DNA of 64,000 nt from Callorhinchus milii. Lineage: Eukaryota. Both the position numbers and the translations under genes were made by a program. The DNA is taken from the NCBI RefSeq assembly GCF_018977255.1, contig NW_024704742.1, positions 78,618,001 to 78,682,000 of the forward strand. The letters run 5' to 3'. Position 1 is the stretch's first letter. Every line of letters starts with the position of its first letter. Below, piece after piece: positions 1 through 64,000 of this stretch. Under the pieces are notes generated by a model that saw nothing but the letters and a program-made list of their open reading frames with translations, ran no database searches and was not told where the DNA came from.

Positions 1-39
1 TCCTCATGCATGCAGAGAAGAGGAAAAAGGATGATCCTC

Positions 40-500
40 AATATGTTACGAGCTTTGGTTAGAGAAAAGAGGGCCTTTGAAAGTTGAAAGGAAACATCTC
101 ATAGGGGACCTTATAGAAGTATATAATTTGCTAAATGGCAAGGGTAAGACAACCCAGAAGAATACTCTCAGACATATCAGGGTAGTAGGACATGGGAGCA
201 CAGATTATAATAACAGTAATAATCCTTGCATTTGATATAGCGCCTTACGATGTCACTGAGACATCTCAAAGCACTTCACAGAATAAATTGTAAAGCGGAG
301 TGACTGAAATTGTGGGTGAAACATTCAGAGTTGTGAAGGGCAAGTTTAGGAAAGACGTATTTCACACACAGAAGGTATTTAACAAGTTGTGAAGGGCAGG
401 ATGCTGGATTCATTCAAGGTATTTTAGTGGAAAGATGGTAAGGTGCATGTTCTTGAAGCTTGAGATCTAATGGACCAGAAGACTTTCTTCATCCAAAGCT
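40..500 (+). mobile_element. Degenerate CR1-type LINE 3' fragment interrupted by a minus-strand SINE tail (~212-322)
   Basis: CR1-like 'ggggaccttatagaagtatataa', 'ggacatgggagcacagattataa' and 'aagggcaagtttagg' flank the reverse-complement SINE tail 'aataatccttgcatttgatatagcgcc'. Boundaries approximate. Confidence 0.65.
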
Positions 501-959
501 CTCCAGTGATCTTCAGATGTATAATGAACTTGGCACTGCCTCAATAGGTTTCACCATAAGCTACATTGGGATAGTTTGTAATTCTTTTACAGAGAGGATT
601 TTTAAATAAGTTGGGGTGTAAGAAGGTCAACATTTTGTTTCATAAACAATCAACTGACATCTCAAGGCAAATCTGATCCTGATCCACAGTTTCCTGAAAA
701 AGCAGTAATGTGCTGCTCTACATTGAGATGTGGGTTCTGGTGATGCTTCACCAAGCCAAGCATAGCTGCCTGAATAGAGAGCTATATCCGTTTAAGCAAA
801 TGGTCATTTAAGCAAATCTCTCACAGCACCAGACAAAGCTCAAAGCATTCAAGTGTAATAGGATAAATGCAGGTTTCGTGAAAGCAACACCTGAACCAAC
901 ATAATGCAGATAATTTTGGCAATGGCGAAGCAAAATAAGTCTTAAAGATAATAAGAATT

Positions 960-1205
960 AACGACAACAAAATTACATTTGTATAGCGCTTTTCACATCG
1001 GGAGGATGTCCCAAGACGCTGGACAGACAGAGTTACGGACCTGAGCTGGGTGTTGGGTGGAGGGTGGCGGGGAAGAAGGGAGATTGAAAGCATGGTCAAA
1101 GAGGAGGGTCTTGAGGTGGGTCTTGAAGGTGGCGAGGGAGGGGGCGAGACGGAGATACTGCGGGATGGAGTTCCAGAGGATGGGGGCAGAGTGGCGGAAG
1201 GTCGT
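960..1205 (-). mobile_element. L2 LINE 3' end fragment
   Basis: (caa)n tail plus 'aaattacatttgtatagcgcttttcacatcgggaggatgtccc'; the minus strand encodes the L2 ORF2 C-terminal LWNSIP/FKTHLK-type sequence. Confidence 0.8.
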
Positions 1206-4200
1206 TTAAGGTGGGTTGTTAAGTCTACATTTTCTGCAGTGTTTGGAAGCAGACAGTTTTTCACATGGTCAGCTGTGCTTGCTCCTTGTGTTGGTGAGCA
1301 CCAGCGGATTTGGTGCCAGTGTTACTGGCAACGAACCCACTACTTGGTTTAATCAATGGGGTCTAATTTGCAGATTGTGTTAACCATGTGTAAAGAAACG
1401 TATACAGAGGAAATACAGATATCCTAAATTGATATAAAACCATCAATGTATAAGATTTGCAGAATTACCTGGAATCTTGGTCATTAGGTGTTAATGGTAT
1501 TATTAGGGCTACATGTAAATTTCCAATGTCTATGGTGTGTAAACATGGCTTACACAACTCACATAATTGTTTCCTTTGGACCATAATAATTCAACCATTT
1601 AAAAACTGCAATCATATAAAAATTCAACCATATAAATCACTGCAATATATATGATGGGGGAGCCAAAGAGGGTTTTATAAAAAAATTAAATACAATGTGA
1701 AGACAGAACTCTTTGTTTTGCTGTCATGCTGAGAGACAGCCAGGGTCAATGTAATGCATGATATTGGGGATCAGATTTGCACATTACAGCAAGCTGGGAG
1801 GGGAGGGGTCAAGAGCTATGAATCAGATAAAGCAATCAAAATCTTACAAAGAGAGCTCAATAGTGTGCACAGTTGAGTTTATGATTGTAAATGAAATTCA
1901 ACACAACTGAACTCAAGATATTAATAACAACACCTTGCATTTATATAGCACCCTTCATGCAAAATTCACTTTACAGTGTGTTCTGTGAAGCGCTTTGGGA
2001 CGTCCTCCCGACGTGAAAAGCGCTATATCAAATGCAAGGATTATTATTATTATTATTATTAAAATAGCATCTCGGAGTGCTTAACAGTGGCGGAGCTCAA
2101 CGCCAGGAGTAGGGGGAGGTTACTGTAAGCACAGACAAAGAGGAAGGTCTTCAGTCGTGATCTAATAATAATAATTCAACAATAAACCTTGCTTTTGATA
2201 TACTGCCTTATCACCTGTATCTCAGCCGGTGGGAGTCGGGGGGGGCGGCGTGTTGGGTGGCCCTAAGCACGATCGAAGGGGAAGGTTTAATTAATAGCAA
2301 GATTTCAATGCCTATCAGAAAGTTACATGTCAATCCTGAAGCTCTTGGTTTGCAACATCAGAACTATATAATTGGCTACGGCTACATCTTTCTTCCCCTG
2401 TACATTAGCACAACCTTCTCGTAATTACAAGCTAAAATACTGCAGATCATAAGCTACTGAGTGACATTTAATGCAGTGTGACTGATGTTTCCAGGAATCT
2501 CTGGCATTCTAAGTAACAATACAATATTACTTAAAGTGGCCTGATTGGCTCTGCAAATGACAGCCATCTAAAAATGATTCAATTTTTTCAAATTTTACTC
2601 AATATATACTAATGTGACCAGTTATTCAATTGCCTTCAATGTAACAATGTATGCAATATTTACGTCTGAGAAATAAAAGTGGAAATAAATCACACAAATA
2701 TTTCTGAATCCTGACACAATTCAATTTTCATTCAGACTTATTTTCCCTTTATTATGATTCCCTTATTTCCTTTAATTATTTCCCTTTATATTACTGATAT
2801 AAAAGCTTACTAATGCGTCACTTCATAAAGGCGATGTGCAAGGGGAACTGAGTCTTGAAGCTCATGATGGTACATGTGTATAATAACAATAATCGTTGCA
2901 TTTGATGTAGCACCTTATGACGTCGTTGAGATGCCTGAAAGCGCTTCACAGAATATACTGTAAAGTGGATTGACTTTGCATTTTGTAGGTGAAATCGAAG
3001 CCGATTGTGCACAATTCTGTGCAATGATAAATATGTCCTGGCCAACAATCCCCCTATTAAAAAATGATCATTCACTGCAATGATTATTTGTGGGATATTG
3101 CTATGCCCAAATTGGCTGCCATGCTTGCCTACAAAATATATGACATTTTTATTTGATCAGCCGGGTGTCTAACACATGCAGAAACCCATGCTTAAGAGTA
3201 TCAAAACCAAACTGAGAATTCCATGAAATGAATGACCAATTTTATTTTAGGGAATTGTTGGCCACGATACAGGGACAAACTCTCTTCACTTTTTGAGCAG
3301 TGTCGTGGGATCTTTAACATCTGCCTGGACAGACAGCAGTGCATTGGAGTGTTAGACTATGATGGTACATATGAATTAAAATCTTGATATGGGCTTGACT
3401 CCACAACATTCTGACTCAGACACGAGAGCACGACCGATTGTGCCAGGCTGACACACAAAGTACACAGTCCACTACACCTTCCAATATAGCCCTGAAGTAC
3501 TTTGAGACATCTTCCAATTGTTTGCCTGTTCAGATGAGTGTTAAAAATTCCACGGTGCTTCAAAATAGATATTTTTTTTCCAGTGGTCTGGCTAAATAGG
3601 TCATTTACTTGATGGCTGTTGGTGAGATATTGTTGTGTGCAAATTGTTTTCTGTATTTACCTCCAAAATACAATCTTTATATTACAGTACATGTTGTGGA
3701 GCACTTTGAGAATTGAAAGATGCTATATTAAATGCAAGGATTATTAAATTCATTATGTTGCCTGAGGCTCAGAATCTCTCATAGTGTTAGCCTTAAAACC
3801 ACCATCCAGGACATCCTCCTGACGTGAAAGGCACTATACAAATGTAATTTGTTGTTGTTAAAATGTAAGCAAGAACAGAATTTTGCAAAATTCCTAAATT
3901 CAATCTTAATCCAGAATTTTGTTTTCTGCAGTTCAAAATTTAATAATGTTTTCAAGACATTTCCAAAATTTGATCCGATCTTAAATTTTAAATTTCAAGG
4001 CAATGATCTGAAAGTTAAGTCCAGTAGAAATATCAGGCTTCTGGTTAGATTCCTGGCTTGTGGTGAGTTAGCCAAGCAGTGTTGCTGAAACTGGGGAGGA
4101 AGTATTTCAGTTAACTTCAGCATTATTGGGTACAACAAGTGAAGAACAGCTAAGGTTTCTTTTCGTAATGACAGAGTCCAGATATTGATAACTAAGTGTT

Positions 4201-4489
4201 CATAGATGACATGCAATAACATTTAACGTCATTTGTAATGTTCCCATTGTACTCATTCTGTCAGGCTTCATATGTTGTCAAAGAGCAACTGGACCATCGC
4301 AGTGTATCGCAGATAAGTTAGACAATTATTTTGGGAGGAGAAAAGCATTGAAGAGAGAAAGTAAAATATGTAAGTTAAACATATAAATATGCACAATTAT
4401 TGAAATAAAGATTATGTTTTTCTCTGTGCAGTGACACACTTTTGCATGATTTATTTGCTATTTAAACGATTCAGTGATAAAATATTTGT

Positions 4490-4627
4490 AAAACGCAAAA
4501 TACTGCAGATGCTGGAAATCTGAGACAAAAACAGAAGTCGCTGGGAACGCTCAGCAGGTCAGGCAGCATCTATAGAGAAAGGAAAGTGAGTCAACGTTTT
4601 GGTTTCCACGACCCTTCGTCAGAACCG
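4490..4627 (-). mobile_element. Penelope-like element terminal repeat with a degenerate minimal hammerhead motif
   Basis: Closely similar to the reverse complement of 35690-35790. The minus strand reads CTGACGA-agggtcgtggaaacc-AAAACGTT. Confidence 0.65.
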
Positions 4628-4719
4628 TTCGTGTTTATCTTTCTGAACATCTGGACAAATAAATGAGCGTCTTTGTTTCTTTTCAGTTATTTTCTGACAA
4701 ATTATTTTGACATTGCAAA

Positions 4720-5100
4720 ACCAATCAAGGACAGCACTGTGAAGGTTGAGTGAGAGGAGAGGTGGTGGAGGAGGATAGAGTGGTCAACAGTGTTAAAGTG
4801 TAAACACGTCAACGAGGAGACAGAATTGTTGAGAAGAAAACACATTTTGCATAGGAAACTGAACTTTTTGGAGGCTGCATCAGCAAGGGAGAAGCTAGAA
4901 TGCTGCTTAAGATCAGAGGAGTTGATGGAAGGAAGATTATCAGTGGAGTCAGGGAAAGGAAGAGGCGGCAGCTGTTTGTTGGACTTGCAAGAGACATGCC
5001 TTTGAGGAATTATGAATGATTGTTTGTGCCTCACAAAGGAGATAAAAGTTTATTGATTTTGGTATTGAAGTTTGAGAGGGAGGAAGACTGCACTGAGGGA
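4720..5100 (-). mobile_element. Old L2 LINE RT-region fragment
   Basis: Minus-strand translation has [14 protein letters not shown], the L2 RT motif (AFDTVDH). Confidence 0.7.
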
Positions 5101-5370
5101 GTATGATCTGAGGGGCAGAGCATCTTGCAATTTTATAGTGCCTATTACATCAAAAGTCTTGAAATCTAGACTCTGTGAGCCTATCAACAACAACAACAAC
5201 ATTTGTATAACTTCTTTCACGTCAGGAGGATGTCCCAGGCGCTAGACAGGGATTTTCACCCGAGCTGGGGTTGCTATGACGCTCATCCTCGCCCGGCTCC
5301 ACTGGCTCCAGAAGATCGAGTTCAAAATCTTCATCCTCACTTTTAAATCAGTTACTTACTGACTCACTGA

Positions 5371-5690
5371 TCAATGAAGGATCATGGGATGACCAGATTG
5401 GTTTGGATGAAGAAGGTCCTTCGGTCCATCTAATCTCATCCTTGTGGAGCAACTACCCTGCCATCCTCCCATCACAGCATCAAACAGTTTTTTTCTAAAT
5501 GTGTCAGGTGTTCTGGTTTCTGCGTCCTTTCCTGGCAACCTGTTCCAGTCATTGATTTCTCTTTGAGTAAAGAAGAGCTTCCTGGTAGCTTTATTGAAAT
5601 TGCTCTTCACAGGTCTAAACGTATGTCCTCTTGTTCTACTGTCTTGTGTGCTATAACAAAGCAATTGTTTATTCAGAAATCTCAAAACTG
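5371..5690 (-). mobile_element. CR1 LINE 3' end
   Basis: Minus-strand ORF has RTRGH...RKLFFTQREINDWNRLP, the CR1 ORF2 C-terminal motif. Confidence 0.8.
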
Positions 5691-7269
5691 AGCATTTTGA
5701 GAGTTCTCCTTAACTTGGCTAACAGTTCTGCTATCCATTCCCATGCCCTCTCCACACCATGATCGATGGATGAGCTTATTGGGGGCACTTAATAATCGAA
5801 TTGGATCAGCACATGCAGAAGGTGCAGGGGAAGAGAGGAGAGAATTGAGATTAGGAAAGATGGATTCTTGAAGGAGCAAACAGCAACACAAAAAAGAGGC
5901 TGAATGGCCTCCTACTGTGTCATGCATTTCTATGGTTCCATGGGACAAATTATAGTGAATAGGACAATCTTTGAGTCGGCAAAACAATACAGGAAACAAG
6001 AAGAAAAACAATAGCACTGCAATCTGAAACTATCTATAGAGAACTTGTGTTTCTGAAAACTAGTTTGCTCTTTAAAACACTTTAAGGTGTCCTCCTGATG
6101 TGAAAGACACTATATAAATGTGAATCTGAGTGTATTTTTCAGATGCAGTAAGATAAATACTGCTATGTGTTTAACATGAACTGATAAAACTTTAACTCAG
6201 ATGTCCCTCTCACATTATAGAATATGTAATGGCATTTCACAAGGTGTTCTCTTACATCTTGCTCTGATTCTCTCTCTGTTATTCTCCTCTTTGTTGCTAC
6301 TGATTCTTTATTGCCCATCAGTTGCATGAAATGTTAGACTTGTGATAGAATATAACATTTTATCAGACATGTCGAAGTACAAAAGTGCAAGAGGCGAGAA
6401 AAATAGCAAGTCAGATATAAGATGGAAGATTTTATTCTCTCAAGGGCTCCTATGAGATATCCTAGATCAATATAAAAACACTTCAGGGTAAACAGCCAAA
6501 GCCCTGTTAACACTGTTTGCATGAATAGAGGGAAATCTGCAAAATCTCTGAAGATGGATAGGAGACAGGTTACAGATGTGTATAGAGCAGTGAAAATGCA
6601 CTGTTTAAAAAAGAAAAATTAAGCCAGTGTGTGCTACAATACCTGTTTTAAGCTGGTCACACTATTGGTAAATAATATGTGAGGGGATGTTTACAACATC
6701 TGCTGGTGCCATATATGATGGCCTGTGACAAACATAAGGGAAGTCAACAGGATTCAAAGGGTCTGAACAATTTAAGCAGATGGGTTAAGGAATTGGAGAA
6801 GGAATTTTTAATACAGATAAATACTGTGTGAGGCAATGTACCAGACCTGATAGACATTGTACTTGTATTCTGATCTCTTACAGATATATTTACAACTTTT
6901 CAGCTGGCACCAGGCTGTCCTTGCAAACTGTGTCTCCAAATTGCTTTTATTTTGTTTTTTAAAAAGTCCAGTACTTATTTCAAAGTTACCTTTTTGATCT
7001 GGTGTCTGTGCTTGTCGAAGGTAATTAACTTGACAGCAAACAGAATGGAACTTCTGATTTCATGTTTTCCTGTGGATTAGACTGGGCACAGAGTCACACA
7101 GAGTCATTCTATCTATAGTGTTCTGAGAGTGGCTTTATTTAATCTGCAACTACACACAATGTAGTTGGGATATTGGGCATTGCAAACATATGGCTGACTC
7201 GAGGCGCTGGCTAAGTGATCTTTATCTCTCATGTCCAGGAAAATACATGGCTTGGATCATTTCACTTTA

Positions 7270-7620
7270 GGGCGAGAAATATGATCACAAAACGACAAGA
7301 CTGGTTTGGATAAAGAACGCTCATCCGATCTCATCTCCCCGACCTTCTTCTCATCAGAACATCAAGCTGTTTTTTAAATCAGTCCAGTATCCTGACCTTA
7401 ATCACCCTAACTAATAACACGTGACACTCGTTAATTACCTTCTGGATAAAAAAATTCCTGGTGTCTGTCCTGATATTGACTTTGCAAAGCTAAATCTGTG
7501 TCCTCTTTTTCTGCTGTTTTGCTGCATCCTAAAGAATTGTTTGATTTACTTTCTCAATTCCATTTAAAAATGTTGCCTCTATAAGATCCCCTCTAAGACA
7601 TCTCTTTTAATACTCAAGAA
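7270..7620 (-). mobile_element. CR1 LINE 3' end, degenerate
   Basis: Similar to 5371-5690 ('catcaagctgttttttaaat', 'aaatctgtgtcctct', 'ataagatcccctctaag'). Confidence 0.6.
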
Positions 7621-10514
7621 CCCTAAATTAATAAATAATAATATTTGCATTTTGGTATATCTCCTTTCAAGTGAGGAGGACGTTCCAAATTACTTTGCGG
7701 GATTTAGTGTAAAGTGCAGTTACTGTGTGTTTTATGGGCAAATTTCAACCCACTGGATTTAATAGAGCTTCTCTGGTGGATTTTCTTTACATAGAGGGTG
7801 GTGACACTGTGGAACTCATGATCAAGTGATGTGATTGAAGCAACAACAACAACAAATTAAATTTGTATAGCACCTTTCACATCAGGAAGAAAGTATCAAT
7901 GCATCTTAAGAGGATATTCAATACATGTAATCATGAAAGAAGGGAACAGAGAGATTTGGGGTGGGGAGGCTAAGAAATAGGATGGATGGAAGCTTATGTG
8001 GTTTGCCAGCAAAGGCATGTTTTGTGTTGTAAATTCTATGTATTTAATTATATGTGTGAATGAAATATTGGAGGTAACTGGCACCGGGGATTTAATGAAA
8101 GAATCTGGGCTTTACCTCACTGGCATTAATATTTGCACATGATGGAGCAGAGAGTCATGGATTATTTAACAAAGTCACCTTTAATGCTGAAGCATGGTAT
8201 TAAACACTTGGAGGGAATTTACAGATAACTTAGCATTGCTGTTTAATGACATTTGAGATAGATGCCTGGAGTATGCTTTCACAATTGTGAAACCACTAAG
8301 CGTAATTAAATCAGATGTACCAGGAATGGAACTGACTGAGTGGGAAATACAACATTTTTGAAGGACGAGCAAATCTAATACCTTAAGGATGTCTAAGTTG
8401 CAAGATTCTTTATTATGCATTTCATATTTTGTCTGTAATTGTGACTCCACACTTGGAAATGTGTTCCTGTTGTAAAACACTTTTAAGGTATGCTTTATGG
8501 CTTAATAGTATAAATGATTTCAAATACAATTGTGTGAAATTATTCTGGTCACATTCTTCCAGAGAAGCAAGGTTTTATGTCTCGACCACAGAGACTTTGA
8601 CAACGAAACTAAGACCTGAAATTTGTCATGGTTTTAGGCTTAAAAATAAGATCATATAACATTTTTGAAAAGTATTAACTTCAGTCTTGATTTGTGAGAC
8701 AGATCTTAAAAGTCTCTTTACTAGCTGTGGGACGTTGTTATGCACAAATTCACTGCCATACTCACCTACAAAATATACAGTCATTACACTCTACAGTAAG
8801 TGCTGTGAAGCACTTTGAGACATCCAATGTGAAAAGCACCCATAAAAATGCAAGGATTATTATTATTTTAATCCTTGAATATGAAAGCCTTAATACACCA
8901 ATGATGCAGAATAGGCTGGCGGTGGATATGTCCTATGTTGTTGCCAATTTACTGAGACACTTGAGGGTGAAGGGTCAAGGCTGCACAATCAAGATCAAAG
9001 ACCAGGAGAGAAGATTAAATAATTAGTTCCTATTAAGACTGGTTGAGGTTCAAAATTCTGTGCAATATAGGGAGAAGGGAAGATTATATGTTATCAAAAT
9101 AACAAATTGTTCTGCATATTTTATATACATTTTAAACCTTAAAAGAACTATGATAATTATGGCAAAGTGATTTTCAACAAGGTTTAGGTTCCTCTGATGA
9201 TCATTGCAACTGCGTCTTATAAAATTATATCAAGCTCTTGTTCAGACTGCTACAGTGTAATCACTTTTAAGTATTCTCCAAATAACTTGGTAATGAGGTT
9301 TAACAAGAGGTGCTGACTTGTCTGTTCATACAGGGGCGAACAACACAGAAACCAATCAATTAAACAATCATTACACTGCACTATAATTTAGCTGCTGATT
9401 TGATCCCCTGAGATTTGAAGCTGTTCTTGCTGCTGAAGATCCCATCTTCACAGAGTATACTTCAATATGATAAGACAGAGTATCTAAGGTTAAGCAATTA
9501 ACACTTAATGGCAGTGTAGTAGAAATTGTGGGATGAAAATTGCAATATTACATATTGGTAGATAAATATGGTTGTATGTTTTGTGGGAGAACACCCAAAA
9601 CTTGGCTGAAAAACTGGGAGAGAAAGCATTGTCCAAAACAATGATGACCAAATGGCCCTTGTGACTATTTTAAGCATGCATAACGTGTAATCCCTGATCC
9701 AGAAGGTCAGGGTTTGATTTGTAATGGGTTGGGGGTTGGTATTTAGTCTCATACCTGTCATTAAAGACAGGATTGTGGGCAGACATGTTTAACTGCCATA
9801 TCTGGACCATTCCTTAAATAGCCCTGAAATTCATTAAGGAATGAAAGGTGTTTAGGAATATTGCAATTTTCACATCAAAGTCTTAAATTGTGACAACAAT
9901 CTTTACATTTGGTATAGCACCTTTCACATCGAGAGGATGCCTCAAAACGCTTCACAGGATTTACTATAAAGAATAGTGCCTGTGTATTTTATTGGTGAAG
10001 GATAAGTAGCTGAGATTGAAATAGTCTTTATTATTTAATTGTGGTGTATTTCACTTTTGATTAACCACATCCTGCAATGAGCACACATCTTCTTGCAAAT
10101 CGTCCAATTTTAAGGTAATTTTAATTTATTAAAATAAAAATGTACGCAGAATTGTTGAATTCTTAAATTCAGTCCAAATTTGGAAGCCAGTTCTTTTTAA
10201 AAACTGGGGAAAACCAGCTTCCCAATTGAGATCCCATATCGGAAATTAATTTACTCTACACTGCAAGTGTTATCTGATCTATTCAGAAACACTTAAACCA
10301 TAAATGTTAAGAAATAGAAGATCAAAGAAATTGTATCAACTATCCTCTAGCTCTGCTAAACCAGTTGATTTAAGCTGCCACCAGAGATTTGCAGTATTAA
10401 GTATTAATCATTAAGGATGACAGTGTACTGTTCAGGGTATTTGTACAAGTGAAAGTTTCTAATGTCTGTATTTTATTTTCAGTATGTGAGAAGGAAAAGT
10501 AAAGTGAGTTCTCT

Positions 10515-11070
10515 GCTTGTTGGACCTCCCAACTCTTCTCTCTACAAGTTGCAGATCATCCAGAACTCTGCAGCTCATGTCCTATCCCGCACCAGACACC
10601 GTGACCCTATTACCCCACCCTCTCCCAGCTCCACTTGCCATCCCCCAGAAGATAGAGTTCAAAATCCTCGTCCTCTCCTTCAAGGCCCTCCACGACCTTG
10701 CTCCTTCCTACCTCCGTGACCTGCTTACCATATCAACCTGTCCTTTACCTCCACTCAGTAGGCTCTGGCCTGCTCCACATCGCCCGCCTGGCCCACTCCA
10801 CCATTGGTGTTTGGGCCTTCAGCCTCTCTGCCCCCACCTGTTGGAACTCCATCCCACAGTCCCTTCACCTCGCTCCTTCCCTTGCCAGCTTCAAGACACA
10901 TCTCAATCCCTCCTCTTAGACTGCGCCTTCGGCCACCCTCACACCCTCCCTGCCCTCCATCCCATTCCCAGCCCCCTACTTGGGTGCCAATCCCTTGGGA
11001 CATCCTCCCGACATGAGACATCTCAATAATGTGATATGGTGCTATAATAAATGCAAGAATTCGTATTATA
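10515..11070 (+). mobile_element. L2 LINE 3' fragment
   Basis: [34 protein letters not shown] and WNSIP across frameshifts; ends in 'gggacatcctcccgacatgaga'. Confidence 0.85.
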
Positions 11071-11862
11071 AATCATTATTACTTTAGTAAAATGGTTTTG
11101 ATGGTGGTTCTGTGTACAGTAATTTATGGTGGCAGATGGTTAATATGTGAAGACTCTGGCAGGGTGAAACTTAGAAGACAACACCATCCGGAGCCAATCG
11201 AGCTGTTTTCAGAAAAAGGCTTTGATGCTGGTTCAACAAGCACAATACGGAGATCTTCTGACCATGGAGGACAACTTATATTAGCTTCACTTACAGTGGG
11301 AAAAGGAAATGTGAAGACCGTGGTTTCATAAGGAGTGTGGTGAAGGAGGAGTCTGAGCTCCAGGGGCAATTATCTCTGAAATCTCAATAATTATATATTT
11401 TTGGACAAAGGAGAAATGGATAGTTGGAAGTGACACATAGGGTTAATTTTCTCATTGGACCCAAGCTATCCTGCCTGAAGATGATGATGGAATGCAATGA
11501 TTTGGAGGGGCATCGAAGAGGGAGACTTTGGAGAGGAAGGGATGAGCTTGGAAGGCAACGATTTGTTCTCGGAACTGGGAAGAAAGGGTAGATTGGAAAA
11601 AGGCTACAGCATGGAAGAGTAGAATGGGGGTTACTTGAGAAGAGAATTATGACAGCAGTTTGGTCAGGGGGAGTACTGTACTCATAGATAAATAATTTTA
11701 ATGATGGAATAAAGTGCTTTATCAAATGCAAAAATTATAATTATTTTAATCTTATTTATAAAAAAATTAAAAATTAAAACTGCATGTCCTACAGATGCGG
11801 AAAGCTGAAATGCAAATATCAAATCTCAGTAAACTCAAATACGGGAATATTCAGGAATATGA

Positions 11863-12068
11863 GGCCTGAAATTCCACCTAGTCTTAGCCTGTTAGACCAT
11901 TTGGCTTAAAATTTACGCAAAATTGTTGAATTCTTAAACATTTTGGAAGCCAGTTCATTTTAAGAACTGCGGAAACAGGGCTTCCAAATTGAGAATGAAT
12001 TTTCCATTATTCTGTGTGATGAAAAACAAAATAGTCACACAGGCTAAGATTGGTTGGAATTTTAGGTC
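11863..12068. mobile_element. MITE-like element with ~29-bp imperfect TIRs
   Basis: Left end 'ggcctgaaattccacctagtcttagcctg' matches the right-end reverse complement 'gacctaaaattccaaccaatcttagcctg'. The internal part recurs at ~10138-10230. No clear TSD. Confidence 0.6.
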
Positions 12069-12563
12069 GAGGATGCAGGTCTACAGTGCCACAGTGCTCT
12101 GAGGATTGTTATTGTGGAATATGTTGTTAACCATATCCATTATTCTCACTTGCCATTTATCCATCTGCCCTTTTCCCCCTTTGGCAAGCTTTCATCACCA
12201 CCAAACACAACTGCTGCAATCCTGCCAATTTATTATTGCAAGAATTGCACAAGTTGAGTTCTATCGTTAATAACCTGCCATGGTTATGTCCATCGGGAGG
12301 GGAAAGAATAAGGCAGCATTTCAAAAGGAACATAAATCCAGTAAAAATGCAACCTTCATGTCGCTGGTTGCTGTAAATAAGTTTGATGTGCTAAAAGAAA
12401 AATCAATAATCTTGGGAATACCTGTTAAATAGAACCATTTTTCCTAAGGACTTTGGTACATCTGTAATTGGGGAGGATTGCTTTCTGTTCCAGAGATGAC
12501 GTGCTCACTGCAGTGCTCAGCTTCACAGTTTTCTTCCCTGCCAGATTCAAATAGAGTGTAGGG

Positions 12564-12801
12564 CAGCGGTGGCCAACCTTTTTGGTCATCCAACCAAATA
12601 CATCTTTCTTTATTGAATTTTGGGGCATCAAGAAATAGCCTGCCCAATACCTGCCCAGTCCAGCCAAGTCTGCACCAAATCGATATCCTGTTTCCAGCAT
12701 CTACCAAGGCGCGATACCCATAGCGTGGTCATAAATTAAGAAAATTCAACAAAGAAAAATGTATTTGGTTGGTTGGCTGACCGAAAAGGTTGGCCACACT
12801 A
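12564..12801. mobile_element. Non-autonomous hAT (Charlie/Buster-type) MITE, 238 bp
   Basis: ~55-bp imperfect TIRs starting CAGCGGTGGCCAACC. 8-bp TSD gtgtaggg (12556-12563) / gcgtaggg (12802-12809) with central TA. Confidence 0.85.
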
Positions 12802-13650
12802 GCGTAGGGCATAAATTCTCTGCAAAAATGGCTTACTTAAAACACAAGGGAAAGCAGGCCATACACGTGCTTTAGCGAGCAGACCATGTGCAGCACTGCT
12901 AAGTATTCATGGATATACAGTGGGCTCACAGCTTTAATAATTAATACACTACAGTATGGAGCTCACTTACACTGATTTCAGTCTGGATTATCAGGGAGAT
13001 GGCAGTTCCCATAAGTGGATGCATCCGTTATGATACAGAGGCTATATCTGTCTATATCAGACTGTAAGGCTGGTGTTGGGTGGGGGGGGGGGGTTCTAAC
13101 AATGTTGTAATCAAATAGATTTTACAGGATAAAATGTATTGCAGTTTCAATATGGTTAATTAAAAAGTATTTAGCCTCAGTATTTTCTGTTGAATAGATT
13201 AGAGTTGGGAGCAAATTGTTTTGTTTAATAAAATATAAAATGTTTGCAAGTAATAAGAAAAAATAAGCTAATTGAGGGTCTGGATGCTTCTCATATTGCT
13301 TTTACATTGCTAATTTGCCTTGTGAGATACATGAACTATACATGAACATTATTTATACAGAACAAAATAATTGTCTCTGTGTTGCGCAAACAAGTGTACG
13401 AAAGCTGATGTTCAGGTTATAATGTGTCCATGCACTGTGCACTGAGATTGAATAAAAAGCACAGAGGGAAAGAAATCATTCAGAAAGAAGTTGTTTCAAT
13501 GATTACCAGGAGGAAAGTGTCAGACTGAATCTTGCACACTTTGATACATTATCATGCTTTCAATGTCCTGGTGTTGTTGACTGAGCATCACAAAACAGCA
13601 GCAATGAACGCCAGAATTTCCCAGGAGTATGTGAGGAGTATGTTTAGCAG

Positions 13651-13772
13651 TTTATCAGAATCCAATGGGCTACATTGAGAGGTATGTCAGACTACAGTAG
13701 GATACATTGTTAGATATGTCAGAATACAATGTGGTACATTGAGCGGTATGTCAGAGTACACTGGGCTACAAT
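13651..13772. repeat. Degenerate minisatellite, ~32-bp unit x ~4
   Basis: Recurring 'gtatgtcagaNtacaNtggNNtacattgNNNg'. Confidence 0.7.
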
Positions 13773-14499
13773 CTAAAGTTTGTCTAGAAGGAATTATATT
13801 TAAAGCTGCCTTGTGTGGAAAACACATTTTACAGGAGGGATTCCAAATCAGCTTCCTTTCAAGTAGCAGGTATTTTCATTTGATTTGCAGGCACTGGTGT
13901 CTGAGCACAGCAGACAGTGTGATGTTTGTCTTAAATATACTGTTTAAGATGGCGAATGAAGGTGGAAGCAAAACACAGCATATTATTAGTGTGTGAATGT
14001 AATGAAAACCCTCTACAATATGCTGATAAAACTAGATTATTAAAATGATAGCGGAGATGTTGACAATTAAATATCTGATTGACAGGTTGTCAGGCAGTTG
14101 TCAGGAGCAACACACATAAATGCAGATTTTGATGCTTCTGAGGTGCCCCGATTTGAAGTCAGCCTCAGTGCTGTTGGAGTTCGAATAGTGCATTCGACAG
14201 GCACTTCTGGAAAACTGCACTCCTTGTACTCACTTGATGCCCTCCAAAGCCATGAATTTCCCCAGTAATTTTCTCCCCTCCCCAAATTGGTTATTTTTTG
14301 GAGTGTTCCGGTTGGCGTATGGGGGGGGGGGGGGGGGGCGGGTGGTGAGGTTCCTCCTCAAAGCAGCGAGCAGCACTTGTAGGTGTTTTATGATGAGGGT
14401 AGTGGTGGTGGTAGTGGTGATAATGGGGAGTGGAGCTGTAAATTTACTCTATGTTCTTACCATTTCAGAGCTAATCCAGAATTTGGGACGTATCAGTCT

Positions 14500-14925
14500 A
14501 CCTCAGTTGGTAGGAAGCACTCATCTGAATAAGAAGATTGTGGGTTCTAGTCCCACATCAGAACTTTGAACTCACATAGTGCACACTGAGTCTCCAATTC
14601 AGTGCTGGGGGAGTCCTGCATTGTCAGGATGCTGCCCTTTGGATGAGATGTTAACCCAAGGTCCAATCTGCCTGCTCAAGTGCATATTATGATCCCACAT
14701 AGCGTTACTCGACAAGGGGAGGGGGTTTCTTTCAGTGTCCTGGCCAACAATCTTCCAAATATAATTGGTCATTCACTTCATGGCTGTTTGTGGGACACTG
14801 TTGTGCTCAAATGGACTGCTGTGTTCATTCACAAAATACACAGTCACTTTGCAGTAAGTTCTGTGAAGTGCTTTGAGATGTCCTCCTGATGTGAAAGATG
14901 CTGTAGCAAAAGCAAGAATTATCAT
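14500..14925 (+). mobile_element. Old long tRNA-derived Deu-domain SINE (SacSINE1-like)
   Basis: tRNA-like head (tcagttggtag...gggttcta), Deu-like core 'ggatgagatgttaacccaaggtcc...tgtcctggccaa...gctgtttgtgggac', and L2-type tail. Confidence 0.75.
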
Positions 14926-15014
14926 TGTAACGCTACCACATACAAGTTTTTTTCTTTTTTTTAACAATGCGAGAGGGGAATGAGCGATGACTTGTTGGAA
15001 TAAGAACAACAAAA

Positions 15015-15641
15015 CCAATATTGCCTCTCAATATATTGCCCGCCTCCGAGTGTACCTTACCCCAAATGCAGCTGAAACCCTCGTGCATGCGTCACCTCAC
15101 GCTTGGATTACTCCAACGCACTCCTCGCCAGCTCCACCATTCACAAGATCCAGCTCATTCAAAACTCTGCTGCCCACGTGCTGATCCGGACCAAACTCCA
15201 TACCCACATCTCAGAAGTTCTGGTCAGGCTCCACTGGCTCCCCATCACTGAACGGATTGACTTCAAGATCCTCACACTCATGTTCAAATCCTTCACTCCC
15301 TGGCACCTCCCTACCTCTCCGATCTCCTCACTCCCCAAACCAGCACCCGGCGCCTCCGCTCAACTGGCACCGGCTTCCTGCTCATCCTTTGCACCCTCCG
15401 CCTCACCATCGGAGGTCGCGCTTTCAGCCACTGCCCCCAAAACTCTGGAACGCTCTTCCTCAATCCTTCCGCCTTGCTCCCTCTCTCCCCTTTCAAATCC
15501 CGCCTGAAAACTTTCCTCTTCGGCCGTACTTACGGCCACCTCCTGCCTCCCCCTGGCTCAGAGTCAGACTCTACCACTGTTTAGCGATCTGAGACTCTAC
15601 CATGCATGGAGGGCGCTATATAAGTGCAAGTTGTTGTTGTT
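15015..15641 (+). mobile_element. L2 LINE 3' fragment
   Basis: LDYSNALL...IQNSAAHVL...LHWLPITERIDFKIL; tail 'gcgctatataagtgcaagttgttgttg'. Confidence 0.9.
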
Positions 15642-17231
15642 GAAATGCTGTGCAGCAGGGCGGGTTACTGTCATTGACTTTCCTCTGCAGCAGATCAGAG
15701 AAGGATTGTTTCTGATCATAAAATTCACTCTCAGCCAGCCGCTAACCTATTTAAAAATAGGCAAAAGAACTTGCAAACTTCTTATGAACTATTTTATTTC
15801 TTATGGGTCAAAAATGCCTGTATTCTGCAAATGATAAATCCTTATAAAACAAGATTAAAACATAAATATTTCATTTTCAGCTTTTCAAGAACACTTCACT
15901 GCGCAGAAGTGTCACCCTTCTCATCCACTCTGCATTGACATGAATATTTCATGCTATTTATTCCCATACTTTCACACACGAGAAAACAATTATATACGCT
16001 TAACAAAACACATTTATTTTTATGCCTGTGACCTAAGATGCCCAGGTTGATGCATTCATGTCACCTGAAGTGTCTTTTTACTCATGGAAGTGTTGCTGTG
16101 GTACAGAAAACTGGTGCCCAGCTTATGAATGCAAGAGACTGGGGATGTCATTGTGATGGTGCTTTTGATACATTTTCTGGGGTATGTTTCCAGGCCATCA
16201 GTCACCCTCTTGTGGATGCCCAAGTGACTATTATTCATGACTTGATGCTGATCGTTGACACGATATTTGATGCGATGGGTGTTTCAACCAAATTTGATTC
16301 CGTTCTCACTCGATACTTATACTCACACATACACACAAACACATGCCTTCTAGCAGTCATCTTTGGATAGGAATCAGAAGCAAGAACCCAACCTCCAATG
16401 CTTTCTCTCCCAAGGCCAATTATTTGCATTCCAACTGCTGCTCTGGCTGAGATCAGATACCATAGCCTTGAAATGGAATTTGAACAAGAAATCATCAAGT
16501 CTGCTTTTCAATTGAGTTAGTGCTTTTACAATGAGACCAACTGGGCTGCATTTTTGTTGTGCCTGCAAATATTCATTGGAGTTTGGGTTCTTAGTGTGTA
16601 CAGTTGGGGAAAAGAGGAATGAAATGTTAACCTTGAGAAATGTATCAGAAAATTTAGATTAAATCAAGCAATTCAGCTCAAAAGAATGCCATCTTCCTTA
16701 TGCACATTACTGGGGGTTGCGGATATCAACACTTCTGTAAGAGTGGGATGTGTGGTATGGGGTAGCTTTTTGTGGTAGAGACATGCAGGAAGGTGGAGAT
16801 AGCTTTTGTTTCTTTTCATGATCATCATTTGAACAGAGTGGATCGCCTCTTTGGAGAAACATTCATGCCATTGGCAGCACTCGAAGTCCATCTCCTGTCA
16901 CAGCTGCTGCCCAGTACTCAGAAGATAAAGAAGAGTGACACTTAAGAGTTTATCATATTTAATTGACTCTCTCGAGCGCTCGGAGTACAATTGACTGTAA
17001 TGAATTCATGAAACGAGTAAATTATTGAAAACTGGACTCAAGCGCATTTTTTTAATATTTCATACAAATTCATAGATTTGTTCTAAGGACACTTCGAGGT
17101 TTAGGCTTCATCCTGGTTTAGTTCTGATGCAGCACACCCTCTCCTCAATCACGTACCCTACTTACCTAATCCTGGAAAATTTAGGTGGAGATTGGCAAGA
17201 GCTAAGGCTTGGGGGGGAACGCTAAGAATAT

Positions 17232-17557
17232 GGAGTCCTGTAGCTCAGTGCTTAGAGCACTCGCTTTGCAAGTGAGAGACCTGAGTTCAGCTCCAGGCAG
17301 AGGGCGAAACCTTGGGCAAGTTTCCTTACTCCACACAGAGCCTAATAATAATCCCTCCAAAACCAAAAACAATAATAAATTGGTCATTCTCAATCTACGA
17401 CCGTTTGTGGGACATTGCTGTGCGCAATTGGCTGCGCGTTCGCCCACAAATATACAGTCAATTCACTTTACAGTGTGTTCTGTGAAGCGCTTTGGGACGT
17501 CCTCCCGACGTGAAAAGCGCTATATCAAATGCAAGGATTATTATTATTATTATTATA
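17232..17557 (+). mobile_element. Young tRNA-derived SINE (~325 bp), full length
   Basis: A-box 'tagctcagtgc', B-box-like 'gagttcagctcc', truncated Deu-like segment, L2-like stem-loop tail and (att)n. Near-identical copies occur elsewhere in the window. Confidence 0.9.
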
Positions 17558-18139
17558 AGGTCCTACAATAAATGCAAGGATTATTATTATTATTATTATT
17601 ATGATTGAAGCAGTCATGGGTTACGGGACAAAATTATTATTCTTTTTAAGATTATTACCCCCGGAAAAGCGATTGCTGGGTAAGCAGAGGCGCGGGGAGT
17701 AAGGAAACTTGCCTAACGCTTCGCCCGCCCGGGAATCGAACCCGGGTCCTCTCGCTCTCACCCCTGAGCTGCACCGCACCTCGATTTTTGAAACCGTTGG
17801 CGTCTGTTTGCAGTGAAGCGGTTCAGGTGACGGCTGCAGAGTGACAGGAGCTGAGAGAGAAGAACCCCCACCCCTCCCCACCCCCCAGATAATAATAATA
17901 ATAATAATAATAATAATCCTTGCAGGGCATTGGCACAAGTGGGGAGCCCTTTCCAAACTGGGTAACAAAAGCTCTTCTTGGGGGTGGGGGTGGGGGGCAG
18001 ATATACTTTTGCAGGTTTTAATTTTTTTTAATGTTTTAATTTTTTTATTGGTTTTAAAAAAAGCCGTTTTTCTCACCCCCGCCACAGAAGAAACCCCCCC
18101 CCCCCCGCCCACACCAAAAAAAATCGCCCAAAAAGGACA

Positions 18140-18857
18140 CGAACCCGCCCCAAAATAACCCAAACCTGCCCAAGACAACCCAAACCCGCCCAAAACAACC
18201 CAAACCCGCCCCAAAACAACCCAAAACCCGCCCAAACCAACCCAAACCCGCCCCAAAACAACCCAAACCCGCCCCAAAACCGCCCCAAATCCGCCCCAAA
18301 ACAACCCAAAAACGCCCCAAAACAACCCAAAACCGCCCCAAAACAACCCAAAAACGCCCCAAAACAACCCAAAAACGCTCCAAAACAACCCAAAAACGCC
18401 CCAAAACAACCCAAAACCGCCCCAAAACAACCCAAAACCGCCCCAAAACAACCCAAATCCGCCCCAAAACAACCCAAAAACGCCCCAAAACAACCCAAAA
18501 ACGCCCCAAAACAACCCAAACCCGCCCCAAAACAACCAAACCGCCCCAAAACAACCCAAACCCGCCCCAAAACAACCCAAACCCGCCCCAAAACAACCCA
18601 AACCCGCTCCAAAACAACCCAAAAACGCCCCAAAACAACCACAAAAAACGCTCCAAAACAACCCAAACCCGCCCCAAAACAACCCAAACCCGCCCCAAAA
18701 CAACCCAAAAACGCCCCAAAACCGCCCCAAAACAACCCAAATCCGCCCCAAAACAACCCAAAAACGCCCCAAAACAACCCAAAAACGCCCCAAAACAACC
18801 ACAAAAAACGCTCCAAAACAACCCCAAAACGCCCCAAAACAACCCAAACCCGCCCCG
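18140..18857. repeat. Minisatellite, 21-22-bp unit (CCCAAACCCGCCCCAAAACAA and variants), ~33 copies
   Basis: Directly visible tandem array; the minus strand is G/T-rich with GGGGCG in most units. Confidence 0.97.
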
Positions 18858-18859
18858 AC

Positions 18860-19070
18860 CTGGTCACGGTGGTGGTGGTGGTGATGGGGGGATTGAGGGC
18901 GGGGCCGCGAGGCAGGACAGGCGGCGCTCACTCACTTGCCCATAAAAGGAGGCGTTTCCTGACACCGGACGTGACGATGTAACGGTCAAATTTCAAACCA
19001 CCGCGTCGCATAGAATGTTGTCACTTCCGGCCGGCCGGCCTGGCGCTTACAGACAGGGAGCAGGTCAGTG
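18860..19070. promoter_or_regulatory. CpG-rich, probably bidirectional promoter of THUMPD2
   Basis: High CpG density, GC box (gagggcgggg ~18895), CRE/ATF-like 'gacgtgacg' (~18968), ETS/GABP motif 'cacttccgg' (19022), and outward-facing splice donors on both strands. Confidence 0.7.
19020..19063 (+). other. THUMPD2: Putative non-coding first exon of THUMPD2 (TSS approximate)
   Basis: Donor 'gcag|gtcagt' just downstream of the ETS site. The ATG exon at 22494 is preceded by a splice acceptor, so an upstream exon is expected. Confidence 0.5.
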
Positions 19071-19496
19071 GCGATCAGTCCCCACACACACACACACACA
19101 CACAGTCCCGTCTCTCCCCCTCCCCCCCCCCCCCCCCCAGGACTGTCAGCGACATCCAACACCAACTACTGCTGTTCATATAAATAATAATAATAAATTG
19201 GTCACTTCAATCCACCACCGTTTGTGGGACACTGCTCTGCGCAATTGGCCGCCGGGTTTCGCCCACAAATATACGGTCCAATTCACTGTACAGTCTGTTC
19301 TGTGAAGCGCTTTTTGAGACGTGGAGAAGACGTGACGAGCGCTATGTCACACGCGAAGGGCTATTATAACACTCGGCGTCTCTCAGCACAGGGCAGTGTG
19401 GGAGCCTGACCCGGAGTGGGGGGGGGAGGAGGTGAGCGTTAGCACCAGAGGTCGAAGAGGAAGGTCTTCAGGTGACACCGAAAAGGGGGGGGAAGG

Positions 19497-19795
19497 AGAG
19501 GGCCACGCGGCGGGAGGGAGAGGGCCACGCGGCGGGAGGGGGAGAGGGCCACGCGGCGGGAGGGGGAGAGGGCCACGCGGCGGGAGGGAGAGGGCCACGC
19601 GGCGGGAGGGAGAGGGCCACGCGGCGGGAGGGAGAGGGCCACGCGGCGGGAGGGAGAGGGCCACGCGGCGGGAGGGAGAGGGCCACGCGGCGGGAGGGGG
19701 AGAGGGCCACGCGGCGGGAGGGAGAGGGCCACGCGGCGGGAGGGAGAGGGCCACGCGGCGGGAGGGGGAGAGGGCCACGCGGCGGGAGGGAGAGA
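19497..19795. repeat. Minisatellite, 22/24-bp unit AGGGCCACGCGGCGGGAGG(GG)GAG, 13 copies, inside a minus-strand L2 3' end (19385-19900)
   Basis: 13 counted 'ccacgcgg' cores. The flanks translate on the minus strand as L2 SHCAPKLW and HLKTFLFD. Confidence 0.95.
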
Positions 19796-20235
19796 GACGA
19801 GCGCCCCAGAGTTTCGGGGCGCAGTGGCTGGCAGCGTGCGCGGCGGGCGGCCTGTGGTGGAGTGGAAGGCGCGACGCACAGTCAGGGCGCCTCGCAGGGC
19901 CAGTCGAGGCAGCTGGTGCCACAGAGGGGAGAAAGCAGGTCGGAAAGGTTAGGGAGGGATTGGTGCACGAGTGAGAGAATCTCGACACCGATCCGTTCTG
20001 TGTTAGGGAGTCAGTGGGACCCTGTGGGGAGGACTGGTGTGATGGGGGCACAGAGCTTAGTGTGGATGAGAATATGGGCAGAGCTGATAGAGATCAGTTG
20101 TAGTCTGTGGGTTGTGGAGCTGGGGTGTCAGTCGGGGAGGGAGGTAATGAAGACGTGGAGGATCATTTTGGCTGTGTTTGAAGTGAGACACGGTTGGAGG
20201 TGGGCAGTGTGAAAGAGGTGGAGGAAAGCGGTCTT

Positions 20236-20542
20236 GGTTAGAGCACTCGCTTTGTAAGTGAGAGACCTGAGTTCAATTCCAGGCAGAGGGCGAACCCTTG
20301 GGCAAGTTTCCTTACTCCACACAGAGCCTAATAATAATCCCTCCAAAACCAAAACAATAATAAATTGGTCATTTTCAATCTACGACTGTTTGTGGGACAT
20401 TGCTGTGCGCAATTGGCTGCCACGTTCGCCCACAATATACAGTCAATTCAGTTTACAATGTGTTCTGTGAAGCGCTTTGGGACGTCCTCCTGACGTGAAA
20501 AGCGCTATATCAAATGCAAGGATTATTATTATTATTATTATT
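20236..20542 (+). mobile_element. Young tRNA-derived SINE, slightly 5'-truncated
   Basis: Near-identical to 17232-17557. Confidence 0.9.
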
Positions 20543-21887
20543 GGTTGGGGACCGAATGTGGGGGAGAAGGGACAACTGGGGTAAACCTGAAGCCCAGGTT
20601 AAGTCCGGTTCCGGTAAATCTTAGGGATAGGCTGGAGATGTTGAGGAGTTCAGAGCAAGGATAGAGCAGGTGACTGTGCTGGGGCAGAAGGAAAAAAAAC
20701 GTTTGTGGAGATTAAGTGATGGTAGTTGGTTAAGTAGGACTTGAACCAAGTAAGTACGCTCCCGTGGCAGTGGATGAGTGGAGGAGGATAGCGTGATTGA
20801 CTGTAGAATGGGCAGAGCGGTCCAGGAGGACAAGGAGGCAGAGCCCTGGTCACCGAGAGAGAGGATGTCATTAGTGGCTTTGATTCGTGTCTCTCCGCTG
20901 TGAGCTGGGCGGAAACAAGAACAACTCGCATTTATATAGTGCCCTCCATGCCCGGCGGTGTCTCAGAGCACTTAACAATGGCAGAGCCCGAGGCAGAGCC
21001 AGGGGGAGGGTGAAAGTGACTATGGGAGTGGTCGAAGAGCAAGGTCTTCAGTCCCGACCTGAAGATGGGGAAGGAGGGAGCGAGGCAATTGAGGGAGGGA
21101 GTTCCAAAGTTTTGGGGCGTAGTGGCTGAACGCACGGCCGCCGATAGTGGAGCAGAAGATTCGGGGGACACGGAGGAGGCCGGACCCAGTAGAACGGAGG
21201 CAGCGGATACTGCTGTGGGAAGAGAGGAGGTTACAGAGATATGGGGGTACCAAGAAATTGAGGGATTTATACACTTGAGTGAGCATCTTGAACCAGACTG
21301 GAGGAGCTCGAGAAGGGAGTGGAGGGAGAGGTGAGAGCGAAGTTGATTTGCAACAACATGTTCCAGAACTTTAGCAAGGAAAGGCAAGTCAGTAGGTTTG
21401 AGGGATCAAGGGTATTTTTTTTTGAGGATCGTGTTGTGTTGGTGAACGGATTGATTTCAAGCTCCTCACACGTGTTTCCAAATCACTTCATGCCCTGGCA
21501 CCTCCCTACCTCACTGACCTGCTTACTCCCCAGCAACGCTTCCCGTTTTCCCGTTGCCTGCGCTCGATTGTCTGCTTCTTGCTTGTCCCTCGTGGCCTCT
21601 ATTCCACCATCGGTGGCTGTGCTTTCAGCCACTGCTCCAAAACTCTTGAACACTCTGTCAATCCCTCTGCCTTGCCCCATCCTTCCCCATCTTCAGATTG
21701 CGTCTGAAGACCTTCCTCTTCTATGGTAATCTCAGCTCAGCATTGTGCTTCGCCACTGTCAGGCATTTTGGCACACTACCCTGCGTGAGGAGGGCTATTT
21801 AAATGCAAGTTGTTGTTGTGATGGTGGTTGAGAGGGAGGAAGGAGAAATGGGGCAAAGGAGAGTAGAGTGGAAGAGTAGGTGATGTA

Positions 21888-21998
21888 CTGGGCCAATAGA
21901 GAGGTGCAGCCACAATTTTTGACACCTGGTCTCAGCACTCTGTTGCCGATTGTTTACCTGACGCTACTGTGGTCGGAGCGTCTCCAGACACACACGTG
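21888..21998 (+). mobile_element. Terminal fragment of the same hAT family as 36863-38177
   Basis: Begins 'ctgggccaataga'; 'gctactgtggtcggagcgtctcc..acacacacg' aligns to the reverse complement of ~38000-38080. Confidence 0.65.
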
Positions 21999-22493
21999 AT
22001 GGGGAGGAGGAGGGAGACAGTCCTTCAGAATCCGGGTGTTAACTATCTTGGAAATGAAGAAGTCCAGGAGCTCTTCGCACTTCAAGGCAAGGATCGAGGG
22101 TGCTTGAGGGCGCACAAAGGTGGTGAGTGGTGGAGAACAACACGTTTAAGATTATTTCAGCCTCCAGAATGGCCTTGGAGTAAAAGGCAGATTTGGCCTG
22201 AGAGAGGGAGAGGCAATAGGAACTCAGATGCTTGAGCCACATTTGGCGGTGAATCTTGAGGCCGGGTTTGTGCCAATTGCGCTCGAGCATCTGGGTTTGG
22301 AATTTGAGGGAGCAGAGGTGGCTGTTATATCAGGGTGAGCAAGTGGGTTTGGAGATGGCTTTAGATTTCAGGAAGACAAGGGAATTACTACCCCTGCCCC
22401 GCCCCGGATTCTGTCCACAGTTATAGCATTCTCCCCAGGCTCTGTCTACATTTATTATAATGCTTACCTCGCTCAAGCTGTTTAGCAGAAGAT

Positions 22494-22601
22494 ATGTCTG
22501 GAGTGATGGTGCCTCCCGGGAACCGATATTTCTGCACAGCCAGCAGAGGCACGGAGAGATTCCTGGCGGAAGAAGTGTGTCTGAAACTGTCTGCCTCTAA
22601 T
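22494..22601 (+). CDS. THUMPD2: THUMPD2 coding exon 1
   Basis: MSGVMVPPGNRYFCTASRGTERFLAEEVCLKLSASN resembles the recalled human RFFCTAGRGLEPF...; donor gtgagt at 22602; 108 nt, phase 0. Confidence 0.88.
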
Positions 22602-23737
22602 GTGAGTAAATAAAGCACTACAGTAATAAAGGACTAGCTGTCCTGTCTCTCAAATTCAAACCCCTAATCTCTCCAGCTCCTCAAAACTCCTTGCTCCTGT
22701 TTCGAGCCGCTCCAAACCCCTTTATTGGGGCTTGGGGAGGACTGTAAAGAGAGGCTGGGATCTGGAGGGAATGGCCAGGGTCTGTTAAACAGAGGCATTT
22801 ATTCTATGTGGATTAGGTAGATGGAGGATATTATGATTATGTTAAATCACTCACAATACAATGATGTGTCTTATAATTTGGGGATCTTTTAGCCTATCCA
22901 AATAGAAAATATGATGTGGTAGGAGGAGCGCTATTTTGTTTTTAACATTTTATGAAGGTTTGCTACTTTCAATCAAAATTACATTCTTTTTATTTGTTTT
23001 GTCATAGCAGCTCTTCCCCACACTGTGCTAGGGCTCAGATTGCCCTCTAGGCCCTGCCTGTCGCTGCAAATTTGAATGCCAATATAATGGGATAATATTT
23101 AATTTTCTCCTCACCTCTTCCATTCCTTTGAGGAAATGCTAGTGTCTAATTATAATATCCCTTTGAAAATCGGTTAAGGACTCAAAACTCTGGATCTTCA
23201 CTCTGTGTATTTCAAAGGCATTCAGACGCTTTAACCAAGAAAGGGATGGATTTGTGTAGCAGAATGCTACCCTATGTTATTTAGACAGTATATTTAATTT
23301 TTACATGCAACTATGTTACACTGTCTATAAAATAAAAAGTTTAGAAGCTTCAAAAAGATCAAACATAAGACCCTAAATTCTCCTGATCTGAGCCTGAAAG
23401 ACCATTTTGTCTTAAGCTTTAAAATTGTGCAGATTGATTCGTTCTTAATTTGGAATCTGTTTCTTCTGCGGTTATTAAAAAGAAATTCAAATGAATTCAA
23501 GAATTTAATTCTGCACAATTTTAAGGTTTAAGACAACATTAATTTAAGTTTTAATTTGGTAATTGGTTTAATTTACCAGCCTTCTCATTCATAGAAATGA
23601 GCTATGTAGCTTCATATGGTTTCTAGATTGGCTGTAACATTTTATGAATTGATAGTTATTTTTAGCATTAATTCCACTGACAGGCATCGTATTTGATAAA
23701 TAAAGTGGAAATTGTATTATTCCTTCTTTCTTGTCAG

Positions 23738-23870
23738 GTGGAACAAATCTCTGGAAAAGTGTTCTTTACATCTGAAGCAGATTTGAAAAAACTGAAGAGT
23801 CTGAAATGCGCAGAAAGACTGTTTCTACTTGTGAAAAAGTTACCTCCACTTCAGATTCCTGGATATAGAG
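23738..23870 (+). CDS. THUMPD2: THUMPD2 coding exon 2
   Basis: VEQISGKVFFTSEADLKKLKSLKCAERLFLLVKK versus human VEYISGKVFF...LKSAERLFLLIKK; cag|...|gtatga; 133 nt. Confidence 0.95.
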
Positions 23871-23969
23871 GTATGACATTTGTTTTCAAAAAAAATGGCC
23901 AGCTCTTAAGGTATTTAACTATAGCACATCTTCAATTTCAATGCTGGTGTGTAACTACAGCAGTAAATG

Positions 23970-24380
23970 TCAGCTTGTCTCAGTTGGTAGCACTTTCACC
24001 TCTGAGACAGAAGGCTGTGGGTTCAAGCCCCAAGCCTTGGAAGTCACCTCGTCTAAGCTGACACTCCAATGCAGTGCTTAAGAACGCTGCATTGTTGGAA
24101 GAGCCGTGTTTCAGATGAGACATTAAGCCCAGGTCCCGTCTGCGTTTTCAGATGCATGTTAAAGATCCCATGGCGCTATTCAAAAAGAGAGGGAAGATTC
24201 TCATGGTGCCCTGGCCAACAATTCTCCAAATAAAATTGTTCATTGCTTCATGGAAAATTGTGTACAAATTTGCTGTATTGGTTTACATAACACACAACAC
24301 TTTTCAGTATATTTAGTGAAGCACTTCGGGACGTCCTCCTGACGTTAAAGGCGTTCTACCAAATGTAAGGATTACTATTA
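23970..24380 (+). mobile_element. Old long Deu-domain SINE
   Basis: 'ctcagttggtagcac...gggttcaagccc...gatgagacattaagcccaggtcccgtctgc...aaagatcccatggc'. Confidence 0.85.
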
Positions 24381-24676
24381 ATAAATATGTTTACCATGTA
24401 TTTGACTATTAGACCTTATATTCTCTTGTACAAAGATGGAAATAAAGTATTTATTTCCTGTAGCTTTGTTTGCAGTTATATTCAAACTGGTTGCATCAGC
24501 GAAACCCCAAATGAGCATCCTTCGAAATAAGTGAAGCACATACACCTCCTCTAATAGTCTGAACGTAGGCTTTTTTACATTCCACTTATAGGTTGTCTGT
24601 TGTTGATTCAGCAGTACTTTAGCTGCTTCTATTTTTACAGCAAAACTCAAGTTTTTTCTTTGTTTTAAATTCCAAG

Positions 24677-25098
24677 GAAAAGGAATTTATGTTCTTCAGA
24701 AATGTGTGATTGGAGAACCTAGCCAATGGTTGAACAGTGTTTCCACATGGGAAAATCTTCAGGACTTTCATAAACCAGAAGAACAAACTTTAGGTGTGAC
24801 TGAAAACGGGCTAAAACGGCCATCCCAGGAAGAAAGCAATGAGACAAAGACTAAAAGAGAAAAGTTAGACAGTGACCTAGATGAAGCCGCAGTTACAGCC
24901 CCGGATAAAAGTCCAACCGGACAATCTGATCTCCTTTCAAAAACTCAAGGAAACCGCCAGGAAAGTGTTACAGCATCACAGAGCACACTGCCCCCTGATG
25001 AGCCATGTAAGCCTACGAATGAAAGTGATACCACCAGAATGAGTTTCAGAGTCTCCTGTCGTTGCAGTGGCAAAATGGCTAAAAGGTTTACTGCACAG
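24677..25098 (+). CDS. THUMPD2: THUMPD2 coding exon 3
   Basis: ...EPSQWLNSVSTWENL...SFRVSCRCSGKMAKRFTAQ (THUMP domain start); aag|...|gtaatt; 422 nt, phases consistent. Confidence 0.95.
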
Positions 25099-25123
25099 GT
25101 AATTATTTTCAAATGTATTATGT

Positions 25124-25439
25124 AATAATAATAATCCTTGCATTTGATATAGCGCTTTTCACGTCTTCTCGACGTCTCAAAGCGCTTCACAGAATATACT
25201 GTAAAGTGAATTGACTATATTTCTGGGCGAACGCGGCAGCCAATTGCGCACAGCAATGTCCCACAAACAATCGTAGATTGAAAATGATCAATTTATTATT
25301 GTTTTGTTTTTTGGAGGGATTATTATTAGGCTCTGTGTGGAGTAAGGAAACTTGACTAAGGTTTCGCCCTCTGCCTGGAATTGAACTCAGGTCTCTCGCT
25401 TACAAAGCGAGTGCTCTAACCACTGAGCTACAGGACTCC
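25124..25439 (-). mobile_element. Young tRNA-derived SINE, full length
   Basis: Reverse complement of the 17232 family. Confidence 0.9.
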
Positions 25440-25703
25440 ATAATACTGCATAATACTGCATAATGCACAGGGAATTAATATTGCAGGAACTTTGAGCAGA
25501 ACAGAGAAGTTCTGAAACAAAATGATTTTTTTACTCTGTAATTGGAGAAAACCAAGGCAGATTTATAATTTGTAGGCTGTTTTCCCTTCCCTGTAAAACA
25601 CTTTGGGATGTTTTAATTTTCCAGGTGCTGCATCAAATGGTAGGATTGTTGCATATTTTCCTGTAAGTCCTTATCTGCTCCTTTAAGGAGGGAGGGAATT
25701 TGG

Positions 25704-26020
25704 AGGTTTGGAGCTCGGTGGTTAGAGCACTCGTCTGGCAAGCGAGAGACCTGGGTTCGGTTTCCGGCAGGACAAAACCCTGGGCAAGTCTCCTTACTCC
25801 ACATGCCTGAAAATAATCCCTCAAGAAAAAACACATAATAAATTGGTCACTTCAATCCACGACTGTTTTTGGGACACTGCTGTGCACAATTGGCTGCCGA
25901 GTTTCGCCCACAAATATACAGTCAATTCACTTTACAGTATATTCTGTGAAGCGCTTTGAGACGTCCAGAAGATGTGAAAAGCGCTATATCAAATACAAGG
26001 ATGATTATTTTTATTATTAT
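25704..26020 (+). mobile_element. Young tRNA-derived SINE
   Basis: Same family, more diverged. Confidence 0.85.
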
Positions 26021-26239
26021 TGAAACACTGCAGTATAATAAAGCCTATTGCAAATGTACCAGAAGTCAGTGGTTAATGAAATAGTGTGACTGGTTGCTGA
26101 GCTGGCATTAATTCTGCGCTTCAAGAATATTGTGTAAATTTAAAAAACTAATGTACAGGTTTTTAAAAAGGCCACTTTTCCACTGCTATAGTGTTTGCTT
26201 AAAAAACAATGCAGATCACGTTTCTGTTTGAGACGCCTG

Positions 26240-27352
26240 GTTGCTTAAAGCATTCTTCTCCAGCCCCCACACTGTCGTGTCCCCCAGTGCTCTGTCCTTG
26301 GCCCTCTCCTCTTTAATATCTACATGCTCCCCCTTGGTGACATCATCCGCAGACATGGGGTCAACTTCCACATGTGTGCAGATGACACCCAACTCTATCT
26401 TTCTGCCTCCACCCTCAACTCCAGTACCACTGCTGTCCTGACAGACTGTCTGTCGGACATCAAGTCCTGGATGAGGGCAAATTTCCTACAGTTGAATGTG
26501 AACAAGACTGAGGCCCTCCTGATTGGCTCACACCAGCGCCTCAGCACCTCAGGCTCTGGCAACATCAACCTCCATGGTTGCACACTGCAACTCACCAAGA
26601 CAGACCTAGGGGTCTTGTTCGACCCTCAACTGTCTTTTCTCCCTCACATTCAACCAATGACCCGCTCTGCCTTCCCTCACCTCCGTAACACATCGCCCGA
26701 CTCCGCCACTACCTCACCCCTCAGGCCGCTGAAACTCTTGTTCATGCCTTCATCACCTCCAGGCTCGACTATGCAAATGTCCTGCTTGTCAGCCTTCCCA
26801 ACTCCTCCCTCCACAGGCTGCAGATAATCCAGAACTCTGCAGCCCGTGTCCTCTCCCGCACCAATCTCCGTGATCCCATCTCCCCCACCCTCGCCCGACT
26901 CCATTGGCTCCCTATCCTTCAAAGGATCCAGTTCAAAATCCTGGACCTCACCTACAAAGCCCTCCATGACCTCGCCCCACCCTATCTCTGTGACCTCCTA
27001 ACCCCCTACCAACCCACCCACTCGCTCCACTCAGCCATCTCCGGCCTGCTCCATGTCCCCAGACCCACCCGCCCATCATTGGCAGGAGAGCCTTCAGCCA
27101 CACTGCCCCCAACCTCTGGAACTCCATCCTCCAATCAAACCGCCTCACCCCCCTCCTTAGCCTCTTTCAAGTCCCTTCTCAAGACCCTCCTCTTCGACTA
27201 TGTCATTGGTCACCCCCCTTCCCCTCCCCTCCCTTCTCCCCCCTGACCGGAGCTCGGGTCTGAAATGCTGCACAGTGCCAGTCCCAGTGCCTTGGGACTT
27301 ACTCCCGATGTGAAAGGCACTATACAAATCTTGTTGTAATCTTGTTGTTGTT
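26240..27352 (+). mobile_element. 5'-truncated L2 LINE (RT C-terminal half to 3' tail)
   Basis: [25 protein letters not shown]...[15 protein letters not shown]; (ttg)n tail. Confidence 0.92.
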
Positions 27353-27950
27353 GATCATCTTTAGATTTGCATTGAGTTACAATGTGACTCACAAGATCAC
27401 ATTTGAGATTGTTCCTAACTTGTATTTGGACTAAGTGTATTTCTACAATACAGTACTCCTTTTGCTGATTTTACTCCTGATTTTCAAATTGCACATTGTC
27501 ACTGTAAATTTATATTACAAGATGTGTTGGGTGGAAACATTATTGCCAGGGGCAATTTTGGAAGTGCTAAAAGTGGTAGCCCATAAAATCCATGGACACT
27601 ACAATTTACAGTAAATTTTGTGACGTTTCGATGATGAGATGTGAAATCCACTGATTGCTATAGTGTGCTAAAAAAATGCAACAAATGAAAAAATTATTAT
27701 TCAGACAGGTACTGATGAAGAATCCTTTGATTTGATTCTTTCTAGAATATTCATCTTACCATCATGTCATTAAACCATCAAACTATTTCTTAAATAACTC
27801 CAGCATACTGTCTTCTACTATATCATAAATTTTCAACTCTTCCTGGCCAGGTTTTCACAGACGCAGAATGTGAATTTGCAGTTTTTTTGTTGAAGATCAT
27901 AAGGCCTTGATTGTGAATGTACTGATCCTGCAGATATTATTCCTTCACAG

Positions 27951-28028
27951 GAGTTGGGAAGAGCAATTGGGGTTGCACTTGCCAAGGAAATGGGCTGGAA
28001 AGCAGAGTTGAGAAACCCTACACTCGAG
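27951..28028 (+). CDS. THUMPD2: THUMPD2 coding exon 4
   Basis: ELGRAIGVALAKEMGWKAELRNPTLE; cag|...|gtaaga; 78 nt. Confidence 0.95.
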
Positions 28029-29133
28029 GTAAGAGCATAGCAATTGGGTACCTGCATTCAGATTTGTCCTTACCTTCATGTCAGCCACAGAAAATGTAGT
28101 CAATATCCTGAGTTTTGTACCCTGTGCTTGGAGCCTTATTTTATTATGTGCCCATGATGTTAGTGATTTATCTTATAGAAAGGTTTCTGCTTAATTTCAC
28201 ATGATCTTGTGCTATGCTGCCAAATTCACTTCACATCTTGCCACATGGGCCAAAAATATCAGCATAATATATGATGCTTAAGCCAGTTCTGCAAATTTAT
28301 GAATCACCACATTTGCATTTTAAAATTGTACATCAATCCAAGAAGCCAACACTGAGTACTACTGGCAAAGCTTCATAAACCTTAATGAAATACTTTTAAA
28401 CAGTCCTACCTCAGTCACTATGGTGGTTTCGGGGACAACCTCTGTACATCCCAAAATGGCTCTGTTAACTTCAGTCGGAAACAGCATTTTAAATTGATTT
28501 ATGAACAAATCTGCAGCTACTGAAGCTGGACCAAAATCACTATGCCTGACTTTAATTTAGTCATCACACCTGTCATAAGGAAAGACCTTTATTTCTTAAT
28601 GAGATACATTCAGTTGGAGCTAATAGAAACCTTTCTGTTTACCTATTGTTTGCTTGCCAAGGTTGCAGGATGTTTTGGGCAAAGGATATCTAACCCTGTT
28701 GTTACCTAAGTAAAACCTTCTCAACTTGCTTCCAGCAGCTACCAGGGTTAAATCTCTGATTTTTTTGCCTAGTGATTCTGATTGAAATTAATTTAGTGGC
28801 GCCAGGTTGTGTCTGAGATCTACTTCAATAGAACAGCTGAGGGGGAAGTGGATCTGGAACATCAGATGGTATACAAGACTAAAAATAACTAGTCAAAATT
28901 GCCAAGGTTTTCTATAAGGTAGTAAACAGCATTTTGATGGTTTTTTACTTTTAAAGAGAGATTTACTTTGAATGGAAAATATTTTTGTCATTTAGTCCAG
29001 CTACTGAATTATTTAAATCTCGAGTTCTATGCATATCCTGTGCATGCCTGTACTATTAAATAGTTATCATTTATAAACTACTTTTCTAACGTATGTGATA
29101 CCAATTAGATTTAATTCAATGCCTTCTTTGCAG

Positions 29134-29186
29134 GTCTTTATTCATTTAAGTGACATTCATTGTGTGGTTGGAATTCCTATTGTGAG
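29134..29186 (+). CDS. THUMPD2: THUMPD2 coding exon 5
   Basis: VFIHLSDIHCVVGIPIV(R); cag|...|gtatca; 53 nt. Confidence 0.93.
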
Positions 29187-29294
29187 GTATCAATCTTTAT
29201 AATTATTTTGCTTGACTTTTTTTCTTAATTGCTAGCACGTTATTACACATTGTACACGCATTCTAACTAGCATGTGTTCTTGTATATGTCCTAG

Positions 29295-29382
29295 GCTCCC
29301 TTTAGCTAGCAGAGATTATATTAAAACCGTTGGATTAAGATCTACTGTAGCTTGGGCAATGGCATATCTCGCTGACATCAAG
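29295..29382 (+). CDS. THUMPD2: THUMPD2 coding exon 6
   Basis: LPLASRDYIKTVGLRSTVAWAMAYLADIK; tag|...|gtaggc; 88 nt. Confidence 0.95.
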
Positions 29383-29790
29383 GTAGGCATCAATGTTTTA
29401 ATAATATTTGTGATTGAATATGGGATTTTTGCTTATTAACTACATAAAGTATTGCGCTTCCCTGCAGCCACTTAACTGAGATCAATTACATAATTTTTCA
29501 CTCTGTTTTTCCCAGGACCTCAAACTGAAACTTCTAATCTCCTTCGGTATCCTCTTCTTTCTGCAATAATGAAGCCTCTCAAAGCTAAACATAGTTTGGC
29601 TTGTCGTTACTTCTGAATTTATCTCTTCTACCCTATTTTTTTCAACTTGGTGGTATCCTGCATTATGTATCTAATGTATATTTACTGAGCTGTGATGTTG
29701 ATGGTGGTAAGTACTGTATACTATACTGTGATAATTTTTAAATTGCATCATGCAACTATAAAACATAGGACTATTTCCCCCTGTTTCTAG

Positions 29791-29862
29791 ACTGGTTCAT
29801 TTGTCTTGGATCCAATGTGTGGAATGGGAACCATCTTGGTGGAAGCTGCCAAAGAATGGCCT
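29791..29862 (+). CDS. THUMPD2: THUMPD2 coding exon 7 (SAM-binding motif I)
   Basis: TGSFVLDPMCGMGTILVEAAKEWP; tag|...|gtaagt; 72 nt. Confidence 0.96.
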
Positions 29863-30161
29863 GTAAGTAATGAATCAGAACATTCTGCATGTCGAGCGAG
29901 CAGGGCAAGTTGTTTTTTGAACATTGCATAATATTAAAGCTGAGGCATTACTGAACTGCCTCGTTTAAATTCATATTAAATTACTGTACGGGTGGGCAGC
30001 AGTAGCCAAATATGTCTGGTAGGACATTGATAAAGTTTGGGCCTACTTGTACAAATTGCTGATATGATCAGTTAAAATAGTTTTTTTTTAGTAAACTCAG
30101 AAGACAGCAACATTTAAAAGAAAAGCTGCACTCAGAACTTACTATATTTTCACCATTCCGT

Positions 30162-30282
30162 ATTTCTTACCACAATTTTTTTATCGTCTTAATAACTGCT
30201 TCAGTTTTTGCTTTGAAGAAGACAGTTTACTACTGGAGAATGAAGCAGTTATCAAGATGGTAAAAAAATTGTGGTGAGAAAT
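30162..30282. repeat. Inverted repeat / foldback core, probably an old MITE
   Basis: 'atttcttaccacaatttttttatcgtcttaataactgcttca' pairs with 'tgaagcagttatcaagatggtaaaaaaattgtggtgagaaat'. Weaker symmetry extends to ~30045-30415. Confidence 0.75.
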
Positions 30283-31436
30283 GCAAAAGAAAGAAAGTTG
30301 CTGTCGCATTTATTTGCCGATCACAATGTTCTGCTTTGCTTTCTCAGTTTTGACAGAAAAAGTCCCTGATCTTCCTGCATTATCCTGTCCATTATTCCAT
30401 GTAAAATTTACAAGTTTACCTCCAAATAATTTTGATATGATATATGGTTTCTTGATCTGGATTTTTTTTGGAGGGTGGGGGCAGCCAGTTATCTGATGTA
30501 CATAAAAATCCCATACATAAGAGTCCAAACCAAAATATTGAGAGTTCCACATATGTATGGTTTCCGTTTATCTGGTATAGAGTGAGTACTCTCTTCCCCA
30601 TAGGAACACTCCCAGAGAATTAGGTGCCGGTTGGCAACAACCATAACTTAAAGATACCAGAGCGTACATTGGGGTGCTGCAGGAGATTAACTAAAACCCC
30701 ACAGGCAACCATTGAAAATGAAGGCAGGCATGCATGTCCATTTAGAACCACCTTGCTCTTTAGGGCTTTGGCTTGCAGTGTTAACAGCATTGAATGGGAA
30801 AAATTCCATCCCAATGACTCCTGGTGTGCTCCTCCGAGTTTGAATAATGAGCCAGGCTGGTTGTTTCATCATCACCAGTGTTTTGGGATACCGAGGACCT
30901 AAGGTTGGGTATCAGACTACTGAGACTGCCATAGAGAATCAATTGTATTCTGATCTTACAATTTCTAAGCTGGTCTCCTTTCTTATCGCCCGGAGGTTGA
31001 TCAATCAAATCTGATAAACACCAGTTTTGAGCCCTCATTGAGTGGATAGCAGGTACCAATAACACTTTGGGAGCCACTCAGCAGAAAACGAGTGAGAGTA
31101 TTGCTACCATTCTTCTGCTCCCCCACAAAGCCTGTTTTCTTACACCAACCATTGAGAGATGGTTCAACCAGCTGGGGATTCAGAAGTTTAGCAGCAGCTC
31201 TTTACTGATCTGTGTACCGATGAAGGTAGACACCAATCCCTGGATATATGACCATGGGTTTGTATGAAACAATGTTTTGCTTTGTTATTGAATACTGGAA
31301 ATTCAGGAAAGGAAACTATTCCAGATGACTGAATGAAAATTTCTGTATTTATAGGAAAACTCTATCCTCTTAGTTGTAGCATGATGAAATTGACTATTTT
31401 GTTACGTTTACTCCTCCCCCCCCACCCCTTTTACAG

Positions 31437-31551
31437 AATGCCTATTACCAAGGGATTGACAACAATACCTCACAGTTAAAGATAGCATCCACCAATGTAT
31501 GCTTTGCAAAGCTAGCTGGCAACATTGATCTAATGAGAGCTTCTGTCACAG
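31437..31551 (+). CDS. THUMPD2: THUMPD2 coding exon 8
   Basis: NAYYQGIDNNTSQLKIASTNVCFAKLAGNIDLMRASVT; cag|...|gtattg; 115 nt. Confidence 0.92.
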
Positions 31552-31689
31552 GTATTGGTGAATTCTATGTACTCTGTCAAATGCAAGATTTATACTTTTC
31601 AATGATTTAGCTGTACCAAACTTTCAGTTAATAATGTGTGTTTCAAATTAGTTTTAGTTTTCAAGTTTAGAACTTTAGTTAATAGCACT

Positions 31690-31970
31690 GTTGCCTCTGA
31701 GTCAGACGTCTGTGAGTTCAAACCTAATTTTGGGACTTTGAGCTCCCAGTCCAGGCTGAAACTCAGAGCAGTGATGGGGGAATGCTTCGTCAGAGATTCC
31801 ATCCTTCAATGACACATTAAATTGAAGTCCCATCTGCATGTTCAAGGGGATGATAAAAATCCCATGACATTATTTGAAAAGGAAACAGTGCCAGTAATTC
31901 CATAGATTTTTTTTAAAAATGGCCAATCATTTCATGGCTTTTTGTGGTCATTGCTGTGTGTAACTAGACT
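31690..31970 (+). mobile_element. Old Deu-domain SINE, degenerate
   Basis: 'gcctctgagtcagacgtctgtgagttcaaacc...aaaatcccatgacattatttgaaaag'. Confidence 0.7.
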
Positions 31971-32324
31971 AATTAATAATTAGTTAACTTTCATGTTGGG
32001 AGGACGTCTTAAAAGGATATACTGTAAAATGTAATGACTATTTTGTGAGTAAATTTAATTTCTCAGCGTTTTAAATTTGGTCAAATGGATTTAATACATG
32101 GTGAATATTATAGAGTAGCGTTTTGGACCCCATAAACAATGTATTCATGTGTACATAGGGTATTGTGGAACCATAACTTCATGGCCCCCAATCTAATCAA
32201 TGTTTTCATTATTTGGTTCACTGGATGTCTCATGAGAAGCTTGTGGAACAATTCAATTCCTTGCTTAATTTTAAAATGTGTATTTTTTACGATAAACATT
32301 TAATTACTGCGTTGTACATTGCAG

Positions 32325-32445
32325 AACTGCCTCTTCTTTCTGAAAGTGTGGATGTAGTCATTTGTGATGTTCCATTTGGAAAAAAGTTTAAAATTTCACA
32401 AGACTCAAAGACCGCAATGCCACATATTATCAGAGAGATGGTGAG
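32325..32445 (+). CDS. THUMPD2: THUMPD2 coding exon 9 (motif IV-like DVPFG)
   Basis: (E)LPLLSESVDVVICDVPFGKKFKISQDSKTAMPHIIREMV(R); cag|...|gtaagt; 121 nt. Confidence 0.95.
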
Positions 32446-32709
32446 GTAAGTCACATCAAGTACCAGTGCTCTTTCTCAATCTAAATGTCAGTCTCATATA
32501 TTGTTAAAAATGTTTGATTGAAATTTTAAAGGGGAGGGGAAAGTATCACAATTTGATCATTGTAAAACTGCTGTGAAGAGGATTTCCTTACTGTATTGAG
32601 TAATTCAGATTATGTTAAAAAAAATTCTCTCAGAATTTTTAAAGGCTTAATTGGAATCCTATATGACTGCAGAGTAAGACCTTCTCTATAACAACCATTT
32701 GTTTTATAG

Positions 32710-33049
32710 GGTTCTTCGTGTAGGTGGGACTCTTTTGCTTTTACTTAGTCAAGAGCTGTCTTTGGAAATGCAGAGGTGGTTCAAGTCGAGGAACCAAAAG
32801 TGTGACCAAACAGAACTTTCTGCTGCAAAGGACACTGATAGATTATCAACGAAGCTTTGTTCAGACCCAGTGAAAGATTTTGACATTGTCGTTGAGGATA
32901 TTTCTTTGCCCGGCATCACTGGTGAAAATGAAAAATGTGAAATGAAAATAAAGGCTATTGCTCCCCTAGTATCGAATGGTATTTTCCAAGTGAGCCTGGG
33001 TGTAACTGAGGCAGCTATACACAGATACAAGAAGTGTTCCGTAACATGA
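32710..33049 (+). CDS. THUMPD2: THUMPD2 coding exon 10 (terminal). Joined CDS is 1530 nt / 509 aa; THUMP-domain SAM-dependent m2G RNA methyltransferase
   Basis: VLRVGGTLLLLLSQE...FQVSLGVTEAAIHRYKK-stop versus human VLHVGGTIVLLLSE...YKVSLGKTDAFICKYKK. All ten exon phases join in frame. Confidence 0.95.
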
Positions 33050-33283
33050 ATGAACATTTCCAATGTTGTGGATTATATAAGAGGACGTTTTCAAAAATGT
33101 TAAAATTACCTCCTGATGCAATTGTGTCAAATTCACATTGCTGAGTCTTAATCGGCTTACGCAAACGTCTTTGGAGCTAGTATTCAGTCAGAGGCCTTTT
33201 TGGATTCAGTGATTCCGCACAAAAAAAAATGACACGTATCAAAATAATTATCGAAGAAAACATGAAGATTATGATATAAATAC

Positions 33284-33289
33284 AATAAA
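33284..33289 (+). terminator. Candidate polyadenylation signal for THUMPD2
   Basis: First AATAAA after the stop codon; an alternative lies at 33813-33818. Confidence 0.4.
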
Positions 33290-34709
33290 GCTGAACAGAA
33301 ATAGAAGAGAAAATGAAGATAAGTTGAGCAGAGGACATGCAGTAATGTTTTTAAAATGTAATTCTTTAGACTGGATAACTATTAGTGGTGGGGCAAGCTT
33401 GATGGGCTAAATGACTTCCTAAACTTGTGTCCTCACCAAGTGGTTTGTTTTTGAACCAAATTGACTACTTGTCTAGCTGGAACTATATTAGTGTGAATAA
33501 TTCTGTTGTTTTTGCAAAATAATTGTGAGCATGTTTGGGACAGGCAATACCATTTAAGGTATAGTTTTATTGTAAAACCATAACTTGTTGTACAATTTTG
33601 CAAAAGTATTGATCCTTCTGTTTTGCTGAAGATTGCATTTTATGAGTGTGGATGTGTATTTGTGTGTGTGTATGTGTATTCCCAGATTTTTCAAACAAAT
33701 TAACATTGTTATATAATGTATAAATATTAGGTGCAGTATGACTAATGTATCAGCATGCAGGATGTTGATGGGATCCTGTTTTTTACATTTTTATTACTCC
33801 GCTCTGTTTTAAAATAAAATACAAAAAAAGTAGTGGTGACTGAGGACTTGTAACTTGTGTACCTTGTCTTCAAGATGGAAGATGAATCTGGCAACACTGG
33901 ATGGCAATTAGTCAGTCGCAGCAATCCTCACAGATTTTATTCCCCTTCCCTTCTTTTAAATCCTTGGGAGATGAGGATTCATCCTATTGTTGCCTTGTTG
34001 CATATCAACAAACAGGAATAGAATCAGAATCTCTATATGTGAGTGGGACCGGCGCAGGACTCGAGGCCTAACGATGAACGGGACCAGCGGGAGTAGTCTC
34101 CTTCGGTTGGTCCAGGTGCTGAGACTCTTCAAAATCTCCCGCCTGCACCAACTGCAGCTTGGTAGAATATAATGTATTGATATATTGTCCATTCTCAGAT
34201 CTCATCATTATCTTGCAGGTAAATCTATTTGAGTACCATCAAATTTGTATAATTAATCTAATACGATGCATTAATTCTGTAAATTTGCTTGGACCTTACG
34301 CCCATTTAAAAGAATTAACACCATTCACTAATGGAGATAATTCCACAGTTTTGGATGACATCCAATAGCCATGTGTACATTTAAACAAAAATGTATCTTC
34401 TCATTTGATCTATTTAATTTCTTTATTATCAATCATGAGATTCAGCTTTCTGCTGACATCAGGGAGATTGTTCCTGGTCAAGAAATGGATGAGATGAGGT
34501 TTACAACCTGTTCTAGACATACGCAGCCAGGCATTTATCTCAGTTGATCTTTTGCCTTTTGCACACTTAGGAAATTTATACTTGTCAAGACTGACCAAGT
34601 TCAATGGCACCATGTATTATAGAATTAGGGAAAGCGTGTTAGACTAAATTGACACATAATCTGTCAATGTAATAAAGGAAGAGCTGAAGGGATGGGCACC
34701 AACAACACC

Positions 34710-35025
34710 TTGCATTTACATAACGCCCTCCATGTCGGGTGGCGTCCTGGAGCGCTTAACAATGGTGGAGCCCGATGCCGAACCAGGGGGAAGGGGAAGG
34801 TGACGAGGCGCCTCGAAGAAGAAGGTCATCAGGCGCAACCTGGAAATGGGGAAAGGGGACAAGGTGAAGGGAATGAAGGAGAGAGTTCCATAGCTTCGAG
34901 ATGTAGTGGAAGGCACGACCACTGATGGTGGAGCGGAGGATTTGAGCGACAAAGAGAAGACCGGAGCCAGTTGAGTGGAGGCAGTGGGTAGTGCTATGAG
35001 GAGAGGAGGTTAGAGAGATATAATG
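34710..35025 (-). mobile_element. L2 LINE 3' end
   Basis: ISGRAFHYISKLWNSL on the minus strand; 'aacaacaccttgcatttacataacgccctccatg' tail. Confidence 0.85.
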
Positions 35026-35414
35026 ATACAATGATAATGTCAGAGTGCTTCATAAGAACAGGTCCCATCCTGAGCAAGCGAGAACGGCGTAAAATTGATT
35101 AAAGTGAGGGCATGGAATGATTTACAAGAAAGACAAGGATATTTATAAAACACCATATGATAATTCATGCGTTGAGAGGCTAATTACAGAAGGCCTTAAT
35201 TATGTAAGTCATAGCTACTGCAAATATTTAATTGTCAAATGCATAATTCTTAAATAATTTTTAATGATTAATTGTAATGATAAAAATAATTCTTAAATTT
35301 ATATAGTGCCTTTCAACATTGGGATGGCATCTCAAAGCACTTCACAGGATACACAGTAAAGTGTAGCGACTGTATTTTGAGGTATTTTGTACTGCAAAAT
35401 ATGCAAGCTTACCT

Positions 35415-35790
35415 AAAAATGCGCAAAAAAACTGCAGATGCTCGAAATCTGAAAACAAGAACAGGAGTCACTGGAAACACCTCTAATATACGTATATTTT
35501 AACACCTATTATACTATAAATAGAGGTGTTTTAACCTTTGTTGCAAACCCCCCCCACCTTTGGTTGTATCATTAACACCTCTTTAACCCATCATCCCCTG
35601 TCCTCTACCTCATTTTCTTCTTTGTCTTCCTTGCCCTACCTCCCCCCCTCTCTATTCGTCCTTAAAAGCCTCTCTTTCCCAACGTGCCCCAGTTCTGATG
35701 AAGGGTCATGGATCCGACACGTTGATCCACTTTCCTTTCTCCATAGATGCTGCCTGACCTGCTAAGCGTTCCCAGCGACTTCTGTTTTTG
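35415..35790 (+). mobile_element. Penelope-like insertion with inverted terminal piece and degenerate hammerhead motif
   Basis: The left part (35420-35480) and right part (35690-35790) are opposite-orientation pieces of the repeat at 4490. Flanked by tatgcaagcttacct (35400-35414) / tacgcaagcttagct (35791-35805). Confidence 0.7.
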
Positions 35791-36394
35791 TACGCAAGCT
35801 TAGCTGTTCTTAACACAAGGTTCATACACAGGTCATAATACATCAATGTAAAATGCTTGGATTAGCAGCTCATGCAAACATGAAATGTCTTTTTAAAATA
35901 AATTTGTTTTCATGTGTTTTAAACAGATATTTAAATAGAGCCTTAATAAAGCTCAAACGGTATCAGATTTGAAATGTAATAATACATCACTATTTCCAAG
36001 CAGAAGTAATGGCATAAATCTTTCTGTAGAAGAGTACCTGGTCACAATTTTAGTGACCAGGTGGACAATATGCTTACATTAGCAGCTTTTTAAATGCTAA
36101 CATTACTCACCACTATCAGCATGAAATAATTCTACAAAATATATTTAGTGTGGACTGGATCCAAATGAGACTTTGGCCCAATTTCCTAATAATCCTTGCA
36201 TTTTTTGATATATCACTGTATCATGTCTTCGAGACATCTCAAATGTACCTCACTGAATATACTATACAGTGAATTAACTGTTTTTGGGGTGAAATGCTGC
36301 AAACAATTGTGCACAGCAGTGTCCCAGAAACAGTCGTAAAATGAGGGACCTAATTATTTTTATTAATATTTCAAAATAGAATAGGTGTCACTTT

Positions 36395-36770
36395 TGCTCA
36401 GTTGGTAGCACTCTTCCTCTGAGAAAATTGTGGGTTCAAGCCCCATGGCAGGACTTTGAACTCACAATTTCGCCTGATATTCCAATGCAGTACTGGGGGT
36501 GTGCTGTATTGTTGAAGGTACTGTCCTCCGGATGAAACACTAAACCGAGGTCCCATCTGCCTGATTAGATGGACGTAAAAGATCCCATTGGCACTATTAA
36601 AAAAAGAAGTTTCCTGTGTTCTTTTCCAAAAATCCCCAAATAAAATTGGTCATTCACTTTATGGTTTTTTTGGGACATTGTTGAGCGCAAATTTACTTTT
36701 TTGCCTGCAAATATAGTCACTATTCTTTACGGTAAAATTCTGTGAAACGCTTTGAGATATCTTGATGCAC
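36395..36770 (+). mobile_element. Old long Deu-domain SINE
   Basis: 'gctcagttggtagcactc...cggatgaaacactaaaccgaggtcccatctgcc...aaagatccca'. Confidence 0.85.
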
Positions 36771-37064
36771 TTTGCACTTCTATGTTGCCTTTCACATCTT
36801 GAAGCATTTGTTCTATTTCAAGTACTTGCTGTATAGCAGTACTGCAAGGCATTGCTGATGACCTGGGCCAATAGAAAAGTGTGGAAATATTTGCAAAAAA
36901 TTTGGGAGCGTTGTGTGAAGGTTGCAGGAAATTGTGGAGGTCTTTTGTTAAATTCTGTGGGGAAGTTGCGGGGGTTGATTGATGCTATTGAGAGATGCAT
37001 TTTGCTGCTAACCTACATTTTTTCTCTTTTTCATTTTTAAAAACTAAACAAGAAGAAATAACAA

Positions 37065-37301
37065 CATCATAGATTATTGGAAAAAATCTATTTATTAATG
37101 TTTTCTTTAACAAAAACAGAACTCCTTGTTTTGTGTACTTGCATAGAAACTCCTGGAAGGCAGAAGCTTTTTCAAGTGGTATGTCTGCTCCAGTCAAACA
37201 CCGCACAATGTCCAATAAGAATTCTTTCCTCTCCATAGATGATGCAGTGGCTCCAGAGAAGAAGGTTGTCAGAGCAAGTTGTCTTTGAGGTTCAGAATCA
37301 C
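37065..37301 (-). pseudogene. CGGBP1-like / hAT transposase N-terminal remnant, segment 2
   Basis: Acceptor tttccag| followed by DSEPQRQLALTTFF...ERKEFLLDIVRCLTGADIPLEKASAFQEFLCKYTKQG, versus recalled human CGGBP1 EKVSVIQDFVKMCLEANIPLEKADHPAVRAFLSRHVKNGG. Confidence 0.8.
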
Positions 37302-37469
37302 CTGGAAAGGAAAAAATAAAAATTGATCTTCATAATGCATTTGTCATCAGAAATGTTCTGTCTATTGTTTTTGTTTGTTGTGGTTGTTTTATGTTCTTTT
37401 AAAATTAAGTCAAAAAGGAGGGAGGTTAACTTTTGTAATCATACAAATTAAGATCTTCTTTCAAATTAA

Positions 37470-37645
37470 AATGAAAGCAAGTAATAATAATACATTTTTA
37501 TTTAATATTATATATATCAAAAGTACTTTAACTTCTTTTTTTTCTTTATTGCCCCAGCAAGGCAGTGGCAATAAAGAAAGAAAAAGGTAAAATACTTTTG
37601 AAGTACATAATATTGAATAAAAATGTATTATTAGTTGATTTCACT
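37470..37645. mobile_element. Palindromic 176-bp MITE flanked by TTAA (Kolobok/T2- or piggyBac-type target)
   Basis: The two halves are near reverse complements around a 13-nt loop; TTAA at 37466-37469 and 37646-37649. Confidence 0.75.
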
Positions 37646-37788
37646 TTAATATTTCCGAGATTTCATGTGCTCATCAATGGTGTACTTGCGAACATGGTCA
37701 ATTGTGTGACAGCAAACGTGGCAAAATAACTGCCCCCCCTCTTCATCAAGGTCATCTGGATAGAGTACAATTTTTTGTATTGTACAAC
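37646..37788 (-). pseudogene. CGGBP1-like zinc-finger remnant, segment 1
   Basis: Acceptor cttttag| followed by ...YPDDLDEEGGQLFCHVCCHTIDHVRKYTIDEHMKSRKY*, versus recalled human CGGBP1 ELHEDGGKLFCTSCNVVLNHVRKSAISDHLKSKTH. The last His is Tyr and a stop follows. Confidence 0.82.
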
Positions 37789-38185
37789 CTAAAAGTGAAA
37801 CAACTCCTATTAAAACTATAGGTATGTATTTCCTGAAAATGTAGTTATGTTTAAAATACTAAATATTTTAATTTGAACCGTACAGCACTTACCGAGAAGT
37901 CGTCGCGGTAGTGTGTGACTCAGCTACTTTTCCTATCGAGTTTACTCACCGGCAAAGTCGATTTCCTGCACACGCCGCTTCCACAATCCCAAAATTTACC
38001 ACGCCGTGTGTGTGCGATCGGAGCCGCTCCGAACATGGTAGCGGAGTCGAGCAAACAGCGTGAGAGGCCTGGGGCCAAGCGCACTGTGTGTAAAGATTAG
38101 TACCCGAGGGGTTGTTTGGAGTTTGGCAAGGCTCGTTGTAGTGGAAAAAGTGCGCCCGCACTTTTCTATTGGCCCAGCGGATGAC

Positions 38186-38600
38186 AGATCAGCCAACCTG
38201 GCTAACTGGCAGGATTTGAAAGGGAAGATTGGTCAATAGGGACAGATATTCTTCCCAATCGGCTACTGTTAAACTTGCAAGGCAAATCGCTAATGAGTAG
38301 GGTGCTACGAGCTGGACAAGCACCGGGAAGCTTGCCAGACAGTACTTTGAATGGAAAACTACTCAGTTTTCGCTTGTTAAAGTCCAGCAATTCCCCAATA
38401 CACTCTCTGAGGTCCCCAAACCTGGGTTCTCACCAAACTGAACCAACTAATCTCTGGAACTGGGTAAGCAGTGTGCATCCTTCCAGGGAGAGAGTGAATA
38501 TTTCAATCCAGGTACAGGGAAATGCCCACGTGTAGGTGGCTGACACATATGGAAGTCTCAGTCTGATTTGGATACTCTTGAGCATGGTGACACATACTCA
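38186..38600 (+). repeat. Unclassified old interspersed repeat (copy 1 of 3)
   Basis: Aligns in reverse complement to ~60130-60505 and ~40380-40500. Confidence 0.65.
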
Positions 38601-41600
38601 GTTAAACCCTCAGGAAGATAGTTCATACCGCCTGATGCCAAAGCCAATCTTCGCTTCAGTTGCTCAGGTTGGGAAATATCCCACAGGAGTTTATGCCACT
38701 TAACAAGTCTCTTGTGAGGGTGGCAGGTGCACAACAGCTGGGAAGGCACCATGTCACAGGCAAGAGTGAGGACTGGCTGCAATTGTATGTTGTTCTGTTG
38801 TCAGCAGATTGAGGAGGTAAGAGATTGGGTTCAGTGGAATAGACATTGGTGTCAGTTAGTGGTGACTCATGTGTTCCCCCCTTATACTCCTGGACTGATG
38901 GTATGACCAGAACAGATGCAGATATATGCCCCTCACTAAAAGTAAATATCTCATAATTTTATGATGCACCAAGGCAGTAGATGAAAAGAAAATAGGTTTA
39001 GAGTTGTAAAGACTGATTTCAGGACAGATCATTTCTTTACCCAGAGGATAATTAAGAACTGGAAGACTGGCTGAGGCCAGGACACTGGAATCATTAACAA
39101 AAATTTTGATGCTTGATCGGGTTAATGGTCAGGTGGGTGTTCTGAAGGAATGAGATCAGATTAGGCTGAAGGGCCTTTTGCATTCGAACTAACCTTGTCA
39201 ACTTGTGATAACAACAAGTTAGGGGTGCTTAACATCACCCTGTGGCAACATCAACTTGCATCTATATAACCCTTTCGCATAAACATTGACAGTAAACTTG
39301 TGGTGCAGGGAACTATGAGGTTTAAGATTAACTTCACTAAAGAGCAACATGTGAAATGCATGAAACTGGTGATAGTGACGAGAAACCTCCCATTATTTGA
39401 TACAGTCACCTTGGATTTCAAGAACATTTGTTGTTTTTATATTTTTAAAAATTATGAAATGTCTATACTTGGGTGTTATTTATGTGATCCTTGTGGAGTC
39501 CGGCATCTTAATTGGTTGGAGCGAACATAGGGGCAGTACCCATTTATTCAATATCTGTTCACTACAAAAACACAGTCAATCACAATAAATTTATAGTTTT
39601 TAATTTTTTTTACAAATTTCTTGATAAACTTTACAATAAATCCTGTGAAACGTTTTAAGACATCCTCCTAACATGAAAGGCGCTATTCCAAAAGTAAGGA
39701 TTATGATTATTTTAAACTCAGTGTTTTATTAATACACTTACATGGCTTTCTTTGCACTGAGGTGAAGATCTTAGTTGAATTGATTGAAAATAATTTTGGC
39801 TATAGAATAAATTTAAACATTTTGTACTTTTTTTATTATGAAGGTCCTCAGAAACATGTCTTTCGTGCTTTTTGAATGTGCTGTACACATTATTTGCAAG
39901 CCAGCACTGTCTTCACTATTATAACCGTTACTGTGTTACATTTGGCCTTGGGCAAGAATAATTAGGAATAATTATTTCCTTTTGAGGTAAGAAGAGACTG
40001 GCTACCATAATATGTTGGTACATTGCCATTTAACCTCTGGGAATTGGGTTTGGATCTAACCCAGACTGATGGGATGGAAGTTTCCTCTCTGCCAGCTATA
40101 AACACTCTTAAGTAAATATGGTGTGGACAGTCGCAAACCAATTCCCTGTAGGCACAAGTCCATTGATTCAATCCCTTCCAGCAATAATTCATCACATATT
40201 AACCACAAAATGGTTGTTGTAGAAATTCCAGTGGAGAATGGAGAGACTGAACTTCAGATAGATGGTGGCAGATTTGGGGTGTGTTACTCTGCCTTGCAAT
40301 GAAAAAGACCCCAGTAACGTAATTCCAGAAACTATTAGAGACAGATTGGCAAGGATTAAGGCTTTATGGACCTCAGAGCATGTGTTAGGTTATTGCTGGA
40401 GTTTATCTTGCTGAAAACACATAACTTGCCATTGAGAGCAAAGACTGGCAAGTTTCCTGCTACTTGTCCAGCTAGTTCCAAGCTACTCATTTGGGTTAAT
40501 GGGAGCTAAATGGAAAAAAAATCTCTGTCTGCTTATCTTCCAACTGCTGCCAGGAAGCTGGGGTGGCTGGTCTGACACCAACAGTGTGTGGAGTCCTGTG
40601 CTCTGGTCTGGCTCAGGAACCAAGACTGCCACAGAGGGTCAACTGGAATATGACATTTTGTTGGCAAGCATCTCTTCTTGGAGTTAATTCAGCTTTAAGG
40701 AGATCTGATTACCATCCTCCATAGTCAGTGTGGTCAGAAGGTGTGGAGGACATCTTTGAAGCTGGCATGGAGCCTGCATGGTGAGAAGGAGGGAGGGAGA
40801 GGTGGCCATCTTTGACACTGGCATGGAGGCTGCACCTGTCTTACACGGGACCAACCACTCAGTCCCCCCAAAGAATATTTTCACCAGCCGCCTATGCCAT
40901 CCTCCCGCTTGGAGGAAGAAAATCATGACGTGGCCATTTGACATCTGGCCAGATTAGAGCCTTCACTTGGAAGGTAGTAGGTGCCTAGATCTCCTTGTGA
41001 GCCTTTCGGAGACCAGCATAATTCAACATGACATGTGTGAGAGATTTGCCACCTGCCCATAGCTCAGACCCATTAAATGATGGCTTCACCAGTTACAGGT
41101 GCTATCGCTGCAGCAATTCAGTGGAACAGCACACTGGAAGAATAGGTTAGTTGATTGAGTAAGCTACAGAGACAGTCCAGAAATTATAGGACATGAGCAG
41201 CTGGAAGAACTTGGTATAGTCTAACGAGTGAGAAGTCTGAGAACAACAGTAAGGGTTGATCATTTCTGAATGCACAGGATTGCGTTCCAAGACGTTGGCC
41301 AATGAATAGAAAGTGAAGAGAAGTTGAGGGTCAACAATAACGATAGGTGCAGTCAAAGAGGTAAATCTTAAAGTAAAATTTAAAGATAGATAAAGAGGGA
41401 GAGAGGCGGAGGGATTGACACAGGGAGTTCCTGAGATTAGGGGCCTAGCGGCTGAATAGTGAGCAACCGATGATGGAGCGAAGAGATTGGGGGACATGCA
41501 GCCTGCACCAGCTGAGGGACAGGGGCACAAATACATATTAGCTTTGAGAGATCGAGTTACAGACAACCATGAGAGAGATGTCCACTTGTACAAGTCCACA

Positions 41601-41909
41601 TTGAATCATTTGATATCTTGGAGGCAATGACCTTGATCAGATGCTTGCGTACAGTAACACATCTGCGTTCTATTTGTGCCTATGTCAGCAGTGCTATGCC
41701 ATCAGAATGCTCTCCACATGAGAGCACTGAATCCATAAGATTACAGCACCAACAACAAACTCTAACATAAATCTAATAGGATTACCCATGAATACAGATT
41801 ATTTCCACTGGTCGGTGAGTCGGTGACTGGAAGGCTTCAATTTAAGATTGCTAGCAAACGAGGAAATGGGGAGATTAGCATAATTCTTTTTCATGCAGGG
41901 TATATATGT

Positions 41910-42211
41910 GGAGTCCTGTAGCTCAGTGGTTAGAGCACTTGCCTTGCAAGCGAGACACCTGGGTTCAATTCCAGGCAGGGTGAAACCTTACTCCACACAC
42001 CTAATAATAATCCCTCCAAAAACAAAACAATAATAAATTGGTCATTTTCAATCCACGATTGTTTGTGGACACTACTGTGCATAATTGGCTGCCGCATTTT
42101 GCCCACAAATATATGGTCAATTCACTTTACAGTCTATTCTTGTGAAGCGCTTTGAGACGTCTAGAATTCCTGAAAAGCGCTATATCAAATACAAGGATTA
42201 TTATTATTATA
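41910..42211 (+). mobile_element. Young tRNA-derived SINE inserted in a CR1 3' end (~41790-42400)
   Basis: Full SINE; the CR1-like flanks 'ttatttccactggtcggtgagtcgg...' and 'gtggttgaggcagaa...gctttcaaaagggaactgga' rejoin. Confidence 0.85.
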
Positions 42212-42698
42212 TAGGATATTGAATGTCCTGCAAGGAGCGGTGGTTGAGGCAGAATTATGATTAGCTTTCAAAAGGGAACTGGAGAGGTATCTAACAAGAA
42301 ATAAATTGCAGGAGTATGCGGGAAAAGGGTCATTAAATAGACTGAAAGGATTGCTCTTAAACCATTGCATACATGATGGGCCTTCTTCTGTGCTGTAATT
42401 TTCTGCTGTAATTTTTGTGAAATGAGTTGTTTACAAAACCTGAAAACTGAGTAGTGAGAAAAACAAATTAAACAAAACCATGACTGCCAGTCAACAATGG
42501 GTCAGCAAATTCAAAATCAAATAGAAAGATGTCTAGTAAAGAAATCAATTGAAAGGTATGAGAGATAAGAATACTACAGGGAGTACTTCACTTGTTTTTA
42601 TTTTGGACCTGGTCAGATGGATTACAACAGACTTTTCTATTCCTGTACAATTCCTAAGATGCTATTTTAACTCTAGCAGGAATTCTCCATGTGTGTTG

Positions 42699-43347
42699 TG
42701 TTGGAAAATAAATCAGCCAAATCTGCAAGGAAATAACGCTATTTCCTCTAACAAGATATCAGACTGTTTTATTATTATTCGTTCGTTATTCCCCAATATC
42801 CCGATGGGTCAGACCAAAGGCCGGTACAATCAACAGATCTTATAACAGAATAACACCACTATAGATATCTCGAGTTCAAGAGTTCAACACTGTGTCTTTC
42901 CAGCACACAAGCTTGATTCTTCATGCTTTCAGTCTTCTTGCTTACAGCTTTCAATCTTCCATCTGATATCCTCAGTCTTAGTGTTTCCAGCTCTCAGTCT
43001 TCCATCTCTGTATCCTTGTCTCCACGACCCGGGACGGCTCCATCTCCCGTATCCTTGTCTCCGCGATGGCCCCGTACACAAAGTTATCGGAACTCTTATA
43101 CCAATATTCATCCAATCATGGTGTGGACATTAGATCACCTGTCGAAATCATGCTGGGTTCACGTGAACACCTCATGGGGTGTACGTGCCTCACACACACA
43201 AACACACTGTCCTTGATACAGTCCGTTATCTCGTGTACGTGTAGGGAGTTTCAGTCCAGCTGCCCACAACACACTTAACTTAAAAGTTAACCCGTTCGCA
43301 ACATCTATTATGATTCTAACATTATACAAAAAGTGTAAATTCTAACA
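42699..43347 (-). mobile_element. Solo LTR (649 bp), ERV/Gypsy-like
   Basis: TG...CA termini with inverted ends TGTTGGAA/TTCTAACA. 4-bp TSD GTTG (42695-42698, 43348-43351). On the minus strand, TATAAG (~43100) precedes AATAAA (42773-42768). Confidence 0.8.
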
Positions 43348-43354
43348 GTTGTGT

Positions 43355-44312
43355 GTCAGCCTGCTACAGTGGTAGTACCCCCACCTCTGAGTCAGAAGGT
43401 TGTGGGTTCAAGCCCCCAGTTCGGGACTTGGAATTGTATAGTCTAAGCTCCAATCCAGTGCAGGGAGTGGGTTTTATTGTTGTAGGTGCCACCCTTGGAT
43501 TGAAACATTAGACTGAGGTCCCATCTGCTTGTTCAGGTGGACATTGAAGATCTTATGGTAAAGCAAGGAAGTTATACTGAACCTTTACAAATCACCGGTT
43601 AGGCCTCAGCTGGAGTATTGGGTCTAATTCTTGGCACCACACTTTACGAAGGATATCAAGGCCTCGGAGAGGGTGCATAGGAGATTTACCAGAATGATAA
43701 CGGGGATGAGGGACTACAATTATGTGGAGAGACTGGAGAGGTTAGGAGTGTTCTCTTTAGAGCAGTGTACACAATTAGGAGAAACTTTAGCAGAATAAAT
43801 AGGCAGAAACTGTTTTCTCTGGCGGGTAGGTCGGTAACCAGATGACACAGATTTAAGATAAATAGGAAAAGAACCAGCGTGGGGATCAGGGGAATTTTTT
43901 TATCCAAAGATTGTCACAATCTGGAATGCATTGCCTGAAAGGGTGGTGAAGCAGATTCGAGAGTAGCTTTCAAAAACAAATTGGATAGGTACTTGAAAAG
44001 GACTATGGTGTAAGAGCAGGGTGAGTGGGACTAGTTGATAGTTGATGGCTCTTTCAAAGAGCCAGTACAGACACGATGAGCTATAAGATTCTAGGATTCT
44101 GTTTGAAAAGAGAAGCGAGTTTCTTCCAGTGTCCTAGACAAAATAAAATTGATCACTCACTCCATGGCATTTTGTGGGACATTACTGTATGCAAACCGAC
44201 TATTGTGTTTCACCTACAAAATACACAATCAATCAACTTCACAGTGAGAAATGCTTTGAGGAATATCAATGACGTGATAAGGCACTATATCAAATGCAAG
44301 GATTATTATTAC
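43355..44312 (+). mobile_element. Old Deu SINE split by a CR1 3' fragment (~43561-44099)
   Basis: The SINE breaks at 'gatcttatggta|' and resumes '|tgtttgaaaagag'. The insert has CR1 'aggcctcagctggagtattg' (RPQLEY) and WNALPE motifs. Confidence 0.8.
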
Positions 44313-45239
44313 TTTCTGCTGCCTGGATTAGTTCCAGCCACAAATTGTATCTGTCCTATGTCATGCTCATTACCAAATCGCCTTTCTTCCTCTACTGTAA
44401 TTTATTTCAGTGGCGAATACTCTTCTCTCAAGCAGAAACCTCCTCTCTACTGTTAACTTCTCTCACTGTTGTGGTAATACTTTAATCTTCTTTATTTAGC
44501 TCAGGAACCCCAGGTTTGGTCTAGAATTAAATAGTCACTTGTCGGTCTGCCTTTTCAGCTGCACATTTCAGCAAGAATACCTCCTGAATAGCTTTTAGCA
44601 ATGTAATAAACAAGCAAAAATGGCACTTGACATTATAATACAATTTACATTCATATAGTCTTTCACATCGGAATACTGCTTCACAGTGATGGCTAGGCAC
44701 TCATGCTGGGAGTGGGATCTGAGGAAGGTGGGAGGAGAAAGATAACCAAAAGAGTGGTCAAAGAGGTACATTTTGAGATATGCCTTGAAAAGGGGAGGGT
44801 GGGAGTCCGAGGGACTTCAAGATGGAGTTCCAGAGCGCTGGGACAAAATAGCTTTAGCTCCCTTCCAGCAAAAGATTTTAGTTTTGGCTTCTGAGGGTTA
44901 TAGAAATGAGGGTATAGAAATGCTTGGAGCAGCACTTAACATGCATGGTTCACGTCAGTAGATACGATCCACCGACACCCCTCCCGTTTGCCCATGTCTA
45001 CGTTTTTTGTTAAAATTAGGAAAGACAAGAAGGCCAGGACCAAAAGGATAAAATTAGTTTTACCTGTGCACTACTAACTTTTAGTTGTTAAATATATCTG
45101 AGTAAGCTCAACATTGTGAGGAGGGGGTCACCAGGGAGAACTGAGCTAACTTAATCACAGCAAATTATTAATTCCATTAGAAAACAATGATTCCATGTGT
45201 AGAAATACTCTGGAGACTTCAACAGCTCAATTTCAGTTT

Positions 45240-45630
45240 ACCAACAACAGCAAAATTACATTTTACCATGCCTTTCATGTTGGGAGGACATCCCAAGGTG
45301 CTGGACAATCAGTGTTTCAGACCCGAGCTGGGTTCAGGATCATGGAGGGTGGAGTGCAGTGGGGGAAGGAGGGTGACTGAAGGCACAGTCGAAGAGGAGG
45401 GTCTTGAGACTGATCTTGAAGGAGGCAAGAGAGGGGACAAGACAGAGGGTCTGTGGGATGGAGTTCCAGAGGGTGGGAGCAGAGTGGCAAAAGGCCCGCC
45501 TGCCAATGGTAGTTGCGGAGCCTGGTGTGGAAGAGGACACGGGTTCCAGAGTTCTGGATAATCTACAGCCTATGGAGGAAGGAGTTGGGGAGACCAACAT
45601 GCAGGGAGTTCGCGTAGGCGAGCCTGGATG
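45240..45630 (-). mobile_element. L2 LINE 3' fragment
   Basis: IGRRAFCHSAPTLWNSIPQ...FKISLKTLLFD. Confidence 0.85.
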
Positions 45631-47006
45631 TTTTGCATTATTGCTGTATTAAAAGAGGTTCTCTGGGGAACAGTTAGCAATGTTTTTGTTTTCGGATCAG
45701 CCTGATCCACATAAGCTGCTGACCCTGATAGTTGGAGAGAAACCCCAATGAAATTAAATACAAAATGCAATACAAAATTACAGTTGTATAGCGCCTTTCA
45801 TGTCAGGAAGACGTCCCAAGGCACTGGGATATCACCTCACCCATAATTGACAATGGCAAAAGCAGCAACCATATAATTTGTTATATGTAAAAGCAAATCA
45901 CTACTTTTTTTTCATGTTTCTCCTTTCCCTTCCCCCTCTCCAGACACAAGACACAGAGACCCACAACCATTTTGTCTCTCTGTCTTAAAAGCAATGACTA
46001 ATGCTGATTTGCTAGCCAGCAGCAAACGTTATCCAGTCACTGCAGAGATTAAATATATAATCCCCAGAAATCCATCCACATACTCGCCCGGCTGCTTACC
46101 AGAGGTCCAAAATCCATCAAGACCATTATTGAGTAATCTTAAATCAGGCATTACCATGAAGGGTGGTTGACATCAGGATACTGGAGTCACTTAAAAAGAA
46201 ATAACTTGATATTGTGATGGGAGGACAGCAAGGTGGGTGTTCTGGAAGAATAAATCAGATGGGACACAGTGCCTTTGGGAAAGGAGTTTCTCCCTGTTTC
46301 CTGGCCAACAATCCCCCAAATCCAATTGGTCACTCAATTCATGGTTGCTTGTGGGACATTGTAGTGTGCAAATCGAAACACTTTGGGACGTCCTCCCGAC
46401 GTGAAAAGCGCTATATCAAATGCAAGGATTATTATTATTATTATTAAATTGACTGTTGCAGTCAATACACAATAAAATGCTGTGAAGAGCTTTGACACAT
46501 GTTAATGATGTGCTACATTAAATGCAAGCTTATATATTACAAAGAAGTCTGATGTTCTCAAATTAGTTCATGATTTCTGTGCTGGGAGCTATAAGTACTG
46601 TAGTGTTGGCAGGAATGTGGTGCAGAAGAAGTCATCGTTGGTTGTAGTTGCTGCACAATCAAATCACCTTTATTAGGGCTCTACATCAACAGACCAAGTA
46701 AACAATATGTAAAGGGCCGCACATTGAGGGACGACAGCTCCCTGACCTCCTCCTCTCCTGAATCCCAGATCATGGCCACGGAAACACCTCATAACCCCAA
46801 GTCTCTTCTCAATTACCATTCGCAGACATCCCTTCCACAGAGAGCCTGGCTTAACTCAATGGGAGACTCAGCTCCAGTCTACGGGAGTGCATTGTGCGGG
46901 AGGTCTGCTTGACCCCAACATTTCCCTCATGTCCTCTTGGAGCCGGTAGCCTTGCGCTGTTTCTTTTTGATGTGGGCTCCATTTCCTGTACAGTGGGAGC
47001 AGATTC

Positions 47007-47308
47007 ATAATAATAATTATCCTTGCATTTGATATAGTGCTTTTCACGTCTTCTCGACGTCTCAAAGCACTTCACAGAATACACTGTAAAGTGAATTGAC
47101 CGTATATTTGTGGGCGAAATGCGGCAGTCGATTGCACACAGCAGTGTCCTATAAACAGTCGTGGATTGAAATGGCCCAATTTATTATTGTTTTATTTTGG
47201 AGGTGTGTGGAGTAAGGAAACTTACCCAAGGTTTCACCCTGCTGGGAATCAAACCCAGGTTCTCTCGCTTGCAAAGTGAGTGCTCTAACCACTGAGCTAC
47301 AGGACTCC
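47007..47308 (-). mobile_element. Young tRNA-derived SINE, full length
   Basis: Reverse complement of the 17232 family. Confidence 0.9.
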
Positions 47309-47689
47309 TGAGATTCTCATCCCCAGACTGGACCTGAGCCCTTCACCATTATTTTTTGCCTCTGGTAAAAACTTCCCCCTGAGTCCCTCACAAATGTTTT
47401 CTCTTCCTCAACCACCTCTCCCTCTGGCCCTCCACCCGCAGTGATCCTGATGCACCCACTCGAGCCCCCTCTATTCTCACATCAAATGTCAAGTGTGAAA
47501 AGGTTCTAGATTTCTTCGCCTCAAAAGTTGAAAATATCCACTTGGCTGTATTGCCCCCCTCCCCCCATTGCCTTCCACCCCACGCAGACTATCCACACCG
47601 CCTTCTCCCTCTGCCTTCTCCCCCCCCACTTACACTTACAACAATGACCTGGCAGCCCCAGTCACTGCCATCCCGGCCATGACCACACA

Positions 47690-50600
47690 GCCTGCGGGCT
47701 GATGCCGTCCCGCTGTTCGCTCGCTCCCAGTCTTTGAGTGCGCGTTTTGGCTGCCGCCCCAACCCGAGCCTCCCCCTCCACTCTAACTGTCTCTACTCCC
47801 ACCTCCCTCTATCTGCTACTCCCCCTCTGTCCTTCTCTCCCACTGGCCCCCCGTCTTCTCTCTCTCCTTGACTCCATCACCACTTCCCTCTGCTCCTCCT
47901 TAAGGCAAACACAACTTCCCCCTCCCTCATACGTATCCTCACCAACTCTCTACTCACACCACTCTCCACAAACATCTCTCCTGTACACCCTAAAATCCTC
48001 TCCAAATCACTTTCTCCTCCAACCAGCAAACCCACCCGCATTTCCCTCCAAAATGTCCGTTCCCTCTCTAACAAAGCCCTCACCATCCATGACCTCACCC
48101 TGGACAAGCACCTTGACATTCTTGGCCTCACAGAAACCTGGCTCTCCCCCAATGACCACATCTCTCTAGTTGAAGCCTCCCCTCCAGACTACACCTTCCA
48201 CCACAGCCCCCGTCCGAACCAACATGGTGGTGGGTTGGCCTTTATCTCCAAAGCCTCTCTTGGTTTTACCCCCTACTCCTCTGTCTGCTTCCCATCCTTT
48301 GAGTACCTCACCCTCTTCCATCCCTCTATCCACTGAAAATCCTCCTTGTCTACCGCCTCCCTGAGCCCCCTGGCTCCTTCCACACAGACATCTCTACTCT
48401 CCTCTCTTCCTTGTCCCTCTGCTCCGAATGCCTGCTCATAATGGACAATTTCAACCTCCACCTAAACTCCCCTTGCACCACTTCTTCCGACTGCACTGCC
48501 CTCCTCTTTTCCCTAAACCTCACTCTTCACATTAACTCACCGACCCACAACTGCGGCTATGCCTTCCACATCATTATCACCCATGGCCTTGACATTTCCG
48601 ACCTTAGCATAGTGGACAAGGCCATCTCGGACCACTCCCTCATCTCCTTCTCCTCTCACATCCCTCTCTCCTCCACCAATCCTTCAACCATTCTCTACTG
48701 CCCATGGAAAAGGCAACCCCTTGAGACCCTCGAAAAGACCCTCACATCCTCAAATATCCTATCCCTCTGGCCTTCCACCCACAGAGATTCTGAAGCAGCC
48801 GTCCAACTGTTCCATGATCGTCTCTCCTCCACCTTCAACTCCCTCGTCCCCCTGAAATCCAGGACCATCTCCAAACCCACACGATCCCCCTGGTATAACA
48901 ATCATCTCCACTCCCTAAAAACCCAAACCCGGCTGCTCGAGCGCAGATGGCGGAAAACTGGCCTGACAGTTCACCACCAAATGTTGCTCGAGCATTTCCA
49001 CAGCTACCGCTGTTCTTTGACACCCGCGAAAACAGCCTTCTACTCCAACATCATCTTGGAGGCCAAAAACAATCCAAAAATCATTTTTTCCACCAACAAT
49101 TACCTCCTCCGTGCCCCCCTTAGGCCTCCTCAATCTTCACATCCAATACCAAGTCGAGGATGTCATGGACTTCTTTTCATCCAAAATCCACAACATCCGC
49201 CAGGCAGCCTCATCCGCCAGCTTCTTGTTACCCACCACCACCCCCTCTCCGTCCCCTTCACCCTCCCCATCATCAGCTCCTACTAAGACTCCCATCCTAC
49301 ATTCCTTCCTCCCCATCTCTCCCTCTTCCCTCTCACCCACCATCACCTCAATGAAACCCACCACCTGCTGCCTCGACCCCCTCCCCACAAACTTGCTGGT
49401 CACCCAGCTCCCCCTCCTCTGCCCACTACTGGCTGATGACATTAACCAGTCCCTCTCCTCTGGATCAGTCCCTGCCCCCATCAAAATGGCTGTCATCACC
49501 TCACTTCTCAAAAAACCTTCCCTAGATCCCTCAAACCCCAGCCATTACCGCCCCATTTCTAACCTGCCCTTCCTCGCAAAAGTCCTAGAATGCGTTGTTG
49601 CCAATCAACTCCACGCACACCTCTCCTCCCACTCCCTCTTCTAACCCCTCCAGTCCGGTTTCCGCCCTGCCCACAGTACAGAGACTGCGCTTGTGAAAGT
49701 CACAAATGACATCCTCTCTATCTGTGACCAGGGCTCCCTCTGCCTCTTGTCCTTCTGGACCTCTCCGTCGCGTTCGACATAGTCGATCACACCATCCTCC
49801 TCCACCGCCTTTCCTCCGTCATCCACCTCAATGGGACAACACTCGCCTGGTTCGAGTCTTACCTCACAAACCGCCAGCAGTACATAAACGGCTTCTCCTC
49901 CCACTCACACCCGGTTACCTGCAGGGTACCCCAGGGATCCATCCTTGGCCCCCTCCTCTTTCTGATCTACATGCTCCCTCTTGGGGATGTCATCCGCAGA
50001 CATGGGGTACACTTCCACATTTATGCGGATGACACCCAACTCTATTTTTCCACCACACTTTGCGACCCCCAGTCCCCTGATGTTCTGTCAGCCTGCCTGT
50101 CAGACCACAGGAGCTGGATGAGCGTGAATTTCCTTCAGCTGAACGTTGACAAGACGTTGACTTTGGCTCTCGTCAACATCTAAAATCACACGGTTCTCAC
50201 CTCCTCCACCTACCTGACCTCCCCCTAATACTCTCCGAACCCGTACGCAACCTAGGCGTCAGGTTCGACCCCCAATTATCCTTCCTCCCCCAAATTCGGT
50301 CCCTCACCAGCACCACTTTCTTACACCTCCGACGCATCGCCCGTCTCCACCAATACCTCACTCCAAAAGCTGCTAATACCCTGGTCCATGCCTTTGTTAC
50401 CTCTCGGCTGGACTATTCAAATGCCCTCCTCGCCGGTCTCCCCTCTACTACCATTTATAAAATCCAGGTCATACAAAACTCTGCCGCCCGCATTCTTACC
50501 CGCACCAAACTCCACTCCCCGATTACCCCAGTCCTTGCCAGACTGCACTGGCTGTCTGTTCCAGAGAGGATCGACTTCAAGATCCTCACCCTCCACTCCT

Positions 50601-50944
50601 CTACACCTGCCTACCTCTCTGACCTCCTTTCTCTCACAACAGTGCCTCCTGCCTTTGCTCCACCGGGTCTGGCTTCCTCCTTGTTCCCCGAGTTCTACTC
50701 TCCACCATCGGTGGCCGTGCCTTCAGCCACTATGCCCCAAGGCTCTGGAACTCCCTTCCTCACTCCCTTCATTTCGTCCCCTCTCTTCCCACTTTCAGGT
50801 CTCGGCTGAAGACCTTTCTTTTCAACTGCGCCTTTGGTCACCTTCCTCCCCCTCTCCCTGGCTCGGCCCGGGGATCCGTTACTGTGAAGCGCTCTGAGAT
50901 GCCATGCGGCATGGAGGACGCTATATAAATCCAAGTTGTTGTTG
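47690..50944 (+). mobile_element. Near-complete L2 LINE ORF2 (APE endonuclease + RT), disabled
   Basis: APE motifs LQNVRSLSNK...LGLTETWL...HGGGLAFI (~48040-48250) and DNFNLH; RT motifs YRPISNLPFLAKVLE, QGSILGP, YADDTQLY; (ttg)n tail. Several frameshifts and stops. 5' limit approximate. Confidence 0.93.
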
Positions 50945-52555
50945 CCCCCACTTCTCCCTCCTCCCTCTCAACAACGATCACCCGGATGAGACCTGCTGCC
51001 TCAAAACCCTCCCCACCCAGCTGCCCGTCACTCAACTCCCCCTCCTCGCCCCTCTGTTGGCCAACACAGTCAACCAATTTCTCTCCTCACTCCCCCTGAA
51101 AACTATTATCATCAAATCCCTCCTCAAAAACCCATCCTCGATCCCTCTAATCTCTCACACTACCATCCCATCTCCACCCTACCCTTCCTTGCCAAAGTCC
51201 TGGAACTCATTGTTGCAGGTCAACTTCAGTCACACCTCTCCCTCCACTCTCCCTTCAAACCCTTCTGTCTGGTTTTCACTCTGCCCACAGCACAGAAACA
51301 GCGCTTGTCAAAGTCACAAATGACATTCTCTCTCTCTGTGACCAGGGCTCCTTCTGCCTCCTCGTCCTCCTGGATCTCTCTGCTGCGTGCGACACAGTCG
51401 ACCATGCCATCCTCCTCCACAGTCTTTCCTCGCTTATCTACCTTAGCGTGACCACACTTGCATGGTTCAAATTCCGACTTAACCAACCACCTCCATTTCA
51501 TCTCAGCAAATGGTTTCTCTTCCCGCCCCCACCCAGTCACTTGAGGAGTACCACAGGGCTCCATCCTTGACCGTCTTCTGTTCTTTATCTATATGCTCTC
51601 TCTTGGTGATATTGTCCGCAGACATGGGGTAAACTTCCACATGTATGCGGATGACACATAAATCTCCTTTGCCTCCTCCAGTATCAACTCCAGATCCACT
51701 GATGTTTTATCAGCTTGTCTGGCAGACATCAGGGCCTGGATGAATGTAAACTTCCTGCAGCTAAATATGGACAAGACGGAAACCATATTCCTTGGCTCCT
51801 GTCAACGTCTTCTGAGGAAGTGAACCCGTCAACCTCCCTGAGCTCTCCCTAAAACTGAAATCCGGGTTAACCCCACCGTTCTTTTTCCCTCGCATCTGAT
51901 CCCTGGTAAGGACCGCCTTCTTCCACCTCCGCCACATTGGCTGCCTCCGACCAAACCTTAACCCAAATGCAGCCGAAATCCTCGTGCATGCATTTATCAT
52001 CTCCCACTTGGTTTTACTCCAACACATTCCATGCCGGTCTCCCCACTCCACCGTTCAAAAGATCCAGCTCATTCAAAACTCTGCCGCCCGCACACTGACC
52101 TGGATTAAACTCTGTACCCACATGTCACGAGTTCTGACCAGGCTCCACTGGCTCCCCATCACCGAACGGATCAACTTCAATATACTCAAACTCGTGTTCA
52201 AATCCATTCACTCCCTGGCACCCCCCTATCTCTCCGACCTTCTCACACCCCAATCCACCACCCGGCACCACCGCTCGACTGGCATCGGCCTCCTGCTCAT
52301 CCCTCACACCCTCTGCCCCACCATCGGAGGTTGCACTTTTAGCCAATATGCCCCCAAATTCTGGAAAACTCTCCCTCAATCCCTCTGCCTTGCCCCCTCT
52401 CTCCCTTCTTTCAAGTTCCACCTAAAATTTTCCTTTTTAATTGTACCTCCCCCTCCCCCCAGCTCGGAGTCAGCTCCACCACTGTTAAGCGCTCTGAGAT
52501 GCTACCCTGCATGGAGGGCATATATAAGTGCAAGTTGTTGTTGTTATTGTTGTTG
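50945..52555 (+). mobile_element. Second 5'-truncated L2 LINE in tandem
   Basis: RT motifs (atgtatgcggatgac = MYADD), LHWLPITERINF, and (ttg)n tail. Confidence 0.9.
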
Positions 52556-54854
52556 AGCCAATCTCAGCCAAGTCTGCTCCAAGGCTCAAGACTGGCAATT
52601 CAGAAGCTCACAAGCTGGCCACTCATGAACTTGGCCAAACTTCCTCTCAAACACACAACCCAAGTATGTAACAGTACTATCATATTGTATAGATATTCTG
52701 TTTCCTCAGTCTATAGCTTTCAATATCATTGCTAACCATATATTTATCCTTGTTCGGTGTCCAACCCCATCCCTGTGAAGCACTCTGAGATGTTACCCTA
52801 CATATATGAAGGGTGCCATATCAATGCAAGTTGTATTGAGCTTATTCAAGGAGTCAATTTAACAAATACATGTGCACAAAAATAAGAACTTATTCCATTT
52901 CTCAACACAAATATCACTCTCCCTAAATGTCCCAATATTAACCCCCCCCCCTGCCCCCCACCAACATTAACTTTGGCATTTCGAGAAAGATTTGCTCAGC
53001 GTGGACTCAGTTCAGTTGGCAGCCTCACCCCATGCTAAAGGCTTTACTGTGGCACAATGCCTGCAGTGCAACTGAGACATTATTACTCTCAATTTGTCAC
53101 TTCAACAGATTCTTAAATTGGGTTTCCTAACTTATCGTCCTCGAAGGGCTCGTCAAGAAAGTAATCATTAGTGCCTCATTCCTACAAAAATCACTTTGCT
53201 CCACAAATTTCATCTCACGCTGACTCAGGGATCTCAGCTCTGATGCTATCTTATGAGTTGATGTGATACACATGGGATTCCCAGTCGGAGATAAAGTTTA
53301 TGGCATAAACTGCAGTTTCTAGCAGCACCAATAATGCCACTACCTTCCTGAGCAACTCTTTCTCAGCCCCATTGTCTTAGCAAACTTTCCGAAGCGCACT
53401 ATGCCAGTGACAGCTGCAAAAGTTGGCTTTTTAAAGTACAATTTTGTGTTGGTGCATTTAGCTTTGCTTCACAGGGTTCCCATCTGAATGTACTATCTCA
53501 TCTGTTGTTTAGTATCAGTCCTGGTTCAAAGTATGCCTGCAGCAAGTGAATTTTAATTGCAGAGGACTGGAAGCAGAAGAGACTGATGTTATCTGAAGCA
53601 GCAATGTAAAATGACCAAACTAAATAAATCAAATTAAATCTGTAGTTGGAATAAATCGCTATTCTGCCTATTAGACTAATGCCTCTAAAGTTTAGCTCTT
53701 AAATCCTGTGGATGATTGAGGCAGCATCTTTTGTTGCTAGATTATGCCTCAAATCCTTCTCAATGATAAACTGAACTCTTGAATTAAGCATTCCTACAGG
53801 AACCACACATCTGCTGTGATACAGCATTTTGTTCGGAAATTGCATGAAGGAGAATAAAGTCCGACCTACGATTAGTGGATATAGTTGAAAAGGATAAGTA
53901 TACAGCTGAAGATCAGTAGAACTCGGGACCTTTAAAACCAGGGTTGATCTGATTTTCTTTTCACAATAAGTACTCTTTTTGTGTTGAAAGTCAATCGGTT
54001 GCAAAATTAATTTTCTTTGAAACTCCCACCCCAGACAGACAGACACACACAAACACACACACGTCTCCAATTTTGTTTTGCCTCTGGCTTCTGACATGCA
54101 TCACATCTTGCAGAGTGATGCATAAGTGATGTGCTCACAGATGGCCCACAGATGACCTGGCTCTGGCCTCCTACTTGTCCCTCGTCTCCTCTAAGCCTTC
54201 AGCTACTACGCCCGAAAGCTTTGGAACTCTCTCCCTCAAACCCTTCACTTTCTCCCGTTCTTCCTCTCTTTTAGATCACAACTGAAGACCTTCTTCTTCG
54301 ACCGTGCTTATGGTCACCTCCTCCCTACCCCCAGCTCGGCATCATACTCCACCACTGTTAAGCGCTCTGAGACGCTAGCCCATTGATAAATGCAAGTTGT
54401 TGTTGTCGAATCTTGGAATTGCGCATATTTAACCTCAGTGAGTAGCTGTATGTACCTAATATGCTTCCGATTGCTGTCCAAGTACATTGTGTGATGCTGG
54501 AATCACTCACAATCCAAGAGTAAAAGAGCTGTTTGGAGTTGTCCTATAATTTTGTTTTGGTATCTGGTTAATTTGATTGAGTCTCTTTGATGTTCCTGAA
54601 TAAACCCTGATTTCAACTGTTTCCACCGAGTTCTTTTTCCCAGATCAAACCCCCACCTCAATTTCTTCCTATTTTTTATGTTCTGAAAAATAGATCCAGA
54701 TAAAACAAATTAAAAAGAAACATTTATTTTTTGTTTTATTTTGTGAGTCAAATAATAATTTTAATGGTCCATAATTATTAATTACAATTTTTTGTTACAA
54801 TTCATAATAAAATTATATTGAGCTCTTTTGCCGATTATAGAATAAGGCATTAGC

Positions 54855-55770
54855 CTGGCTCATTGAGCTGCACTCTCAGCTCTGAGTCAAACATGCTCAA
54901 ATCCCTTCACTCTCTGGCACCTCCCTACACCTCCAACTTCCTCACTCCCCAATCCATCACCCGGCTACTCCGCTTGACTGGCACTGGTCTCCTGCTTGTC
55001 ACTCGTACCTTCCTCACCTCAAGATCCTCCTCTTCGACCGTGCTTTCGATCTCCCTGCTTCCCCCCTCCCCCACCCCAACCCTCAGCTCAGGTCCAAAAT
55101 TCTGTCTGTCCAGCGCCTTGGGACGTCCTCCTGATGTGAAAGGCGCTATACAAAGGTAATTTTGTTGTTGTTGTTATTGTTGTGCTTTTAGCCACCAAGC
55201 TTCGAAACTCTGGAACACTCTCCCTCCATCCCTCCTCCTTGCTCCCTCTTTCCACCTTTTCAAGTTCCGCCTAAAAAAATCTTTCTTCAACTGTTCTTAC
55301 GGTCACCTCCACCCCCAGCCCGGAGTCAGGTTCCACCTCTGGTAAGCGCTCTGAGACGCTACCCTACGTAGAGGGCGCTATAGTGCAAGTTGCTGCTGTT
55401 GTTGTTGTTGGGTTCAAGCCCCACATCATGATTTTTAGCTCATTGTCTGAGGCTGTCACTTCAATACAGTGTAAAAGAGTGCTGCATTGTTGGAGATGCC
55501 ACACTTCAGATGACAGTTTAAATCAAGATCCTTTCTGCCTTTTCAGGTGGACGTTAAAGATCTCAAACCACAATAAGGAATGGAAGCTTCTTCTAGTGTC
55601 CTGGCCAAGAATTTCTCAGATAAAATTCATCATTCACTTCATGGCTGTTTGTGTGATATTGCTATGTGCAAATTGGCAAATAGAGTCATTACACTTTACA
55701 ATGAGTCCAGTGAGATGTTCTCCCAACAGGAAAGGCACTCTACAAAATGCAAGAATCACCATTATTGTAT
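54855..55770 (+). mobile_element. Old Deu SINE split by two nested L2 3' ends (54890-55410)
   Basis: The SINE head '...ctctgagtca|' resumes as '|ggttcaagcccc' at 55411; two L2 tails end at ~55180 and ~55410. Confidence 0.75.
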
Positions 55771-58019
55771 TCTGAAGCTTCTGAGCTCACCAAAACCAGA
55801 ATAAGCATCATCCTAGTTTCGAGGCAGTAAGCAGATAGCCAATAGGACAGTTATATTGCAAACACCAGAAATTTTCAACAGATATCAGCAGCTTCACTTT
55901 CATTCTAATGAGTTTAATAAAAAAATATGCAATTTTTAACAAAAAACTATTTATTTCTGAATTTACTCTGTTCTTCCTAAGCTCCAGATACTTTTTCTCC
56001 CTCCCTGCCCATTCCCTAGGTTAATGTAATACTCAATGAGCACATCATATTTTACCTCATTTTTTCCAAAGACTTAGGGAGGACACTTTTGCAGGGATTG
56101 ATTTGGATAGCTCTTTTCAAAGAGCCGAATGGCCCCTTTCTGTGCTGCACAATTCTATGATTCTATGATGCTATGTCTCAATCCTGTTGTATTGAACTCC
56201 TTCCATTTCCCTTTCCTCTTACAATCTTCGACTTTTACATAAAGGTTACACGACAAATTACTTTGCTTTGTCTACTATTTTATACTTGTGAACTGCTTTA
56301 AAAGTTTTGACATTATAAGTGCTATTGTATATTAAATAAGACATCTCAAAGTGCTTCACCGAATAAATTGTAAAGCAGATTGACTGAAATTGTTGGTGAA
56401 ACATTTAGAGTTGTAATGGGCAAGTTTAGAAAAAATGTATTTCAAACACAGAAAGTAATTAACAGTTGGAACAGATTAGAGCAAGGGTCGTGAAGGTCTG
56501 GATACTGGATTCATTTGAGACATTTTAATGGGAAGATGGTAATGTGCATGTTCTTGAAGCTTGAGATCTAATTTAGTAAGTAATGTGCATTTTATCTTAA
56601 CTTACTGAGCAAACTGAAAGTGAGGACTGCATTTCCAACTCTGGAGCATGGAATCCTAAGAGGTAATGGAGCAAAACAAAAGTCCTTTGCAAATATTTTG
56701 GAGAAAGTTTAGAAACTGTGTGGTTCATTTCCACACTGGACAATATCTTTACCAGCTGAGAGAGTGAGGCAGATTCTCAATCTAGAATTTGTTATTCATT
56801 TCTTAGTTTTGCAGTGCCATTTGTAATAAGCATTTAAAAAATTAAAATAAGTTTTAATTTATGGTGCTGCATAAGCCCAAATCACTCCATGTTTAATTAA
56901 GGGCTCTGGGCCACTACCCTGCATGAGGGGTGCTAGATAAATGCAAGTTGTTGTTGTTAATAGCAGCATAAATCTCTGTTCATAATAATAAAATTGCCTT
57001 TTTTGATTAACCAAGTATCTGACGCATGTGAAGACCCATCACCGTGTTGGCCAACATGGTGATGGGTCTTCATGGCCAACACATCGGGAGAAACTCTCTT
57101 CTCTTTTAAAATAGTGCTGTGAAATGTTTAACGTACACCTGAAAAACTGGACGGAACCTTGGTTTAACATCTCATCTGAATACAACACATACAACAATGC
57201 AGTGCTCCTCCAAAACTGCATTGGAGTGTCAGTTTAAACTATGGTCTCAAAGTCCCAATTTGAGCCTTAAACCCACAACCTTCTGGCTTTGGGCAGGTTT
57301 CCTTACTTCACATGCCTCTGTTTACCTAGCAGTAGTTAGGAACCTGGTCTTTAGTCGATTCGCGGGTCACTTTTCCTGGGGTAATAATCCCTTCAAAAAA
57401 AAAAAAAATTTGGTCACTCAATCCACGACTGTTTGTGAGACATGCTGTACGCAATTGGCTGACACGTTTTGCCCACAAAATACACAGTTATTACACTTCA
57501 GAGTATATTCTGTGAAGCGCTTTGAGACGTCTCATAGATGTGATAAGGTGCTATATCAAATGCAAGGAATATTATTCTTATTATCTTGTTGACCGTCTCT
57601 ACGGTCATCTTTCCTCTCCCATTTCTCCATTGCTCAGTGTCTGACACAGGCCCTATGAAGCACTCCAAAATGTTATCTACTTAAAGGTGATTATTTTAAT
57701 GCATGTTGTTGGCTCCTACTGCACAATGGATTGTTTTCAAGATCCTCATGTTCACCTACTAATCATGTTTTCGCACCTCCCTGCTTCTCCAACCTGCTCA
57801 ACCACCGCCCCTCTACCCGGCCCTTTCGCTTGACTGGCTCAGGCCTTCTGTGCGTCCCTTGACCCCTCTGCTCCACCATCAGCAATCGTGGCATTTCAGC
57901 CACTATCCTAAAAATTCTGGAACTCCCTGACGCGATCCCTCCATCTTGTCCCTCTCTTTGATCACCTGAAATCTTTCCTCTTTGACTGTACCTAGGGTAC
58001 CTCCCCTTTCTACCTGCTC

Positions 58020-58762
58020 TATGTCAACAACAACAACAACAACAAAATTAGATTTATAGAGTGGGAAGACGTCCCAAAGTGCTGAACAGTCAGGTGTCGC
58101 GTCCCGAGCATGGGGGAGGGGTGGTGTAGGGGTGAGGGAAGGCAGAGAGGTGGGAGGGAGACCAAAAGCAGGGTCAAAGAGAAGGGTCTTGAGACCGGCC
58201 TTGAAGGAGGCAAGGGAGGAAGCGAGGCGAAGGGACCGTGGGATGGAGTTCCAGAGTGTGGGGGCAGGGAGGCTGAAAGCCCGGTCACCGATCGTAGGGC
58301 GGGTCGGGCGGGAGACATGGAGCAGACCGGAGCCTGATGAACGGAGGGAGCGGGCAGGTTGGTAGGGAGTCAGCAGGTCAGAGAGGTAGGAGGGGGCAAG
58401 GCCATGAATGGCCTGAAAGGTGAGGACTCGATCCTCTGGGGGATGGGGAGCCAGTGGAGTCGGGCGAGGGTGGGAATGATAGAGTCACGGAGCCTGGTGC
58501 ATGAGAATCCAGGAGCTGCAGAGTTTTGGATGATCTGCAGCTTGTGAAGGGAAGAGTTGGGAAGGCCGATGAGGAGAGAGTTCCCATAATCGAGCCTTGA
58601 GGTGACGAATGCGTGGGTGAGGGTTTGGGCAGCCTGAGGGGTGAGGCAGTGGCGGAGTCTGGCAATGTTGTGGAGGTGGTGGTAGGCAGTGCTGTTCATG
58701 GCGCGGATGTGGGGGAGAAAGGATAGTTCAGGGTCAAACAAGACACCCAGGTTCCTGACTGG
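58020..58762 (-). mobile_element. L2 LINE 3' fragment
   Basis: FDPELSFLPHI...HAFVTSRLDYGNSLL; very similar to 60510-61235. Confidence 0.92.
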
Positions 58763-59549
58763 CCATTGTTAAGTGCTCTGAGACGCAAGCTGTATTATTT
58801 CAGAATTTATCTGGAGTTTGTTTTGTTTTTACTTGTTGTGCTGCTCTGCTCCATAACAAATTTATTTTGACCATCATAAAAATCTTTAAATCCAATACAT
58901 TTGTTTTGATGTATAAAAAGTGACTACTGCAAATTTACAACTGGTGCAACCCCAGTTCCACTGCCATCTTCCCTTCACAAAGCCAGTTCCACATCTTAAA
59001 GAAAGCAGAAAAAGTAGTAAAAAAGATACAACATCCAACTCTAAAGGCAGGTATCCCTCACTGCTTCCTTCAAGAGCAAAAGCTGACTGTATTCTTCACT
59101 GATCAGCCGTGCCTCAAAATAGAGAGCAGGGAAACAATAATCATAAAAATGCCTGAATAATTCAAGCACTTTGGTCGGATGATCTATCCTGAGCTTTTGA
59201 AAGGGATTGATTTAACCATCACCACACAGTTACATAAATCCATTTAATGTGTTACAGCTCCAGTCATTTTCAATTGAAGTACTATAATGCTACAATGCTG
59301 TGTTTTAATTGTTTCCCGAGCCAGTGTTTGATGGCAGTGGAGTTGTCAGTGAGTAAGAAATGATGTTGCTGATGAGTTTTTATTTAAAAAAATGTCACTT
59401 TCTCTACAATCGTTCCATATCTGCATTGCAGTGAACACTAATACAGAACAAGGAATGGAATACGCAGTAGTTCACTGACGTGAGATACAGTGAGACATTG
59501 GGAGGGAGCTGCTAAGTTATATCTATCAAGAACTAGAATGCATTAGTCT

Positions 59550-59900
59550 ATAATAATAATAATTCTTACAATTGGTACAGCGCCTTTCACATCAGGAGGA
59601 CTCCCAAAGCATTTCATGGGATATACTGTACAGTGCAGTGACTGTATGTGGTTTGTGGGCAAATGCGGCAGTCAATTTGCACATCGCAAAGTTCCACAAA
59701 CAACCATGGCATGATTGACCAATTTTTATTTGGGGATATTTGGCCAGGGGAAGCTCCCTTCTCTTTTTAAATAGTGCCATGGGATCTCTAATGTCCACTT
59801 GAATAGGCAGACCGGTTCAAGTTTTCATCCAAAGGACAACACATCTGACAATGCAACCACCCCACCCCCCCATCGCTGCATTGGAATGTCAATTTAGACT
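59550..59900 (-). mobile_element. Old Deu-domain SINE
   Basis: Reverse complement of the Deu core ('aatagtgccatgggatct', 'gcggcagtcaatttgcaca'). Confidence 0.75.
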
Positions 59901-60509
59901 GAATGATTACAAATCCAGGTTAGATAGATCAATGTTCTATTCCTGTCTATCGAGCGGAATAAATTGCACTTACTTCACTGTTCCTCCTCTCCTTTACTTA
60001 AGATTTATGGGATAAGTATGAGGCCAGACTGTTTAAATTAAAAGGAATTAAAGTTTTAAAGTGAGATTAATGTAAGGAGGTTCTCTCATTACTCCAGTTT
60101 TGTTCAGCCATGTGTCTGAGACACATAGAAACCACTGCCATACTTATGAGTATCCAAACCAGACTAAGAGTTCCATGCATGTATGCCTCCTGCATGTGGA
60201 AATATCCTTGTGTTTGGATTGGGATTTGCACTCTCTCCCTGGAGGAACACACCCTGCTTACCTAATACTGGTAAGCAGGGAATGGCAAGAGCCAATAAAC
60301 ACCTGAAAGTGTCCATTCGCCAGGGTTTAACCTGCTAAAACTGTGGAAATTGTTATTGAAAGCAAGATTCCTGAGGCTTGATCAACTAGGACCATTAGGG
60401 CTTTAGTTTGCAGGGTTAACAGTGACAAAGAGGAAAGAATCGACACCTCCAGTGATCAGTCTGCCCGGTTAAGTTCTGTCGACACGCCAGGTGGGCTCAT
60501 CTGTGATCA

Positions 60510-61925
60510 ACAAAAACAACAACAAAATTACATTTATAGAGCACCTTTCACGTTGGGAGGACATCCCAAAGTGCTGAACAGTCAGGGGTTGGGGGAGGGG
60601 TGGTGTAGGGGTGAGGGAAGGCAGAGAGGTGGGAGGGAGACCAAAAGCATGGTCAAAGAGAAGGGTCTTGAGACTGGCCTTGTAGGAGGCAAGGGAGGAA
60701 GCGAGGTGAAGAGACCCTGGGATGGAGTTCCAGAGTGTGGGGGCAGAGAGGCTGAAAGCCCGGGCACCGATGGTAGGGCGGGTCGGGCGGGAGACATGGA
60801 GCAGGCTGGAGCCTAATGAACGGAGGGAGTAGGCAGGTTGGTAGGGAGTCAGCAGGTCAGAGAGGTAGGAGGGGGCAAGGCCATGGATGGCCTTAAAGGT
60901 GAGGATGAGGATCTTGAACTCGATCTTCTGGGGTATGGGAAGCCAGTGGAGTCAGGCGAGGGTGGGAGTGATGGAGTGTGAGAGTACACGAGCTGCAGAG
61001 TTTTGGATGACCTGCAGCTTGTGAAGGGAAGAGTTGGGAAGGCCGATGAGGAGAGAGTTCCCATAATCGAGCCTTGAGGTGACGAATGCGTGGGTGAGGG
61101 TTTTGGCAGCCTGAGGGGTGAGGCAGTGGCGGAGTCTGGCAATGTTGCGGAGGTGGTGGTAGGCAGTGCCGGTCATGGCGCGGCTATGGGGAGAAAGGAC
61201 AGTTCAGGGTCAGACAAGATACCCAGTTTCCTGACTGGCTTAGTGAGGTTCAGTTTGCAGCTGTGGAGGATGATGCTGCCCGAGGTGCGGAGGCGCTGGC
61301 CCGAGCCAATCAGGAGGGCCTCGGTTTTGCTGACGTTGAGTTGGAGAAAGTTGGCCCTCGTCCAGGACTTGATGTCGGACAGGCAGTCGGTCAGGACGCC
61401 AGTAGTCCTGGAGTTCAGGGTGGAAGCAGAGAGGTAGAGTTGGGTGTCATCCGCTTACATGTGGAAATTTACCCTATGTCTGCGGATGACGTCACCAAGG
61501 GGGGAGCATGTAGAGGGTGAAGAGGAGGGGACCAAGGACAGAGCCCTGAGGAACACTGCACGAGACAGTGCAGAGGCTGGAGGAGAAGCCGTTTGCTGTG
61601 ACAAAGTGGAGGCGGTGTGAAAGGTAGGACCTGAACCAGTCAAGGACAGAACCTTGAAGGTTGAGGTGGGAAAAGAGGTGGTGGAGGAGGATTGAGTGGT
61701 CCACGGTGTCAAAGGCAGCGGAGAGGTCGAGGAGGACGAGGAGGCAGAGGGTCACACATGGTCAGGATGTCGTTCGTGACCTTGACCAGAGCAGCTGTGG
61801 GCAGCACGGAAACCCGATTGGAGGGATTCATGGAGGGACTGAGAGGAGAGGAAAGAGCGAAGCTGGGAGATAACGGCTCTCTCAAGGACCTTGGATAGGA
61901 AGGGGAGATTTGAGATGGGCCGGCA
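60510..61925 (-). mobile_element. 5'-truncated L2 LINE (RT to tail)
   Basis: [38 protein letters not shown]; (caa)n tail. Confidence 0.93.
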
Positions 61926-63192
61926 TAATAGTAATATTAATCCTTGCATTTGATACATCACCTTATCGCATAGTCGAGACATCGCAAAGCGTTTCACAAA
62001 ATATCTCTAAAATGAATTGACTGTATATTTTGTGGACGAAACGCAGCAGCCAATTGCACACAGCAGTGTCCCAAAAGTCTAGAAGTTAATATGAATATTG
62101 ATTGGAAATCTTAAAAGCTCTTTTCAAAAAAACAAAACAGACAAGAAGAATCTTACCATACTGACCATTCAATTCTATGTGAAACAGAAAACAGATATTC
62201 AGCTCTTGACATTTCAGTCCTGTTAAATAGACCTTAGTGTGAGAAGCTAAATGCAGGTAAAACACCCGAATGCTTATACAAAAGGACGGATATGTTGTCT
62301 CACCATATCGTAGTGATTTGACAACACTAGAGTTTGGCTCCTTTTAGTAACATTTCTTAAAATTCTGACCTCGCGTTCTGGAACTCTCTCGCAGAGTCCC
62401 TCCGACTTCTTCACTCCCCTCGTTCAAAGCTCATCTCACACATGCCTCTTTGACTGTGCTGTCAGTCACCTTTCCCCCTTCGGCTCTCACAAATCGGGTG
62501 CCCAGCCAGCAGTGTCAAGTGCTTTGAGATCCTCCCAGTGTGAAAGGTGCTATATGAATGTAAATTGTATTGTATCACAATTTTTCAAAGCACCTCCAGT
62601 TTTGTTAATGACTTGATTTGATTGAGTCTTATGTCTTCCTCCTTTATTATTCCTATCGATGGGTTGAAAAGTTCATTTGTTTTAAGTCCTGCACTGTCAC
62701 TTATAATAACTCATGCGTCACAGCAATGTGGAATAAAAAACATGTCTATAAGATCAGCCAGATGTGTGGCACCGCTGGCTTCTTGAAAAGGATGTGGTCT
62801 CTGTGTGTGTGGGGGGGAGGGGAGTGCAGTTACAGTATATCTGGAAACTTATCAGCTCACCTATCCCTATGTCCTGGTCACCAGCTTCCTCAGCTCCACC
62901 CCGCACGTACTGTACAATATTCTGAACTCTGTAGTCCTTGTCCTCTCTTATCCACGAGTTTATTGCCCCCATCCTCACTCAGCTCCACTGGCTCCCCATT
63001 CCCCACGGGATCAAATTCAAGATCCTCATTCTCACTTTCAAATCCCACCATAGCCTCGCCTTAACCTGCTTGTGTGACCTCCTGCATCCCTACCATCCTG
63101 GCTGCTCCCTCTGTCACCAAGCCCCCACCCTCCCCCAATCTTCTCAGCTTGCCCAAACCCTGGCAACTCTGGCACCCAGTCAGCTTAGTGAA

Positions 63193-63510
63193 AGTCGTGT
63201 AGCTCAGTGGTTAGAGAACTTGCCTTGCAAGCAAGAGACCTAGGTTCGCTTCCCAGCAGGGCGAAATCTTGGCAAGTTTCCTTACTTCGCACGCCTGATA
63301 ATAGTCCCTCAAGAAAAAAAAACAATAATAAAATTGGTCGCTTTAATCCACGACTGTTTGTGGGACACTGCTGTGTGTAATTGGCTGCTGCATTTCGCCC
63401 ACAAATCTACAGTCAATTCACTTTACAGTATATTCTGTGAAGGGCTTTGAGATGTTTGAACGATTTGATGAGGTGCTATATCAAATGCAAGGATTATTAT
63501 TCATATTATT
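63193..63510 (+). mobile_element. Young tRNA-derived SINE
   Basis: 'tagctcagtggttagag...ggttcgcttcc' head with the family body and tail. Confidence 0.88.
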
Positions 63511-64000
63511 GCAATCTCATAAGATTCCTGTTTCCATTTCCCAGAAAATCTCTCCTCATTGCCTTCTTGATTGTAGGTTTTTGAGTTCCTGATGATATAA
63601 TACAAAGAGACTGATCAGCAGGATCTCAAACTAATGTAAGTATTTTATTCAATCAAAGAGACATCAATAGGCTGTTATACTCTACACACAACCAAAGCGC
63701 GTAGTTTGGATACAAGGGTGATCAAATCCTTCCTCCGGGAGAGATTGTGACTGTTTAGTGTACATCGATCACGTGTTGACATATAATCTTTCTCCTTCAG
63801 TGGGGTTATCTTGCTCTTCTACCAATGTATTGGGGTCATTACTTTTATACCATATTCTCATGCCAACCCCTGACCAGATCTTGCTTTTTCACAGAAACTT
63901 GTGGCCAGTTTACACTGGTTCTTCATCTCTGCTTTACCTTTTCATGCTCTGCAGCTCATGTCCTCTCCCGTACCAGACTCCCCAAACCGATCACCCCCAT

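Follow-up and report, generated by a model that had tools for sequence, protein, structure and literature searches.

A probable dead, internally deleted copy of an old CGGBP-type hAT transposon family in the chimaera Callorhinchus milii

An origin of CGGBP proteins in hAT-19 transposons, and their repeated capture as host genes, have been published (PMC8097297 and PMC9004415). The closest described systems to the element reported here are the CGGBP-like hATs, mainly hAT-19 (hAT-19_Crp, hAT-13_LCh; Yellan, Yang and Hughes 2021, PMC8097297), which have in common with it a zf-BED-type finger and Hermes dimerisation segment, their invisibility to Pfam, an 8-bp target site duplication (TSD), and long relatives with hAT catalytic and C-terminal domains. 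It differs from them in its host, a chimaera, and in being a non-autonomous and broken copy; Table S1 of that paper contains no cartilaginous fish. A second comparable system consists of the Ds-del derivatives of maize Ac (PMC3260210), in which an internal deletion likewise leaves the terminal inverted repeats (TIRs), the subterminal regions and the 8-bp TSD in place, whereas the chimaera copy carries three stacked rearrangements, including a fold-back, and is ancient. Thirdly, KP-type P-element repressors (PMC12393704) similarly retain the DNA-binding front end after loss of catalysis, but as an intact protein, whereas in the present copy the start region is missing, one zinc ligand is lost and the dimerisation domain is cut short at its end. 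Lastly, amniote CGGBP1 and the other domesticated CGGBP genes encode a homologous domain (32-46% identity). The open reading frame (ORF) of a domesticated CGGBP gene is intact and retains both Cys and both His as well as two conserved prolines (PMC8097297); unlike these host genes, the present locus is bounded by TIRs, multi-copy, broken and placed on another branch. No paper on a CGGBP-type hAT of chimaeras was found among those listed by the literature searches.

The locus is situated in a window of 64,000 nucleotides, which is the whole stretch of DNA analysed. Sibling copies were surveyed in Logan contigs (about 130 nt on average) from four of the 24 listed sequencing runs, placed on positions 36600-38450 at 80% likeness. 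Of these runs, X1 is whole-genome-sized and the RNA status of X7, X9 and X13 is a guess only; no RNA holder occurred among the sequencing runs listed. The element is very probably a copy, now dead and internally deleted in the manner of Ds-del, of an old CGGBP-type (hAT-19-like) hAT transposon with many copies, broken by rearrangements that are likely its own. Its features are as follows.

36863-38177, gene on the minus strand: whole element, 1.3 kb between the outer edges of the TIRs
36855-36862, no strand: left TSD copy, 8 bp, 7/8 identical to the right copy
36863-36881, plus strand: TIR at the 3' end of the element, 19 bp; the listed X9 and X13 pieces start at 36863
36882-37123, minus strand: 3' subterminal region, likely the 3' UTR of the parent transposase gene, with AATAAA at 37096-37091
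37106-37105, minus strand: acceptor-like AG just upstream of the AATAAA
37122-37123, minus strand: junction of the large internal deletion, with a 2-nt overlap
37122-37301, minus strand: exon 3 remnant, encoding a linker and the first part of the Hermes DNA-binding/dimerisation domain (IPLEK motif), 59 codons open
37302-37464, minus strand: rest of intron 2, with the canonical acceptor AG at 37303-37302
37465-37650, no strand: fold-back, an inverted second copy of the end of exon 2, its donor and the beginning of the intron, all from the element itself; 77/89 identity between the arms
37649-37788, minus strand: exon 2 remnant, encoding a zf-BED-type finger with the last His changed to Tyr; homology from about 37772
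about 37774, minus strand: start-region junction, where the start-codon region of the sibling models is missing
37789-37892, minus strand: likely intron 1 (GT 37892-91, AG 37790-89), with 48 contigs at 37879
37893-38158, minus strand: 5' subterminal region rich in CpG, which likely holds the promoter and exon 1, the promoter role being presumed
38159-38177, minus strand: TIR at the 5' end of the element, 19 bp; X1 and X9 contigs have loose ends behind 38177
38178-38185, no strand: right TSD copy, 8 bp, pairing with 36855-36862

The termini are those of a hAT element, with short TIRs at both ends and an 8-bp TSD on a target of the nTnnnnAn type, which is the preference of Hermes, an element with 8-bp TSDs (PMC10368747). 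The TIRs, described in an earlier note on this DNA as perfect, are indeed identical at 19/19 positions (21/22 after extension), and its TSD was found again with the same 7/8 match, for which the computed chance is 4.4e-4. A 19-bp inverted pair within 5 kb occurred in none of 10 shuffled sequences, but this test is weak for the TIRs, as other repeats in the real window give many such pairs; the TIR call thus rests mainly on the sibling contigs. These fix the end at 38177, behind which 76 contigs of X1 and 27 of X9 leave the element exactly. The consensus of the flank in these contigs begins with GTTATGAC, a near-palindromic 8-mer, with a low agreement over 30 letters (0.44-0.46), and the TSD of the window begins with GTCAT on the minus strand. 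The flanks of the family share an 8-bp target consensus that resembles the hobo motif GTNCGNAC (PMC3276498). The exit of 76 contigs at one exact end, together with this shared consensus, indicates a multi-copy hAT family. Furthermore, two X1 contigs run across the left and right insertion junctions, each with two differences, indicating that the identical insertion is present in X1. The first letters of the TIR are CTG, where hAT TIRs usually start with CA or TA; this counts against the preferred reading, as does the perfect identity of the TIRs, which has only about a 6% chance under neutral decay at the age of the element. A TSD of 9 or 10 bp with shifted ends was rejected, as the siblings exit exactly behind 38177 and an end at 21888 likewise starts with CTGGG. 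This end belongs to a lone 5'-end fragment of the same family (21888 to about 22000, plus strand; 17/19 TIR match; similarity over about 110 nt beyond a 61-nt gap; flank GTGATGTA), for which no partner TIR was found in the 64-kb window. No empty-site allele appeared among the contig joints listed (15 of 161); the joint from 36862 to 38310 was discarded as a candidate, as it is found in one contig per run only and its right-hand coordinate is wrong.

Between these ends, two coding segments lie on the minus strand, namely the zinc finger (37771-37649) and the IPLEK segment (37299-37123), each of which follows a canonical acceptor (37790-89 and 37303-02), as had been noted before. Both resemble amniote CGGBP1 (P0084), the zinc-finger segment with 46% identity over 35 amino acids (pairwise E 3e-11) and the IPLEK segment with 32% over 57 amino acids (pairwise E 2e-7). 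When joined by X, the two peptides reach 103 bits against a profile built from 16 non-chimaera sequences, CGGBP1 among them, so that the expected match to CGGBP/hAT profiles was obtained, although Pfam returned nothing above its cut-off for either peptide. CGGBP1 itself falls below the Pfam cut-off too (PMC8097297). A search of the PDB with the zinc-finger peptide gave no match, and the ESM Atlas provided leads only (unnamed matches at 0.91-0.92 with low recognition; hAT-related clusters at 0.86-0.87). The segments combine the zf-BED finger and the Hermes DNA-binding domain that make up a CGGBP domain, and the exons match the N-termini of long DUF659/Dimer_Tnp_hAT proteins, in agreement with their homology to hAT transposases. 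The proposed coverage of CGGBP1 holds in part: both the zinc finger and the IPLEK region match, but the start region and the last 30 of the 167 aligned residues are missing. The copy is disabled, as had been claimed. The last zinc-ligand His is a Tyr (its codon sits on the fold-back junction and P0004 has the same Tyr) and is followed by a stop codon, the start codon is absent with the start region, the region of the second proline is deleted, and no open gene remains.

Around these exons, the sequence 36882-37123 is covered by 19-21 sibling contigs, whose aligned part ends at about 37123, and its AATAAA would function in polyadenylation. Intron 2 is absent from one X9 contig, in which 37648 is connected directly to 37303 with a frame error of one base, and two X13 pieces end at 37303. 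Intron 1 is putative, and its sequence is the portion most common to short derivatives. The CpG observed/expected ratio reaches 1.3-1.7 across 37863-38062, versus 0.40 window-wide, and the beginning of model P0013 aligns with 38036-37941 (53% over 32 amino acids).

The nearest proteins are seven C. milii models (P0001-P0006 and P0013), with 73-88% identity over the best stretches; exon 2 is 88% identical to P0004 over 41 amino acids and exon 3 is 73% identical to P0001 over 60 amino acids. A profile search of 5.8e9 proteins of 25-282 amino acids returned nine matches, namely these seven models and two distant ones, none of them being an intact ORF of the family. All seven models (90-161 amino acids, two of them labelled CGGBP1-like in UniProt/RefSeq) are broken, with zinc ligands missing or changed or with stretches that match the window in another frame, and all end before the first acidic (catalytic) motif. 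Longer relatives were found by phmmer with P0002, which gave 72 matches in 1.84e9 representatives, 18 of these being at least 380 amino acids long. Over the full domain, the long relatives named among the top matches (Coregonus, Latimeria, Diadema and unnamed) show 34-46% identity to P0002. Of 26 matches scanned, five, all of them long, have Dimer_Tnp_hAT above the cut-off, and their joint profile matches the Hermes transposase structures in the PDB through the catalytic part (E 2e-12). A weaker search for longer relatives, with the exon-3 peptide, gave none among 162 candidates. The CGGBP-type match and the hAT domains of the long relatives together indicate a domain of CGGBP type and a hAT as parent; the full-length parent, as reconstructed from relatives at 34-46% identity, would be a transposase of their kind. 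The earlier assignment to a CGGBP-type hAT family is thereby upheld on the basis of the TIRs, the TSD, the multi-copy ends and the exon homology to hAT transposases.

Sibling copies are both numerous and divergent, with 17-25 contigs per site in exon 3, 21 in exon 2 and 48 in intron 1, and the divergence of the sibling pieces listed amounts to 25-35 letters in about 200. Among the joints listed, many short derivatives connect the 3' end straight to 37795-37839 or to 38158. Several distinct MITE-size derivatives (joints from 36881-37023 to 37795-38158) were seen, and short derivatives seem far commoner than exon-bearing copies, judged by the depth at the ends and in intron 1. Metagenome scans gave no matches with a 22-nt TIR pattern and no confirmed stretch out of 259 with P0003. 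The many short members without any coding exons, as well as the introns in the coding part, would fit a fragment of a host CGGBP gene that was captured between unrelated TIRs, as Pack-type or Ds2-like filler. Yet the exons recur in the 17-25 divergent sibling contigs, the profile search detected no chimaera host gene in intact form, and among long relatives hAT transposases are the nearest, which makes such a capture extremely improbable.

The absence of a DDE catalytic region, claimed from the size of the element, was borne out, since none of 25 long relatives matches the 64-kb window beyond the N-terminal or CGGBP-like regions. Neither the RNase H-like DDE domain nor the C-terminal hAT dimerisation region of an autonomous element is present in the element or the window. 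At the junction, no contig with a variant at 37153 (25 contigs) or 37164 (17) extends from above past about 37122, and none with a variant at 37089 (19) or 37051 (21) extends from below past about 37123. This ending from both sides indicates that the siblings carry other sequence there; no joint across 37122/37123 was found among the joints listed (15 of 161). The break corresponds to residue 137 of the 167 of CGGBP1, before the GxIP..L..YL helix, and thus falls inside the Hermes dimerisation domain and not at the CGGBP1 boundary, with removal of the equivalent of the last 30 residues of CGGBP1. The relatives have their first DExxD motif 39 residues further on, and 462 residues are lost compared with the 594-amino acid P0031. 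By comparison with full-length relatives, the catalytic part, of about 460 codons, was likely lost at 37122. A similar discontinuity occurs at about 37774, where 21 contigs end and X13 record 14 has 196 other letters upstream of 37772; P0002, P0005 and P0006 have a Met-led N-terminus that is absent from the window. The description as a deletion derivative that keeps the domesticated portion therefore needs qualification: the DNA-binding exons are kept, but the start region and those last 30 residues are gone.

The third rearrangement had been read as a MITE insertion, which was rejected because both arms of 37465-37650 derive from exon 2 and intron 2 of the element itself. Indeed, translation of the inverted arm at 37547-37588 (plus strand) gives the residues found behind the zinc finger in sibling models; this arm terminates in a GT donor, which the direct arm has lost, and in two X1 sibling contigs the spot is bridged by no more than 22 and 25 letters. 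This segment is the element's own inverted duplication, and the stop after the zinc finger comes from it. The arms differ by 13-14%, compared with 12-17% among sibling copies, suggesting that the damage dates from near the active period of the family; the rearrangements are likely about as old as its burst. Among the rows listed (40 of 388 variants and 15 of 161 joints), the three rearrangements (at about 37774, 37465-37650 and 37122) are not common to the best-supported sibling contigs and are likely restricted to this copy. The case illustrates that an element's own fold-back can be mistaken for a MITE.

A private origin of the 37122 junction bears on whether the copy had as its ancestor a mobile CGGBP-only mini-element, or a short splice form, that acted as a KP-like repressor, and itself decayed later; such a descent is unlikely. 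The protein of such a mini-element would occupy subterminal sites and poison transposase dimers, and repressors of like design are known for P elements (PMC12393704). All seven chimaera models are short and end before the catalytic motif, although this would be expected if the annotation was projected from CGGBP1, and P0003 runs on in transposase-like sequence to just before the acidic motif. P0002 continues behind the dimerisation helix with the 3' segment of the window, which it enters at the AG of 37106-05, giving about the length of CGGBP1; either a short splice form or another deletion may underlie this. However, the junction of the window lies about 20 nt from that of P0002 in the 3' segment and about 30 codons earlier in the ORF, indicating separate events, and the listed siblings stop short of 37122. 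The X9 contig without intron 2 would suit a short spliced product, but it is out of frame by one base, and not one of the nine matches in 5.8e9 proteins is an intact ORF. The junction was therefore not retained as the mark of a shared CGGBP-only subfamily, the sibling contig ends speaking against it. Compared with a KP-like repressor, which combines a shared amplified deletion with an intact protein, this copy has a junction that is absent from the listed siblings and a broken ORF. That some sibling made an intact CGGBP-only repressor is given about one chance in ten. A wider version of the same idea is equally doubtful, namely that the family made a CGGBP-only protein while mobile, by splicing or by repeated deletions that connect the end of the dimerisation helix with the terminal poly(A) segment. 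Its TIR-bounded mini-genes would then have been KP-like repressors as well as the raw material of domesticated CGGBP genes, and some fish or coelacanth CGGBP 'host genes' would still lie within transposon ends.

The relation to amniote CGGBP1 was assessed by phylogeny. From 89 profile-positive rows, 21 were removed (cluster duplicates and low cover), leaving 68; P0006 and P0013, as out-of-frame halves, were also left out. A quick tree was made of 66 rows and a careful tree of 34 of the 68 rows, picked after the quick tree, over 142 columns. The six chimaera rows formed one group in both trees (100/99). In the careful tree they grouped with unnamed and teleost sequences, whereas amniote CGGBP1 sits with a coelacanth protein of 634 amino acids (97/74), behind a separate 100/99 branch. 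The grouping of the chimaera rows with CGGBP1, taken for testing from the hypothesis of the earlier note, cost 50 log units when forced and was rejected (p-AU 0.0017, for a short alignment and an unrooted tree). That the element is a relic of the lineage behind amniote CGGBP1, and hence a true evolutionary intermediate, is thus very unlikely, despite the clear homology of both exons to CGGBP1 and the same first four residues in P0005 and CGGBP1. Dozens of independent captures have been reported as well (PMC8097297). These first four residues, which P0005 and P0084 share across different branches, may reflect chance or an old feature of the group. On the alignment used, the chimaera family is not the CGGBP1 lineage. 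The reading as an intermediate between transposon and host gene was consequently abandoned, given the AU test, the private rearrangements and the break inside the dimerisation domain. Any deleted element in which the 5' part of a CGGBP-type transposase survives would look like such an intermediate, and the copy resembles CGGBP1 because both keep the front end of related transposases.

The element lies about 3.8 kb past the last coding exon (about 32700-33046) of a multi-exon plus-strand gene (about 23738-33046) with UPF0020 methyltransferase matches at 29791 and 32177; this THUMP/UPF0020 methyltransferase neighbour is presumably THUMPD2. Two tandem-repeat arrays (17500-18950 and 19340-20200) with long open frames on both strands precede that gene, high-copy interspersed repeats, judged by contig depth, flank the element on both sides (36380-36720 and 38274-38450), and a decayed ORF2, which is taken to be of LINE type, is found at about 47.9-52.6 kb (47872-52556).

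As for the mechanism behind this dead hAT copy, insertion was likely performed by the transposase of the family itself. The parent would have encoded a spliced transposase of about 600 amino acids, the zinc finger and dimerisation domain of which probably bound subterminal repeats, as suggested by the binding of such repeats through the BED finger in other hATs (PMC10368747), and the catalytic domain of which would have cut and pasted the element into 8-bp GTnnnnAC-like targets. At a later stage, break repair by template switching may have produced the fold-back and the two deletions. Derivatives of this class are known from Ac in the form of Ds-del (PMC3260210). Today the copy yields no functional protein, and it represents an ordinary relic and no step towards a CGGBP1 gene.

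The element adds nothing new on the origin of CGGBP1. If an amplified, intact CGGBP-only subfamily existed, it would have a bearing on the domestication of such genes, and otherwise none. The significance of the finding is modest and consists of the extension of CGGBP-type hATs to chimaeras, with a family end and a target preference.
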